64,000 nt of DNA from Candidatus Bathyarchaeota archaeon (GCA_963833575.1 CAWHXY010000008.1:1-64000), one strand, 5' to 3'. Shown: positions 1 to 64,000, counted from the stretch's first letter. Numbers and translations are program-made. The notes: generated from the sequence alone by a model not told the origin.

Positions 1-705
1 GTTGGTGCTGATGGTGTGGCTCCGCTTAGTAGTGTCCATCCTGAGAATGTGTTGTTGTTAAGTTTACGTTGCTGTACCATATTTGATCGTTGTTTATGCC
101 GCGTACGACTATGTGTAGTGTATTCATCGTGAGGGTTGCTGCTGGGCTGTCAATTGTTGCTCCTGTGGGTACGGCTGTCCAGTCTGTCCATGTTTGGGAG
201 GCGATGTCGTAGAAGCGGTAGAAGATACCGTTGGTTTCGCCGCGCACAACTAGACATAAAGTTGTGCTATTGGCGGTTAATGTTGGTGCTGATGGTGTGG
301 CTCCGCTTAGTAGTGTCCATCCTGAGAATGTGTTGTCAGTTACGTTTACGTTGCTGAACCAGATTTGATCATTGTTTACCCCACGTACGACCACCTGTAA
401 TGTATTATTGATCAGGGTTGCTGCTGGGCTGTCAATTGTTGCTCCTGTGGGTATGGCTATCCAGTTTGTCCATGTTTGGGAGGCGATGTCGTAGAAGCGG
501 TAGAAGATACCGTTGGTTTCGCCGCGCACAACTAGGCATAGAGTCGTGCTATTGGCGGTTAGTGTTGGTGCAGATGGTGTGGCTCCGCTTAGTAGTGTCC
601 ATCCTGAGAATGTGTTGTCAGTTACGTTTACGTTGCTGTACCATATTTGGTCGTTGTTTTGTCCACGTACGACTATGTGAAGTGTATCATTAAGCAAAAC
701 AGCTG
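1..705 (-). repeat. 282-bp coding tandem repeat (two 47-aa blades per unit), about 2.5 copies, running off the window edge
   Basis: Near-identical sequence recurs at offsets of 282 bp (e.g. gatggtgtggctccgcttagtagtgtccatcctgagaatgtg at about 10, 292 and 574). Confidence 0.9.
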
Positions 706-3700
706 CGGGGCTGTCGATGGTTGATCCTGTGGGCAAACTATTCCACCCTTGCCATGAAGCTGTGGAAAAATTGTAAATGCTATAGTAGATGCGGTTGTTG
801 CCTCCTCGAACAACAACATAGTTGTTGACAGGTGCGAAGTTGGTTGTGATTGGGCTTCCTAAACCAGTTACATAATCGTAACCTGCAGCTGCAGCGTGTA
901 CTCCGTTTGATCCGCTTGTTATATCTCGGAAGTATGATGAAGCTGAAGATTTTGCGTCTTGATAGAAATTAGTGTTTGAGCATGTTAGGCTGAGGGAGTG
1001 GATGGCTGCCCATTGTGGTGCTCCTGCGCTTGTTCCTCCTACTTGGAACCAGCCTGTCTGGTTATTGTATGCGGTTGAATCATAAACTGATACGCCTGAA
1101 GCTGGATCTGCATTATAAGAAACGTCTGGTACTGCACGCATTCCGCCGGCGCCTGATACGCCATAGGTTGTTTGGTAGGATGGTTCAGTTTCATAGGCGC
1201 TTGCGCCGCCGCCTGTTGTTCCAAAAGCGTTATTCCAAACTGTTTCTGAGGCAACTGATCCATCCGCGTTAAAGGTAAGGCTTGTTCCGCCGACACCGAT
1301 TACGTTTGGTGAACTGGATGGCCAAATTACTCCGGCGTGGTCTCCTGCAGATGCAAAGAAAACAATTCCATGCGAACTAGTGAAATAGGAATCGAATAAG
1401 CTTTCACCGGAAAACTCTGTTGACCCCCAACTCATCGACACTGCGACAACATCCGAACGACCTGTTGCATAACTTACTGCTGCTAGAAGATCAGATAAAC
1501 TGCTGCTTTGAGCTTCAACTAGTAATATATGTGCGTTTGGCGCTATGGCGTGAGCCCACTGAACATCTAGCGAAGTTTCAAGTGCCCAACCGCTGTCATT
1601 TGCAATACTTGACGACATAGTGTGCACTTCTAAATTCGTCGTGGACAAACCGTATTGGTTGCTGAATGCAACAAAATCGCTTTGCACCGTCGAGTCGTTG
1701 TAAGCATCAATTATGGCAATGGTTCCTGATCCACCTGTTGAGGGTAAATTGTATGCTTTTCGAATCTGAGCTGGAGAAAGACCAGATGGAGACGTGCTTG
1801 CAGCAGAATATACATGGATTCCAAGACCTGCTGACCAATCCCATTCAGTTGCAACTGCATTATTGGACAGTGTAGTTGCGTTATAATTGTCTGTAATTCC
1901 TAGGTTTATTATGTATGTTCCAGAAACCGATGAGTTAAACATCCAAGTGTTTCCAGTTGCACTTGGAATCTGAGTTCCGTTTAGATACCATTGATAAGTA
2001 TAGGGTGCGTCGCCGCCTGAAACAATTGAGGTAAAAGTTTGTGGCTCACCAACAGCCATGTTAATGATGGTTGGAGTGATTGAAACAGTTAGCGGGGGAT
2101 ATACTGTGATGTTTGTTGCTATGTTAGATTGGGCGTTGAGGTTAAGCGTGTCGGTTACGTTGAGATAAACCTTATAGTTTCCAGCTTGCGAGGGAGTGAA
2201 CGTCCAATTTGAGCTGGTAGCTCCTGATGCTGCTGTGTCATTTAGATACCACTGGTAAGTGTATGGTGCTGTGCCTCCAGAAACAGACGAATTAAATGTC
2301 TGTGATTGACCAAGGTACATTGCAACTTGGGTGGGGGTGATGGTGACGGTTGTGGCTGTCTCAACTGTCAAGGTTGCATTGTTTGATTTCACAGTTACGT
2401 TGTTGTTGTCAGTGACGTTTAGGTAGATAATGTAGGTTCCAACTGACGGTGGCGTGAATGTCCAGTTTGCGCTATTAGCTCCAGCCACTGAAGTGCCATT
2501 CTGGTACCATTGATAAGAATAAGGTGCGGTTCCACCTGATACGGCGGAGCTGAAGGTTTGTGACCCTCCTATTGTCATGTTTACACTGGCAGGACTGATT
2601 GTAACACCAGGCTTGGCATACACTGTGATGCTTGTCACGATGTTAGATTGAACTTTAGAGTTGAGAGAATCTGTTACATTTAGATAGACTTTGTAGTTTC
2701 CAGTTGAGGCTGGTGTAAAATTCCAAGAGCTGGATATGGCTCCTGAGACTGCAGTATCATTCAGGCACCATTGATAAGTGTAAGGGGTAAATCCACCCGT
2801 TACGCTGGAGTTGAATAATTGACTGGTTCCAAAGGTCATGTTCACTGAGGTTGGGCTGATTAGTACTGATGGTTGTGAGTAGACGTTGATTGTGGCTGTG
2901 TTTGATTGGGCTCTGTAGTTTAGGCTGTCGGTTGCGTTTAGGTAGATGTTGTAGGTTCCGGTTGAGTTTGCTTTGAATGTTAGGGTTGAGGCTGTGGCTC
3001 CTGTTATGGCGGTGCCGTTCGCGTAGTACCACCTGAAACTGTAGGGAGTAGAGCCACCTGTCACACTTGAGGTGAACTGCTGCGTAGAATTGATAGCCAT
3101 ATTCACAGGGGTAGGGCTGATTGAGACAGAAGGCTTAGCATAAACTGTAATGTCAGTCACAGTGTTAGATTGCGCCACTAAGCCGTCATCATCGGTCACG
3201 CTCACATAAACATTAAAACTTCCAGTCGTAGACGGAGAGAAAGTCCAAGTTGAACCGGTAGCGCTTGACACTGGATTGCCGTTAAGATACCATTGATAAG
3301 AGTAAGGCGAATTGCCGCCTGAAATAGTAGAGGTAAACGTTTGCTGTTGACCAATATCCATGCTTACACTTGTCGGGTTAACAGTGACTGACATTTGACT
3401 GCCTGATGTTTCGCTCTCAAACAGTGTCGTAAACTGATAGGCGTAGAGCGCTCCAAGCCCAACGTACCAGACATCGGTTTTGCCAGACATATACTGCAGA
3501 TGCTCATAACCAGCTCCCCCCACTGACCAATCAATCTTACCAATATGGCAAAATTCTAGATATAAACCGCCAGCAGGGCCATTATATACCGAATCAAACC
3601 ATTCGTTCATTGTAGCTAACGGATAACTTTCACTGTTATCACCATCCAAATCAAAAGGCGCAGGCGTTCTGTTAAAGATCCCATATGTCGAATTCCATTG

Positions 3701-4576
3701 TTCAATTGGGATAGGCACGCCCCAGGGCCCAGTTGCTTCACGACTGATAAGATAATTATACTCAGCTAGGGTCTGCTGAACCATATCATCAGATTGTCCT
3801 GAAGGCTCGATCCAACACCAAACGTACTGTTGATTTCCTTTAACGTAGAGGGGGTTTAACTGCAAATTATTGAGTATGTCAGATTTTGAACCGCCGATTT
3901 CCGAATCATAATCCGCATAGGGAACAGTTGGGTGAGTGCGTGAGTGAGATGCAACCTCAAAATAACCCAGATTAACAGCATCTTGCAACGCTGCCCAATT
4001 ACTTATCGCACCTGTTATGACTCCGCCGCTCCACCAAATCTTCGCATCAGCAAAAGCCTGAGCACAAGTTGAAAAATCATCACCTGAACCCCAAGGCGCA
4101 GGAGCTCCCAAATCATCAACGGTTTCACAAACCGTTATTCTACGATTATCATAATACTGCGCAGTACCTTGATAAGAGGTGGTTATGCTGTTCCCAGAAG
4201 AGTCCGAGAAACAAATATAGATATTATCACTATATGACGCAAAAGCTATCGACACATACGCCACGTGATTAGTGTAATCAAATCTTACGGCTTCAATTCC
4301 GTTGAAGAAATCGCTGCTTGTTTTCTCTGCCATTTGAACCCAGTTCTCGCTTGTTGTGAACCTTCGATAAGTATCCAGATTAGACGCGCTGCTGGGAATA
4401 GTAAATTCGTATGTTACAGGGTAAGTTAACCCATAAGTGTTATGAAGTGTCGGATCGATCGAGAACGTATAAACCACTGAGCCAGCAGCTTTAACAGAAA
4501 AAACCTGAAAAGGCATCGCTAAAGTCACAACTGCAAAAACCACAAACAGAGTCACAGCAACTCTTTTATTTTTCAT
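26..4576 (-). CDS. Secreted multidomain protein: NodB/CE4-like polysaccharide deacetylase + about six PKD/Ig-like repeats + S53 (sedolisin) peptidase + C-terminal lectin-like beta-propeller repeats; apparent stop at 26 is a frameshift
   Basis: Signal peptide from MKNKRVAV (ATG 4576, matching the paralogue start); TVDD, EVASHSRTH and WIEPSG CE4-like motifs; SGGxxPYxYQWY repeats; WALETSLD, SAGD and GGTSAGAP S53 motifs; VVRGxNxxIxY...W..W repeats. Confidence 0.85.
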   Translation of the reverse strand: MKNKRVAVTLFVVFAVVTLAMPFQVFSVKAAGSVVYTFSIDPTLHNTYGLTYPVTYEFTIPSSASNLDTYRRFTTSENWVQMAEKTSSDFFNGIEAVRFDYTNHVAYVSIAFASYSDNIYICFSDSSGNSITTSYQGTAQYYDNRRITVCETVDDLGAPAPWGSGDDFSTCAQAFADAKIWWSGGVITGAISNWAALQDAVNLGYFEVASHSRTHPTVPYADYDSEIGGSKSDILNNLQLNPLYVKGNQQYVWCWIEPSGQSDDMVQQTLAEYNYLISREATGPWGVPIPIEQWNSTYGIFNRTPAPFDLDGDNSESYPLATMNEWFDSVYNGPAGGLYLEFCHIGKIDWSVGGAGYEHLQYMSGKTDVWYVGLGALYAYQFTTLFESETSGSQMSVTVNPTSVSMDIGQQQTFTSTISGGNSPYSYQWYLNGNPVSSATGSTWTFSPSTTGSFNVYVSVTDDDGLVAQSNTVTDITVYAKPSVSISPTPVNMAINSTQQFTSSVTGGSTPYSFRWYYANGTAITGATASTLTFKANSTGTYNIYLNATDSLNYRAQSNTATINVYSQPSVLISPTSVNMTFGTSQLFNSSVTGGFTPYTYQWCLNDTAVSGAISSSWNFTPASTGNYKVYLNVTDSLNSKVQSNIVTSITVYAKPGVTISPASVNMTIGGSQTFSSAVSGGTAPYSYQWYQNGTSVAGANSANWTFTPPSVGTYIIYLNVTDNNNVTVKSNNATLTVETATTVTITPTQVAMYLGQSQTFNSSVSGGTAPYTYQWYLNDTAASGATSSNWTFTPSQAGNYKVYLNVTDTLNLNAQSNIATNITVYPPLTVSITPTIINMAVGEPQTFTSIVSGGDAPYTYQWYLNGTQIPSATGNTWMFNSSVSGTYIINLGITDNYNATTLSNNAVATEWDWSAGLGIHVYSAASTSPSGLSPAQIRKAYNLPSTGGSGTIAIIDAYNDSTVQSDFVAFSNQYGLSTTNLEVHTMSSSIANDSGWALETSLDVQWAHAIAPNAHILLVEAQSSSLSDLLAAVSYATGRSDVVAVSMSWGSTEFSGESLFDSYFTSSHGIVFFASAGDHAGVIWPSSSPNVIGVGGTSLTFNADGSVASETVWNNAFGTTGGGASAYETEPSYQTTYGVSGAGGMRAVPDVSYNADPASGVSVYDSTAYNNQTGWFQVGGTSAGAPQWAAIHSLSLTCSNTNFYQDAKSSASSYFRDITSGSNGVHAAAAGYDYVTGLGSPITTNFAPVNNYVVVRGGNNRIYYSIYNFSTASWQGWNSLPTGSTIDSPAAVLLNDTLHIVVRGQNNDQIWYSNVNVTDNTFSGWTLLSGATPSAPTLTANSTTLCLVVRGETNGIFYRFYDIASQTWTNWIAIPTGATIDSPAATLINNTLQVVVRGVNNDQIWFSNVNVTDNTFSGWTLLSGATPSAPTLTANSTTLCLVVRGETNGIFYRFYDIASQTWTDWTAVPTGATIDSPAATLTMNTLHIVVRGINNDQIWYSNVNLTTTHSQDGHY

Positions 4577-4755
4577 ATTTTCACCAGCAATCCACAACTC
4601 GCCAATAGCGAGATTACTTTTTTATTGAATTTGGAATCTGCGAACACGCCTTTTCCTGAGTTAGCTTCCTCAGCTTCATAATCAAAGCTATTATCCTCAT
4701 CTGCTTTCGCATCTCCAATTTAAGTTGGCATTATTTCCTGGATATTTAAGGGTAC

Positions 4756-4770
4756 TTCCAAAATTTGGAA
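4756..4770. promoter_or_regulatory. Palindromic putative operator TTCCAAAATTTGGAA next to a minus-strand TATA box (4743-4750)
   Basis: Near-perfect palindrome, conserved as TTCCAAAATCTGGAA at 8081-8095 in the same position upstream of the paralogue. Confidence 0.55.
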
Positions 4771-4978
4771 TATTTGTAGAAGAATTCTTCGAGCAACCGC
4801 TAAATTTAACAAGCCCTGTTTAAGAAATAAAGTTATCGCTAAACAATACTGTTACATTAAGTTACCATAGCTTTGACTACTATAGCTCAAATCACTTTGT
4901 TTTTAATAGAAAAATGGACTTAGCATAAACTTAAGTTATAGTTCTTTGAGAGAGGACGTACATATTGAGCGAAAAATC

Positions 4979-5209
4979 ATGAATAGAGAAGACGCTGTAG
5001 CGTTGTTGAAAAAAATTATGGCTTCTTGTGGTTCATTTGTTAATGCTCAAGGCGTTTCTTTAATTCAGGATAAGAAAACGAAAAGTTGGGGCCTTAGCGT
5101 TTTTTGGTTTCCTCTGCCTGAAGAAGACGAATGTTTAAACAAAATTCTTCTCGAATACAATATAGAAGCAACTAAAGCAAATGGACGCACGCTTTTTCAT
5201 TCGCCATAA
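4979..5209 (+). CDS. Small hypothetical protein (about 76 aa)
   Basis: Isolated ORF with protein-like composition; ATG 4979 preferred over TTG 4946. Confidence 0.6.
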   Translation: MNREDAVALLKKIMASCGSFVNAQGVSLIQDKKTKSWGLSVFWFPLPEEDECLNKILLEYNIEATKANGRTLFHSP

Positions 5210-5590
5210 AAATCCTAATGTGTTTCTTTGAAACATGTTTTGCATGCTCTGCATGTGTATGATTCAATTCGAAAAGCACTATTTACGATTGATTTATCAG
5301 GTTTTGAAACATTTTTTCCACAGTTAGGATGTTTAACCAAAAGTGTTGACTTCCATCTTCTGTAGGAAAATGTGAAAAGTCATTATGAATATTTGTTGGC
5401 GACCAAACGAGACAACAAATTCTTCTTCGGAGTTGTTTGTTTCATGTCTAGGTTTGATTGTAGTATGGGCAATTAGCTATTAGTTTGGTTGTTTGGGGCC
5501 TCTGTAATTTGCACTAAAAAACGGTTGACTGAATCCTCATATCTCATAATTTTACCATTAGACGCCCCTCAAAGAGATCCGCGAAATCTC

Positions 5591-7903
5591 TCAATTCTTG
5601 TTATTGTGTTTTCTTGCAAAAAGCGAAACTGGAATCATTATTATTGCAATCGCGGCGGCGACTATTCCATATGTTACTTCTTGATGTAGAATTTGTGACT
5701 GGGTTTGAAGTGGGTTTGGTGAGGTTGTGGGTTTTAGAGTTGATATGGGTGTTGGACTAGCCGTTGGAGATGGATCTGGCGAAGCTAACGGCGTAGGAGT
5801 ATGCACCGGCGTCGCTGTTGCTTTTGGCGTTGCAGTTACCGTTGATGGAATCACTGTTGGCGTTGGAATGGGCGTTGGTGTGGGAGTGGGTGTTGGAGTT
5901 GGAGTTGCTGCCGTGTTTACTGTTACCGATACCGCAGAAGAATTCACAGACTCTCCTGCGCTATCACTAATCTGAAGTAAGAAAGTCCAGTTACCAATAG
6001 CAGTAGAACTTGAAGTTACGAAGTCATAAGTAGATGAAGTAGCCCCGACCACAGAGGAATAAGAGTTAGCGCCAACTTTAGCGAACCACTGATACGTGAA
6101 AGGCGCAGTGCCTGTCGTTACTGCAGAAACAGACAGACTCAAGGTCTGGTCTTGACTAACCGTATTAGACGATGCTGTAGCAGAAGCAGCAAGAAGCTTA
6201 GAATTCACTGTTACCAGAGCTGCAGAAGACTGAGGAGAAACAGTACCTAAACTATCCGTAACTGCCACAGTAAGCGAGTAAGACCCAGCTGACCCAGGAG
6301 CATAATTAAAAGTTGCCCCAATTACACTGTTCTGAGCCACACCATCTACATACCATTGATAAGATGAGTAACTGCCTGAACCGCCAGAAGCAGTCGCAGT
6401 AAAAAGTTTCAATTGATCAGAGTTCATAGTCCAAGAACTAGGCGTTACAGAAACAGAAGGCACAGTGTTAACTGTGATGTCCGTCACTATGTTGGATTGA
6501 ACTACTCTGCCGTCTTCGTCGGTCACACTCGCATAAACATTATAACTTCCAGCCTGAGTCGGAGTAAACGTCCAAGTTGAACCAGTCGCGTCTTGAACTT
6601 GGCCGCCGTTAAGATACCATTGATAAGAGTAAGGCGATTCGCCGCCTGCAACAGCTGAAGTAAACGTTTGCGGTTGACCAACATCCACGCTTGCACTCGT
6701 TGGACTAACGGTAACTGACATTTGGCTGCTTGACGTTTCGGTCTCAAACAGGCGAGTGTATTGGTACGCGTAGAGAGCGCCTAACCCAACATACCAAACA
6801 TCGGTTTTGCCAGACATATACTGCAGATGCTCGTAGCCTACTCCGCCCACTGACCAATCAATCTTACCTATGTGGCAATATTCTAGATAGAAACCGCCGG
6901 CAGGGCCATTATATACCGAGTCAAACCACTTGTTCATTGTAGCTAATGGATAACTAGTACTATTATTACCATCCAAGTCAAAAGGATCAGGTTGCCTGTT
7001 AAATATCCCATATGTGGTATTCCACTGTTCAATTGGGATTGGCACGCCCCAAGGCCCACTTGATGTACGACTGATAAGATAATCATATTTAGCGAGGGTT
7101 TGCTGAACCATGTCATTGGATTGTCCTGAAGGCTCAATCCAACACCAAAGGTACTGTTGATTTCCCTTAACATAAAGAGGGTTCAATGTCAAGTTTCCAA
7201 GTATGTCAGATTTTGAACCGCCGATTTCCGAATTATAATTTGAGTAGGGAACAGCTGGATGAGTACGTGAATGAGATGCAACCTCAAAATACCCTTGGTT
7301 TACGGCATTTTGCAAGTTTACCCAGTTACTTATCTGACCCGTTATGACTCCGCCGGTCCACCAAATCTTTGCATCCGCAAAAGCCTTAGCAATACTTGTA
7401 AAATTGTTACCTGTACCCCATGGCGCTGGGGCTCCTAAATCGTCTACAGTTACACAAACTGTGATTCTGCGATTATCATAATACTGTGCAGTACCCTGGT
7501 AATGGGTGGTTATGCTGTTCCCAGAAGAATCTGTGAAATAAATGTAGATGTTATCGCTGTATGACGAAAAAGCTATGGACACGTACGCCACGTGATTGGT
7601 GTAATCAAATCTTACGGCTTCGATGCCGTTGAAGAAGTCGCTGCTTGTTTTCTCTGCCATTTGAACCCAGTTCTCGCTTGTTGTGAACCTTCGATAAGTA
7701 TCCAGATTAGACGCGCTGCTGGGAATAGTAAATTCGTATGTTACAGGGTAAGTTAACCCATAAGTGTTATGAAGTGTCGGATCGATCGAGAACGTATAAA
7801 CTACTGAGCCGGCAGCTTTAACGGAAAAAGCCTGAAAAGGCATCGCTAAAGTCACAGCGGCCAAAACCACGAATAAAGCTACAGCAGTTCTTTTGATTTT
7901 CAT
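5591..7903 (-). CDS. Membrane-anchored polysaccharide deacetylase-like protein with PKD/Ig repeats, Pro/Thr linker and C-terminal TM helix
   Basis: First ~480 aa highly similar to the 26..4576 protein; TVDD and SHSRTH motifs; TPTPTP linker; hydrophobic tail followed by basic residues. Confidence 0.85.
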   Translation of the reverse strand: MKIKRTAVALFVVLAAVTLAMPFQAFSVKAAGSVVYTFSIDPTLHNTYGLTYPVTYEFTIPSSASNLDTYRRFTTSENWVQMAEKTSSDFFNGIEAVRFDYTNHVAYVSIAFSSYSDNIYIYFTDSSGNSITTHYQGTAQYYDNRRITVCVTVDDLGAPAPWGTGNNFTSIAKAFADAKIWWTGGVITGQISNWVNLQNAVNQGYFEVASHSRTHPAVPYSNYNSEIGGSKSDILGNLTLNPLYVKGNQQYLWCWIEPSGQSNDMVQQTLAKYDYLISRTSSGPWGVPIPIEQWNTTYGIFNRQPDPFDLDGNNSTSYPLATMNKWFDSVYNGPAGGFYLEYCHIGKIDWSVGGVGYEHLQYMSGKTDVWYVGLGALYAYQYTRLFETETSSSQMSVTVSPTSASVDVGQPQTFTSAVAGGESPYSYQWYLNGGQVQDATGSTWTFTPTQAGSYNVYASVTDEDGRVVQSNIVTDITVNTVPSVSVTPSSWTMNSDQLKLFTATASGGSGSYSSYQWYVDGVAQNSVIGATFNYAPGSAGSYSLTVAVTDSLGTVSPQSSAALVTVNSKLLAASATASSNTVSQDQTLSLSVSAVTTGTAPFTYQWFAKVGANSYSSVVGATSSTYDFVTSSSTAIGNWTFLLQISDSAGESVNSSAVSVTVNTAATPTPTPTPTPTPIPTPTVIPSTVTATPKATATPVHTPTPLASPDPSPTASPTPISTLKPTTSPNPLQTQSQILHQEVTYGIVAAAIAIIMIPVSLFARKHNNKN

Positions 7904-8080
7904 TTTTTTACCACATAATCAGCAACTTGCCGCTTGCGAGACTAGTTTTTATTGAATTTGGAATCTGCAAAAAAGTCTTTTCCTGAGTCAGCGTTCTCAG
8001 TTTCAAAATCAAAGCTGTTACCATCGTCTGCATTCTCTTCTCCTATCTGAATAGGATATTTTCACCACATTTAAGGATAC

Positions 8081-8095
8081 TTCCAAAATCTGGAA
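8081..8095. promoter_or_regulatory. Second copy of the palindromic putative operator
   Basis: TTCCAAAATCTGGAA adjacent to minus-strand TTAAAT. Confidence 0.5.
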
Positions 8096-8322
8096 TAGCC
8101 GCAAAAAAACTCTTCGAACAACACTAAATCTAGCAAACCCTGTTTAAGAAATAAAATTATCACTAAACAACAAATCCACAAATTATGTCTAGGCAAGTAA
8201 CTTTTAAGACCAACCGTCACTTCTTTTCCAGATCGGTTGGTTAAGAAGCGAGAGAACGAAAGCTTTAAATCTTTTTTAAGATGTCCCCGTTGGACAATGA
8301 AAGGAAAAGTTGGAGAATATTT

Positions 8323-9474
8323 ATGAAAGTAAAAATTTGGAAACTTTTAAGTTTAATAATTATTACGATCTTTGCGTTGTCGTCCGTTAGCATGGTTCAC
8401 GCTACCGTTACACAACTTCCATACCCATCCGCCATTTCTGCGGGGGGAATTTCCTCATACTTAGCTTATGATTCTGGGAAGGGTGAGATATTCGTAACCA
8501 ATGGTGGTGGCACCAACGAGGTCACAGTCGTTTCGGATAGCACAAACGCCACAGTTGCAACCATACCAGTAGGAAACGAGCCTGACGCCATAACCTATGA
8601 TTCTAACAAAGGAGAAATCTTCGTAACCAACGCTGTAGACGGCACCGTTTCAGTCATTTCAGATAGCACAAATACCGTAATTGCAAACATAACTGTGGGA
8701 ACAGGACCTGAAGGGATAGCCTATGATTCTTCCAAGGGCGAGATATTTGTAGCAAATACTAATTACGCTAATTCCATTTCTAGTAGCATCGACACTATCT
8801 CCGTTATATCGGATAGCACTAATGCCATAATTGCCACCATAAACGTTCAAGGCGGACCACTTGGAGTAACCTATGATTCCGGAAAAGGCGAAATCTTCGT
8901 ATCCAATGAAGAGAGCAGCAGTGTCTCAGTCATATCGGACAACACAAACGCCGTTGTCGCAACAGTAACGGGCACAATTAGCGGTCCAGAAGGCTTAGCC
9001 TACGACTCCGCCAAAGGAGAAATATTCGTAGCCGATTATCCTGCAGCCTCTTTCACCGTAATATCAGACAAAAATAATGCCATAGTTACAACCGTATCAA
9101 TGGCTGCAGCGGACAGTTACGCTGGTAACCCTAACAGTGTAGCTTACGATCCTGCCAAAGGCGAAGTATTTGTAACATGTTTAGCATGTGCCCAAGTCAT
9201 ATCGGATAACAATAATGCCGTGGTCGCTTATGTCCTCATGGCACCTTTTCCAACAACCTTAGGTGCAGCGGGCATAGTTTACGATGCTGGCACAGGAGAC
9301 ATGTATGTGGCTAATGGTGCAGGGCTCTCTATTTTTTCGCTAACTTCTAGTTCGTCAGCAACCGCAAGCCCAACTGTACCGGAATTCAGCAGTACAGCGC
9401 TCGTTTCAGTGACAGCAGCAATAATGGTTGTGACCTTTTCCGCGGTTGTTATTGGCAAGAAAAAATCGAAATAA
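8323..9474 (+). CDS. YVTN/YncE-type beta-propeller surface protein with PEF-CTERM-like sorting signal
   Basis: Repeated AYDSxKGEIFV...VSVISD blades; signal peptide MKVKIWK (ATG 8323, as in the paralogue); C-terminal VPEF + TM helix + KKKSK. Confidence 0.88.
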   Translation: MKVKIWKLLSLIIITIFALSSVSMVHATVTQLPYPSAISAGGISSYLAYDSGKGEIFVTNGGGTNEVTVVSDSTNATVATIPVGNEPDAITYDSNKGEIFVTNAVDGTVSVISDSTNTVIANITVGTGPEGIAYDSSKGEIFVANTNYANSISSSIDTISVISDSTNAIIATINVQGGPLGVTYDSGKGEIFVSNEESSSVSVISDNTNAVVATVTGTISGPEGLAYDSAKGEIFVADYPAASFTVISDKNNAIVTTVSMAAADSYAGNPNSVAYDPAKGEVFVTCLACAQVISDNNNAVVAYVLMAPFPTTLGAAGIVYDAGTGDMYVANGAGLSIFSLTSSSSATASPTVPEFSSTALVSVTAAIMVVTFSAVVIGKKKSK

Positions 9475-9504
9475 ATTGACGATAGATCACTCCGATTTTG
9501 ATTG

Positions 9505-9530
9505 ACGCGCGCTGCGCGTTTTCTTTTTTT
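9505..9530 (+). terminator. Hairpin plus T tract after the beta-propeller gene
   Basis: ACGCGC-GCT-GCGCGT followed by TTTCTTTTTTT. Confidence 0.55.
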
Positions 9531-9832
9531 CTATTTACGATATACGAGAACCAGTGTCCTGTATGTTCTTTCCTCTCATTTTCTACGGCATGCCTTTGTC
9601 GCTTGAGGTTTCAACGGTACATTAAAAAATCCTCTGAAGCCTGTTGAGTCTGCCTAGGTTTTTGTGGTTTTTGCAGCTGCTGCTTTAAGTATCCTTAATG
9701 GCTTCTGGCAAACACAGTTCAGCACAAATTTCTTTGTCACTGCTTATCTAGAAGTTCAATCTTTTTTAAAGAAGCAAATCATTTACAATTGTAATGATAG
9801 CAATGTACAGTACCGTCTCAAGTACACGGTAT

Positions 9833-10573
9833 TTAGCAGTATTTTTTCAACAATTCTTCTTCTTCAGGTTTTTTCTGTTTTATGTCTAACGTTTGATCGC
9901 AGTATGGACAATGCGCAATTAGTTTTGGCTGATTGGGATCGCTGTAATTTGCCATAAAGATTGGTTGGCTGAATCCTTTTTTGCAGCTAGGGCAGTTAAA
10001 CATGCCTTTGTTACCTTCAGTTGTTTGTTGGTCAGTGATTGTTTTTTCATCACTTGTTAATTTGACAGTGTTTTTCTTCGCTGAGGGCTTCTCGACTGGT
10101 TTAGGTGGCTCTTTGGGTTGTTCTTTTTCTTCGGCTTTGGGTTTTGCTGTGTTTTCCTGCATTTTTTGATAAGAGAAAGGCTGTGTGATAGGTTGCTCTG
10201 TCGGTTCTATCTTTGGTTTTAGATAGTTGTTTTCAACTTTGTGTTCTTTTTGCTCATATTTCGCCGAATGAGCAGCGACAACTGGTTCCTTACTGGATAC
10301 CTTCGTAACAGGCATGACTGGTTTTTCACTATGGATTTGAATGGTAGGTACGTATGGTTGGCTTTTTGTTTGTTGAAAGTTGGGTTTTCGAGTCTTAACA
10401 ACGCCTACTACTAGTGTTGATATGCTTAGTGCGATTGCAATAGATAGTGAGATGTAGGGAATAACAATGCTTGTTCCGTTGCCAGCTAAAACGCCAATGG
10501 AAAGGAAAAAGAAAACGAACGAAACCACTAGTGGCGCAACGAATAGCATTTTCGTTTTATTTAGTTCTCTCAA
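9833..10573 (-). CDS. Two-TM membrane protein with low-complexity linker and C-terminal zinc ribbon
   Basis: Two hydrophobic helices, K/E/P/Q-rich linker, CPSC...CPYC; TTG 10573 chosen by alignment with the neighbouring paralogue. Confidence 0.75.
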   Translation of the reverse strand: MRELNKTKMLFVAPLVVSFVFFFLSIGVLAGNGTSIVIPYISLSIAIALSISTLVVGVVKTRKPNFQQTKSQPYVPTIQIHSEKPVMPVTKVSSKEPVVAAHSAKYEQKEHKVENNYLKPKIEPTEQPITQPFSYQKMQENTAKPKAEEKEQPKEPPKPVEKPSAKKNTVKLTSDEKTITDQQTTEGNKGMFNCPSCKKGFSQPIFMANYSDPNQPKLIAHCPYCDQTLDIKQKKPEEEELLKKYC

Positions 10574-10870
10574 ATTATCCCCTGCGTAAGCTTGAAACTT
10601 TACCAAGCTGGTTTTGTTTCCATATCTTGGTGATAGCAGTTGTGGATGGTCTTTAATTAAAGATTTATGGATTAGAAACATGTATTAAAAATAAACAGAA
10701 AACTGTCCAAGTTTAAAAGCAATTTTAGAACTCTGCCTATTTCAGCTCAGACAAGAAAACAGATAGCTAAAAAGGAAACAAGTTTTCGGCTACAACCCTT
10801 TGTGTAAGCATTTTGTCCATTGAGAATGGACTTCAGGAAATTTGGCTAACGATAATGTGTAAGCGTTAGT

Positions 10871-11458
10871 CTACTTGGTTTTTCTTGCTTTAGCTTTTGC
10901 TCGTTTAGCCGCTGTTTTTTTGGTAGGTGTCGATTTGACTGTATTTCTTTTTGTTCGGGCCTTCTCGGGTGGCTTGATGGTTTTTTGGTCCTCTGTTTTT
11001 GTCTCAATTGTAGGTTGTGCTATGCTATTTTCCTGTATTTTTTGAATGTCTGCTGGAGGAGTGATTAGCTGATCGATCGGTTCAATCTTTGTTTCTCCAT
11101 AGTTGTTTGCAACTTTCTGGGCTGTCTCTTCGTTCTTAGCTGGGCTATCGTCTATCTGCTCGTTTTTAGGCGAACTGACAACGGCAACTGGTTTTTCAAC
11201 AGGCTTCTGGAGGTAAGGTACCTGAAGGGTAGGTGTGACTGGTTGGCTCTGGGGTTGTTGAAAAACAGGTTTTTGGGTTCTGACAACTCCTACTATTAGT
11301 GTTGCTAAGCTTAGTGCGATTGCGATTGAGAGTGAGATGTAGGGAACTACAACGTTTGTTCCATTGGCTACTAACACGCCAACGGAAAGGAAGAACAGAA
11401 CAAATGAAACTATCAATGATAAGACATAAAATATTTCGATTTTAGTTAGATCTCTCAA
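10871..11458 (-). CDS. Paralogous two-TM membrane protein with basic C-terminal tail, no zinc ribbon
   Basis: Shares VSFVxFFLSxGVL...PYISLSIAIALS with 9833..10573; GGGAG upstream of TTG 11458. Confidence 0.75.
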   Translation of the reverse strand: MRDLTKIEIFYVLSLIVSFVLFFLSVGVLVANGTNVVVPYISLSIAIALSLATLIVGVVRTQKPVFQQPQSQPVTPTLQVPYLQKPVEKPVAVVSSPKNEQIDDSPAKNEETAQKVANNYGETKIEPIDQLITPPADIQKIQENSIAQPTIETKTEDQKTIKPPEKARTKRNTVKSTPTKKTAAKRAKAKARKTK

Positions 11459-11810
11459 ATTTTCTCCCTTCACTAGCCCGATGCATTATCTGAGCTAATC
11501 TATTTTCGTACATGAGACATATGTTCATGGTTATCAATTAAAAACTTGTGGAAGAAAAAAGGCAATTGCACTTTGCAACTTTTTGTGATTGGCTGAATCT
11601 AACTGTCTACTAGGTGTGCTGTTCCGTCGGGACAAAATACTTTCTCGCCTATTGTTACTAAGACGTAGCGTTGCTTGCATTCTCTGAGTTGTTGGGAACA
11701 ACCGTCGCAGTCTCTGCTTAACATATTATCGCCTCTTGATTATTGTGTATTAAGTGTTAATACAAATCTGCAATAAAAACGTTCCTTTAGGCAATGTTTT
11801 TATAAATCTG

Positions 11811-11838
11811 GTGTTACTAATCTTTAAAAAAGTGTTAC
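11811..11838 (+). promoter_or_regulatory. Candidate NikR-type operator GTGTTA-N16-TGTTAC downstream of TATA (TTTATAAA near 11798)
   Basis: 6-16-6 geometry like NikR sites, lying between the TATA box and the start of a nickel permease. Confidence 0.45.
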
Positions 11839-11847
11839 CTGAAGGAG

Positions 11848-12942
11848 TTGACGCAATTAACAGAATCAAGAATAGGGTTACTGCCTAAAGAAAAAGTAAC
11901 CATAATTGCCTTCTATACAGTTATTACAGTCGTAATAGCCTTCGGACTCATTGCATCAACCCTGGTTGGGCGCTCATATGTTGTACTTGCAGGGTTAGGA
12001 CTTCTAGCTTTCGTACTCGGGCTACAACACGGAGTTGACGCAGACCACATCGCCGCGATCGACAACACCACCCGAAAACTCCTCCAAGAAGGCAAGCGAC
12101 CGTTAACAGTTGGAATGTGGTTCTCGCTCGGTCACTCAACTCTCGTAGTAGCACTAATAGCGGCATTCGTAGTTGCAACAAAAGAAGTTGCAGGGGCAAT
12201 GCCTCTCTTTCAATCAACAGGAGCCGTAGTTAGCTCGTTAGTTTCAGGAACTTTTCTTTTCATTATTGGATTAACCAACGTAATCATAGTTCGGGACGTT
12301 TACAGAATATTTAGCGGATTAAGACAAGGTAAACTTACCCAAGCAGAACTTGATGATGAGTTGAACAAAAAAGGATTCATGAACAAGAGATTAGGGAAAC
12401 TTTTCAAGATTGTTCAGGCTCCATGGCAGATGTATGCTGTTGGATTACTTTTTGGCTTAGGATTTGAAACCGCTTCTCAAGCAGCTTTGATAGCTTTAGG
12501 CGTTGGTCTTGGAGTCAGTTCTGATGTTCCTATTTGGATGATTCTAATCGTGCCTCTCATGTTTACAGCGGGAATGGTTTTGGTTGATACCTCAGACGGA
12601 ATATCCATGAGGTTAGCTTATGGCTGGGCTTTCTTGAAACCGATGAGAAAAATATTCTACAATCTTACTCTGACGATAATTTCAGTTTTGGTAGCTTTTC
12701 TAGTTGGCGGCATAGAATTGACTCAGGTACTCTCCGTCGAGTTAGGTTTGACCGGAGGCTTTTGGTCCTTGCTTCGAAATCTCGATTTTGAATATTTAGG
12801 ATTTGGCATCGTGGGAATATTTCTATCGTCTTGGCTGGTTGCTATGGCTTACTATAGATACAAGGGCTTTGACAAAAACACTATTCTGAAAACTGATAAT
12901 TTGACTCGCGATTCGACACTAACTCTCGACAAGAAAATTTGA
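11848..12942 (+). CDS. HoxN/HupN/NixA (NiCoT) nickel/cobalt permease
   Basis: HGVDADHIAAIDNTTRKL signature, FSLGHS, LFGLGFET, about eight TM helices. Confidence 0.93.
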   Translation: MTQLTESRIGLLPKEKVTIIAFYTVITVVIAFGLIASTLVGRSYVVLAGLGLLAFVLGLQHGVDADHIAAIDNTTRKLLQEGKRPLTVGMWFSLGHSTLVVALIAAFVVATKEVAGAMPLFQSTGAVVSSLVSGTFLFIIGLTNVIIVRDVYRIFSGLRQGKLTQAELDDELNKKGFMNKRLGKLFKIVQAPWQMYAVGLLFGLGFETASQAALIALGVGLGVSSDVPIWMILIVPLMFTAGMVLVDTSDGISMRLAYGWAFLKPMRKIFYNLTLTIISVLVAFLVGGIELTQVLSVELGLTGGFWSLLRNLDFEYLGFGIVGIFLSSWLVAMAYYRYKGFDKNTILKTDNLTRDSTLTLDKKI

Positions 12943-13125
12943 TCCACAGATACTCTGCAATAAAATTTGCAATTTCCAGAGTCTCCAACCTTGATAACTT
13001 TACAACTTTTGCATAAATGATGCTATTGTCAATTTTTTTTTCAGAAAGAGACTACCCTAAATTAATTTTCAAAAATACCCAAAATAGTTACAAAATAGAA
13101 TTAGGATAGACAAAAAATTAGAGAG

Positions 13126-13157
13126 AAAAAAAACTGAAGTTGATTTTTCAGTTTTTT
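13126..13157. terminator. Hairpin between the convergent NiCoT and collagen-like genes
   Basis: AAAAAACTGAA...TTCAGTTTTTT inverted repeat directly after the stop of the minus-strand gene. Confidence 0.55.
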
Positions 13158-13158
13158 A

Positions 13159-13980
13159 TCATTTGGTTTTGCGATAAACTATAGTTATCGTCGCGGTTAG
13201 CGCAATTAGGGCCGCCACTAGTATTGCTATGAACAGTGCGTCCATCCCGCTTGTTTGTGGAGGGCTCATATATACTATTTTTTCTAGAGTGCCTTGTGAA
13301 CCCTCTGTTCCAGCTATTCCTTGAGCGCCGGTAGCTCCGTCTTTGCCGTTGGTTCCGTTTGCTCCGTTGACTCCGTTGATTCCGTTTGTTCCATTGAGGC
13401 CGTTTGTGCCGTTTGTTCCGTCTGTGCCATTGAAGACTAATACGTTGCCTGTTGCGTTAAAGTCCTGACCGTTTAAGCCATTTACGCCGGGTAGACCGTT
13501 TAGACCGTTTAAGCCATCTGTGCCATTGTTAACGATTATGTTTCCTGTGGCGTTGAAGTCTTGACCGTTTAGACCGTTAATGCCGTTTGCGCCTGCAACG
13601 CCTTGTACTCCTTGTGGTCCTTTCATGTCAACAACTGTGAAAGTTGCTGAGGCAGTGGAACCTAATCCGTCGTTAGCTGTTATTGTGTGGGTCCCAACTG
13701 CAAGTTCGTCAGGAATGGCGATTATTGCGGTGAATGCGCCTGTGCTGTCACTTTTAACTGGGGTTGGGATTGTTGATTGAGCTGCGCCGTCGTAGGTGAT
13801 CGTTATTGTTCTGGATGCGTGGAATCCTGAACCTGTTATCATAGTCATCGCGAATCCTTGCGGAGGCGACAAAACTATGGTTGGATTAGTTGGTACTTCG
13901 CAAGCACTAACTATTGCTACCAAGGGTAGAGAGAGTAATAATACCGCGAATATTACTAATATTTTTTTCATTTTTTTCAT
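13159..13980 (-). CDS. Collagen-like (Gly-X-Y) surface protein with signal peptide, Ig-like domain and C-terminal TM anchor
   Basis: MKKMKKIL signal peptide after GGAG; GxNGxNG triplets interrupted by two DFNATGN spacers; hydrophobic tail + RKTK. Confidence 0.85.
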   Translation of the reverse strand: MKKMKKILVIFAVLLLSLPLVAIVSACEVPTNPTIVLSPPQGFAMTMITGSGFHASRTITITYDGAAQSTIPTPVKSDSTGAFTAIIAIPDELAVGTHTITANDGLGSTASATFTVVDMKGPQGVQGVAGANGINGLNGQDFNATGNIIVNNGTDGLNGLNGLPGVNGLNGQDFNATGNVLVFNGTDGTNGTNGLNGTNGINGVNGANGTNGKDGATGAQGIAGTEGSQGTLEKIVYMSPPQTSGMDALFIAILVAALIALTATITIVYRKTK

Positions 13981-14307
13981 ATCTCCATTCTTTTTGTAAT
14001 CTGTTATCTTGAATCTCAATAAAGCCAATGAATATATAAAGGACTTATTTCCAAGACTCGAATAGATCGAAAACAAGAATGTGCCATAAAACTTAATAAT
14101 TCAACAATCAAAAACTCATCTACAAAACAGTAGCTTCAAAATTTCTTATGCCACAAAAAAAACAGAAAAATAACAATAAGCTTTGACAAGCAGCATAAAG
14201 CCATTTAAAAGAAAATTTTTGGGTATCTAAATTAAATAGGCGACACATATTAGACCTATAATAACGATTTTACGTTATTTTGGAAAATATCATAGCGGAG
14301 GGTAAGA

Positions 14308-15492
14308 ATGAATATCGATCAGAAAAAGATTGCAACCATTCACGACTTTAATTTAGACTTCGATTTCATGTCCAGTCAATTGTGGAGTCTCAAAGCAAAG
14401 TTTCCCTCAGGATTAATTATACCTATTCTTGGCAACGACATTAAAAGTCCAGGATTAAACAAAATTGTGGAAGAAATTAATCAGTGTGATTATCTGAGCA
14501 AGGTTTTCATTGCTCTTTCAGCAAAAGAACCAGAAGATTATGAGAAGGCAATGAATTTAAGTCGATCTTTTAAGGTTCCATGCGAAGTAATTTGGTGCAA
14601 CAAACCAGAAGTAGTTAGCGTTTTAGAAGAGCTTAGAAGAAAAGGTCTCGACGTCACACAATTGTCGGGAAAAGGAAAAGACGTTTGGATCGCAATGGGT
14701 ATAGCGTCCCTTGATCTTTTCGCCTTTGCCGTGCATGATGCTGACATTGTCTCTTATACAAAGATGTTACCCACCCAGATGCTCTACCCTATTATTGAAC
14801 CTAAACTGGATTTCTTTTTTTCTAAAGGTTATTATGCACGAATTAATTTTGATTCCAAAAAGTTGTATGGGCGGATACACAGATTATTCATAAATCCCCT
14901 GCTAGAAGTTCTGCAGGAAAGACTACGCTACTCAAGGTTCCTTACATATTTGCAATCCTTCAGTTATCCGCTTGCGGGCGAAATGGCTCTTTACAGCGAC
15001 TTAGCTACACATCTTAGAGTGCCCAGCGATTGGGGGCTTGAACTAGGATTGCTCTCCGAAGTTTACAGGAATTCCTCTTTCGGGCGTATCTGTCAAATTG
15101 ATCTTGGATTTTACGATCATAGACACAAAAAGATTGAGGCCAATGAATTAATGAAAACGGCTGAAGATAGTTTCGTAACTTTGTTGAGGACTTTAACTGA
15201 AACCGAAAACGTAGATGTTTCTTACCCTTTCCTCACTAGCCTGCAAGTTGCTTATAGGCGATTGGCGCAGGATAAAATAAGGCAATATCACGCGGATGCT
15301 GTATGCAATAATCTAGCTTTTGATAGGCATGAAGAAGAAGCTAATGTAGATTTACTGTCTTCAGTTATTATCACAGGCGGAAGCAAATACTTGGCAAATC
15401 CTATCAGAGCTCAACTGCCAGATTGGCTAAGAACCATGGCAGCCATGTCAAATATCAGAGAAAGACTAAGAGAACAAGCCATTGAAGCCTAA
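14308..15492 (+). CDS. gpgS: Glucosyl-3-phosphoglycerate synthase (GpgS family)
   Basis: GKGKDVW, HDADI, KGYYAR, YGRIHRLF, YPLAGE and DWGLE motifs; overlaps the downstream phosphatase. Confidence 0.8.
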   Translation: MNIDQKKIATIHDFNLDFDFMSSQLWSLKAKFPSGLIIPILGNDIKSPGLNKIVEEINQCDYLSKVFIALSAKEPEDYEKAMNLSRSFKVPCEVIWCNKPEVVSVLEELRRKGLDVTQLSGKGKDVWIAMGIASLDLFAFAVHDADIVSYTKMLPTQMLYPIIEPKLDFFFSKGYYARINFDSKKLYGRIHRLFINPLLEVLQERLRYSRFLTYLQSFSYPLAGEMALYSDLATHLRVPSDWGLELGLLSEVYRNSSFGRICQIDLGFYDHRHKKIEANELMKTAEDSFVTLLRTLTETENVDVSYPFLTSLQVAYRRLAQDKIRQYHADAVCNNLAFDRHEEEANVDLLSSVIITGGSKYLANPIRAQLPDWLRTMAAMSNIRERLREQAIEA

Positions 15493-16243
15493 CCAATCAA
15501 AGATCATCGTTTTCGCAGACCTTGATGGCAGCCTCCTAAATGACAAATATGAATATGGCCAAACAGAACCAATTATTCATAAACTTCTTTCCTTAAATGT
15601 CTCCATAGTTTTTGCAAGCAGCAAAACAAGAGAAGAAATTGAGTTTTACAGAAAAAAAATGCAAATCAACGATCCATTCATAACTGAAAATGGATCCGCC
15701 ATTTTGATACCACAGAATTATTTTACGATAAAATACGAATTTACAAAACAGGAGCTTGGCTACAACACAATTGAACTCGGCACCCCTTACAAAGTTATCC
15801 GAGAAAAAATAGTTGCTGCCAAAAATCAAACAGCCGCTAATATTGTTGGGTTTGGAGACATGACTGTCGAAGAGATTGCAAAAGACAGCGGGCTGCCTAT
15901 GACTCTGGCAAGGCTTGCTAAGAAAAGGGAATACAGTGAACCATTCAAAATACTGGGTGGAAATGAGAAAGAGGCTTTGGATACAATCTGTAAGATGGGA
16001 CTTTGTTATACTCAGGGTGGCAGGTACTTGCACGCCCTCGGAAATTGCGACAAGGGAAAAGCAACATCAATTTTAAAAAACCTGTATTTACAACAGTTTA
16101 ACAGAATCTTTAGCTTTGGCGTTGGAGATAGCGCTAACGACTTGGATATGCTAAGAATTGTCGATAAACCCTTTTTTGTGGAGAAACCAGCTGCCAAAAA
16201 AACTATTTGGAAAGAAATCGAATTAATTGCCAAATCCCAATAG
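15482..16243 (+). CDS. gpgP: Glucosyl/mannosyl-3-phosphoglycerate phosphatase (HAD IIB)
   Basis: DLDGSLL, SSKT, ENGS, REYSEP, GGRY, DKG and GDSAND motifs. Confidence 0.85.
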   Translation: MKPNQSKIIVFADLDGSLLNDKYEYGQTEPIIHKLLSLNVSIVFASSKTREEIEFYRKKMQINDPFITENGSAILIPQNYFTIKYEFTKQELGYNTIELGTPYKVIREKIVAAKNQTAANIVGFGDMTVEEIAKDSGLPMTLARLAKKREYSEPFKILGGNEKEALDTICKMGLCYTQGGRYLHALGNCDKGKATSILKNLYLQQFNRIFSFGVGDSANDLDMLRIVDKPFFVEKPAAKKTIWKEIELIAKSQ

Positions 16244-16278
16244 AAAGAGGCATGGAAAAAATTAGGAGCCAAAAACTT

Positions 16279-16482
16279 TTAGTTGCATATGTCAAGGGCA
16301 GGTGTATTTTTTGGGGTTTTATGGCTTAATTTGTTATACCATCTGGAGCAATCGGACCATTTAATGCAATCCGCATGATTTAACAGTGGGTTTTTTTGAC
16401 CGCCTACATCTCTATCATTGCAGATACCATACGCGTTATGTTGTGAACAATTTTCGCATCCACGCTTAGTGATTCTATCCAT
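16279..16482 (-). CDS. Small Cys-rich hypothetical protein (67 aa)
   Basis: GGGAG upstream of MDRITKRGCENC; six Cys. Confidence 0.5.
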   Translation of the reverse strand: MDRITKRGCENCSQHNAYGICNDRDVGGQKNPLLNHADCIKWSDCSRWYNKLSHKTPKNTPALDICN

Positions 16483-16766
16483 TTTAACCAATCTCCCAAG
16501 GAATACGTAAGGGCTTCCTCTGATTTTTTGCTGGTCGAACGGAAATAAGCCTTCTGAACAAAGAATATAGACCAAAAAAATAAACTATATATTTTTGTTA
16601 GGTTTTAGGGTGGCACCATAGAAATTAGCGCTAACCGTACACTTATCCCATCGTGAAACCCTCTCCAAGCTTTAGAGGATTCAAGGCCTCTCTGTACCAC
16701 TATGTTAAAAAATATCGGCGTTTTAGCCTACTTATGTACCAGAATTAGGAAAAGGAGTTTGAAGGT

Positions 16767-16958
16767 TTGACAGGAGAATTTGAAAAACAAGTCAAAAAAC
16801 TATGCCTTGATCCTAAAGCCGAGAAAGAACTAATTGATGTGCTAAACAAAGCTACTAGTGAAGACCCATGTATGGCCTGCGAATCCAAAGGAGGCTGCGA
16901 GAATTTCAAATGGCACAAGAAATGGCTCAACAGCGACAGCTGTGACTGCTGCCCATAA
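16767..16958 (+). CDS. Small Cys-rich hypothetical protein (63 aa)
   Basis: GGAG upstream; PCMACESKGGC and CDCCP motifs. Confidence 0.65.
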   Translation: MTGEFEKQVKKLCLDPKAEKELIDVLNKATSEDPCMACESKGGCENFKWHKKWLNSDSCDCCP

Positions 16959-17185
16959 CCCCTATCTTGTTATTTTCCAAATTTTAATCGCAAACATTCT
17001 GAAGATCACTTGCTCCAAGCAAAATTTAAACTAAAACAAGACAACAGCTTGCAAAGGTTGATTACTAAAGAAGGAAATGTAGGTCATTTCTTCACTTAAC
17101 GTCATTTTCTAATGTTGGTTTTTTTGGTGCTATATGGATTTGAAATTCATAAACGATTTTAAAGACTCTTGGTTGTTTTGAAATA

Positions 17186-18034
17186 TTGCATGAAAATCGG
17201 CGACAAAGTGACTTTCTAATGAGTCAAGTTCTGTTATCCTTTGTAGTCCCAGCTTATAATGAAGAAGACTTTATCGAGGATACTCTGGGTACACTTGAAA
17301 CAGTTATAAAAGGCAAGAATTTGCCTTATGAAATTGTTGTGGTTAATGATGGAAGCCTTGATGGTACTTTGGCTAAAGTGGTTAGATATGCAAAAAATGA
17401 CGAGCATATCAAAGTGATCAGTTATGCTAATAACATCGGAAAGGGATATGCCGTAAAGACTGGGTTCGTACAAGCTAGCGGGGATATAGTTGTTTTTGCA
17501 GATAGTGACATGGAGATTGATTTAGGTACTATCTCAAAATATCTCGAGGCTTTGGAAGAAGGGGACATTGTTATTGCTTCTAAGAGGCATTCAGCTTCAC
17601 AAGTTGAAACACCTTTATCTCGTAAGATTCTCAGTCTAAGTTTTAATGCCTTAGTTCGACTTCTAACCGGCGTTCCTCTTAAGGATACTCAGTCTGGGCT
17701 TAAAGCTATGAGAAAGAGTGCGTTCGTCGATATTTTTCCCAGATTAGCGGTTAAACGATATGCTTTTGATGTTGAGCTGCTGGCCGTAGCTAACCTCTAT
17801 GGCTTGAAAGTTGTAGAGATGCCTGTAAACTTAAGGTTAGACGCTTCGTTCAAGCCAAAGGCCATATGGCACATGTTTCTTGATTTGCTTGGCATAGCAT
17901 ATAGACTTAGAGTAATTCATTGGTATCACCGCCTACTTCCAGAGAAAAACAGTTTTCAAAACATGGTTTCATTTGTTCTTCGTGAAAAGCAAGAAAAAAA
18001 TGTGTGTTCTGGATTCAAGCGGCGTCTGTTCTAA
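17186..18034 (+). CDS. GT2 glycosyltransferase, dolichyl-phosphate sugar synthase-like
   Basis: VVPAYNEE, VNDGSLDGT, GKGYAV, DSD, DTQSGLK, FDVELL; start may be ATG 17219. Confidence 0.9.
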   Translation: MHENRRQSDFLMSQVLLSFVVPAYNEEDFIEDTLGTLETVIKGKNLPYEIVVVNDGSLDGTLAKVVRYAKNDEHIKVISYANNIGKGYAVKTGFVQASGDIVVFADSDMEIDLGTISKYLEALEEGDIVIASKRHSASQVETPLSRKILSLSFNALVRLLTGVPLKDTQSGLKAMRKSAFVDIFPRLAVKRYAFDVELLAVANLYGLKVVEMPVNLRLDASFKPKAIWHMFLDLLGIAYRLRVIHWYHRLLPEKNSFQNMVSFVLREKQEKNVCSGFKRRLF

Positions 18035-18319
18035 TAAAGAAATGGTGTGTGAGGGCTTTCGCCACTAGAGGAGCGTTTAATGCGTTCCACTGTTCGTTTT
18101 GCCGAAGGATTTGAGTTCGACCCTGCATAGTTTAATACTAAACACCTTGACTAGCGCGCGTTTGATCAGACTCTCAAGGAATACCTCATGGAACTCCTCT
18201 AATATTTTTACTGATTCAGCAGAATCTCAAATTAGTAAAATGTTAACAAGCAAGAGAACGAAAGTCTTAAATCAAACTTGAGCTGCACCAATATAAAAAT
18301 GAAAGGTTAAGGAATACAT

Positions 18320-19519
18320 ATGAAAGTCAAAGTTTGGAAGATCCTAACTCTATTATTGATTGCGGTATTTGCGTTGACAACAATCAAAGCAGTATATGCA
18401 ACTGGAACACTACAACCGTCTTCAACTATCTCTGGAGTTGGCGGTGGGTACGCAGTTTATGATTCCGGCAAAGGCGAGATATTCGCGCAGCAATCCGGTG
18501 GAATAGCTGTAGTTTCGGACAGCGACAACAGTATTGTCACCACAATAAACCCTGGAGCGGAAAACGGTTATGGTCACGAATTAGTGTATGACTCCGGCAT
18601 GGGCGAGATCTTTGAATCTTCAGGCGGCCAATATGATACAGTGCCTCCAATCGTTACAATCATTTCGGACAGCAACAACTCCGTTCTTGGAAATGCAAAT
18701 TTAGAAACCTCTCTATATGGTCTCACGCTTCCTCTTGGGATGGCTTACGATTCCAGCAAAGGAGAAATCTTCATCTGCGATTCGGGATATGACGCGACTA
18801 CGGGCTATGCCTATAACGGAGGAGTCTTAGTCGTATCGGACACCAACAACACCGCTATCACAAAAATATATATTCCAGACGCTGAAGAAGCGGTTTATGA
18901 CTCGAGCAAAGGTGAAATCTTCGTGGCCTCTAGCTCCGGAAACGTCTCAGTCATATCGGACAGCACGAACGCCGTTCTCGCAACCGTTACAGTGGGGAAC
19001 TACCCCTACGGCATGGCTTACGATTCAGCTAAGGGAGAAGTGTTTGTGTTCAACGAAGACACTGGCTCTGTTTCGGTCATATCAGATAGTTCAAACTCGG
19101 TTGTGGCAACAATCACAGGGATAGCGGCACAAAGCGTTACACCAATTTCAATAGCGTACGACCCAGCCAACGGTGAGATATTCGCAAGCAACGTAACTAT
19201 ATCAGACAGCACAAACACAGTGGTCGCAGGAATTCCGGCTTACTCATACCCAGACAACCAGGGAAAAGTCGCACAAAATTTCGGAGATGTTGCTTATGAC
19301 TCAGGCAAGGGTGAAATGTTTGCGAGTGGACTTATCCTCGGGATGGGTGTGTTTTCGGATTCCTCCAGCCCGTCGACCTCCTCAACCGCATCTGCTACCT
19401 CCACTCCAAAAGTGCCAGAGTTCAGCAGCGCAGCACTCATTTCAGTAGCCGCAGCCATAGTAGCTGTAACCTTATGCACACTTGCATTGACAGAGAAGAA
19501 GAAAAGCCTCCTAAAATAA
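18320..19519 (+). CDS. Second YVTN/YncE-type beta-propeller surface protein with PEF-CTERM-like signal
   Basis: AYDSxKGEIF repeats; VPEFSSAAL + TM + KKK; paralogue of 8323..9474. Confidence 0.88.
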   Translation: MKVKVWKILTLLLIAVFALTTIKAVYATGTLQPSSTISGVGGGYAVYDSGKGEIFAQQSGGIAVVSDSDNSIVTTINPGAENGYGHELVYDSGMGEIFESSGGQYDTVPPIVTIISDSNNSVLGNANLETSLYGLTLPLGMAYDSSKGEIFICDSGYDATTGYAYNGGVLVVSDTNNTAITKIYIPDAEEAVYDSSKGEIFVASSSGNVSVISDSTNAVLATVTVGNYPYGMAYDSAKGEVFVFNEDTGSVSVISDSSNSVVATITGIAAQSVTPISIAYDPANGEIFASNVTISDSTNTVVAGIPAYSYPDNQGKVAQNFGDVAYDSGKGEMFASGLILGMGVFSDSSSPSTSSTASATSTPKVPEFSSAALISVAAAIVAVTLCTLALTEKKKSLLK

Positions 19520-20124
19520 AATAGATGAAACTGCATAATACAAAACCTGAAATCTTTCCCTTCTTTTCTTACATTAACGAATTTTGGGACAAGGCAACCC
19601 GCTCATGGAGAAAGCAAACGACAAAAAAAAGTTTGGAAAGAAATCGAATCAATTGTTCAAGTGCTATGGATGCGATCACACAGCAGAATAGACGCAACCT
19701 TTCGCACAATAACTTCACAAAACCAAATCGACAAGTCATAAAATACAAAATCTTAAATCCATAAACCGGACCAACAGGTGTTTTCAACAAAGTTGAACTA
19801 ATGGCAATTCGGAAGAATCTGCCATTGAAAAGCAATATTTGGATTTTTGGAGTGGCTAGCGCGCGGCTAAGGTGTAAGTTTTGTGCTCACTATCTGTTTG
19901 CCGAAAGATTTGAGCTCGATCTTGCATAGTTTAATACTAAATACCTTTAGACCATAGAACAAGCTTTCCACCTGTAGGCTTATTCATAATACTTCTTGAT
20001 TAAGATCTAATTCAACCAACCCGAAGTTTTACAACTGAGCAACAATTTCTTCAAAATTCCCATAGTTCTTCCGAGAAGAGTAATTAACAGGGAACGCGTC
20101 ACAAAGGGATTGGAGAAAACGTTT

Positions 20125-20430
20125 ATGTCTCAGGACAGTTCTTTTCCCGAATCGCCACAATCACCAATAAATCAATCGTCATACTCGTTGCGTCAAAAGC
20201 GAAATACATCATTATACTTCAACCTCGGTATCTTATGTGCCTTCATTAGTTTGTTAGTGGTTCCAGAAATTTTTGGTTCAGCTGCTATCATCTTGGGAGC
20301 TTACACTTGGCGGATGGAACGAGATGAAAATAGAAACCGTGGGCTTGTATTGATAATAGTTGGAATTGTGGCGATGCTTGTGGGAATTTATTACACTTCT
20401 TATTTTGCATTATACGACATTCTTCCGTAA
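20125..20430 (+). CDS. Small membrane protein (DUF4190-like)
   Basis: Hydrophobic helices with FGSAAIILG and a charged loop; ATG 20125. Confidence 0.65.
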   Translation: MSQDSSFPESPQSPINQSSYSLRQKRNTSLYFNLGILCAFISLLVVPEIFGSAAIILGAYTWRMERDENRNRGLVLIIVGIVAMLVGIYYTSYFALYDILP

Positions 20431-20598
20431 GAGTTTTGGACAAAGTCTCAGCGTCATCACTTTTTTGTGAAGACGTTGGTCGTAATTACAATTTAGTCAA
20501 AAAAGTATTATACAGGTTATGTCTTCATAAATTGGAGTAAAAATATACTTTTCAAAAAAGGTTTTGAAGGAAAAAACTGATTAAGTTTGTGAAATTGG

Positions 20599-20994
20599 TT
20601 AAATTCCAGGTATGTTTGCGATGAAGCCAATGCAATATGGAATTAGCCAAATTATCCAAACAATAAGACTGAGCCTATGAAAGTTTCTTAACCTTTGTTC
20701 ATTGCCACTTATCAGTGAAACTGTTGCCCAGATTGCATGGAAGAGCATCAATACGATTGCTAAGACTCCTGTTAATGCATGGATGTTTAGGAAATTTCCA
20801 CTATTCGTGGTTGTCACTAAGGTTGTCATCAACGTTGTTCCTGTAGTATCAAAGACAAAACCTGCCCAGAAAAATGCAAGGTGTTTTTGTTTGAGAATTT
20901 TGGCAAGCCTTTCGCTCCAAACGCCTATGGAGTAGAAAACAAGAGCCAGGGTTATTGCGATTGCTGAAATCACTAATATGTTTGCTTCCATCAA
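20599..20994 (-). CDS. TIGR03987/HsmA-like four-TM membrane protein
   Basis: ALVFYSIGVWSE, FDTTGT, HALTG, MLFHAIWA and FHRLS motifs. Confidence 0.8.
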   Translation of the reverse strand: MMEANILVISAIAITLALVFYSIGVWSERLAKILKQKHLAFFWAGFVFDTTGTTLMTTLVTTTNSGNFLNIHALTGVLAIVLMLFHAIWATVSLISGNEQRLRNFHRLSLIVWIIWLIPYCIGFIANIPGI

Positions 20995-21010
20995 ATCACC
21001 ACCTTTTATT

Positions 21011-21108
21011 ATAATGTTGACTGTTAGTCAGTTATAGTACCTTTAGTTATTTATGCGTTTAGTCAGTTAATATACGTTTAGTCAGTTATTATGCCATTAA
21101 TCAGCAAA
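21011..21108. promoter_or_regulatory. Putative TetR operator region: palindrome TGACT-GTT-AGTCA plus 19-bp tandem half-site repeats
   Basis: TTAGTCAGTTA occurs three times in the divergent intergenic region. Confidence 0.65.
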
Positions 21109-21155
21109 CCTAATGCCTTAAATAAAACTTACAATAAATCCAAACAAGAGAAACA

Positions 21156-21755
21156 ATGCCCAAAGTAATTCCAGAATATAGAGAAGCAGCTAAAGAAAGA
21201 ATTATAAAAGCTGCCTTTGAAATCTTCACAAAAAAAGGCTACCATGAATCAACGATGGATGATATAGCCAAAGAAATAGGCGTAAGCAAAGGAGCCCTCT
21301 ATCAATACTTCAAAAACAAAAGAGAACTGCTCAACGAAATCGTCCTTTCCTACCACGCAATGTTTCGCGAGGTTCTAAGAACCTCGTTTGAAAAACAGGA
21401 TAACTCTGCAATTGCAGAAGGGGGATCAGAGGCGTTACTTAAAAAATACCGCTTACACCATGAGATGTTCTTTGAAATCATCGCAATTGCAAGTCATGAC
21501 GAAGAAATTAAGAAATCATTAAAAAACGAGTATGAAAAGGACATCAAACTCATCGAAGAATACTTTAAAAAAGAAAAGGAAAATGGAAAACTAGCATTGA
21601 AAATAGAAGCGAATACGTTAGCACAACTGTATATTGCGGTGTATGTTGGTATGGCTATGAAAGTAATTATGGGTGACGATAGTGTTGAAATACATCGGGT
21701 TTGGTCAAGAGCAATAGCTGCTATGATGTCATCATCTGCAGATAAAACACTCTAA
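21156..21755 (+). CDS. TetR/AcrR family transcriptional regulator
   Basis: FTKKGYHESTMDDIAKEIGVSKGALYQYFKNK helix-turn-helix. Confidence 0.93.
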   Translation: MPKVIPEYREAAKERIIKAAFEIFTKKGYHESTMDDIAKEIGVSKGALYQYFKNKRELLNEIVLSYHAMFREVLRTSFEKQDNSAIAEGGSEALLKKYRLHHEMFFEIIAIASHDEEIKKSLKNEYEKDIKLIEEYFKKEKENGKLALKIEANTLAQLYIAVYVGMAMKVIMGDDSVEIHRVWSRAIAAMMSSSADKTL

Positions 21756-22041
21756 TCATCTACTATGTGGACGGCAAAAAATAAACGCTGTATGGTTATT
21801 GTTGATACATCTTAGGCAGTTTTGAACGTTTTTTAGTTGTTGCACCCTGGACACCTTATATTGATTTCTTGTAAGTTGACAACCCAAATTAGATAGATTC
21901 ATATAAAAAAATAATATTGGGCGGCGTCTCCATTGGAGGAAACGTTCAATGCATTCCAATGTTTACTTAACCGGAGGATTTGAGTTCAACCCCAATTAAA
22001 AGACAAATGAACACGGTTTTTGCGTTATGTGCCCTTATGCT

Positions 22042-22380
22042 CTACTGAGATTCAAGCAAAATATCCTTTCCTTCAACCTTCACAGCATAAACTTGTGCAT
22101 CTTTGATTTTAGGGTGCATCAAAGGAATCTTTGGACCGGAAACAACTTTGCCATTTGTAACGTCAAACTTTGCCTTATGTTTGGGACAAGTCACTGTATT
22201 TCCGTCAAGTGTTCCTTTTGAAAGGTCCCCGTGCATGTGCGTGCAACTATTTTCGATGGCATAATAGACATTGTTCACGTTGGCTATCATAACTTCTTTT
22301 TCTGCAAGCTTTACAACCTTCGTTTGCCCCAGAGATATTTCTTGGGTTTCAGCAACTTTAACAAGAGTCAAACTTTCCAC
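22042..22380 (-). CDS. Rieske-type [2Fe-2S] ferredoxin
   Basis: CTH...CPKH ligand motifs, FDVTNG. Confidence 0.9.
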   Translation of the reverse strand: MESLTLVKVAETQEISLGQTKVVKLAEKEVMIANVNNVYYAIENSCTHMHGDLSKGTLDGNTVTCPKHKAKFDVTNGKVVSGPKIPLMHPKIKDAQVYAVKVEGKDILLESQ

Positions 22381-22809
22381 CTCCGCTTCATTCTCTTAAT
22401 TCTTGCTCTTCTATAAGAACACTAATTACCTGCCCTATGTTTTAACGAGAATGCTTAACTGAATAGAAATAAATCTAAGTCTAAAAGAAAGGCTTGATAA
22501 ACTTTGATCTTCACTGCTTTAGGGGTTCAACGCGTTCCCATGGTTGCTTTGCCAGAGGGTTTGAGTTGAACCCAAAATATGTGCCGTATTGATGGACTTC
22601 TAATTGACAGCTGACCTTTTTCCAAGCAAGCATGTGCCTCCTCTTCCTGCGTATGTAATCACTTGCTAACAGATAGCACAGTATCGGGTAATTATCAAAA
22701 GACTTAACTTGAAAAACAAGTCTTAGACACTATTTAGATTTAGGAATTTGGAAAGATAGGGGACTTAGATTGACTAACTCTATGCTGGATTATCTTATTT
22801 TGAACAGTA

Positions 22810-23076
22810 GTGACGAGGGACGACCTTTTGACAGATGTTCAAAATGCGGTCACAGGTACGATGAACACAAAAAGAATGGAAGTTGCCAGATTAAGAGTTG
22901 CTATTGCAATGCGTTTAAAGCATGAGTTTTTGGATGCTATAGAAAAAGAAAAGGATAGACCTCTTGAATTTGAATACTTCGAAGAAATAGCCAATATGGT
23001 AGAATCATTCGAAACTGTAAAATCTATGATTGAGGTTCATATCTCGGGGGACATGAAACATGCAAATACAAGGTAA
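22810..23076 (+). CDS. Hypothetical protein (88 aa)
   Basis: Helical, charged ORF overlapping the next gene start. Confidence 0.5.
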   Translation: MTRDDLLTDVQNAVTGTMNTKRMEVARLRVAIAMRLKHEFLDAIEKEKDRPLEFEYFEEIANMVESFETVKSMIEVHISGDMKHANTR

Positions 23077-23464
23077 GGGTAAACCTTTTAGCATAGCTTT
23101 CATTTTGTCCGCAGTCTCTGGTATATTAATAGTTTCTCAGGGAGCTTTAAGGTTCATACGTAACCAGTGGGGTCTTGAATTGGGAATCGGCGAATTTCGC
23201 AGGGCAATGGTTCACGGAAGCGGCTTCAGAATAATAAGCATCGTTACCATATTATTAGGAATAATTGTTCTTTTTGGCGCACTTCTCATGAGGAATGGAA
23301 GAACAAAAGATGGGGGAACACTCGTGATAGCTTTTTCTGCATTATCGATTATGAGTGGTGGAGGCTATTTGGCAGGTTTGATTCTCGGAGTGGTTGGAGG
23401 AGCTTTGGCAATCAGTGAACAAATACCAAGCAACTCCACCAAAGAACCTCTTCCCAATAACTAA
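23060..23464 (+). CDS. Small membrane protein (DUF6114-like)
   Basis: About four TM helices ending GGGYLAGLILGVVGGALAI. Confidence 0.75.
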   Translation: MQIQGKGKPFSIAFILSAVSGILIVSQGALRFIRNQWGLELGIGEFRRAMVHGSGFRIISIVTILLGIIVLFGALLMRNGRTKDGGTLVIAFSALSIMSGGGYLAGLILGVVGGALAISEQIPSNSTKEPLPNN

Positions 23465-23634
23465 AGGGTTAAGCTACAATACTGAAATCAAGGAATTAGA
23501 AGCTTTATTGTTTTAGCCAAGGTTCATTAATACCCCCCCTGTCTGATTTGTCAGAGGATTTTAGTTCGACCCTCCAATGCAAGTCTTCAAACCCTTAAAT
23601 ACACAAACTAAAGCCGTACTAATTGCGGATTCAA

Positions 23635-24099
23635 ATGAAGACAATTATTCTGTACTCTTCTAAGAGCGGCAACACAAAAAAAATCGCCGATTCGATGGCT
23701 TCCCAAATAGGCAGTGACGCAATAAGAATAACCTCAGAAAGTACTCCTTCAACCATGGATTTGGATGGGTACGATTTGGTTCTTGTTGGAACAGGTCTCT
23801 TCGCTGGAACCCCCAACGAAGACCTCATGCGATATCTTAGGAACCTAAATTTGAAAACCACTAAAATGTTTGCTCTGTTTATAACTTGGGGTGGAGCACC
23901 AAGAACTGATAAGTTGGCCTTGACCAGACTTAGGAGGCTTCTGGAAAGCAAGGGGCAGAAAGTGCTAGAAGACCATTTTGCGTGTTATGGCGGATGGAAA
24001 GGTATTCTGATGAAGAGAGGTCATCCTAAAGCTGAAGAAATCAAAGCCGCTGGCGAATGGGCAAAAAAGCTAGTTGATAATTTGGAAAAATACCAATGA
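23635..24099 (+). CDS. Flavodoxin family protein
   Basis: IILYSSKSGNTKKIA FMN loop, YDLVLVGT, ALFITWG; TTAAATA TATA upstream. Confidence 0.88.
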   Translation: MKTIILYSSKSGNTKKIADSMASQIGSDAIRITSESTPSTMDLDGYDLVLVGTGLFAGTPNEDLMRYLRNLNLKTTKMFALFITWGGAPRTDKLALTRLRRLLESKGQKVLEDHFACYGGWKGILMKRGHPKAEEIKAAGEWAKKLVDNLEKYQ

Positions 24100-24287
24100 G
24101 AATAATTAACGCACACAAAAGAAATGATGTTTTATCCACCGGCTAATTTGGAACTCTTATGTTCCACTGCCTAATTTGCCGGAGATTTTGAGTTCAACCA
24201 TGAATAATTGTAAGTGTTCTGCGAGAGGAACACCATGTTCCATGAATAGAACTAAAAGCACTTATGATATTGACTAATTCGATAAGA

Positions 24288-24872
24288 ATGAATAAGAAAA
24301 TAATAGCCTCATTTTTGTTAGTAACTATACTTTTTGTAAGTGCAATTGCTGGAGCAATACTTTATTATGAAAGCTTAGTCAATCAAAAAAATTCCGCCAT
24401 ATCTTCCCTGAACAATCAAATCGATAATCTCAATATGGAAATAGCAAATTTAACCAGCCAAATTTCAAATCTTACTAACCAAACACGTTTAACGTCGGCA
24501 AATCTTGTAACTGCATTAGGCATAACTGAAATAAGAAATACTTCAAGCATATCTAGATCATATAATCGACTCTACATTGATGGTTCAGTAACAAATCAGG
24601 GAGCAGAAACAGCTTATGGCGCAGGATTACATGTTGTGGCTTATTCTCAGGATGGTACATTAGAAATAAACATGACTGTTCCTCTAACTTGGGGAGAGTA
24701 TGCGGCAGACAGTGCAACTGAATCTTATGTTTCAACTTTTGATGGTGTGACTGGTTCATTGCAGCTTGGAAGTTTAGTTGGTGGGCAATCTACGAATGTG
24801 GATTTAGATATTTATCACGAAGGCACTGTTACTAATTGGACTGTAACTCCAGTATGGACAAATACGCCCTAA
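24288..24872 (+). CDS. Membrane-anchored extracellular protein with short coiled coil and beta-sandwich domain
   Basis: MNKKII + TM helix, heptad LxxQIxNL repeats, IDGSVTNQG. Confidence 0.75.
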   Translation: MNKKIIASFLLVTILFVSAIAGAILYYESLVNQKNSAISSLNNQIDNLNMEIANLTSQISNLTNQTRLTSANLVTALGITEIRNTSSISRSYNRLYIDGSVTNQGAETAYGAGLHVVAYSQDGTLEINMTVPLTWGEYAADSATESYVSTFDGVTGSLQLGSLVGGQSTNVDLDIYHEGTVTNWTVTPVWTNTP

Positions 24873-25331
24873 CATTAATTTCAAGCTTATTATTAATCAA
24901 ATTAATCCTCATTGTAAACTCAAACTTACGGAAAAATGGGAAATGCAGGTGATTTTACCATTGAATCGAGATTTAAACAATACCGGGTTATGGTGTGGAG
25001 TTATAAGATTTGGCAAATCAACTAACTGCCGCCTTTGCACGAACCTAAGGCGAATGTTCTTCTTTTAAAGATTCAATATTTTAGTAACCGCTATGGACTT
25101 TGTTGATATAGAATTTCGGCCAAGATTTCTTTGCGTCTCTCTTTGCGGTTCTTCTTTTTGGTTCTTCATGCCTAATGAGAAATAATTTAGCGTTAAAATA
25201 AAAACTTTATTGATTTAGGCTTATGAATAAGACTAATTAACCAAGCGTTAACCTCACAAAAAAGGGGAAATGTTGGTGATGTCTTCATTGGATGGAGATT
25301 CAAGTTTCCTTCAGCACCCTAAGCCGTTGTA

Positions 25332-25793
25332 TTACCTCAAAAAGAGCTTCATTATGTGTTGCTCGTGCCTTATTTCTCCTGTAAATTCAAAACCGAACTT
25401 GCGATAGAATGGCTCTGCGCAGCCGTCCATTTTGACGAGAGACAATTTGACGGCTTTGGCTTTGGGGTTTTTCTTTATTATTGTTATTACTTTTTCTAGC
25501 GCCTTGGCGCCGTAGCCTTTGCCCTGATATTTTGCGTCTATCATGAATCGCCAGAGGTAATAATATCCCCTGGTTGGAATTTGATAAAGCATTATGAAGC
25601 CTACAGGTGTTTCGCCTGTGTATATTGCTCGGAACCAAGCGTTCTTGTAAAAAGAGGCTTCTGCGAGTGAAATGGCGTTTGCTGTGACCAGCATGCGCTG
25701 ATTTTCGCCCACATTTAAATCACATATTGTCCTGACAGTCTTTGGGGTAATTATACGTAGAACGATTTTTTCTTTCTGCTGGTCATTCATCAT
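25332..25793 (-). CDS. GNAT family N-acetyltransferase (polyamine acetyltransferase-like)
   Basis: NAISLAEA, RFMIDAKYQGKGYG acetyl-CoA motif, FYRKFGF. Confidence 0.9.
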   Translation of the reverse strand: MMNDQQKEKIVLRIITPKTVRTICDLNVGENQRMLVTANAISLAEASFYKNAWFRAIYTGETPVGFIMLYQIPTRGYYYLWRFMIDAKYQGKGYGAKALEKVITIIKKNPKAKAVKLSLVKMDGCAEPFYRKFGFEFTGEIRHEQHIMKLFLR

Positions 25794-26001
25794 TTTCCTA
25801 TTCAGCTCTGTTATCTTACGCTTTTATGTTAGTAGCTTTTTGAAATTTAACATTTGGCAACCGTATCAGATAATTTGGAGTTCAAAACAACATTAATCCA
25901 AAATTGCAGAGGTTTATCAACATCTCCATTGACTAGAGGGTTTGAATCTAACCCCCACTTTTATAAGTAAAAGCGTAAAAGAACTAAATTGGGTGAGATA
26001 G

Positions 26002-26154
26002 ATGGTAATCGCTGAAAACTGTCCCTGTCCTAAAAACAAGTGTATTAGACATGGCAAATGTGAAGAGTGCTCACAACATCATGCGGAAAAAGGCAAACTA
26101 CCCTTCTGCAAAAGACCAAAGAATTCACGGTTTGGATTTTTGAAAAAGAAATAG
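26002..26154 (+). CDS. Unlisted 50-aa Cys/His-rich metal-binding protein (DUF6485-like)
   Basis: MVIAENCPCPKNKCIRHGKCEECSQHHAEKGKLPFCKRPKNSRFGFLKKK; GGTGA upstream and TTTATAAG TATA near 25959; below the ORF-track length cutoff. Confidence 0.8.
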   Translation: MVIAENCPCPKNKCIRHGKCEECSQHHAEKGKLPFCKRPKNSRFGFLKKK

Positions 26155-26177
26155 TTTTTCTTGGTCATCTTCGGTTT

Positions 26178-26423
26178 CTACTCCGACAAGTAAGTTGGTT
26201 CTAACGGGGCGAGAATTTGCTCGGAAATGAAATAAACGCCATTATCTAATAACATATTTAGCTCATGTTTCTTAACAAAATCTGTAATGAGCGAAAGTGA
26301 ATTATTGTTGACGATGTGTTCCGTAATTCTTAAGACAAGCCCGTCTTTCAAAGTCTCAAGAATTTTTACGTCTATATTGAAGTTTTTCCTTATTTCTCTT
26401 TTTAAAACCATTGCATCAAACAT
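26178..26423 (-). CDS. Hypothetical protein (81 aa)
   Basis: ATG ORF with GGTGA upstream and protein-like composition. Confidence 0.6.
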   Translation of the reverse strand: MFDAMVLKREIRKNFNIDVKILETLKDGLVLRITEHIVNNNSLSLITDFVKKHELNMLLDNGVYFISEQILAPLEPTYLSE

Positions 26424-26937
26424 TTTCAGTGTTTCATCACCTACCCAAATCTAGATGGTAAAAGTAGCGCAAACCTAGACAATTATAGATATGTTTAGTT
26501 TAGCTATTTTTATAAGCTGTAAAGTTGCTTAAGTCTGTTTTGCCTAGTAAGTGGTTGCTTAGTGCTTTAACTTAACATAAACTTCGAGAGTTTTCACCAT
26601 GATAATCACTATAGCTACAACTGTTGCTCCTAATGTAACGATTTCTTCACACAGGGAACATCTATCAAAAAAAACGAATGGTGAGCTTTTAATGGGGGTT
26701 CTTGCTTTGGATCATTATTTTTCTGCTACTCTTTATGAGAAAACGAAGAATAGTCTTTTCTCAAACGAGGTAATAGCTTTAACCACTTGAAATTTGCTAA
26801 AATCAGAACAGCCCAATAAGAAAAGGAGAGATGCGGGTGAAGTCCTCCACTGGAGTGTGGGTTCAATCCGATTCCCCACCTAAAAACGCCAGAGGGTTTG
26901 AGTTCAACCCTGAATATTAGTTTAGTCTGGATATTAC

Positions 26938-27366
26938 TCATGGAATAACATGTTGAGTATATTCTCTGGTGCATTTCCCGTCAATGCTTGCTGACGTGAC
27001 GTTTCCATAAATTAAGAAATTGATTAAGTACTTGTCAGACACTGGCACAGTAAGATTTGCCTGCCAAATACCTGTTCCATTAAGAACTAATCTTTCCCAA
27101 GTGGCAGCCAAAGAGGGGTTCACGGTTTGAATGTCAAGTAGCAATACTGCTTGACCAGTCCTAACGGTTGTTGTAATATTAAGTGAATCTCCCTTAGTCA
27201 AATGCCAAGAACCCACCGTCCCATTGGATGAACCGTTAGCTTGGAGGACATAATGACCATCATAGAGTGTTTCCTGAGCTTTCCAGCTTGGATTAAGAAA
27301 TACCGTAACTCCCAAAGCAACAAGGATTGCAATGCAAATGATACCAAGCACGAACTTGCGTCTCAT
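26938..27366 (-). CDS. Membrane-anchored or secreted beta-rich hypothetical protein
   Basis: MRRK + hydrophobic helix, several N-x-S/T sequons. Confidence 0.7.
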   Translation of the reverse strand: MRRKFVLGIICIAILVALGVTVFLNPSWKAQETLYDGHYVLQANGSSNGTVGSWHLTKGDSLNITTTVRTGQAVLLLDIQTVNPSLAATWERLVLNGTGIWQANLTVPVSDKYLINFLIYGNVTSASIDGKCTREYTQHVIP

Positions 27367-27698
27367 TTAGCCGCTTCCAAAATTGATTATACTGTATTTG
27401 AACATAAAAATCTTGTCAATACTTGAAACTACGCGTCTTTCAAAAAACAGGGTTTTGCAGGAGATATCTCTAATGGAGGAACCCTTCAAACCCCACCATC
27501 AACACTTTTATCAATTTTCAAAAAATTATAAATGCGATAATTTAAACTAAAACCAAACGAATACCTAGACAAACCCCAATCAAAAAATATATTGGAGTCT
27601 GCTTTCAAATATTGAGCAGCTTTCAAAACAACCAAACATTTTGGATCTCCTGCCTTTTCTTAATGCGATGTACCATAATAAAATGCCATTGAACGACT

Positions 27699-27775
27699 AA
27701 ACTAGCTTAAAAGAGCTTGAAATAGCTTAAAAGGGCTTAAACTAGATTAAAAAAGATTAAACTAGATTAAAAAAC
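27699..27775. repeat. Non-coding 10-bp-period tandem repeat (about 7.5 units)
   Basis: AAACTAGCTT AAAAGAGCTT GAAATAGCTT AAAAGGGCTT AAACTAGATT AAAAAAGATT AAACTAGATT AAAAAAC. Confidence 0.8.
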
Positions 27776-27832
27776 ACTCAACCTGCAAACAAATCAAGAC
27801 CTAAATCAAAAAAGCAACCCAAAACAAAGAAA

Positions 27833-27852
27833 AAAAATTGTGCGCAATTTTT
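27833..27852 (-). terminator. Hairpin/T tract after the ggs-like gene
   Basis: AAAAATTG-TGCG-CAATTTTT palindrome just past the stop codon. Confidence 0.5.
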
Positions 27853-27859
27853 CGCAGCG

Positions 27860-29095
27860 CTAGTATTTGTCGATTAGGTAGGGTTTGAGTTTTGTGAAGG
27901 TTTTTGCTTCTTCTACTACTCGTGCTTCTGATTCTTCTTCTGATTCTGTCCAGGTTTCTTTTAGATAAGCAGCAATTCTACCAATCCAAAGCACTCTTAA
28001 GGCATCTATCAATTTGTCTCTGCCATACGCGGGGTTTTTGTGAAATTCAGCAATAAATGAGTAGACTGTTTTTGCCCAGATTTCAGAGGGAAAAGTGATG
28101 CAGGATGTTTCTATCTGCTTAAGTTCATCAAATTTACTTAGAATTTCAGGCTCCAAAAACGATTTGTAGATGTCGCTGTATGTGTTGTAGTTGTTTTTGT
28201 AGGCTTCAATTGTGGCAGGTAGGGAGACTTGGATTTGTTCGGGCGCTCCGTTTCCTTGTATGTCTCCATATGACTCGGTTGCTGTGATGCCGCTTATTGC
28301 TTTCCAAACGGACTCGTAACGTTCGATCGAGGTAAACATGATGTTTATGACCTGCCGAAACATAGAGGCAAGTTGACTGGAAGGATCTTTAGCATCATGA
28401 TTTTTTACTCCTAAAAGAGCCTGCTTCACTTTATATCCCCTCGCCAACGCCGTATAAGTCTCAAAAATGTCAATGCCGAAGCGGCAAACATCCGGAAGCT
28501 CCCACATAGAAGAATCCAACAGCTCCTCAACCAGCTCAATCGACAACCCGAAGTCCCCACCTATAGGCTGCCGAATATCTTTTCCAAATAGACTCGCCGT
28601 AACAGGATAACACAAGAAATTAGTAATCGTTCCATCATATTTTCGGCGATGATAACAAGGCGCCACAAAACCTGTACCCGCCAAAGTCGGCGAAATCAAA
28701 AGCCGAATCCACTCTGGAGTTATGCTACGCAAATCTGAATCCACCAACGCCACACTTCGCACTTTCAAATAGCTTGCAGCCTCAAAAATAGCCCTAACAG
28801 CCCTTCCCTTACCAGATATCCCCATGTAAATGGCAGGAATCAACTTCACCTCAGAAGGCAAATAAACCTGCTTAACAGAAGTCAACGTTTCATCCTTTGA
28901 ACACCCATCTGAAACAAAAACTACCGACCTCAAATTAGGAAAATAAGTGTCTAAACCCTTAGTCACTTGAGAAATAACATAACTTGCAGTAAGCACATTA
29001 TTGAAAGAGGGAATACCCACCAAGACATCTGCTTTCTCTATATTATGCAGATACACCCGGGCATCCAACGATAAAGCCGAATCATCTTTATTCAT
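27860..29095 (-). CDS. ggs: Single-step glucosylglycerate synthase-like glycosyltransferase (Ggs/Mgs family)
   Basis: LVGIPSFNN, SDG, GKG, VDSDLRSITPEW, KYDGTITN, IRQPIGGDFG and FGIDI motifs. Confidence 0.72.
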   Translation of the reverse strand: MNKDDSALSLDARVYLHNIEKADVLVGIPSFNNVLTASYVISQVTKGLDTYFPNLRSVVFVSDGCSKDETLTSVKQVYLPSEVKLIPAIYMGISGKGRAVRAIFEAASYLKVRSVALVDSDLRSITPEWIRLLISPTLAGTGFVAPCYHRRKYDGTITNFLCYPVTASLFGKDIRQPIGGDFGLSIELVEELLDSSMWELPDVCRFGIDIFETYTALARGYKVKQALLGVKNHDAKDPSSQLASMFRQVINIMFTSIERYESVWKAISGITATESYGDIQGNGAPEQIQVSLPATIEAYKNNYNTYSDIYKSFLEPEILSKFDELKQIETSCITFPSEIWAKTVYSFIAEFHKNPAYGRDKLIDALRVLWIGRIAAYLKETWTESEEESEARVVEEAKTFTKLKPYLIDKY

Positions 29096-29305
29096 GGTTC
29101 TTCTTCCAAAGTTATCTGTTCATTCTAAAAAATCATTCGATCCATAACCACTATATTACTACACAATATTTCCACAACAAAACACCATTTCTGAAGAAAT
29201 TGAAAAGAAAAACCACAATATTAAATCAGAAAAATTCATTCTCAAAGCAAACATGATTTCCTAAAACCTTGACTTTTCCAGAACCAAATTGTATGCCAGA
29301 TTTCA

Positions 29306-30682
29306 TCAATCCTTCAACACCACAACCACCGATATATCATTAACATTAGTCCCCGTTGCATTTGTACAGATAAGGTCCCCGAGCTTTAAGAAAAAACTGT
29401 AAGAATCATTATTCTTGAGATATTTTTCAGGATCCAAACCTAATTGCCTTGCTCGCTTCACAGTTGAACCGTCCACTATTGCTCCCGCTGCATCTGTCGG
29501 TCCATCTACACCGTCCGTGCTCAAAGAAGCAATGACGCATTCCTCAGATTCCACGAGGTTCAAAGCAGCTGACAACGCTAACTCCTGATTTCTACCGCCT
29601 AACCCTTCTCCAATAACTGTTACTATTGTCTCTCCACCCGCAACAACACACAGAGATTTAGAAATAGGCGCGTTGCATACTCCATCTGCAAGATTTGCCA
29701 ACATTTTCCCCACTTCGCTAGCTTCGCCCAATAGCATTTTAGCTAAAAGCAACGTGTTAAGTCCTTTAGAACGTAAACAATCCACGGCAGCCTGACTGGC
29801 AGTTCGATTATTACCGACTAATACATTGTGAACTTTTTCAAAAACAACATCGTCTTCTTTGGGTGTTTCATGAAGTTGACCACTTGCGCCTTCCGAAACA
29901 ATTTTGCGAATAGAAACTGGTGCTTTCAACCATAAATCATATTTTCTAAGAATTCTTTCTGCATCATCGAAAGTTGTCGGGTCAGAAACTGTTGGACCCG
30001 AGGCGATGGAATCAAGTGAGTCGCCCATTACATCTGAGAGAACAATATTTAGAACTGTTGCTGGATAGGCTTTCTTTGCTAGCCATCCGCCTTTGAATGC
30101 TGAAAGGTGTTTTCGGACAGCATTGATTTCGGTTATTGTGGCTCCGCTTTTGAGCAGCGCATTTGTTACTGCTTGTTTATCCTTAAGGGATATGCCTTCT
30201 CGAGGAAGGGGCATGAGGCTTGATCCACCACCTGAAATTGAGCAAATCACTAAATCATTTTCTTTGGCTTGCTCAGCTAATGCCATAATGCGGGAAGTGC
30301 CCTTTACTCCAGCTTCATCAGGAACGGGGTGACTAGCCTCATTAAGTTCTATAACATCAGTTTTTTGTCTTGTACCGTAAGGAATGTTCACTATCCCAGC
30401 AGTTATGCGTTCCCCAAGTATCTCTTCTAAGGCCTGAGCCATTTTACCGCCTGCTTTGCCGCCACCAACGACATAAACATGCTTAAACTTCTCCAAGTCA
30501 AAAGAGTAACCATCAACCTGAAGCTGATTGTTTTCCACTTTAACTCTATCCTTTACTAACTGCTTAGGCTCAGCAGCGTTAATAGCTCGTTCAAGGCACT
30601 GAAGAGCTACCGCCCGAGATTCGCGCATGCGAGGCGTTTCGCCATTTTCGATTAATTTTTCCCGATTTCTAATCTGTATCAA
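29306..30682 (-). CDS. MOFRL-family glycerate kinase
   Basis: GGGKA, ASHPVPD, ISGGGSSL, INAVRKHLS, IASGPT, GGET, GGRNQE, TDGVDG, TGTNVND; TTG 30682 preferred start. Confidence 0.92.
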   Translation of the reverse strand: MIQIRNREKLIENGETPRMRESRAVALQCLERAINAAEPKQLVKDRVKVENNQLQVDGYSFDLEKFKHVYVVGGGKAGGKMAQALEEILGERITAGIVNIPYGTRQKTDVIELNEASHPVPDEAGVKGTSRIMALAEQAKENDLVICSISGGGSSLMPLPREGISLKDKQAVTNALLKSGATITEINAVRKHLSAFKGGWLAKKAYPATVLNIVLSDVMGDSLDSIASGPTVSDPTTFDDAERILRKYDLWLKAPVSIRKIVSEGASGQLHETPKEDDVVFEKVHNVLVGNNRTASQAAVDCLRSKGLNTLLLAKMLLGEASEVGKMLANLADGVCNAPISKSLCVVAGGETIVTVIGEGLGGRNQELALSAALNLVESEECVIASLSTDGVDGPTDAAGAIVDGSTVKRARQLGLDPEKYLKNNDSYSFFLKLGDLICTNATGTNVNDISVVVVLKD

Positions 30683-30844
30683 GAGCTTTACCGTGAAAAG
30701 ATTTGTGCTAAGCTGAGTGGATAAAGATAAATAAACACTTTCTGTTGTCTCTCGAAGCAAAACGCATTTGATTACAAATATCAACCTTCAGAATTCGAAA
30801 AGTCTATCAATTCCAAATAGATAATTAAGACTAGGTAAACAAGT

Positions 30845-31327
30845 TTGATAACCAAAATTCTTGTAGGCATAGATAGTTCTGAGAAATCAAAAAAAATTTT
30901 AGACTACGCTCTTGAGATCGCCGGAAAATTTTCCGCATCCATTCATATACTTAACGTTTTTCAGCCTCCTCCAGAGTTCGGAAATCAACCCAACACGTTC
31001 CAATCTGCAGTATCTGGGTATCCTCAAGGTCAAACAGGTTACTCTTCAGACTTAGTTTCTTTCCTGAAAGACCTTAGAAAGATGCATGAGACAATTTTAT
31101 CCGAAGCCACTGATAGAGCAACTAAAACAAAACCAAAACTTAAGATCACTGCAGAGCTAAAAGAAGGTGACGCGTCATCTCAGATAGTTGAAACTGCTGT
31201 AAATGGCCAATTTGACTTAATAGTCTTAGGTCACAAAGGAGAAAGCAAATTTAATGAACTTTTTCTCGGCAGCACAAGCGAAAGAGTTGCTCACCAAGCA
31301 AAATGCGCAGTACTAATCGTCAAATGA
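30845..31327 (+). CDS. Universal stress protein (UspA family)
   Basis: KILVGIDSS, DLIVLGHKG, LGSTSERV, CAVLIVK. Confidence 0.92.
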   Translation: MITKILVGIDSSEKSKKILDYALEIAGKFSASIHILNVFQPPPEFGNQPNTFQSAVSGYPQGQTGYSSDLVSFLKDLRKMHETILSEATDRATKTKPKLKITAELKEGDASSQIVETAVNGQFDLIVLGHKGESKFNELFLGSTSERVAHQAKCAVLIVK

Positions 31328-31657
31328 AGTAATCATTTTAGTATTAGCAATAACGAAGGCTGGAAAGACAGTTTTTATCTCCGCGAAATATTCTCTCATT
31401 TGATTCTCTCCTTTTCGAGTAATTCGATATTGTCTGCGCGCTTTTCCAAGAACAAATTCCCAACTTGAAACTATTAATCCATGTTTCTCCAATTGACGGA
31501 GTTCAGAGTACAGAGTTGATGGACCTAAACGGACGCCGAATTTCCGCTTTACTGTTTTGAGTATGGAGTAGCCATATAAACCATTGCCGGTGGCGTTATG
31601 TATGAGGTTTAGTAGGGTGCCTTCGAGAATTGCGCCTCGCAAAATTTTTTTGCTCAA
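31313..31657 (-). CDS. PadR family transcriptional regulator
   Basis: YGYSI, GPSTLYSELRQLEKHGLI, RRQYRITRKG. Confidence 0.88.
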   Translation of the reverse strand: MSKKILRGAILEGTLLNLIHNATGNGLYGYSILKTVKRKFGVRLGPSTLYSELRQLEKHGLIVSSWEFVLGKARRQYRITRKGENQMREYFAEIKTVFPAFVIANTKMITSFDD

Positions 31658-32209
31658 GACTTTTTCTCCAAAACATTACGACATTAATTTTTAGCTTATA
31701 TCTTAATAGAGACGATTGAGGATATAAAACAATGCGGTAGGTGTCTTACTACCACAACCGACAAATCAACCCTTGCTTTTTCTTAATTTTGATGCACCAT
31801 CAAAGCAATCAAATGGAATCAACACATGACGAAGCGCGAACGACGAAATATTGGCATTGCACAAGCGTGAATCCACAAAAAAAGTATGTAGTTGGCGAAG
31901 CTACTACGTATTTAATCGAGTATTAAGCCATCAATTTAGATGACAACTGCAAGACAATAGAAGTGTTTTCAAATCAATGAAGGAGCTTCTAAAACATAAT
32001 TCTAAGATAAGTAACATATGGACTGAAAATAGAAAGAGCCAAATAGCTCTTACTTACTTAAGATAGACACAAAATTCTAACGAATTTCGCCGGTGAAAAT
32101 CAGATACAAGCATCATTTGGAGTGCTGAGATATATGTCGATTTTTTCAATATCGCTTATAACAGTTAATAAGTTAGGAAGTAGCCGCTTGGGAAGAAAGG
32201 TGTTGTAAA

Positions 32210-32902
32210 TTGGAGAAAGTGGAAAAGTTGCCTTCGACGCAGGTAATCATTGCTGCTTTGAATGAAGAAGAAGGAATCGGTCTAACAATTAATGAGATTA
32301 ACGATAATCTTACCAACTTACATATACTAGTGGTTGATGGTAGAAGCACTGACAGAACTGTTGAAGTTGCCAAGGATAATGGGGCTACTATAGCCTTTCA
32401 GGATGGTTTAGGCAAGGGTGATGCTTTCGCCAAAGCCCTTGAGTATTTAGATCCAACCGTTGATTACGTAGTCATAACTGATGCTGATTTCACTTATCCT
32501 GCTGTGTATTTGCCTGAAATGATACGAATTCTCGACGAAAACCCTGATGTGGGGATGGTTTGTGGCAACCGATTTAATGGTCATGTTGATAAAAAAGCTA
32601 TGCACGATGCCTTTTACTTTGGTAACCGTCTCATAGCTTTTACTCATAATCTTCTAAATGGAGTCCCCTTAAAGGATCCGCTAACAGGTTTGCGCATAGT
32701 GAGAGCTGAGATTCTGAGGGATTGGCAAGTCAAATCAAAAGGTTTTGATATTGAGGTAGAACTTAATCATCATGTCGAGAGAAAAGGTTTCACTATCAAA
32801 GAATTAGACATAACCTATAGGCAAAGATTGGGTGAAAAGAAACTAGGAATTAGACATGGTGCCGAAATATTGAAACGTATTATGTTGGAAACAACGTATT
32901 AA
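32210..32902 (+). CDS. GT2 glycosyltransferase
   Basis: LNEEEGI, VDGRSTDRT, GKG, DADFTY, FDIEVE. Confidence 0.9.
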   Translation: MEKVEKLPSTQVIIAALNEEEGIGLTINEINDNLTNLHILVVDGRSTDRTVEVAKDNGATIAFQDGLGKGDAFAKALEYLDPTVDYVVITDADFTYPAVYLPEMIRILDENPDVGMVCGNRFNGHVDKKAMHDAFYFGNRLIAFTHNLLNGVPLKDPLTGLRIVRAEILRDWQVKSKGFDIEVELNHHVERKGFTIKELDITYRQRLGEKKLGIRHGAEILKRIMLETTY

Positions 32903-33326
32903 AAACCAAAGACGTACATAGATCAGCAGACGAATAGAACAGTTTATTTCTTAAATATTCTCACCTATGCATTTATTAATGAATCTTTCGAATGTATTTG
33001 ACATTAAGGGTGTGTAAAACAAAACTTTTCTTATTAAGAGGTAATGTTGCTTATCTACTCTCATCAGAGAGGGATTTTGCTAGTGAGAATTATGTTTATG
33101 AAAACTGAACTGACTCTTAGAAATCAGTTTTTTTTGTTGTTCAGATCGGTATTTTTTGAATCTTATAATAAGAGTTATATTTACCTGAGATTGTTGTCTT
33201 ATAAATTATGTAGCCTGCTAAAGATACAAGTCTCCCTACTTTAGAACAAAACTATTTGTTCTATGCAATATGTAGGGTTTGTCACTTTGCGAGGTTAAGT
33301 ACCGCCTAAAAATAAAGATACAAATA

Positions 33327-34481
33327 ATGGTTGACCCGATTATGAAAGAAAATGAACCATATCGAACAGCTTTCCCTGTTTTTGATGAAGAAAGCATCCA
33401 AAAAATCCTGTCAGATGTGGAGTCTACCCTTAGAACGGGTTTATTAACAAACGGATTGCACGTCAAAGAGTTTGAGAGAAAATTTGCTGAATACATCCAA
33501 ACCAAGCATGCGGTTGCTGTTAATTCAGGGACTTCAAATCTTGAAATTGCCCTCCGGTATTTTGGCGTAAAAAACTCTGAAGTCATAGTTCCTACAAATA
33601 CTTTCGTAGCTACCGCCAATGCAGTTATGTTCGCGGGTGGAAAACCGGTTTTTGCTGATATGCGAGAAGACACATTATGTATTGATCCAATCGATGTTGA
33701 ACGTCAAATTACATCAAAAACGGTTGGGGTTATCGTAGTTCATATTGCTGGATTAGTTTGTCCACAAATGCATGAACTTTTAAAATTATGTAAGGATCGT
33801 GGTTTGTTTCTTATCGAAGATTGTGCTCATGCCCATGGCGCTATGATTGATGGTGTAAAAGCTGGTGCTTTGGCAGATGCGGGGTGCTTCTCATTTTATG
33901 CCACTAAACTAATGACTACGGGTGAAGGTGGAATGATTACTACAGATAATTCTGGTTTGGTTGAAGCTGCTCGCATGATGCGAAATCATGGCCAGAACTC
34001 TCAGTCACTAATGGTTACTCCTGGTTATAATTGGCGCATGGGTGAAATTAATGCTATTCTTGGTTCACATCAATTGGCGAACTTGGAGTTTTTCGTTAAT
34101 CGAAGGAACGAACTGGCTCAAATTTACAATGAATGCTTGCTTAATGTCGACGGAGTTTCTCCAATCCCAAAGCCATCTGGTATAAGGCATGGTTATTACA
34201 AATACAATGTAAAACTTGATAAAAACATCAATGTCGAAAAAGTGGGCAAGATGTTGAAAGCAGAATACAACATCGAAACGGGGCATCTTTACTATCCACC
34301 AGTTCACCTTCACCCCTATTACAAAGAAAACTTTGGAACTATCGAAGGTATGTGTCCAATTGCAGAGGATGTTTTGCGAAGAACATTGTGCTTACCATTA
34401 CATGTGGCGATAGCCAACGAAAGCGTGCCCTACATAACCAAAGCTCTTAATACTTGCATTCAAGCATCAAGAACAAATTAA
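33327..34481 (+). CDS. DegT/DnrJ/EryC1/StrS family sugar aminotransferase
   Basis: NSGT, EDCAHAHG, SFYATKLMTTGEGG PLP-lysine motif, GYNWRM; exact start uncertain. Confidence 0.92.
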   Translation: MVDPIMKENEPYRTAFPVFDEESIQKILSDVESTLRTGLLTNGLHVKEFERKFAEYIQTKHAVAVNSGTSNLEIALRYFGVKNSEVIVPTNTFVATANAVMFAGGKPVFADMREDTLCIDPIDVERQITSKTVGVIVVHIAGLVCPQMHELLKLCKDRGLFLIEDCAHAHGAMIDGVKAGALADAGCFSFYATKLMTTGEGGMITTDNSGLVEAARMMRNHGQNSQSLMVTPGYNWRMGEINAILGSHQLANLEFFVNRRNELAQIYNECLLNVDGVSPIPKPSGIRHGYYKYNVKLDKNINVEKVGKMLKAEYNIETGHLYYPPVHLHPYYKENFGTIEGMCPIAEDVLRRTLCLPLHVAIANESVPYITKALNTCIQASRTN

Positions 34482-34518
34482 ACTCACTTTTGACTCTGGT
34501 TATCTTAAGAAGGAAGTA

Positions 34519-35214
34519 ATGACAATGATTACATCTGGGCATCAACCAAATTATCTGCCGTATCTCGGCTTTTTTGACAAAATGGCCCAATGCGATATCT
34601 TCGTAATTCAAGATGACGTTCAGTACGAGAGACATGATTTTCAAAATAGAAATCAAATAAAAACGGTTAAAGGCGCAACGTGGTTGTCGGTCCCTATTGA
34701 ACATGTGGGTGAGACTTTGCCATTCAAGGAAATTAGGATTGCTAAACGTTTGGAGTCGGAGTGGGGGCTACATCACTGGCGAGTTATTGAGTTAAACTAC
34801 GAGCGGGCGCCTTATTGGAAGCAATATTACGATTTTTTTGAGCAGGCATACAGTCAAAAATGGGAATCTCTAATGGATCTTAACCTTTATTTAATAAAGG
34901 GAATAATGAAATTCCTTAGAATAAAGACTAATTTAGTCATGGCTTCGTCATTAAATGCTTCAGGAAAATCTTCGAACATGATTCTTGCCCAATGTAAATC
35001 AGTTGGGGCCGACGTTTATCTTTCAGGAATTGGCGGGCGCGTCTACTTAGACATGTCGCTATTTGAGAAAGCTGGGATCAAAGTGGTCTTCCAAGACTTT
35101 CATTATCCCGTCTACAACCAATTGCACGGGCCATTTGTCCCTAACCTTTCTGTGATTGATTATCTTTTTTGCCATGGAGGAGAAGACTGGGCTCCCCAGA
35201 AAGTTATACTCTAA
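34519..35214 (+). CDS. wbqC: WbqC family protein
   Basis: HQPNYLPYLGFFDK, DDVQY, QNRNQIK, YLSG, NLSVIDYLF. Confidence 0.9.
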   Translation: MTMITSGHQPNYLPYLGFFDKMAQCDIFVIQDDVQYERHDFQNRNQIKTVKGATWLSVPIEHVGETLPFKEIRIAKRLESEWGLHHWRVIELNYERAPYWKQYYDFFEQAYSQKWESLMDLNLYLIKGIMKFLRIKTNLVMASSLNASGKSSNMILAQCKSVGADVYLSGIGGRVYLDMSLFEKAGIKVVFQDFHYPVYNQLHGPFVPNLSVIDYLFCHGGEDWAPQKVIL

Positions 35215-35318
35215 CCTCAGTAGAAATCGGCGAAGTGACTATTGATGAAGGACGATATTACGGAATCCAGAATATCATATATTAGTTGTTTGTTAAGAGT
35301 ATCACGAGGTGTTAAGCA

Positions 35319-35936
35319 GTGGTATTAAGATCTGATGTTTTGATTGCGGTGGGAGCACACCCTGACGATATCGAATTAGGCTGCGGAGGAACAATAAAGG
35401 CAGCTACTGCAGCTGGAAAAAAAGTAATTGCAATCTACCTGACGAAAGGAGAAGAAAGCGGAAATCCTGATGTAAGAATGAGTGAAAGCAAAAAAGCACT
35501 ATCGATTCTGGGCGTAAAAGACGTGTTTTTTGGGGATTTCAAAGATACCGAGATCCCTAGTTCGCATGAGGCAGTCAAATTCTTAGAGGACTTTTATGAT
35601 AAATACCAACCAGACACAGTTTTGACTCATACAACCCATGATACCCACCAAGACCATCGCCAAATAGCTTGGCTATCTTTATCTGCATTTAGAAATGCAT
35701 CCAAATTGCTTTCTTATGAGACTCCTAGAGTTCTGGGTCAATTCTCTCCAAACTATTTTGTAGACATATCAGATTGTATTCAATTTAAGTGGGAAGCACT
35801 GCAATGTCATCTAACGCAGAAAACAAAAAGGTACCTTAATTATGAATCAATGGTTAACCTGTCCTCTTTCAGAGGAAGCCAAGTAGGTCTCCGCGCAGCT
35901 GAGGCTTATGAAGTAATACGATACGTAGACAAATGA
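35319..35936 (+). CDS. PIG-L/LmbE family deacetylase
   Basis: GAHPDDIELGCGGT and HQDH motifs. Confidence 0.92.
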   Translation: MVLRSDVLIAVGAHPDDIELGCGGTIKAATAAGKKVIAIYLTKGEESGNPDVRMSESKKALSILGVKDVFFGDFKDTEIPSSHEAVKFLEDFYDKYQPDTVLTHTTHDTHQDHRQIAWLSLSAFRNASKLLSYETPRVLGQFSPNYFVDISDCIQFKWEALQCHLTQKTKRYLNYESMVNLSSFRGSQVGLRAAEAYEVIRYVDK

Positions 35937-36311
35937 CTCTATAACGAACATAGTGATAAGCTGCAAGTGCCTGTGCCTGCAAACAACAATAATTTTCCTG
36001 GCGAACCTAAATTAAATAATTTTGAGCAAATAACTAGTGTTAGTACTCGACGGTGATTTCATCTCCCTCAAAAACTCCAATTACGAAGTAACCAAAACAG
36101 GCTAAGAACTTTTTGGTAAATTGCAAACTTTTCTAACAAATTCTCGAAAATTTGATGGTTTTACAAGAAATAATCAAAGTGCAAACCCCTTAAATCACTC
36201 TGTCTAAAACGTGAACCAACGTTATAACACAAGAACAAAAATTATTTAGCTTGGAGGCAACTACACATAAATAACTACTGCAAATTTATCGCTGCCACTC
36301 TGTTCATTTTC

Positions 36312-36773
36312 TTGACGCTTGGCTCTTGCTTTTACAGCACGAATTATGTTTTTGCCCAAACTGACCAATCGAGCTCGAAACTGCAGGCGGCCAACACGGC
36401 TGTCGCGCTAGCTTTTAATGCTGTTTTGGCCGCTGAAAAAGCAGGCGCAAACGTTACAAACCTAATAGCTCAGTTAAATACTGCTGCAGGCATCTTGGCT
36501 CAAGCAGAAAACTCGTACCGAACTGGAGATTATAACGCAACAGCGGCCCAAGCAGACAGTGTACTCCCAATTGCACAAGAAGTCACAAGCGTTGCTCAAA
36601 ACGCCAAACAAAAAGCTTTGGTTTCCAGCCAAAATGCCTTCTGGCAGATGATGGCATTTACGGCAATCGGTGCTTCCGTGTTCCTTTTGGTTTTGTTTTC
36701 GATTTGGCGCCGGTTTAAGCAGGGTTACATTAAGAGTTTTTCTGGATCAAAACCTGTGGTGAATAATCGATGA
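36312..36773 (+). CDS. Helical membrane-anchored hypothetical protein
   Basis: AEKAGANVT motif, C-terminal TM + RRFK; reading frame is open upstream to about 36267. Confidence 0.75.
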   Translation: MTLGSCFYSTNYVFAQTDQSSSKLQAANTAVALAFNAVLAAEKAGANVTNLIAQLNTAAGILAQAENSYRTGDYNATAAQADSVLPIAQEVTSVAQNAKQKALVSSQNAFWQMMAFTAIGASVFLLVLFSIWRRFKQGYIKSFSGSKPVVNNR

Positions 36774-37387
36774 AGCTTGAAGGCTACAAACTTATTTTTG
36801 TCACTGTGGCTTTAGTTGGTGTTTTGCTCATTGCAACGCCTGCACTTGCCGACGCTATTCACATTCCCAGTGTTCCAGGCGGAGCGAAATTTTCTGAGCT
36901 TTTTCTTTTAGGTTCAAACCAGACAGCTGAAAATTATCCTTATAACATTGCTATAGACCAAAACTACTCAGTTTATGTAGGCGTAGGAAACCAGTTGGGG
37001 TATTCAGCTTACTATGTTTTGAACGTAAAGCTTGGCAATGAGACCGATCAAATGCCGAATGATACCCTTGCGACGCCGAGTTCTCTTCAGCCTCTGTATT
37101 CATACAGGTTTTCAATTCAAAATAGCATGTATTGGAAAAATCTCTTGACTTTTTCATTTTCTAACGCTTCAATATCAGGAAATAATTCACAGCTCAACAG
37201 TTTACTGTTAAATGGTGTTACATTTTATGTCGATAAACCCGCTCTGTGGGATTCAAATAATACTTCCTTCACATATCGACTTTTGTTCGAATTATGGATT
37301 TATAGTACTCAATCTAACCAAATCGAATATAACAATCGTTACGTAGCTCTTCAACTTAATCTGACAACTAATGCATATTCTGGTTAG
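36770..37387 (+). CDS. DUF1616-like protein
   Basis: FSELFLLG, NYPYNI, GVGNQLG, LLFELW; ATGA overlap with the previous gene. Confidence 0.75.
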   Translation: MKLEGYKLIFVTVALVGVLLIATPALADAIHIPSVPGGAKFSELFLLGSNQTAENYPYNIAIDQNYSVYVGVGNQLGYSAYYVLNVKLGNETDQMPNDTLATPSSLQPLYSYRFSIQNSMYWKNLLTFSFSNASISGNNSQLNSLLLNGVTFYVDKPALWDSNNTSFTYRLLFELWIYSTQSNQIEYNNRYVALQLNLTTNAYSG

Positions 37388-37486
37388 ATATTTTTTCGAA
37401 CAAATTTTATTTGTTGTAGTAATTTTTCAATTTCTTGTTGAGAATTGAAAGATAGGTTCCATTCTTTGCCTTTGGGAGATTCTTAA

Positions 37487-38731
37487 GTGAAGATTTGTTT
37501 GTTAGCTCCTGAATTTCCTCCCGTTTGGGGAGGAGTAGGCACCTATTCCTTTGAGTTGACGAAACATTTACCTAAAAGTGTTGAGATTCATGTTTTAACT
37601 CCCCGACGGGAAAGTTTTGGTAGGCAGAAGGTGTCACCGACCGGTATCAATCCGATAGAGTCTCTTGGGAACAATGTGCATATTCATTACGTTTCTGCAG
37701 CTCATGATTCTTTTATGTATAATGCGGAATTTCAATACGCATGCCTTAAGCAGGTTCCTAAGATTGTAAAGGCGGAAAGAATTGATGTTATTCATTCACA
37801 TCAGGCTCACATGCCCGACTTGTTGCTAATGTTTCGAAAACTGCCCGCCAAAACTGTTGTTACCGTCCATACTACGATAAAATTTCAAAGAGCAGCCACT
37901 ATTGCATCTCACCAAAATATCAGTGAGCTTGAAAATTCGGAAAGAGGGACGTTTTTCTTGTATCCTTTTCTCAGGATCGCGGAAGAATTATACGCTAAAA
38001 GAAACAAAACGTGTATAACACCTTCCTTTTATATGGCAAAATGGTTAAAAGACAATTTTTCTAATTCCGAAAGTGTTACTGTAATTCCAAACTGCGTATC
38101 TTCACCCGATAACTCTCAATCTTTTGAAACTGGCTCACTAATTAAAAACAAAATTCCGAAAAACCTTCTAAACAAGAGAATAATTCTTTATTCAGGTCGA
38201 CTTTTGGCTATGAAAGGCATTGATGTTTTAGTCAATGCAATTCCAAAAATTTCCAGAATCGCCGGGAAAGGTGAACTCCTGTTTGTTTTCGCTGGACCAG
38301 GAAATTATAGTAAGTTCAAAACAAAGCTAGATAACATGAATGTCAAATCAAATTACGTTTTCACTGGTCCAGTATCTCGAGAAACGATAATGTCATTTAT
38401 AACAAAATCTGAAATTGTGGTGGTTCCAAGCTATAATGAAAATTGCCCCTATGCAGTCTTGGAGCCCATGTCTTATGGAAAGCCTGTAGTTGCCTCAAGT
38501 GTCGGTGGAATTCCAGAAATAATAACTGATGGAGTTGATGGGTTGCTTGTAGAGCCTGGCAATTCAGATATGTTAGCAAAGGCAATTACAAGGCTTTTGT
38601 CCGACAAGTCTCTGAAGAACGTTCTGGGTCAACAGGCTAAACTTAAAATTGCAAATAAATTTTCTTGGCACGTCAACATTCCAAAATATCTAAAGTGCTA
38701 TTCGGAAGCAGCAACCAAACAGCTAAATTAG
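37487..38731 (+). CDS. GT4 glycosyltransferase
   Basis: EFPPVWGGVG, GRLLAMKG, ENCPYAVLEPM, GGIPE. Confidence 0.92.
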   Translation: MKICLLAPEFPPVWGGVGTYSFELTKHLPKSVEIHVLTPRRESFGRQKVSPTGINPIESLGNNVHIHYVSAAHDSFMYNAEFQYACLKQVPKIVKAERIDVIHSHQAHMPDLLLMFRKLPAKTVVTVHTTIKFQRAATIASHQNISELENSERGTFFLYPFLRIAEELYAKRNKTCITPSFYMAKWLKDNFSNSESVTVIPNCVSSPDNSQSFETGSLIKNKIPKNLLNKRIILYSGRLLAMKGIDVLVNAIPKISRIAGKGELLFVFAGPGNYSKFKTKLDNMNVKSNYVFTGPVSRETIMSFITKSEIVVVPSYNENCPYAVLEPMSYGKPVVASSVGGIPEIITDGVDGLLVEPGNSDMLAKAITRLLSDKSLKNVLGQQAKLKIANKFSWHVNIPKYLKCYSEAATKQLN

Positions 38732-38935
38732 ATTAGACTAACTTGTTATCCGATAGTTAGAAGAAATGCAAAGAAGAGACATAACGCATCTATCAGGAGT
38801 TTCTTAATGGTGAACAGTGAAGGATTTAAGTTTGTCGTCTTTGGTTTAAATCTATTTTGCATAGTTTGTTAAATTTAATTATTTTCTAGCTTATTGACAT
38901 ATCACAAATGCAGTTATATGGAGAGGTAACCTGAA

Positions 38936-40066
38936 GTGCACGTTTGCATGATCACTAGAGAATTTCCTCCTGCGTCGGGCGGAATAGGCTATTATGTATA
39001 TAACCTCTCAAAGGGGTTAATCAAAAAAGGACATAGAGTCACCGTTATTACTCGTGGATCTACTCACCGACTAGAAAAGGAGACAATTGATGGTATAGAT
39101 GTATTTAAGGCGACTTTCTTTCCGCTGTATCCCTTTCAAATGCCCCTACATGGGCTATTTGTTAATTCACTGGTTAAATCGTTAGAACCTCAGTTTAACT
39201 TAATTCATTTACACTCACCTGTAACTCCATCAATTAAGACTGCCTTGCCAATAATTACCACAATTCATACTGCAATGAGGATTGACTCAAGATATCACGA
39301 GGTAGTTGATCCCTATTCATTAGCCGAAAAAATACAATCAATGTATTTCTCTCCACTCGTAGAATCACAGCTGTTAAAGCTTTCAGATATCATTACGGCT
39401 GTCTCTCCTACTGTTGCAAATGAACTGAATGGATACGGAATGGATTCTAGTAAAGTCAAAGTAATGTGGAACGGCGTTGACGAAAAAATCTTTTCCCCTA
39501 CCAAGAACAAAGAAAAACTGGAAAAATACGTTTTGTTCACTGGAGTCTTACGAGCACGAAAAGGCTTATTTGACCTTATAAAATGTGCAATTCTTGTTAA
39601 GAAAACAATTCCTGACATTAAGTTTGTTATCTGCGGTACTGGTCCTTTACTTCAACAGTTAACAGAACAAGTTCGAAACGTTGGGCTTAAAGAGCAAGTA
39701 ATTTTCTTAGGGCGAGTAGATCGAAGAAAATTTATTCAAATATGTCAAAGTGCTACTATACAAGTTGTTCCTTCTATTTATGAGGGTCTTCCAACAGTTC
39801 TCTTAGAAGCTATGGCATGTGGTTTACCCGTTGTAGCCACAAATATAGGAGGTATCCGAGACATAATCTCTTCTAATGTAAACGGTTTACTAGTCCCTCC
39901 AGGCTCTCCTGTGAAAATGGCAAAAATGATAGAAATGCTATGGACTGATGAGCCTTTGAGAAAAAAACTTGGGAACAGTGCTAGGGAAACCATACTTAAA
40001 AAGTATACCTGGGAGAAAATAACCAATGATTTCGTTCACCTGTACGAAGGTCTCCTTCAAAAGTAG
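38936..40066 (+). CDS. GT4 glycosyltransferase
   Basis: EFPPASGGIG, RKG, YEGLPTVLLEAMACG. Confidence 0.92.
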   Translation: MHVCMITREFPPASGGIGYYVYNLSKGLIKKGHRVTVITRGSTHRLEKETIDGIDVFKATFFPLYPFQMPLHGLFVNSLVKSLEPQFNLIHLHSPVTPSIKTALPIITTIHTAMRIDSRYHEVVDPYSLAEKIQSMYFSPLVESQLLKLSDIITAVSPTVANELNGYGMDSSKVKVMWNGVDEKIFSPTKNKEKLEKYVLFTGVLRARKGLFDLIKCAILVKKTIPDIKFVICGTGPLLQQLTEQVRNVGLKEQVIFLGRVDRRKFIQICQSATIQVVPSIYEGLPTVLLEAMACGLPVVATNIGGIRDIISSNVNGLLVPPGSPVKMAKMIEMLWTDEPLRKKLGNSARETILKKYTWEKITNDFVHLYEGLLQK

Positions 40067-40417
40067 AGACCTATTTGCTGCCGAATGAATTAGTGTTATA
40101 AAAACAAGCTCATAATAAAACCGGTTGTCGTCGACTATCTTTAGGATTTTGCTCAAAAAAGGCAACTAATTTGCAATTGAAATAGTCTTATGATTACGAA
40201 AGAACTCGCATTTGTGAGCGCGCCAATGCATATCTAAATTGATTTTTTTCCTATAATTTCTAGTCATTTTTGCAAACAAGATTGCTAGGCAATAGTGAAT
40301 GTATTCAGTTTACTGCTACAGCAATAATCAAATCCTGCAGTTCTCTTCCTGCGTTCAAGAAGAAATCTTTATGAGCATAACAAGACACTTAAGATACACT
40401 AAAATAAAAAAAGAGGT

Positions 40418-43027
40418 TTGAAAACAATGAATAAACTGAAAATAATATTTACAATCTTATTTGTTACACTTGCACTTGTTGCAATAATAGGATACGCCAA
40501 AGCGGCTGGTTCACCTTCGACTACGACGACTGTGCTTTCTTCGTCTTCTATTACGTTTGGTGGTTCTGTTACGGATACGGCGACTGTTACGTCTGGCGCT
40601 ACCGGTTTGGTTGATTTTTTGGTCTCGTCTAACGGTGGTTCCACTTTTTATCAATATGACGTTCAGACTTTATCTGGAAGTTCTGCTACTTCTACACCGT
40701 ATTATCCGACTAATTCTGGCACCTATTACTTTAGAGCTATTTATGTTGGCGATACACTATATGCTGGTTCTCAGAGTGGTGACACCGCTGAGCTTTTGAC
40801 GGTGAATAAGGCTGCTTCGACTACGACGACTGTGCTTTCTTCGTCTTCTATTGCGTTTGGTGGTTCTGTTACGGATACGGCGACTGTTACGTCTGGCGCT
40901 ACCGGTGTGGTTGATTTTTTGGTCTCGTCTAACGGTGGTTCTACTTGGTTCCAATATGACGTTCAGACTTTATCTGGAAGTTCTGCTACTTCTGCCCCAT
41001 ATTATCCGCCTAATTCTGGCACTTACTATTTTGTGGCTAGTTACACTGGGAGTGGACAGTATGCTGTTTCTCAGAGTGGTGACACCGCTGAGCTTTTGAC
41101 GGTGAATAAGGCTGCTTCGACTACGACGACTGTGCTTTCTTCGTCTTCTATTGCGTTTGGTGGTTCTGTTACGGATACGGCGACTGTTACGTCTGGCGCT
41201 ACCGGTGTGGTTGATTTTTTGGTCTCGTCTAACGGTGGTTCTACTTGGTTCCAATATGACGTTCAGACTTTATCTGGAAGTTCTGCTACTTCTGCCCCAT
41301 ATACTCCTGCTTCTCACGGCACTTACTACTTTATGGCTAGTTACACTGGGAGTGGACAGTATGCTGTTTCTCAGAGTGGTGACACAGCCGAGCCATTGGT
41401 GGTTCACACAACGACCGTCGCTAGTGTAGCGATTACTCCTGCTGCAGCGACGATAAACGCTGGCAGTTCTCAGACTTATACGGCCACTGCTTACGATCAG
41501 TACAATGATGGTTGGGACGTAACTTCATCTACAACTTGGAGTATAAGTCCAGCCGCATTAGGTTCGTGGAACAGTAACGTTTACACTTCAGCGAATGCTG
41601 GAACTTGGACTATTACCGGCACCTATGCTTCTACGCCCTACACAACTACTTTGACGGTTAATCCGGCTGCTATCAGTCGCTTTGTTTTTAACACTGTTGG
41701 TTTACAGGTTGCGGGTACGCCGTTTAGCATAACAATTACAGCTGTGGACGCTTCAGGAAACTCAGTCGCAAGTTACAGCGGCGCTCCCACTTTGAGTTAC
41801 TCTGCTGGATCCATTTCGCCATCTTCTGCAACTGGAGGTTTCTCTAACGGTGTTTGGACAGGAATGGTTAGCGTGACTGCTGCGGGTTCAAGCGTTACTC
41901 TTGGTGTGAATGATGGTAGTTCCCATACTGGAACGAGTAACACCTTTACTGTTAATCCGGGTGTTGCTGTGAGCGTAGCTGTATCTCCTAGCTCGGCGAC
42001 TATTAACGCTGGAAACACAGAAACTTACACGGCAACGGCTTCTGACGCTTATGGTAACACTTGGGATATAACTTCTACAACAACTTGGAGCATAAGCTCC
42101 GGTGCTGGAGGTTCATGGAATAACAATGTTTACACTTCTGCAACTGTCGGCTCCTGGACGGTAACTGCACAGTATAACGGACTGCAAGGCACAGCTCAAC
42201 TAATTGTTAACTCTACGCTAGGTGCTCCAACCGTGTCTACTTCCGCAAGTACGGTTGATCAGGGTCAAACTTCAGCTTTAACTTCGACGTCAGTTACGAA
42301 CGGCGCTAGTCCATACACGTATCAATGGTTTGAGGAGATTCCAAGTGCGAATTTTTATTCGGCAATTAGCGGTGCGACATCAACCAGTTATTCTTTTGTT
42401 CCTACGAGTTCTAACGCTACAGGTGTTTACAGTTTTAAGCTTCAGGTCACTGATGCAGCTTTGGCAGTGATCACTTCAAACTCTGTCTCGATTACTGTGA
42501 ATACTGCTCCGACTGTTACTGTTTCACCTGCTTCTTGGACTATGAATGTTGGTCAGTCTCAGACGTTCACAGCAACTCCTATTGGCGGTTCTGGCACTTA
42601 CACAAGTTATCAGTGGTTTATAGGCGGATTAGCACAGGCTGGTCAGAATGCATCAACATTGAGCTACTCTCCTGCTTCTTCGGGTTATTACTCGATCACA
42701 GTTACTGTTACTGACAGTTTAGGCGCAACTTCAGTTCAGTCAAGTGCGGCGACGGTTATGGCTTCAGTTCTTGTGAGTACAACTCCAACTTCAACACCAG
42801 TACCAACAGCAAAACCAACTGCAACTCCAACCCCTACCCCAACCCCAACAGCAAAACCAACTGCAACTCCAACATTAACGCCTACAGCAACTGCAGCGGC
42901 ATTTGTTTTCAGTGCAATTGATTGGCTCATAACAGTCATCGTTATCATCATAGTGTTGATACTCATAATCCTCGTATGGTTCAGAAGATTCCGCAAGCCG
43001 AAGCCTCAACAAACCCCAAAAAAATAA
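40418..43027 (+). CDS. S/T-rich cell-surface protein with Ig-like repeats, PKD-like domains, Pro/Thr linker and C-terminal TM anchor
   Basis: Signal peptide; three 100-aa repeats; YxYQW domains; hydrophobic tail + RRFRK. Confidence 0.88.
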   Translation: MKTMNKLKIIFTILFVTLALVAIIGYAKAAGSPSTTTTVLSSSSITFGGSVTDTATVTSGATGLVDFLVSSNGGSTFYQYDVQTLSGSSATSTPYYPTNSGTYYFRAIYVGDTLYAGSQSGDTAELLTVNKAASTTTTVLSSSSIAFGGSVTDTATVTSGATGVVDFLVSSNGGSTWFQYDVQTLSGSSATSAPYYPPNSGTYYFVASYTGSGQYAVSQSGDTAELLTVNKAASTTTTVLSSSSIAFGGSVTDTATVTSGATGVVDFLVSSNGGSTWFQYDVQTLSGSSATSAPYTPASHGTYYFMASYTGSGQYAVSQSGDTAEPLVVHTTTVASVAITPAAATINAGSSQTYTATAYDQYNDGWDVTSSTTWSISPAALGSWNSNVYTSANAGTWTITGTYASTPYTTTLTVNPAAISRFVFNTVGLQVAGTPFSITITAVDASGNSVASYSGAPTLSYSAGSISPSSATGGFSNGVWTGMVSVTAAGSSVTLGVNDGSSHTGTSNTFTVNPGVAVSVAVSPSSATINAGNTETYTATASDAYGNTWDITSTTTWSISSGAGGSWNNNVYTSATVGSWTVTAQYNGLQGTAQLIVNSTLGAPTVSTSASTVDQGQTSALTSTSVTNGASPYTYQWFEEIPSANFYSAISGATSTSYSFVPTSSNATGVYSFKLQVTDAALAVITSNSVSITVNTAPTVTVSPASWTMNVGQSQTFTATPIGGSGTYTSYQWFIGGLAQAGQNASTLSYSPASSGYYSITVTVTDSLGATSVQSSAATVMASVLVSTTPTSTPVPTAKPTATPTPTPTPTAKPTATPTLTPTATAAAFVFSAIDWLITVIVIIIVLILIILVWFRRFRKPKPQQTPKK
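40515..41384 (+). repeat. 300-bp coding tandem repeat, three copies
   Basis: cttcgactacgacgactgtgc starts at 40515, 40815 and 41115. Confidence 0.95.
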
Positions 43028-43394
43028 GCTGACAGAATTCAAACGGGGAAAGCATATCCCCTTTTCCATTTTTTAAGATCTTTTTGAAGTACTTTACAAA
43101 CTATAAGCTTACAGTTCATTCGTATTTCAAAGAGAGTATTTTCGCTAAAAACCATCTTCACACCAAACTTCGTTAATGCTCCTGAAGAACCTGTATACAA
43201 CCGGTTCTCCTCAAGAGTTAATGCTTTCACATTTAACTATGATTTACCCAAGATATTTTATTTCAAAAGAATTATACTTAAAGGTCATTTTACCATCGCT
43301 GTTTGTACTATTTGAGCAATTTAGAAGATTCAGTTGATATGTTGACTTTTCATGCCCACCGCGCTATTGAGTTTAACCCAGTAGGTTACAAGTT

Positions 43395-44435
43395 ATGACG
43401 GAAAATGAAGTTAATACTGTTGAATCCCCCGAAGTAAGCGTCATTTTGGCAACAAAAGGCGACAAGTTGGGCTTTTTGAAAAATTGCTTAGAGTCATTGA
43501 AAAAACAGAAGTTTAGATCCTTCGAAATTATTGTTGTTTCTAAAAGGTTCCCTGAACAACTTAAAGATTTTTTTGAAAGCGAACATATTAGATTTCTCGA
43601 AGAAAAAGGATCGACCTTAGGTGCAGCCAGAAACTTGGGTGTTAGGAACGCCAAAGGAAAATTGGTTTCTTTCATCGATGATGATGCTGAAGCATCGGTG
43701 GATTGGCTTGATAAAATATCTATGACTTTTTCCCGTTTTCCTTCATTGTGTTGTTTGGGTGGACCACATTTTACTCCTCAAGAAGAATCAGAAAAGAACC
43801 CGCTAAGATTTGTCGAGGGTTCATTTGGGGAGGCTCATTTACAAAAAACTTACTTTGACAAATCAGCTGTTGGAAAGATTGCAGGTTGTAACGTGACGTA
43901 CAAAAGATCTGTCTTTCAGGAAATAGGTTATTTAAATGAGAATTTAAAAACGTGCGAAGATTGGGAGTTCAATAGACGATTATTGGAAAACGGATATAGT
44001 TTGCGCTTTGATTCAGAAATTTGGGTCTTGCACCATAGACAGGGGCTAAAGCATGCTTTTCAAGGCAGTTCGAAAAGCGCACCCTTTTTCTTGTCTTGGA
44101 AAACTCTCAAACTTTCGAGGTACGACTCTCTTCTTGCTTCATTCTATGGTACAAATTTGGTTTTTATTTTGCTTCTTATTATTCTTTTTATTTCTCCTTA
44201 TCTCTTTGTTTTGATATTCTTTTCATTTTTGGTGGGGTATGTAATTTTTACTGCAGTAAGAACAAAGACATATGATCGTAAGATTTTTTATTTTCCTTTG
44301 GCGATTTTGTTTACAATAGCAAGAATACTGGGTTTCTATTTTGGGCTGCTCAAGTACGCGGCAATTAAGTTGCACACACATTTTGCACGTCCCGCTTCGC
44401 TTGTTGAACAATCTTCGTCGAGTCAATCCTTGTAA
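43395..44435 (+). CDS. GT2 glycosyltransferase with C-terminal TM helices
   Basis: ARNLG, FIDDD, GCN, EDWEF. Confidence 0.9.
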   Translation: MTENEVNTVESPEVSVILATKGDKLGFLKNCLESLKKQKFRSFEIIVVSKRFPEQLKDFFESEHIRFLEEKGSTLGAARNLGVRNAKGKLVSFIDDDAEASVDWLDKISMTFSRFPSLCCLGGPHFTPQEESEKNPLRFVEGSFGEAHLQKTYFDKSAVGKIAGCNVTYKRSVFQEIGYLNENLKTCEDWEFNRRLLENGYSLRFDSEIWVLHHRQGLKHAFQGSSKSAPFFLSWKTLKLSRYDSLLASFYGTNLVFILLLIILFISPYLFVLIFFSFLVGYVIFTAVRTKTYDRKIFYFPLAILFTIARILGFYFGLLKYAAIKLHTHFARPASLVEQSSSSQSL

Positions 44436-44845
44436 TATTTTGCAAAAGCGGTATTACGCATAGAGAAAACCTTGGCTACTTATGGATCGAGCAATCATTG
44501 ACGGGTTATAGGGACATTATTCCAATCATAGATACGGCGTCACTGATGCTCATAAGCACAAGTTCCCCGGCGGGACATTTTTCTGTGGTCTAGATGTAGC
44601 TGCAAGAGCTATGAACGAACGCACAGAAAGTTAATCCTTTCTGATACTACTACAAATAACTTTTTCAAACATTGATTGGCAATGTTGCATTTTCTTAAGG
44701 GCACACAACTAGTTATAGGCAGGAAAATTGTGTGACATTATTCGAAATCCGCTGTTTTTCTTTAGTTAATAAAAGAGTTGCCCCATCCGATAAAGTATCG
44801 ATTTAAAGAACCGACTCTTATGGTTCGAAGCTAATTGATATTGAG

Positions 44846-47800
44846 TTGATGCTGAACATGAGAAAAGTCATGATGATTATACCAGTTTTGACTATACTTG
44901 CGGATATTGCAATTTTGTTTGACATCCCAGTTCTTAGAGAAATCATTGTCTTTATCTTTTTATCATTTATACCTGGATTTGCACTTCTCAGACTGTTCAA
45001 ACTGAAAGAGATCAGTCTTCTAGACACTGTTTTGTTCTCGGTAGCTCTGAGCATTACTTTTGTAATGCTTTTGGGTTTGTTAATTAATGAGCTTTATCTG
45101 TATCTTGGCTTTTCCCAACCTTTGTCGACTATTCCATTGACGGTTGGAATTTCTGTTTTTACATTGGCTGCTTTTTTAATCGAATATAGGCGCGATTTGT
45201 CAGAGACTTTGAAGCAGAAAACAAGTTCTGAAGGCAAACTAAGAAATGTTTTTCCTTTGTCCATAATCCTGATTCTTCTACCTCTTATCAGTGCACTAGG
45301 TGTTTTGTATCTTAATGTTCCCCTTATTCTCATTTCATACGCAATAATCGCGGCTTTATGTGTTATGTGCGCGTTGTCCAGAAGAGTGGTTCCAGAAAAC
45401 TTATTCCCTTTTTTAATTTTTTCAATTTCTATAGCTCTTGTTTGTCAAGTTCCGTTAACTTCAAAATATATTATAGGCTCCGACACTAACCTTGAATATT
45501 ACGTTTTCAGGTTAACCCAGATAAATGGAAACTGGGGTTTTCTTAATGCACAGGTTAACTCGTTGGCAGCGCTAACCTATGACTCCATGCTATCAATTAC
45601 CTTGTTGCCAGCAGTCTATTCCGCTCTAATGCATGCTCAGGGCGAAATAGTATTCAAACTCTTTTACTCTTTCATTTTTTGTTTCATACCATTAACTATG
45701 TACAGAATTTGCGAAAAACAGTTCGGAAAACTAATTGGTCTTTTCTCCGCGCTCTTCTTTGTTTTCACTGTTACAGCTTTTTACGGAGTTGTGCCATTAA
45801 GTGTTGACAGACAAATTGTCGGCGAGCTTTTTCTCATGCTCTCTGTTTTCTTATTGATAAACAAAACCATCCCAGTAACAAAACGAAGGTTGCTCTTGAT
45901 AATTTTTGGAGCCGCTTTAGTACTATCACATTACTCCCTTGCTTATATTTTTCTAGCAATTGTAGCCGTTGTTTTCATCATCTCAAAAGCCAAGCTCAAA
46001 TTTGATGATACACTTAACACTGTGACTGTATTGTTTCTTTTTGTGATTACTTTCACATGGTACTCTTTAGGGCCTAACTCGCCACTGATATCATTGACTA
46101 ACGTCTTTAAATTAACTTTCGCGGAGCTAACTTCAGGTGTACAGTCTGCTAATGCGCTTGGAAGTACAGCATCTAGTAGTGTGCTCGCAGTTCCTCAAGT
46201 TTTTACTGCAGCCAGCTGGATTAATCTATTTCTGTCGGGTATTGCAAATTTCTTCTTAATAATAGGAGTTCTCTCAATAGTATTGAGACCAAAAGAAAAA
46301 GGCATTTTAGAACAGTACAAAATAATGACACTTGTAGCTGCAATCATCCTTGTCGCTTCGCTTATTGCCCCAAGCATTGCCCAAATTCTCAATTTCACCA
46401 GATTCTACGGAATAACTTTGCTAGTCTTGTCGCCTTGCTTTGTCCTAGGGGGCCAAACTATTCTGACAACAATTGGAAAAGCATGGACAAAAACTGAGCG
46501 ACGTCTAAAACCTCAGGTTGTCTCAAAAAGTAAGAAGATGGACATAGTGCTCTTGTTAATTGCAATTTTGCTAAGTGCCTATTTCCTATCGCAAGTTGGT
46601 TTTATCAATAGCGTTACCAATGGTGCCATCCACTCTTATTCACTTGATTTTAATAGAATGCTCACATCGAACGATGTCCAAGTCAAAATTAATCTTTACG
46701 AAAGTTACATTCCAGTGCAAGATGTATTTAGTGCAACTTGGTTATCAAACCATAAAGTTGAAACAACAAAGGTCTTCGCTGATTCTCTTTCTGAATCTCA
46801 TGTACTTTGGAGCTACGGTTTAATTCCAAACGAACTATTACTTAAATTAGATAATACAACGAATCCAACGCAAGATAGCTTCATTTACTTAGGAAGTTTA
46901 AATGTACTGAATGGTGTAATGACTACCCACAGTGGATCATTCAACACATCTAAAATTTCGTTTCTTCTCGATCAAAACAATCTAGTGTATTCAAATGGCA
47001 ATAGTAAGATATGGTATGTTGCTAACGCTCGTGCTGGTTCTCAGATTGGTAACACATCTGAGCCTTCAACGGTGAATAAGGCTAATTTGCCTTCGACTAC
47101 GACGACTGTGCTTTCTTCGTCTTCTATTGCGTTTGGTGGTTCTGTTACGGATACGGCGACTGTTGCGCCTGGTGGTACTGGCTCGGTTACTTTTTGGGTT
47201 TCAAGTAATGGTGGTTCTTCTTGGGTTCAATATGATGGTGAGACTTTGTCGGGTGGTTCTGCTACTTCTGCTTCATATACTCCGTTTAGTTCTGGCACTT
47301 ATTACTTTAGGGCTGTTTATTCTGGGGATGCGCAGTATGCTGGTTCTCAGAGTGGTGACACCGCTGAGCTTTTGACGGTGAATAAGGCTAATTTGCCTTC
47401 GACTACGACGACTGTGCTTTCTTCGTCTTCTATTGCGTTTGGTGGTTCTGTTACGGATACGGCGACTGTTGCGCCTGGTGGTACTGGCTCGGTTACTTTT
47501 TGGGTTTCAAGTAATGGTGGTTCTTCTTGGGTTCAATATGATGGTGAGACTTTGTCGGGTGGTTCTGCTACTTCTGCTTCATATACTCCGTTTAGTTCTG
47601 GCACTTATTACTTTAGGGCTGTTTATTCTGGGGATGCGCAGTATGCTGGTTCTCAGAGTGGTGACACCGCTGAGCTTTTGACGGTGAATAAGGCTAATTT
47701 GCCTTCGACTACGACGACTGTGCTTTCTTCGTCTTCTATTGCGTTTGGTGGTTCTGTTACGGATACGGCGACTGTTGCGCCTGGTGGTACTGGCTCGGTT

Positions 47801-48304
47801 ACTTTTTGGGTTTCAAGTAATGGTGGTTCTTCTTGGGTTCAATATGATGGTGAGACTTTGTCGGGTGGTTCTGCTACTTCTGCTTCATATACTCCGTTTA
47901 GTTCTGGCACTTATTACTTTAGGGCTGTTTATTCTGGGGATGCGCAGTATGCTGGTTCTCAGAGTGGTGACACCGCTGAGCTTTTGACGGTGAATAAGGC
48001 TAATTTGCCTTCGACTACGACGACTGTGCTTTCTTCGTCTTCTATTGCGTTTGGTGGTTCTGTTACGGATACGGCGACTGTTGCGCCTGGTGGTACTGGC
48101 TCGGTTACTTTTTGGGTTTCAAGTAATGGTGGTTCTTCTTGGGTTCAATATGATGGTGAGACTTTGTCGGGTGGTTCTGCTACTTCTGCTTCATATACTC
48201 CGTTTAGTTCTGGCACTTATTACTTTAGGGCTGTTTATTCTGGGGATGCGCAGTATGCTGGTTCTCAGAGTGGTGACACCGCTGAGCGTTTGGTCGTTCA
48301 TTAG
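44846..48304 (+). CDS. DUF2206-like multi-pass membrane protein fused to four Ig-like repeats
   Basis: FIPGF, IIGSDxxLEY, RQIVGE, SHYS, RFY and LVYSNG motifs; then 4 x 102-aa repeats. Confidence 0.8.
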   Translation: MMLNMRKVMMIIPVLTILADIAILFDIPVLREIIVFIFLSFIPGFALLRLFKLKEISLLDTVLFSVALSITFVMLLGLLINELYLYLGFSQPLSTIPLTVGISVFTLAAFLIEYRRDLSETLKQKTSSEGKLRNVFPLSIILILLPLISALGVLYLNVPLILISYAIIAALCVMCALSRRVVPENLFPFLIFSISIALVCQVPLTSKYIIGSDTNLEYYVFRLTQINGNWGFLNAQVNSLAALTYDSMLSITLLPAVYSALMHAQGEIVFKLFYSFIFCFIPLTMYRICEKQFGKLIGLFSALFFVFTVTAFYGVVPLSVDRQIVGELFLMLSVFLLINKTIPVTKRRLLLIIFGAALVLSHYSLAYIFLAIVAVVFIISKAKLKFDDTLNTVTVLFLFVITFTWYSLGPNSPLISLTNVFKLTFAELTSGVQSANALGSTASSSVLAVPQVFTAASWINLFLSGIANFFLIIGVLSIVLRPKEKGILEQYKIMTLVAAIILVASLIAPSIAQILNFTRFYGITLLVLSPCFVLGGQTILTTIGKAWTKTERRLKPQVVSKSKKMDIVLLLIAILLSAYFLSQVGFINSVTNGAIHSYSLDFNRMLTSNDVQVKINLYESYIPVQDVFSATWLSNHKVETTKVFADSLSESHVLWSYGLIPNELLLKLDNTTNPTQDSFIYLGSLNVLNGVMTTHSGSFNTSKISFLLDQNNLVYSNGNSKIWYVANARAGSQIGNTSEPSTVNKANLPSTTTTVLSSSSIAFGGSVTDTATVAPGGTGSVTFWVSSNGGSSWVQYDGETLSGGSATSASYTPFSSGTYYFRAVYSGDAQYAGSQSGDTAELLTVNKANLPSTTTTVLSSSSIAFGGSVTDTATVAPGGTGSVTFWVSSNGGSSWVQYDGETLSGGSATSASYTPFSSGTYYFRAVYSGDAQYAGSQSGDTAELLTVNKANLPSTTTTVLSSSSIAFGGSVTDTATVAPGGTGSVTFWVSSNGGSSWVQYDGETLSGGSATSASYTPFSSGTYYFRAVYSGDAQYAGSQSGDTAELLTVNKANLPSTTTTVLSSSSIAFGGSVTDTATVAPGGTGSVTFWVSSNGGSSWVQYDGETLSGGSATSASYTPFSSGTYYFRAVYSGDAQYAGSQSGDTAERLVVH
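47069..48287 (+). repeat. 306-bp coding tandem repeat, four apparently identical copies
   Basis: acggtgaataaggctaatttgcc starts at 47069, 47375, 47681 and 47987. Confidence 0.95.
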
Positions 48305-48318
48305 ACCTATTAGTGCGC

Positions 48319-48379
48319 GCTTGTAGTTATTGACAACGGCTCAAAGGGCAATGATGCTGAAGTTATAAAAGAAAAATTT
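48319..48379 (+). repeat. Orphan 61-bp copy of an internal fragment of the GT2 gene (50014-50074)
   Basis: gcttgtagttattgacaacggctcaaagggcaatgatgctgaagttataaaagaaaaattt at both positions. Confidence 0.9.
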
Positions 48380-48548
48380 TGGAGGTTAGTTTGAGTGTAT
48401 ATTCAAGTGGTAATAGTGACATACTGTATATACTCCTGCCCATTGATTCATTGCAAGAATATCCAATTATTTTGAACATGAAAGGACAAAATAAGAAAAG
48501 GTAATAAGCGCGCCAGCTATTTCTGTTGCAAAAACTAATCTAGCCAGT

Positions 48549-49517
48549 ATGTGGATAATCATGGCGATAAATCTCTTAAAAAGAAAAGTGGGAGACTTAG
48601 TCGCGTACAGCCTCTCATTGACTTTGCCGAGGAAAGTGATGAAGGATAGTCGTTACTTCTATCTCTGGGAGAAGAGAGGTTTCCACGTTACACCCATAGA
48701 TTACTATTTTCCTATTCCTGACACCAGAGAATTGGGAGATGAACTATGGACGCAACACTCTGATATGGTGGGTGTTGATTTAAATGAAGGCGGTCAACTC
48801 AGGCTTCTAGAGTTGTTCTTATCTCAATTCAAGAATGAATATGACGGCTTTCCACTACAAAAAACGACGACACCGTACAGATACTACATTAACAATGGAG
48901 CAATTGGAAGTGTGGATGGCGAAATACTCTATTGTATGGTTCGCCACTTCAAACCAAAGAGAGTAATTGAAATAGGCTCAGGAAATTCTACATATCTCTT
49001 TGCGGAAGCAATTCTAAAGAACAAAGAGGAAAATCCGAACTACGACTGCAAGTTAACTGCAATTGAACCATATCCTAACCCTGTTCTCAAGAAAGGATTT
49101 CCCGGATTGTCAGAACTGATTCCAAGGCGCATCCAGACCCTTCCTCTGACAGATTTTATGAAACTGAATGAAAATGACATTCTATTTATTGACTCTACAC
49201 ATGTTTTGCAAGTTGGAAGTGATGTTAGATACGAATATTTGGAGATATTACCCCGACTAAAAAATGGCGTAATAGTTCATGCACACGACATTTTTCTTCC
49301 TGCAGAATATCCCAAGGAGTGGGTTCGGAAGAAGGCCATATTCTGGAATGAGCAATATATGCTTCAAGCTTTTCTTAGTTTCAATAATGGCTTTGAAGTA
49401 CTATGGGCTGGGAGCTACATGCATCTAAAAAACCCCGATAAATTAGAGGAAGCTTTTCGTTCATACAAGAGAAACGAAAGGCGCCCAGGCAGCTTTTGGA
49501 TTAGACGAGTCAAATAG
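48549..49517 (+). CDS. Class I SAM-dependent methyltransferase (Methyltransf_24-like)
   Basis: IEIGSGNST, FIDSTH, HAHDIF, WNEQY. Confidence 0.88.
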   Translation: MWIIMAINLLKRKVGDLVAYSLSLTLPRKVMKDSRYFYLWEKRGFHVTPIDYYFPIPDTRELGDELWTQHSDMVGVDLNEGGQLRLLELFLSQFKNEYDGFPLQKTTTPYRYYINNGAIGSVDGEILYCMVRHFKPKRVIEIGSGNSTYLFAEAILKNKEENPNYDCKLTAIEPYPNPVLKKGFPGLSELIPRRIQTLPLTDFMKLNENDILFIDSTHVLQVGSDVRYEYLEILPRLKNGVIVHAHDIFLPAEYPKEWVRKKAIFWNEQYMLQAFLSFNNGFEVLWAGSYMHLKNPDKLEEAFRSYKRNERRPGSFWIRRVK

Positions 49518-49903
49518 CTTGATGTGAGCTAAAAGTGCGCGTTTTAACAAATATCCATCTCAAGCTAACCTTGCGCGACACAATCACAATTTTGATACGA
49601 CAAACTCAACTTTTCATCAATTTCTTCATTAGTAAACCTTTGTTTTTAGTTATTTATCGCCTTTTGTAACTGTATTATTGGCCCTTAGAATTCTTAACCA
49701 GAATTATTTTACCGAGTGTTGAAACTTAGCTCGCAACGCGCTCAAAACATTCTTTGCTCAGAAAGAGAGCAATGAGTCTTGGAATATCTATTTACTCTCA
49801 CCAGGCTTTTCAAACTCGGTGTTTATTTTCTTGGCTGTTGAGCGGGCACTTAATATGTCAGATAGGTCATTTCTCAGAGTAAATTGTTTAGAGGCAAGTA
49901 TCT

Positions 49904-50830
49904 ATGCAGGCTGTTTGTCCTAAGGTAGCGATTGTAATACTTAATTGGAATGGGTTATCTGACACTTTAGAATGCTTAGAGTCTCTTAAGACGGTTGTAT
50001 ATCCAAACTATGAGCTTGTAGTTATTGACAACGGCTCAAAGGGCAATGATGCTGAAGTTATAAAAGAAAAATTTGGAGCTTTCGTTTCCGTCGTGGAAGA
50101 AGAAAAAAACCTTGGTTTTGTAGGTGGTTGCAACGTTGGGATCCGTTGGGGGCTCCACTTTGGTGCTAAATACATTCTTCTGTTGAATAACGACACCGTT
50201 GTGGATCCTTGCTTTTTATCTGAATTGGTCGATGTTGCTCAAAATGATGTGCAAATTGGAATAGTTGGTCCAAAGGTTTACTATTATGGTCAACCCACAA
50301 GAGATGCCACCGCTGGTGGCAAGGTGAATTTTTGGACCGGCAATACCCCTCTTTTTAGAAAAAGTGCAACTGATGATGGGCAATTCGATAACATTGAAGA
50401 GGTTGATTTTGTTTCTGGTTGTGCCTTGTTAATAAAAGAAGAAACGATTCGGCGGATTGGTCTCTTAAATGAAATGTATTTTGCTTATTATGAAGAAACA
50501 GAATGGTGCACAAAGGCAAAGAAAGCAGGATTTAAAGTAGTTTATGTGCCGAAGGCAAAAATTTGGCACAAAGCACAAACGAGGACAAGTGAATTGGCCA
50601 TGTATCTTATGACTCGAAATCGATTCTTGTTTGTGAAAAGAAACTCTAGCAGCTTTCAACTAATCATTTTCAACATTTTTTTTCTAACGACCGATCTAAT
50701 ACTTCAAATGTACAGGAAGCTCTTCTTGAAGCCAAAGTTGTTTGTTGCATATCTTAAAGGTGTTCGCGACGGTTTACGCTTGCTTGCCTACCCTAAACAA
50801 AGCAAAGATGCTTGGAAAATACGTGCGTAA
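49904..50830 (+). CDS. GT2 glycosyltransferase (rhamnosyltransferase-like)
   Basis: ILNWNG, DNGS, NLGFVGGCN, LLNND, SGCALL, FAYYEE. Confidence 0.92.
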   Translation: MQAVCPKVAIVILNWNGLSDTLECLESLKTVVYPNYELVVIDNGSKGNDAEVIKEKFGAFVSVVEEEKNLGFVGGCNVGIRWGLHFGAKYILLLNNDTVVDPCFLSELVDVAQNDVQIGIVGPKVYYYGQPTRDATAGGKVNFWTGNTPLFRKSATDDGQFDNIEEVDFVSGCALLIKEETIRRIGLLNEMYFAYYEETEWCTKAKKAGFKVVYVPKAKIWHKAQTRTSELAMYLMTRNRFLFVKRNSSSFQLIIFNIFFLTTDLILQMYRKLFLKPKLFVAYLKGVRDGLRLLAYPKQSKDAWKIRA

Positions 50831-51211
50831 CAATTGAAGAGGAAAATTTTGTTAAGGAATAATGTCTTCCTAAAAGTTTATTAGGAAAAAGTTCTGCATT
50901 GGACAGACCCTATGTAGTTGGCGAGTTAGATCTAGGTTTTATGAAACCTAAAATTCCTAAATCTATTGAAAAGATCTTCTTTGGTTATTAATAGGTTTTC
51001 AGTTTGAGGTTAAAAATAGTTTCATCACTGTCTTTGACTTAGCATTCAGAATTATCTTGGGGAGTTCTAAACAAATTTCTCATTTTCATTATTAAAGTAT
51101 TGTAGTCTCAACTGAGAACAATTGGCTGCAAACAAGTTTTTGACAAAGATAATAAGAAACTTTATATTAAATTTATTCATACGTTCGCAGTAAGAACTTG
51201 AGTGAGACTCT

Positions 51212-52537
51212 ATGGATATCTGGAATATCTTCGACTCTATGAATTCAGGTGTTTTTAAGAAGGCTAGAGATAGACTTCCCCTGAAATTACAAGGACTCGT
51301 GTGGAAAATTATGGATGCATTGAAATTTTTCAGTGCAAAATTATGGTTGATGATTACTAGTAAGAAAAACGTGCCAAATCCAGCGACGATTTACTGGATT
51401 TCTCCTAATAGAATTATTTACTTAACGAATTACAAAAAGGTTGACATTTCAGATCCGACGTCTCCACAAGAAAGTGTCTTTCCTAATAACATGCGTGGAA
51501 AGGTAATTGACGGAAATTGGGACATCGCTGATTTCAAATTTGCCGACGTCGATCACATGGATGCTTTCAAACAGAGGATAAAAGATGGCGCCGAGTGGGA
51601 AGATACTAGATTTTACAAGAGATTTCTTAAAGAAATTGAATCTGGCAGAACTGTTTGGAACATGAAGAACAAGAGTGATCTTGACCAACACTGCAGACAT
51701 CACGATGAACTTTACGAAAAAATAAAAAACGAAGGATACCATCTCAATATTGACAAAAGAACGAAGATTGCCTCAAATGAGATTGATGTAAACATTGGAC
51801 GAAATGGAGAATATCTTTTTCAAAATGGAGTTCATAGGCTTTCAATAGCGAAAACCCTCGAGATAAAATCAGTACCTGTGATGGTTTATGTAAGACACAA
51901 GCAATGGCAGGATTTCAGGGAACGCTTGATTGAATATGCTCGATTGGAACCCGAGGGAAAACTGTATCAACCACCGATTCACCCTGATCTCGCTGACATA
52001 CCATTTGAAAATCAGAAACATGAATGGCTGCGCCTCATGGAAACAATTGAAAAACACCTGTCAAAAAAGAATGGACTGATGCTTGATATAGGTGCAAATC
52101 TCGGTTTCTTTTGTCACAAATTCGAGGATATTGGCTATCGTTGCTACGCTATTGAACAAGAACTCGTGACATCTCAGATCGCGGAGAAAATTAGAATCGC
52201 TGAAGACAAAAAATTCACGATAATCAATAAGTCAATAATAGATGCCGAATTTGTAAGAACCACGGAATTTGACGTCGTACTAGCGCTGAATATTTTCCAT
52301 TGGTTCTTGCAGACAAAAACATCGTTTTTTCAACTCCAAGACTTACTGAAAGATCTAAAAACAACTGAAATGTTTTTTGAGCCACATCTGCAAAGCGAAA
52401 ATCAAATGAAAAACACATACATAAATTTTAATGAAACCGAATTCGTTGACTTCATGTTGCATCATACATCTCTGAACAAAGCCAGTCTAATATACACCGA
52501 CCCTTGCGGGAGACATGTCTTCAAGTTATCCAAATAG
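51212..52537 (+). CDS. ParB/sulfiredoxin-like domain fused to a class I SAM methyltransferase
   Basis: IDVNIGRNGEYLFQNGVHRLSIAK then LDIGANLGFF and DVVLALNIFH. Confidence 0.7.
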   Translation: MDIWNIFDSMNSGVFKKARDRLPLKLQGLVWKIMDALKFFSAKLWLMITSKKNVPNPATIYWISPNRIIYLTNYKKVDISDPTSPQESVFPNNMRGKVIDGNWDIADFKFADVDHMDAFKQRIKDGAEWEDTRFYKRFLKEIESGRTVWNMKNKSDLDQHCRHHDELYEKIKNEGYHLNIDKRTKIASNEIDVNIGRNGEYLFQNGVHRLSIAKTLEIKSVPVMVYVRHKQWQDFRERLIEYARLEPEGKLYQPPIHPDLADIPFENQKHEWLRLMETIEKHLSKKNGLMLDIGANLGFFCHKFEDIGYRCYAIEQELVTSQIAEKIRIAEDKKFTIINKSIIDAEFVRTTEFDVVLALNIFHWFLQTKTSFFQLQDLLKDLKTTEMFFEPHLQSENQMKNTYINFNETEFVDFMLHHTSLNKASLIYTDPCGRHVFKLSK

Positions 52538-52731
52538 GCAATTGATATAGTCATCAATGCTAAATTTGGCTCATAATTTTTTTGAGGAAAATAGATGACA
52601 TTAAAAGATGTTATTTCACAAATATCGAGATTAATATACATGAGATTACATAGTCGGACTCGGCTAAGTGAAGCCAAAAGAGAGCAAAACACTGCTGTCC
52701 CAAATTTACTATCAAACGAAATAGGCTGAGA

Positions 52732-53634
52732 GTGATTAAAATGAACACAAAAGTGACCATAGGATTATGCGTTAAGAACGGCGCGAAAATTGTGAAAACA
52801 GCTTTTAATAGTATTTCTATTCAAGATTATCCTCATGAATTGATGAAGTTGGTAATAGTTGATAATGGTAGTACTGATAACACTTTATCACTCGCGATGG
52901 AGTTTGCTCAAAAAACAGATATTAAGACTTTTGTTACATCCAACAAGGGCGGGCTTGGAGTCATTAGGCAGATCGCCGTAGATAATGCCGAAGGCGATTA
53001 TATAGTTTGGGTAGACGACGATCTTGTGCTCTCGAAAAATTTCGTGAAAAATCAGGTGGAGTTTATGGAAAAAAACCCAAATGTAGGTGCAGCAAAAGGT
53101 GCTGGTGCTCCTGTATCCAATCCGGCGACAATAATTGCCATAGCGTCGTATGGCAATATACTTGACGCTCACTCACAAAACCCGAAAAAAATCGGTACTG
53201 GAGGCGCTATTTTTCGACTTAAAGCTTTAGAAAGTGTAGGTGGGTTTGATGTTCGAATCAAAGGTGCAGGGGAAGACATAGATGTTTCGCGAAGAATAAC
53301 AGAGTCAGGATGGGCGTTGTCAGTTAATACTTCAGCAATACTCGACAAAAAGGATAAGCCGGCAACATTGAAAGCTTTGTGGAAAAAAAATCGTTGGTAT
53401 GGTTATGCGAGACACTTCCGCTTCCACAAGTATAAAGATCGACGGGAGCTGATTTACTACTTTCCACCTTTTGCACTATTAGGGGGATTCATGATGTCAT
53501 GTTCAATTTATCGCTTGACTAACATGAAAAAGGTATTTTTTTTCCCATTTCTCCATTCTTTTAGCATGACAGCCGATTATGTTGGGTTTATTCATGCTCA
53601 TCACGACGGGTATGGTCATGATAATACCAGTTAA
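52732..53634 (+). CDS. GT2 glycosyltransferase
   Basis: VDNGSTDNT, WVDDD, GGFD, GEDID. Confidence 0.9.
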   Translation: MIKMNTKVTIGLCVKNGAKIVKTAFNSISIQDYPHELMKLVIVDNGSTDNTLSLAMEFAQKTDIKTFVTSNKGGLGVIRQIAVDNAEGDYIVWVDDDLVLSKNFVKNQVEFMEKNPNVGAAKGAGAPVSNPATIIAIASYGNILDAHSQNPKKIGTGGAIFRLKALESVGGFDVRIKGAGEDIDVSRRITESGWALSVNTSAILDKKDKPATLKALWKKNRWYGYARHFRFHKYKDRRELIYYFPPFALLGGFMMSCSIYRLTNMKKVFFFPFLHSFSMTADYVGFIHAHHDGYGHDNTS

Positions 53635-53692
53635 GATCAAGATTCAATGCAATTTATAAAAATAGACCGCTTTTAATCACCCGATTCCGTGA

Positions 53693-55168
53693 TCAATAGT
53701 TTGCGGTGTAAATCGCATTCGATGATGGGACTGTTATTGTGTGTGTTTGTGTTCCGTTGTCTGACCAGCTGGTGAAGTTTTGTCCTTGAATGTTGTTTGC
53801 TGTTAGTGTGTATGTGGTTCCAACTTTGGCTTGGAATGTGTAGGGTATCCATTTTTGTGCTACATTATTTACCGATATGGATCCAGGTTCGATGGTTGAA
53901 GCTGTTACTGTTATGGTTACTATAGATGGCACTTCATAGGTAGTGTCCGTTCCGCTATCAGAAATTTTAGTTGTGCATCCGCTGAAAATATTGCCATAAA
54001 CAGTATTATTTGAACACTTTCCATGAATCATTATCCCTGTTGGAGCTTTCGTAATAGTATTGAATTCCACGATATTGTAAGAAGAAGACGGATTATTAGC
54101 TAAATCTATAGCACCACCACTATAACGCGCATTATCGCAATTTGTAAGAGTATTTCCGGAGATTATGCAATTGGTTGCGCCATTACTTGTGCTGCATTCA
54201 GCTAATTCAATTCCTCTTCCAACGTTGATTATTGTATTATTTGCGATTAAGTCGTTTGCGCCGGCTTCGACTGCGATGCCCCAGTAAGAGTTTCCGTAGC
54301 CATACATTGGGCATGATGTGCTGCTGCAGTCGTGAACGTAATTTCCAGTCATGGTTGTGTTTTCGCCTTGGGCATCTACTGCGACGTCGCTGCAGCCGTA
54401 GACTACGTTATTTATGAAGTAATCATTGGTTGATGTCGGGTCGTCTGATATGCCGTTGGCGCCGCAGTTGTAGACGGTGCAGTCTATGACTCCGTTGTTG
54501 TTTCCGGCTTCTTCGTATGCTGCAATTATTCCGAAGCAGCGGACATTGTAAACAGTGCAATTGTAGATTATGTCGTTGTTGCCGCTGTATGTTATTCCAT
54601 CATTGAAGTTTGATCCGGTGAGCATAGTTTTGGCAGAGGGCAATTGGTTTAGTCCGTTTCCGTTTATTGTTGCTCCTGTTACGGTTACGAAGTTGCCGTA
54701 TATCCACATGATTTTGGTGTTTAGGTTGTTGATGGCTGTTAGGACTGCGCCTGGTTGGAATGTTACTGTGACGCTGTTGATGTTGATGTTCCATGTTGCG
54801 TCTACTGTGTATGCGCCGCTTTTGATGCAGATGGTGTTGTCGCTGGTGGCTTTTCCTGTTGTTCCTAGTAGGTAGTTGAATGCTGTGCTGGAGCTTGTGC
54901 TTGTGTAGATTGGGGTGTTGGCGGAGTTTAGTATTTGGTAGTTTGAGCCTGAGGTGTCCATGGTGTAGGAGTATGTTCCTGTTGGAGTTAGTGTGGATGT
55001 TGGATTAGGTGTTGGAGTTAGGGTTGGTGTTAGCGGAACCTGCATATTTCTATGATAAAATGTCGTTGCTGTTGCAACGACTGCAAAAGCTACAATCAAT
55101 GATACGGCTAATGCAATTACTTTCTTCTTATCCATTTTTACCAACCAAATATAGGCAGGAAAATCCAC
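53693..55168 (-). CDS. Secreted right-handed parallel beta-helix (pectin lyase-like) protein, paralogue 1
   Basis: N-terminal hydrophobic helix, Asn/Cys ladder repeats, C-terminal FTSWSD domain. Confidence 0.82.
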   Translation of the reverse strand: MDFPAYIWLVKMDKKKVIALAVSLIVAFAVVATATTFYHRNMQVPLTPTLTPTPNPTSTLTPTGTYSYTMDTSGSNYQILNSANTPIYTSTSSSTAFNYLLGTTGKATSDNTICIKSGAYTVDATWNININSVTVTFQPGAVLTAINNLNTKIMWIYGNFVTVTGATINGNGLNQLPSAKTMLTGSNFNDGITYSGNNDIIYNCTVYNVRCFGIIAAYEEAGNNNGVIDCTVYNCGANGISDDPTSTNDYFINNVVYGCSDVAVDAQGENTTMTGNYVHDCSSTSCPMYGYGNSYWGIAVEAGANDLIANNTIINVGRGIELAECSTSNGATNCIISGNTLTNCDNARYSGGAIDLANNPSSSYNIVEFNTITKAPTGIMIHGKCSNNTVYGNIFSGCTTKISDSGTDTTYEVPSIVTITVTASTIEPGSISVNNVAQKWIPYTFQAKVGTTYTLTANNIQGQNFTSWSDNGTQTHTITVPSSNAIYTANY

Positions 55169-55454
55169 TTTTATTGATTCCTTGCTATTACCTCATAACT
55201 TAAGCTTTAGAATTAGCATAGTTCACACTATATAAGTACTATCATTCAAGTAATCAATTAACTTTCTTTATTAAACATAACACTAACATGCTGTCCTGAA
55301 AAAGTTCTCAAGTCTTAAATGGTCAGACTCGGGTTAAGGCTGCAGATAAATGTTGAAGGCGAGTACAAGTGGTAAACGCTGATACAAAATGAGGACAGAA
55401 AACCATAAAAGAATTAAACCTATACTAAAAAAAGTACGCTGAAGATGTGATGAT

Positions 55455-56630
55455 TTGAAGATTTGCCTTACGTATCCTTTTTATCTTCCATACATTGGAG
55501 GCATAGAACTGCATATGAGTGAATTAGCCTCATATTTGGCTGGGCAAGGTCATGAGGTCTGTATTTTTACTTCTATGTTGAAAAAGGATTTGTTCAAAAC
55601 TAATTATGCATTGAAGTTCAATGAGTCTTTGAGACAGCCAGAAACTGAGCATGATAACAGTATTGTTATACGACGATTTAATCCTGAAATTTATTTACCG
55701 CGTGGAACACCAGCTACTTTACAGTTTTTGTTTGAGTATTCTGAGGCTTTCAGACGGTTCAAAGCCAAGAATCATTTTGATATTATACATTGGCACAGCT
55801 TTCAGAAAGGCGCGATAAATCTTCTTATGGGTTCTGGTTCCCAAACTAATAACATTTTAACTCTTCATGGACAATTTTACCCTGCTAATGATCCTTTCTT
55901 TTATAAGCGGGTCTTTATGAGATCGGTTCTTAACAAAATTGATGGTATAATCTGCATCAGCAAGGAGTGCCTGATGGATGCACTTAAATGCAATATCGAA
56001 GAAAACAAGCTGTATCTTCTTTCAAATTGGGTGGATACTGACCTCTTTAAGCCGGTGCAAAAACAATCTTCTCAAGACGACGTTAACTGTGTTCTTTACG
56101 TTGGAAGAATGGTTAAAGAAAAAGGAGTAGATGTGTTAATTGTAGCGCTAAGTGATCTCTTGAAAGAAGGAGTAAAAGTAAAAGCACTTTTGGTGGGCGA
56201 TGGACCTGATTTACCCTATTTTATTCACTTAGCAAAACAATTAGGTATTGATAAGAATGTTGTTTTTACAGGAAACGTGCCTATTGGAAAAACGGCGTTA
56301 TACTATTCAATGGCTGATATTTTTGTTTTAATGTCCACTCATGAACCACAGGGCAGAGTTTTGCTTGAAGCTATGAGTGCCGGGATACCTGTGATAGCCT
56401 TCAAAAGTGAAGGTGTTGCCGAAATCGTTCCTCCTGATGCGGGCATTTTATTAGAGGATAGAAGCGCTAGCGCTGTAAAAGATGCTATTCATCAATTACT
56501 GACCGATGAGAGAAAAAAAAGGAAAATGCGCGAGAACGGCCGAAAGTTCGTAGTCCAAAATTACGGCATGAAAGTTGTCTTGCCAAAAATCGAAAAAATT
56601 TATGAATCTGTAAGAACTATCGGATCTTAA
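55455..56630 (+). CDS. GT4 glycosyltransferase
   Basis: GGIE, GRMVKEKG, EPQGRVLLEAMSAG. Confidence 0.92.
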   Translation: MKICLTYPFYLPYIGGIELHMSELASYLAGQGHEVCIFTSMLKKDLFKTNYALKFNESLRQPETEHDNSIVIRRFNPEIYLPRGTPATLQFLFEYSEAFRRFKAKNHFDIIHWHSFQKGAINLLMGSGSQTNNILTLHGQFYPANDPFFYKRVFMRSVLNKIDGIICISKECLMDALKCNIEENKLYLLSNWVDTDLFKPVQKQSSQDDVNCVLYVGRMVKEKGVDVLIVALSDLLKEGVKVKALLVGDGPDLPYFIHLAKQLGIDKNVVFTGNVPIGKTALYYSMADIFVLMSTHEPQGRVLLEAMSAGIPVIAFKSEGVAEIVPPDAGILLEDRSASAVKDAIHQLLTDERKKRKMRENGRKFVVQNYGMKVVLPKIEKIYESVRTIGS

Positions 56631-56982
56631 ATGCCTAGTAAAATCAGTTGTTCTTTTTTCTTCTTTTAATTTCTTTTTTCCAAATCTGCCTTTTTGTATT
56701 TACAGGTAATTTTTTCTAGATAGTTTCCTGTCACAGTCGATGTAATCAAGAACTCGCTCAAAAGACTTTTTTTCAATCTTTTTACTTTGATATTGTCGTA
56801 ATCTCCTGGTTTGTCAGAACTTTGAAAGTACGATTTTTGCTGCTTTTGATATTCATTTAAGAAGTAACTTGTGTGTTAATGTACTTGAGGACGGTTAATC
56901 TTAGCTCCAACTAATTGTCAGAGTATTTAACCTTGCTTCACCAATTAATTTTAAGGAAAAAAGCAAGTGACTAGGGAAAAAC

Positions 56983-59322
56983 GTGAAAGTTAACTTCAGT
57001 AAATTAAGTGAAATTCAAAAAATCGCTATTACCTTATTCTTAGTTTGTATTCTTGTTTTCAGTGGAGGGATCCTTACGGGAAAATTCCTTTTCGCCACAA
57101 GTAGCGCCTCCACTCTTCTAAACTATTATTTGCACCAATCAACCGCGCCCTATCAATACATGATAGTGACCAACAATAACGGCGGGTATTTTGCCATTAA
57201 TGGAACAGACGGTTCATGGGTCACATCTTGGGCATCAACAAACCTAACGCAGACAGAACAGGACGCGGTTAAAGCGAAAACCGGAAACAGCACCATAATA
57301 CTAAATCAACTCCAATGGGAACCAGCCATAGAAATCCCAATAGGCGTTTTGGTTTGGGCGAATTACGGAGGAAAACTACCAACACTTTGGGACAGCACCG
57401 GCGAAATATCCCTTGTGGGTGCTGCAGGACCAAGAGGACCGACGGGTGCCACTGGACCACAAGGGGCGACGGGAGCAACCGGCGCGACAGGACCGCAAGG
57501 AATACAAGGAGCAGCTGGAACCAACGGAACAATCGGCGCGACATGGTGGTACGGCTCAATAATACCTTCTAGTGAAACTGGAAACGATGGCGACTTATAC
57601 ATCAACACAGCAAACGGCTACGTTTACGCAAAAATCTCAGGGACTTGGACCTACCAAACAAATCTAACAGGGTCTCAAGGAATACAAGGCATTCAAGGCG
57701 TACAGGGAGTTGCAGGAGCTATCGCAGTCGTAATCCAACCTTATTCTTACCTGATCTACTATAATTCTACTAACCGTGAATATATGGTGCAAAATGGAAC
57801 CAATGGGGCAATTATAAACAGCTGGTCCTCAACAGTGGACGCCTCATCAGTAATCCAAGACTGCGTTTCAGCAATAAACTCGTCTGGGCATACAGGCATC
57901 ATAGATTTTGCTCAAGGAGGCTTTTATCCCGCTGACAACCTGAATATAACTGGTGGAGTAACCTTTTCTGGTGCAGGCGCAGTATCCAGCGCGACAACAA
58001 CATCTGCAACCATTCTCCAAGATGGACCCAATAACCTGATGAATTTCAATCAAGCAACCACTGACTTCGCATTCACTATGAAAGATATAACTCTACAAGG
58101 CGACTATCATACTTATTCAACAGGAAGCGGATTATATATTACACCAAAAGGCTCTGGAGCATTAAATGATGTTTTTCTGCAAAGAGTATTCATGCTATAT
58201 TTTCCTGCATATGCCATTTATACTACAACTACTTGGGGCTGGATGATTTCAAACAGCATCTTTGAATATAACTGTGTAAATGCCACATCTGACTATGCAA
58301 TTTATTTTGCAAGCCTTGGAAGTAACCAAGCTGATTTAGGATACAGCAAAATCTTGACGAATTATGGCGGTGGCATCTATAGTAAATCTGCCACCATGAT
58401 AATCACTGAAAACCAAATAGGAGGAAACATTGGCTACGGAGCTTACTTGAATAACGGTTTTATAACTTTTGATTCAAACCAAGTTTACAGCAATACGCTC
58501 GGTGGAATATATGTCGCTTCATCTTATGACACAATTTCTAACAACGAAATTGACTCCAATCCTGGCGGGGGAATATTCCTCACTGGTTACGCTGGTGAAA
58601 TAGTAGGAAATACACTATACCAAAATGGCGGCTCACAAATTGTGGCTACAGGAACAGACACAACAATAGCTTCTAACTCTATCAATGGCGGTTTAGGGCA
58701 AGGATTAACTATCAATGCTTCTAGCTGCACTATCGAAAACAATGTTCTTGACGGAAACGGCAATTTATCAATCATTCAAGCACTTCTAAATGGAGCAAAC
58801 TGCACAGTTTCCGGAAACGTCTTCGATGGTAGCGGTATAAGCGGGGGAGGCTTAGAAATTATAGGCGTACCATCGCAAACAGGCAATATGGTTACAAACA
58901 ACATCTTTGAGAAAAATGTAGGCACTGATTTCAGCTTTAACAATAACGCAATATACCTAGACAGATGTTATGCACCAACAACAATCAGAGATAACAGTGG
59001 CTTAAACCTTCTTAGTGCATCACCTAAACTATTTTGGATAAATGGCGTAGGCTACATTCAAGCTTATGGAAAAGATCTTTTCTATGGAGTCGGGAACGCA
59101 ACCTCAACATGGATTACGGGTCAAACATACACAGTCACAGGCTTTGATGTCAATGTCTACTTAGTAGGCGGGGGCTCAAATGATACAGTTTCAATAAACG
59201 GCATCACAATTGTTAGTACAGCCCAAATAACCACGCTCTCAATACCTGCACCCGTAGGAACAACTATAACGATAACATGCAACTCAATGCCAATGATAGC
59301 TATAGTTCCCGTTCCACAATAG
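56983..59322 (+). CDS. Membrane-anchored collagen-repeat plus beta-helix protein resembling phage tail fibre/tailspike modules
   Basis: N-terminal TM; GPTGATGPQG triplets flanking a GNDGDLYINT...W motif; long NxIxxN beta-helix. Confidence 0.78.
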   Translation: MKVNFSKLSEIQKIAITLFLVCILVFSGGILTGKFLFATSSASTLLNYYLHQSTAPYQYMIVTNNNGGYFAINGTDGSWVTSWASTNLTQTEQDAVKAKTGNSTIILNQLQWEPAIEIPIGVLVWANYGGKLPTLWDSTGEISLVGAAGPRGPTGATGPQGATGATGATGPQGIQGAAGTNGTIGATWWYGSIIPSSETGNDGDLYINTANGYVYAKISGTWTYQTNLTGSQGIQGIQGVQGVAGAIAVVIQPYSYLIYYNSTNREYMVQNGTNGAIINSWSSTVDASSVIQDCVSAINSSGHTGIIDFAQGGFYPADNLNITGGVTFSGAGAVSSATTTSATILQDGPNNLMNFNQATTDFAFTMKDITLQGDYHTYSTGSGLYITPKGSGALNDVFLQRVFMLYFPAYAIYTTTTWGWMISNSIFEYNCVNATSDYAIYFASLGSNQADLGYSKILTNYGGGIYSKSATMIITENQIGGNIGYGAYLNNGFITFDSNQVYSNTLGGIYVASSYDTISNNEIDSNPGGGIFLTGYAGEIVGNTLYQNGGSQIVATGTDTTIASNSINGGLGQGLTINASSCTIENNVLDGNGNLSIIQALLNGANCTVSGNVFDGSGISGGGLEIIGVPSQTGNMVTNNIFEKNVGTDFSFNNNAIYLDRCYAPTTIRDNSGLNLLSASPKLFWINGVGYIQAYGKDLFYGVGNATSTWITGQTYTVTGFDVNVYLVGGGSNDTVSINGITIVSTAQITTLSIPAPVGTTITITCNSMPMIAIVPVPQ

Positions 59323-59795
59323 GTTAAAAAAATACATCGGTTCTTAACTTTTGATTCTCCTACAACTCCTGCTACACTGCCTTGTCCCAAGCGTTGAATT
59401 AGCTGGGTGAAACTGCTTTTTCTTGTCTTCTAATTTTTTCAGCTTTTTCCTGTTCAGAAACAAGCATAATATGCCGAATAGTGCAATAGGTGCAATGTGT
59501 TACGAGTCTGTAGTCTTGTTCATTGCCGTATTGAACTTTTAAGTAGCTATTTACCGCTTAACGAGTGTTTCTTCTCGTTCTGGTTAGCGGATGCAAAAAG
59601 AAATGATAGTGTAAGCGCCTTTCAGAGTTAATTGGCAAACGAAGTTTTGTGCCTAAAACGAAAGTTCTGCCTGCCGTCCAACCTTCTGCTTCCCACACAT
59701 AGCTATAACTCTTTATGTCACATATCCCAAAAAAAACATTCATTACTCTTAAACAAGGTTTTTATGTTAGCGATTGGTTAAGGCTCGGAGCTTTG

Positions 59796-60696
59796 GTGAC
59801 CTAAAACGGAACAATTTCTTGAACATTATCGCGCTGATTTTCTTGAAGTCCTTGCACACCAGAAACTATTTGGGTATTTTTTGATCCTTTGGGGTGCATA
59901 TTTCATTGCCGCGGTAGTCCAAGACCCATTCGTGGATTCGGCGCCTAGTTTTGGCTATTTGGAAACCGCCTATGCAGTTGTAAACATAATTTTTAGTCTG
60001 ATAATCCTTGTAACTGCGGTGGTACTGGTGTTTCTGGGACGGAACGTTTTAAGAAGCAATTCAATATCTTCGGCGAAACAGAAACTGCTTGGGTATTTTC
60101 TGGTTCTTTGGGGTGCAGGGTGGTTCTTAAACGCCATTTTGAATGTGTTGCCTAATTATGGTTATTGGAAAACCGCAAGCACAGGGGTGTTCATCATTTT
60201 GAGTCTGATATACCTTGTAACTGCGGTGGTACTGGTGTTTCTGGGACGGAACGTTTTAAGAAGCAATTCAATATCTTCGGCGAAACAGAAACTGCTTGGG
60301 TATTTTCTGGTTCTTTGGGGTATAATATTCTTTGTCACTCCAGTCGAACAGTCATTGTATAGTCATAATTTAGGCATCGCATACACAGGGTCATCGATCA
60401 TTTTGAGTCTGATATACCTTGTAACTGCGGTGGTACTGGTGTTTCTGGGACGGAACGTTTTAAGAAGCAATTCAATATCTTCGGCGAAACAGAAACTGCT
60501 TGGGTATTTTCTGGTTCTTTGGGGTGCAGGGTGGTTCTTAAACGCCATCCTAAATGCGTTTTACAGTTATGGTTATTGGAAAAACCTAGACTCAGATTAT
60601 AACATCATTGCATATGCGGTATTCCTTGCCACTGCGGCGGTGCTGGTATTGCTGGGACGTAAAGTTTTAGGAAACAAGACAGACAAATCATCTTGA
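59796..60696 (+). CDS. Repeat-containing multi-pass membrane protein; probable single-base frameshift just after a GTG start at 59796
   Basis: Three identical LVTAVVLVFLGRNVLRSNSISSAKQKLLGYFLVLWG blocks; frame is open from 59800 (KTEQFLEHYRADFLEVLAHQKLFGYF), upstream of the listed start 59881. Confidence 0.65.
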
Positions 60697-60883
60697 CAAA
60701 GCAGACCAATGGAAAACACATGCTTTTTCTATTTATACTATTTCTATAAAAGACCCGAAGAAAATGTAAGAACTAGGTGTTTTCCATAGATTTTCGTATG
60801 TTTACTGCTCTGACTTTGGTTGTCGAAGCTGACGTCAAAAAATCAGGTGTCATTGTTGTGGTAGGTGTTGGACTACCATCTGA

Positions 60884-62530
60884 TCAATAGTTTGCGGTGT
60901 AAATCGCATTCGATGATGGGACTGTTATTGTGTGTGTTTGTGTTCCGTTGTCTGACCAGCTGGTGAAGTTTTGTCCTTGAATGTTGTTTGCTGTTAGTGT
61001 GTATGTGGTTCCAACTTTGGCTTGGAATGTGTAGGGTATCCATTTTTGTGCTACATTGTTTACGGATATGGATCCAGATGCATTAGGTGAAGATGTAACT
61101 GTTATAGCTACTATGGATGGCGCTGTGGTTGTAATGGTTCCTGTTCCTGAATTAGAATAATTTGTTGTGCAACCGAAATATGTGTTTCCGTAAACTGTAT
61201 TGCTCGCACCGGTTGAACTTATGCCAATACCTAATATTGCTGTCGTAATAGTGTTAAACTCTATAATGTCATGTGCGGCATTAGTATAAATAGCGGCAGC
61301 ATAGCCTTCACTCGCTGGATGACAGTTTGTGAAAGTGTTTCCAGAAATTAAAACATAACTGCACCCATCGGTTACGTATATTCCTACACCACAATTAAGT
61401 GCTGTGTTTCCAGCTACAAGTTCGTATTGATTGCTTGTGCCTCCGCCAACTTCAACTGAAATAGCCCAGTAAGAGTTTCCGTAGCCATACATTGGGCATG
61501 ATGTGCTGCTGCAGTCGTGAACGTAATTTCCAGTCATGGTTGTGTTTTCGCCTTGGGCATCTACTCCAACGTCGCTGCAGCCGTAGACTACGTTATTTAT
61601 GAAGTAGCTGTTGGTTGATGTCGGGTCGTCTGATATGCCGTTGGCGCCGCAGTTGTAGACGGTGCAGTCTATGACTCCGTTGTTGTTTCCGCCTTCTTCG
61701 TATGCCGCAATTATTCCGAAGCAGCGGACATTATAAACAGTGCAATTATAAATTACAACATTATCTCCACTAAACGTTATGCCGTCATTAAAGTTAGCTC
61801 CATCATTATAGTTAACTAACAGGACATCAGCAGCAGGAGTTTGTTTTAGTCCGTTTCCGTTTATTGTTGCTCCTGTTACGGTGACGTTGTTGCTGTATAT
61901 CCACATGACTTCGTTTCCAGTACCGCTGAAGGGAACTGCTGTTAGGACTGCGCCTGGTTGGAATGTTACTGTGACGCTGTTGATGTTGATGTTCCATGTT
62001 GCGTCTACTGTGTATGCGCCGCTTTTGATGCAGATGGTGTTGTCGCTGGTGGCTTTTCCTGTTGTTCCTAGTAGGTAGTTGAATGCTGTGCTGGAGCTTG
62101 TGCTTGTGTAGATTGGGGTGTTGGCGGAGTTTAGTATTTGGTAGTTTGAGCCTGAGGTGTCCATGGTGTAGGAGTATGTTCCTGTTGGTGTGGCGGTTGG
62201 TGTTGGTGTTGGTGTGGCGGTTGGTGTTGGTGTTGGTGTGGCGGTTGGTGTTGGTGTTGGTGTGGCGGTTGGTGTTGGTGTTGGTGTGGCGGTTGGTGTT
62301 GGTGTTGGTGTGGCGGTTGGTGTTGGTGTTGGTGTGGCGGTTGGTGTTGGTGTTGGTGTGGCGGTTGGTGTTGGTGTTGGTGTGGCGGTTGGTGTCTGCG
62401 AAGAAGTAAGTTGGACAACTCCGGTTGATTGGAGGGTGAAAGAAGTTTGTATAGATGCGTTGCCTGCGTTCACATAGAACGCTGCAAAAACAATGATGAT
62501 TGCAAAGGCGACTAAGGCTTGCTTTTTCAT
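60884..62530 (-). CDS. Secreted beta-helix protein, paralogue 2, with long Pro/Thr linker
   Basis: Signal peptide MKKQALV; blocks identical to 53693..55168. Confidence 0.85.
   Translation of the reverse strand: MKKQALVAFAIIIVFAAFYVNAGNASIQTSFTLQSTGVVQLTSSQTPTATPTPTPTATPTPTPTATPTPTPTATPTPTPTATPTPTPTATPTPTPTATPTPTPTATPTPTPTATPTGTYSYTMDTSGSNYQILNSANTPIYTSTSSSTAFNYLLGTTGKATSDNTICIKSGAYTVDATWNININSVTVTFQPGAVLTAVPFSGTGNEVMWIYSNNVTVTGATINGNGLKQTPAADVLLVNYNDGANFNDGITFSGDNVVIYNCTVYNVRCFGIIAAYEEGGNNNGVIDCTVYNCGANGISDDPTSTNSYFINNVVYGCSDVGVDAQGENTTMTGNYVHDCSSTSCPMYGYGNSYWAISVEVGGGTSNQYELVAGNTALNCGVGIYVTDGCSYVLISGNTFTNCHPASEGYAAAIYTNAAHDIIEFNTITTAILGIGISSTGASNTVYGNTYFGCTTNYSNSGTGTITTTAPSIVAITVTSSPNASGSISVNNVAQKWIPYTFQAKVGTTYTLTANNIQGQNFTSWSDNGTQTHTITVPSSNAIYTANY
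62184..62395 (-). repeat. 24-bp coding tandem repeat, about nine copies (PTATPTPT)
   Basis: gttggtgtggcggttggtgttggt repeated. Confidence 0.95.
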
Positions 62531-62879
62531 TTATGCGTTCACTCTTAAGCATTATTCTGGGAGTGTGATATGTAGGAAGACTTACGATTTAATAAATATA
62601 GTGGATCAACTGAACAACACAAATAACTTGAACAACACAAATTCACATTTCAAAGTATTAGATGATTTTTAAAAATCATTCTCAGCTAATTTGAACCTGC
62701 CTTTTATTCGTATGCTGAATCTTATAATGCAAGCTATGTTTGGGGTACCGGCGGGGAAAGATTTTGTAGTTGTCTGTCCAAGCTGAAGGAATGTGCTTTC
62801 TATATTTCACGTCAGGGTCATTGGACGAACTAGAATGCTTGTGTGCAGCTGAAAATGGAGCAAAAGAACGATTGCCCGT

Positions 62880-63095
62880 GCAATCCATCGCAAAAAGAGC
62901 AGAAGCATCGATGAAGTTGCAGACGTAGCAAACCTGAAGAGAAGAAACGTTTATGCGCTTCTACATCGTCTTCAGGAAAGAGGTATGGGCGGAAAAGAAA
63001 GTAATAAACAAACCGGCAGATCAGCATCCCCGTTAAACAACACAAAGAACATGTACAACAGCTCAATAGAAGACTTCTAGAAAACGAAACCTGCC
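62880..63095 (+). pseudogene. Degraded TrmB-family HTH regulator fragment
   Basis: + strand reads SIDEVADVANLKRRNVYALLHRLQERGM, then EKKVINKP in another frame; no start codon, early stops. Confidence 0.5.
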
Positions 63096-63236
63096 AGTGA
63101 TCCGCCAAGAAAGTAAGCCATTAGGCATAAAATGAAGCTTGTTTTTGCTTCGTTATTAGTCGTTTACAGTGATCTTAAGAAGCTGCAACTTCAAGAAAAT
63201 AAAGGGTATTGTGGTAGGTGTTGGACTACCATCTGA

Positions 63237-64000
63237 TCAATAGTTTGCGGTGTAAATCGCATTCGATGATGGGACTGTTATTGTGTGTGTTTGTGTTCCG
63301 TTGTCTGACCAGCTAGTGAAGGTGTATCCTGAAACGTTGTTTGCTGTTAGTGTGTATTTGCTCCCAACTTTGGCTTGAAACGTGTAAGCGGGATATAATT
63401 CTGCGGCACCATTTACTGATATGAAACTCGACCCTATTGGTGATGATGTGACTGTGACGACCACCACTGAAGGTTGAGTTTGAGTTGTGCCTGTTCCACT
63501 ATTGATAATGTTGATTGTGCAAACAGAAAATGCGTTGCCCCAAATATTATTACCAGAACATGTTGAATCCATGATAAATATTCCAATTGACGCTGTTGTA
63601 ATAGAGTTAAATTCAATAGTATTATATGATGATGCAGGGTCATTGTGGAGAGTTATTACGCCGTCATAATCATTAAGTTGACAATTTGTGAGTATGTTTC
63701 CGGAGATTATGCAATTGGTTGCGCCATTACTTGTGCTGCATTCAGCTAATTCAATTCCGTTTCCAACGTTGATTATTGTATTATTTGCGATTAAGTCGTT
63801 TGCGCCGGCTTCGACTGCGATGCCCCAGTAAGAGTTTCCGTAGCCATACATTGGGCATGATGTGCTGCTGCAGTCGTGAACGTAATTTCCAGTCATGGTT
63901 GTGTTTTCGCCTTGGGCATCTACTGCGACGTCGCTGCAGCCGTAGACTACGTTATTTATGAAGTAATCATTGGTTGATGTCGGGTCGTCTGATATGCCGT
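63237..64000 (-). CDS. Beta-helix protein, paralogue 3 (5' end outside the window)
   Basis: About 63690-64000 is nearly identical to paralogue 1; frame is open to the window edge. Confidence 0.85.
   Translation of the reverse strand, partial: GISDDPTSTNDYFINNVVYGCSDVAVDAQGENTTMTGNYVHDCSSTSCPMYGYGNSYWGIAVEAGANDLIANNTIINVGNGIELAECSTSNGATNCIISGNILTNCQLNDYDGVITLHNDPASSYNTIEFNSITTASIGIFIMDSTCSGNNIWGNAFSVCTINIINSGTGTTQTQPSVVVVTVTSSPIGSSFISVNGAAELYPAYTFQAKVGSKYTLTANNVSGYTFTSWSDNGTQTHTITVPSSNAIYTANY

Follow-up and report, generated by a model that had tools for sequence, protein, structure and literature searches.

The window, by which we mean the whole 64-kb stretch of DNA analysed, harbours an inserted island between two convergent conserved genes. 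The flanking genes, the island and its assigned cargo are as follows.

15482–16243, + strand: left flank, conserved HAD-type hydrolase gene (Pfam Hydrolase_3; orthologues 63–75% identical at six syntenic loci)
16244–27859: inserted island (cassette array), 11.6 kb
17186–18034, + strand: cargo, family 2 glycosyltransferase, GT2 (Pfam PF00535, E 4.9e-29)
18320–19519, + strand: cargo, repeat (NHL-like) beta-propeller protein with signal and anchor (Pfam NHL; internal repeats, families D3–D7)
21156–21755, + strand: cargo, TetR-family regulator (Pfam TetR_N, E 6.6e-20)
22042–22380, − strand: cargo, Rieske protein, reverse to the flanking elements (Pfam Rieske, E 1.6e-18)
23623–24099, + strand: cargo, flavodoxin-like protein (Pfam Flavodoxin_5)
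25332–25793, − strand: cargo, GNAT acetyltransferase, reverse to the elements (Pfam Acetyltransf_1)
27860–29095, − strand: right flank, conserved 411-aa gene with weak GT-like matches (orthologues 73–86% identical, adjoining the HAD gene in relatives)

The array was inserted between these flanks. In six of six syntenic relatives (L043–L048/L049) the HAD gene adjoins the 411-aa gene, with the stop codons 20–315 nt apart, and the island genes are absent. The gene content listed in the earlier note (GT2, NHL repeat, TetR, Rieske, flavodoxin and GNAT) was borne out by Pfam.

A repeat of ~90 nt recurs along the island. A sequence-only covariance model (CM) was run against the whole 64-kb window with filters off, and matches at E ≤ 0.13 were counted as copies. 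Ten were obtained between 18040 and 26912, all on the + strand, comprising six full elements (E 1.5e-11 to 2.9e-21), two right halves and two left halves. Matches elsewhere in the window were at noise level (E 1.8–5), dispersed and on both strands. The ten copies and one weaker match are:

18040–18125, + strand: full element (left arm, tRNA-Cys-like core, right arm), CM 58.7 bits, E 2.8e-17
19887–19947, + strand: right half plus ~25 nt of common downstream flank (CM match 19887–19920, E 0.021, model positions 52–86)
21905–21994, + strand: full element, CM 65.5 bits, E 2e-19
22490–22575, + strand: full element, CM 57.4 bits; in the alignment, the sole copy with the right end GTTGAAC
23486–23573, + strand: full element, diverged, CM 40.3 bits, E 1.5e-11
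24115–24202, + strand: full element, left half diverged, CM 50 bits
24934–24975, + strand: left half alone, CM E 0.13, model positions 1–44; nhmmer E 0.044
25261–25303, + strand: left half alone, CM E 0.0018, model positions 1–45
25912–25955, + strand: right half alone, CM E 0.081, model positions 40–89
26822–26912, + strand: full element, best copy of the window, CM 71.4 bits, E 2.9e-21
27449–27488, + strand: possible left half, weak, CM E 1.9; nhmmer E 0.0076

The repeat is therefore present where the earlier note had put it, and on one strand as claimed. All eight copies called clear there were recovered, six at full length and two as right halves. Among the five described as left halves or decayed, 25261–25303 and 24934–24975 stand, 27449–27488 is weak, and the candidates at 17072 (CM E 3.5) and 16662 (nhmmer E 2.4) are inseparable from noise. 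The right half at 19887–19947 is 90% identical to 18098–18148 across 51 nt, while the left parts of the two copies are dissimilar. The right half of 24115–24202 and the following 166 nt are homologous to a copy in another array of this genome (window 24178–24368 versus C8:159277–159086, 86% identity). The element at 18040–18125 begins a few nucleotides past the GT2 stop codon. The evidence supports the view that small, mutually unrelated cassettes are stacked here, joined at a recurring site of constant orientation; the whole block is missing in the six relatives. The empty site in these relatives carries no element copy (best CM match E 0.044, off site) and no tRNA gene, both of which count against the reading preferred below, and no core is visible there for the window island as a whole.

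Confinement of the repeat to this region, as the earlier note had it, holds within the window but not beyond it. About 20 copies occur in the genome in 5–6 strand-uniform clusters, the further ones lying at C8 77–80k (−), C8 157–164k (−), C7 627–632k (−), C6 75–82k (+) and C4 14–19k (+), plus singles, and the repeat is carried by 50 of 119 other genomes of the same Bathyarchaeia genus. It is retained across species whose proteins are ~70–75% identical. Neighbouring copies (≤5 kb apart) lie on the same strand in 10 of 10 pairs in this genome and 18 of 18 in the others; cargo genes, unlike the elements, point in either direction. A non-autonomous transposon of MITE/REP type, landing at gene 3′ ends in arrays that are merely tolerant, recently acquired DNA, would account for ~20 copies per genome, for the patchy occurrence across the genus and for a placement that is always intergenic and mostly within ~55 nt of a stop codon on either side. 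This fallback of the earlier note fits poorly and is improbable in our judgement: the consensus has no visible terminal inverted repeats (its ends are not complementary, by reading) and no fold, all 28 neighbouring pairs are strictly same-strand, and the left and right halves of the element segregate with upstream and downstream DNA, respectively. Moreover, the element does not follow replication direction because its orientation reverses within 16 kb of one contig (G128:C2).

The proximity to stop codons is also what would be expected of a functional RNA or transcription signal common to many genes, such as a 3′ UTR element, a terminator or a small RNA. In its favour, the A-run at the left end is a T-run on the opposite strand, and a few copies show, by eye, matching changes in a possible closing helix. 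However, a search of Rfam 15 returned no match at the gathering score in the window, RNAalifold found no consensus structure, and folding z averaged −0.48 on one strand and −0.11 on the other. When duplexes of own and cross partners were compared, the best helix scored 152 of 2000 permutations and the remaining helices roughly half of them, and the orientation of the element is independent of the direction of the adjacent gene. With neither fold nor covariation, the repeated ncRNA entertained earlier is a poor fit and deserves little credence.

The centre of the element is a degenerate 3′ half of tRNA-Cys flanked by two conserved arms, and the site is tRNA-Cys-derived. Among the 37 tRNAs of the genome, tRNA-Cys scored highest against the core (mean 10.62 versus 7.46 ± 1.09 for all tRNAs) and was the sole match at E < 0.05. 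The core consists of a T-loop-like GGGTTCAAT followed by a CCCCA.C acceptor strand, matching the 3′ part of a tRNA gene as attachment (att) cores do, although the window copies themselves are degenerate. The repeat that had been called unrecognised is, in its core, of the kind used as an integrase attachment site. Intermediates in which the left arm is fused to an exact or near-exact true tRNA-Cys 3′ end were found at three places.

C5:108.6k: left-arm/tRNA-Cys intermediate, E 6e-4
L140:3441–3502: left-arm/tRNA-Cys intermediate, E 1.6e-6 to 4e-10
G099:C31:488–546: left-arm/tRNA-Cys intermediate, left-half match overlapping a 28/28 tRNA match

In relatives, arrays are anchored at tRNA-Cys. Partial tRNA-Cys copies are arrayed downstream of the real gene at L137 (four), L138 (four), L139 and L140, the L139 array including an element of the 90-nt type (E 6.9e-10), and the cargo families of these anchored arrays are shared with the arrays of the present genome. 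Against the preferred reading, the window copies match tRNA-Cys only in part (~21/27 by eye) and many tRNAs share the T-loop motif. No tRNA gene occurs in the window or in 11 array loci.

Differences between close relatives involve entire cassettes and fall precisely at the repeat, the outcome sought from the strain comparison, and the joints of these differences lie at the core, in the T-loop-like motif GTTCAA(A/T). Two genomes of ~93% identity (L081 and L083) share flanks but contain different segments between them, of 0.87 and 2.86 kb; a direct repeat, GTTCAAA or GTTCAAAGC, borders each segment. A third genome (L082) has an extra ~0.95-kb cassette (right half, a 229-aa ORF and left half) at the same motif, between two left-arm/core copies. 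Segments lying between direct repeats of the core, as at these three loci, are a mark of tRNA-targeting integrative elements. Within the present genome, a 445-nt block of 95% identity stops at model position ~47. The single sequencing run containing the region gave low-depth short contigs with no joints in them.

The same observations must be weighed against the view that the repeats are dead scars of tandem integrase-bearing elements which lost their integrases and most genes, so that leftover att repeats, by recombining homologously and by deletion and duplication, mimic cassette exchange although site-specific activity on them has ceased. Cassette loss between direct repeats could indeed be ordinary homologous recombination, and the neighbouring genes in one relative's array, five histidine kinases, are paralogues that could equally have arisen by tandem duplication; both points tell against the preferred reading. 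The copies in this genome diverge by 15–35% and many are half sites, integrase fragments adjoin tRNA-Cys, and the local integrase is frameshifted (see below). Nevertheless, the three independent cassette differences share a joint motif of 7–9 nt and are not dispersed over the ~50-nt shared arm, and a left half and a right half around a foreign segment are expected of insertion into a full site, not of deletion. Units of 0.6–3.5 kb with unrelated genes and the retention of the element across species are likewise hard to reconcile with decay. We regard the scar explanation as unlikely, while giving it real weight.

The ends of attC sites are R″ (RYYYAAC) and R′ (GTTRRRY) boxes, which pair in an imperfect hairpin. 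In a true integron-type array, an IntI-type integrase acts on attC sites that have folded as single strands. Such an array is suggested by ten co-oriented sites within 8.9 kb, where at least two sites less than 4 kb apart separating cassettes are taken to define it, by the CALIN-like combination of unrelated small cassettes with no adjoining integrase, and by one copy with complementary GTTCAAC...GTTGAAC ends. The lack of canonical attC ends remarked in the earlier note holds: scanning both strands gave no R″/R′ pair with a closing hairpin in the island and two elsewhere in the window. The folding values above contain no hairpin energy signal, the would-be R and L boxes are without covariation (977 and 939 of 2000), and the joints fall mid-element and not at the 3′ end. 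Among the five tyrosine recombinases of the genome no IntI-type integrase was found, the best TIGR02249 score being 53.2 bits against a cut-off of 265. Archaeal integrons have been published for Thermoproteota, and most integron arrays, including CALINs, have no neighbouring integrase (Ghaly et al. 2022, PMC9668308). Compared with what is described there, the present array is similar in its co-oriented recombination sites between small unrelated cassettes mostly without an adjacent integrase; it differs in that the crossover lies mid-site in a T-loop-like motif, with no attC hairpin or R″/R′ boxes, and in that cassette genes face either way, often with their own promoter-like modules. Membership of the integron family is highly improbable; the term integron-like is valid for what the array does, not for where it belongs.

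None of the five tyrosine recombinases adjoins an array, and no recombinase was found in the window or beside any array of this genome; the cassettes likewise contain no integrase, in agreement with the earlier statement that the window holds no candidate enzyme. At six of 30 loci, tRNA-Cys has an integrase homologue, or a fragment of one, no more than 1.5 kb away, three of these being fragments of 58–78 aa and one being this genome's own (C1:95–1276). The latter carries a frameshift ahead of the catalytic tyrosine, and in a count of 30 integrase loci, an element lies within 1.5 kb in two only; the frameshift and this weak linkage to the enzyme speak against the preferred reading. At one locus (L033), an integrase homologue is 325 nt from a full element. 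Casposon-type insertion by Cas1 at tRNA-like landing sites was also considered, as the one Cas1 gene of the genome has no CRISPR array within 15 kb. Casposons generate target duplications of 14–15 nt, whereas the junction repeats here are 7–9 nt; the cassettes are not bounded by terminal inverted repeats, and ~240 kb separate Cas1 (C6:324.4–325.4k) from the closest array of the same contig. Such an origin is very improbable.

We favour, with slightly better than even confidence, a reading in which a portable att site derived from tRNA-Cys is the place where cassettes lacking an integrase pile up, through site-specific recombination by a tyrosine integrase supplied in trans; the inferred parts of this reading are the enzyme and any activity at present. 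Recombinase-driven capture at a repeated site, as first suggested, agrees with the co-oriented stack and the whole-cassette differences, the amendment being that the repeat is not unrelated to known things. The ~90-nt repeat would serve as a portable integrase attachment site, with a conserved left arm, a core resembling the tRNA-Cys 3′ half and a conserved right arm, and each small DNA segment of one to three genes would carry one such site. Segments would insert by conservative site-specific recombination, with crossover in GTTCAA(A/T), probably through circular intermediates; the recipient would be the genuine tRNA-Cys gene or else a copy of the site already in place. As every insertion would regenerate directly oriented sites, cassettes would stack into strand-uniform arrays, and they may be removed or swapped by the reverse reaction or by recombination between neighbouring sites. 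The cassettes themselves have no recombinase gene; recombination is likely the work of a tyrosine integrase that bears a zinc ribbon at its N terminus and is encoded beside tRNA-Cys here and in some relatives. On this best reading, the array is a novel form of tRNA-anchored island accretion.

Parallels exist among known systems. In the T-loop class of tRNA integration sites, reportedly described by Williams in Nucleic Acids Research in 2002, crossover is said to occur in the T loop of 7 nt, the T stem supplying the symmetric arms. The crossover is likewise within the T loop here, but the 3′ T-stem strand has decayed in the window copies, and strictly speaking their site has ceased to be a piece of tRNA. 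The cis-mobilizable elements of streptococcal ICEs are integrase-less, att-bounded single units moved in trans at one bacterial chromosomal site. They resemble the present cassettes as att-flanked cargo without its own recombination module, accreted beside an integrase-bearing element, whereas here arrays of about ten occur at several loci. The tycheposon islands of Prochlorococcus are tRNA-anchored and grow by one site-specific integration after another: elements with tyrosine recombinases integrate at tRNA genes, partial tRNAs flank the units, newer arrivals displace earlier ones along, and partial tRNAs and integrase fragments are dispersed in the islands (bioRxiv 10.1101/2020.12.28.424599). 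Compared with that description, the units here, mostly 0.6–3.5 kb long, hold one to three genes and lack both an integrase and a replication module. Their site includes two conserved arms that are not tRNA sequence, some of their arrays stand away from any tRNA gene, as in the window, and the host is an archaeon.

More tentatively, and at something short of even probability, this Bathyarchaeia genus may possess a double-stranded, tRNA-T-loop-based counterpart of the integron. Integrase-less single-gene cassettes would be captured, stacked, swapped and seeded at new places beyond tRNA-Cys by a zinc-ribbon tyrosine integrase encoded elsewhere, through a portable att site in which two arms enclose a tRNA-Cys-like core. 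Prokaryotes would then have a second cassette-capture system, one that evolved independently. Integrons are the textbook means of stockpiling single genes. If the proposal is true, screens based on the attC hairpin would overlook a class of cassette platforms, and tests could start from a specific crossover motif of 7 nt and from one family of candidate enzymes. If small cassettes do stack via a tRNA-derived site on ordinary double-stranded DNA, with the site travelling with the cassette and founding arrays off the tRNA gene, this would explain how uncultured sediment and soil archaea build many short variable gene arrays.

The repeat described in the earlier note was recovered by a direct-repeat search, by profile searches and by a sequence-only covariance model. 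With filters off, the model gave 10 matches at E ≤ 0.13 in the entire window, all on the + strand and all within 18040-26912, comprising six full-length elements, two right halves and two left halves. An extra left half at 27449 gave a weak match only, and the copies that had been proposed at 16653 and 17067 were indistinguishable from noise by the covariance model and by nhmmer. The mixed cargo of the array was borne out by Pfam. The idea that the element is confined to this region fails, as ~20 copies were found at E ≤ 0.001 in the source genome, a 2.75-Mb archaeal genome in eight contigs (C1-C8, the window being the start of C8).

Element clusters in the source genome (strand-uniform within each cluster)
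C8 77-80k, one strand, element cluster
C8 157-164k, one strand, element cluster
C7 627-632k, one strand, element cluster
C6 75-82k, one strand, element cluster
C4 14-19k, one strand, element cluster
In addition, single copies

Among 119 other genomes of the genus, 50 carry one or more copies at E ≤ 1e-4, while 24 genomes of other families of the same order carry none. By our own count of the tables, neighbouring copies separated by 5 kb or less lie on the same strand in 10 of 10 pairs in the source genome and in 18 of 18 in other genomes. On one contig the orientation reverses twice within 36 kb, and element orientation therefore does not track replication direction. Among viral contigs a single partial match to the right half was seen (L141, E 5.9e-4), and the left-arm pattern matched none of them.

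The array lies between a HAD hydrolase gene (ending at 16243) and a gene for a 411-aa protein (ending at 27860), which converge across it. In six related genomes these two genes are neighbours with stops 20-315 nt apart; at this locus none of the island genes was found in the six, and no convincing element was seen at the empty sites. By this comparison the array is an insertion between the two flanking genes. The last bases of the hydrolase gene (16179-16229) recur 3.4 kb inside the island at 19606-19655 (51 nt, 82% identical); an early insertion may have duplicated that gene end or replaced it. A second array (C8 156-165k) keeps its left flank in five of five relatives, after which synteny stops, and no right flank was found there. 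Among public runs no RNA run with the region was listed, and one DNA run contains 24% of the words; its short low-depth contigs span the left junction (15861-16341) and display no joints, being too thin to reveal circles. A second, unrelated repeat family occupies the island's right edge (27694-27850); it starts with three tandem 20-nt units (27700-27759) and has more than 80 blastn matches on all large contigs and both strands. At its native 3′ end (~27865-27895) the 411-aa gene contains 12 nt that match the most conserved motif of the right arm exactly, with an ATTTG.C box before them. The same motif and box occur at the end of this gene in the island-free relatives (L043-L048), which may reflect a secondary site or coincidence.

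The element, ~90 nt long, consists of a left arm, a core and a right arm. Its centre aligns with the T arm and 3′ acceptor strand of tRNA-Cys, which scores best among the 37 tRNAs of the source genome (mean 10.62 vs 7.46 ± 1.09). The window copies alone have modest similarity to tRNA-Cys, but three intermediates close the gap: a left arm fused to a 96%-identical tRNA-Cys 3′ fragment (C5:108.6k), a left arm followed by a near-authentic tRNA-Cys end (L140, a tRNA-Cys locus of a relative) and, in another genome, a left-half match overlapping a 28/28 tRNA match. Roughly half of the genus genomes have at least two tRNA-Cys matches, and partial copies are common (our count of the table). In the four relatives examined, partial tRNA-Cys copies are lined up in one orientation shortly after the real gene at a spacing of 0.5-2.5 kb, and one of these arrays contains a 90-nt-type element. 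Cargo and promoter-like modules found behind elements of the source genome also stand behind tRNA-Cys sites in those relatives. The right arm (e.g., 26885-26912) resembles the reverse complement of a tRNA-Leu 3′ end; tRNA-Leu(cag) was the best of the 37 tRNAs (9.3 vs 6.59 ± 0.98), but nhmmer gave E values of 0.3-2. Two tRNA-like pieces placed tail to tail may be present in the site.

The promoter-like module, located downstream of many elements and tRNA-Cys sites, comprises the palindrome AGTCAA-N6-TTGACT and a third half site, followed by a TATA-like box and then a gene start. A second version uses GTTCC-N6-GGAAC.

Sites of the promoter-like module
C8:157.2k, source genome
C7:627.6k, source genome
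C7:631.6k, source genome
C6:75.5k, source genome
24203-24262, source genome, in the window
2150-2230, L137 (tRNA-Cys locus of a relative)
7090-7150, L137

The joints between cassettes were located by comparing close relatives. Two ~93%-identical genomes share both flanks of one site, but the DNA enclosed by the flanks differs (0.87 kb in one, 2.86 kb in the other) and is in each case bounded by the direct repeat GTTCAAA or GTTCAAAGC; in one of the pair the foreign DNA splits the site, with the left half on one side and the right half on the other. A third genome differs from its relative by one extra cassette, consisting of a right half, a 229-aa ORF and a left half, with the switch point within ~15 nt ending at GTTCAA. 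A 445-nt block that is common to two arrays of the source genome (95% identical) stops at the same GTTCAA point. Thus the left half moves with the cassette upstream of it, and the right half with the cassette downstream. A single circularised cassette would contain one complete site. Some arrays may have grown by duplication, such as that in L080 (4460-18330, from a relative), where five paralogous genes for PAS histidine kinases each have an element next to the 3′ end, in antisense to the gene; the element copy at 14.4k of C4 likewise adjoins a kinase gene.

Other identities for the element were examined. The window gave no Rfam match at gathering score, and the tRNA scan made no call in the window or in 11 array loci. 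RNAalifold found no consensus structure for 15 copies, and minimum free energies against dinucleotide shuffles gave no signal (mean z of −0.48 and −0.11 on the two strands). In a test of own against cross-partner duplexes with 50 copies from many genomes, none of seven candidate helices was significant (best 152/2000). A small ORF was rejected by eye on either strand, as 1-2 nt indels between copies break the frames. An attC site was likewise rejected, the scan finding no canonical ends closing a hairpin in the island, and none of the five tyrosine recombinases of the source genome came near the integron-integrase cut-off.

For the recombining enzyme we infer a candidate, a tyrosine integrase with an N-terminal zinc ribbon. 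One such gene (C1:95-1422) occupies the start of C1, 193 nt away from tRNA-Cys. In the present assembly its reading frame shifts shortly ahead of the conserved catalytic tyrosine box, the LLGH...Y box requiring a frame change near 1235, which means either that the gene is a pseudogene or that the assembly is wrong here. Matches to the family were obtained in 107 of 120 genomes, at most 14 per genome. Of 30 loci, 6 have a homologue or a fragment no farther than 1.5 kb from tRNA-Cys, and the element with the highest score overall has a homologue (L033) at a distance of 325 nt. Linkage of the element to this abundant family is weak, an element being found within 1.5 kb at just 2 of 30 integrase loci. 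Intact members of the family include the gene at C6:132726-133925. The source genome also encodes three paralogous tyrosine recombinases of 480-496 aa, 43-53% identical (C2:199-1686, C4:3550-4992 and C7:18743-20233); two of the three are located in the first 5 kb of their contigs. A lone Cas1 gene (C6:324421-325395), with no CRISPR-like repeats within 15 kb, may encode a casposase.

Our literature search found no description of such arrays in Bathyarchaeia, which is not proof of absence. Integron CALINs have been reported in archaea (PMC9668308), and the present array is like them in effect, but every integron-defining feature testable here failed. The closest described system is that of tycheposons, in which integrase-borne elements accrete at tRNA genes and leave partial tRNAs through the island (bioRxiv 10.1101/2020.12.28.424599). 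Relative to that account, the units here are mini-cassettes devoid of an integrase, the site is three-part and portable, and arrays are found at places remote from the tRNA gene as well. We file the array as a variant of tRNA-anchored accretion, with these three as its new features.
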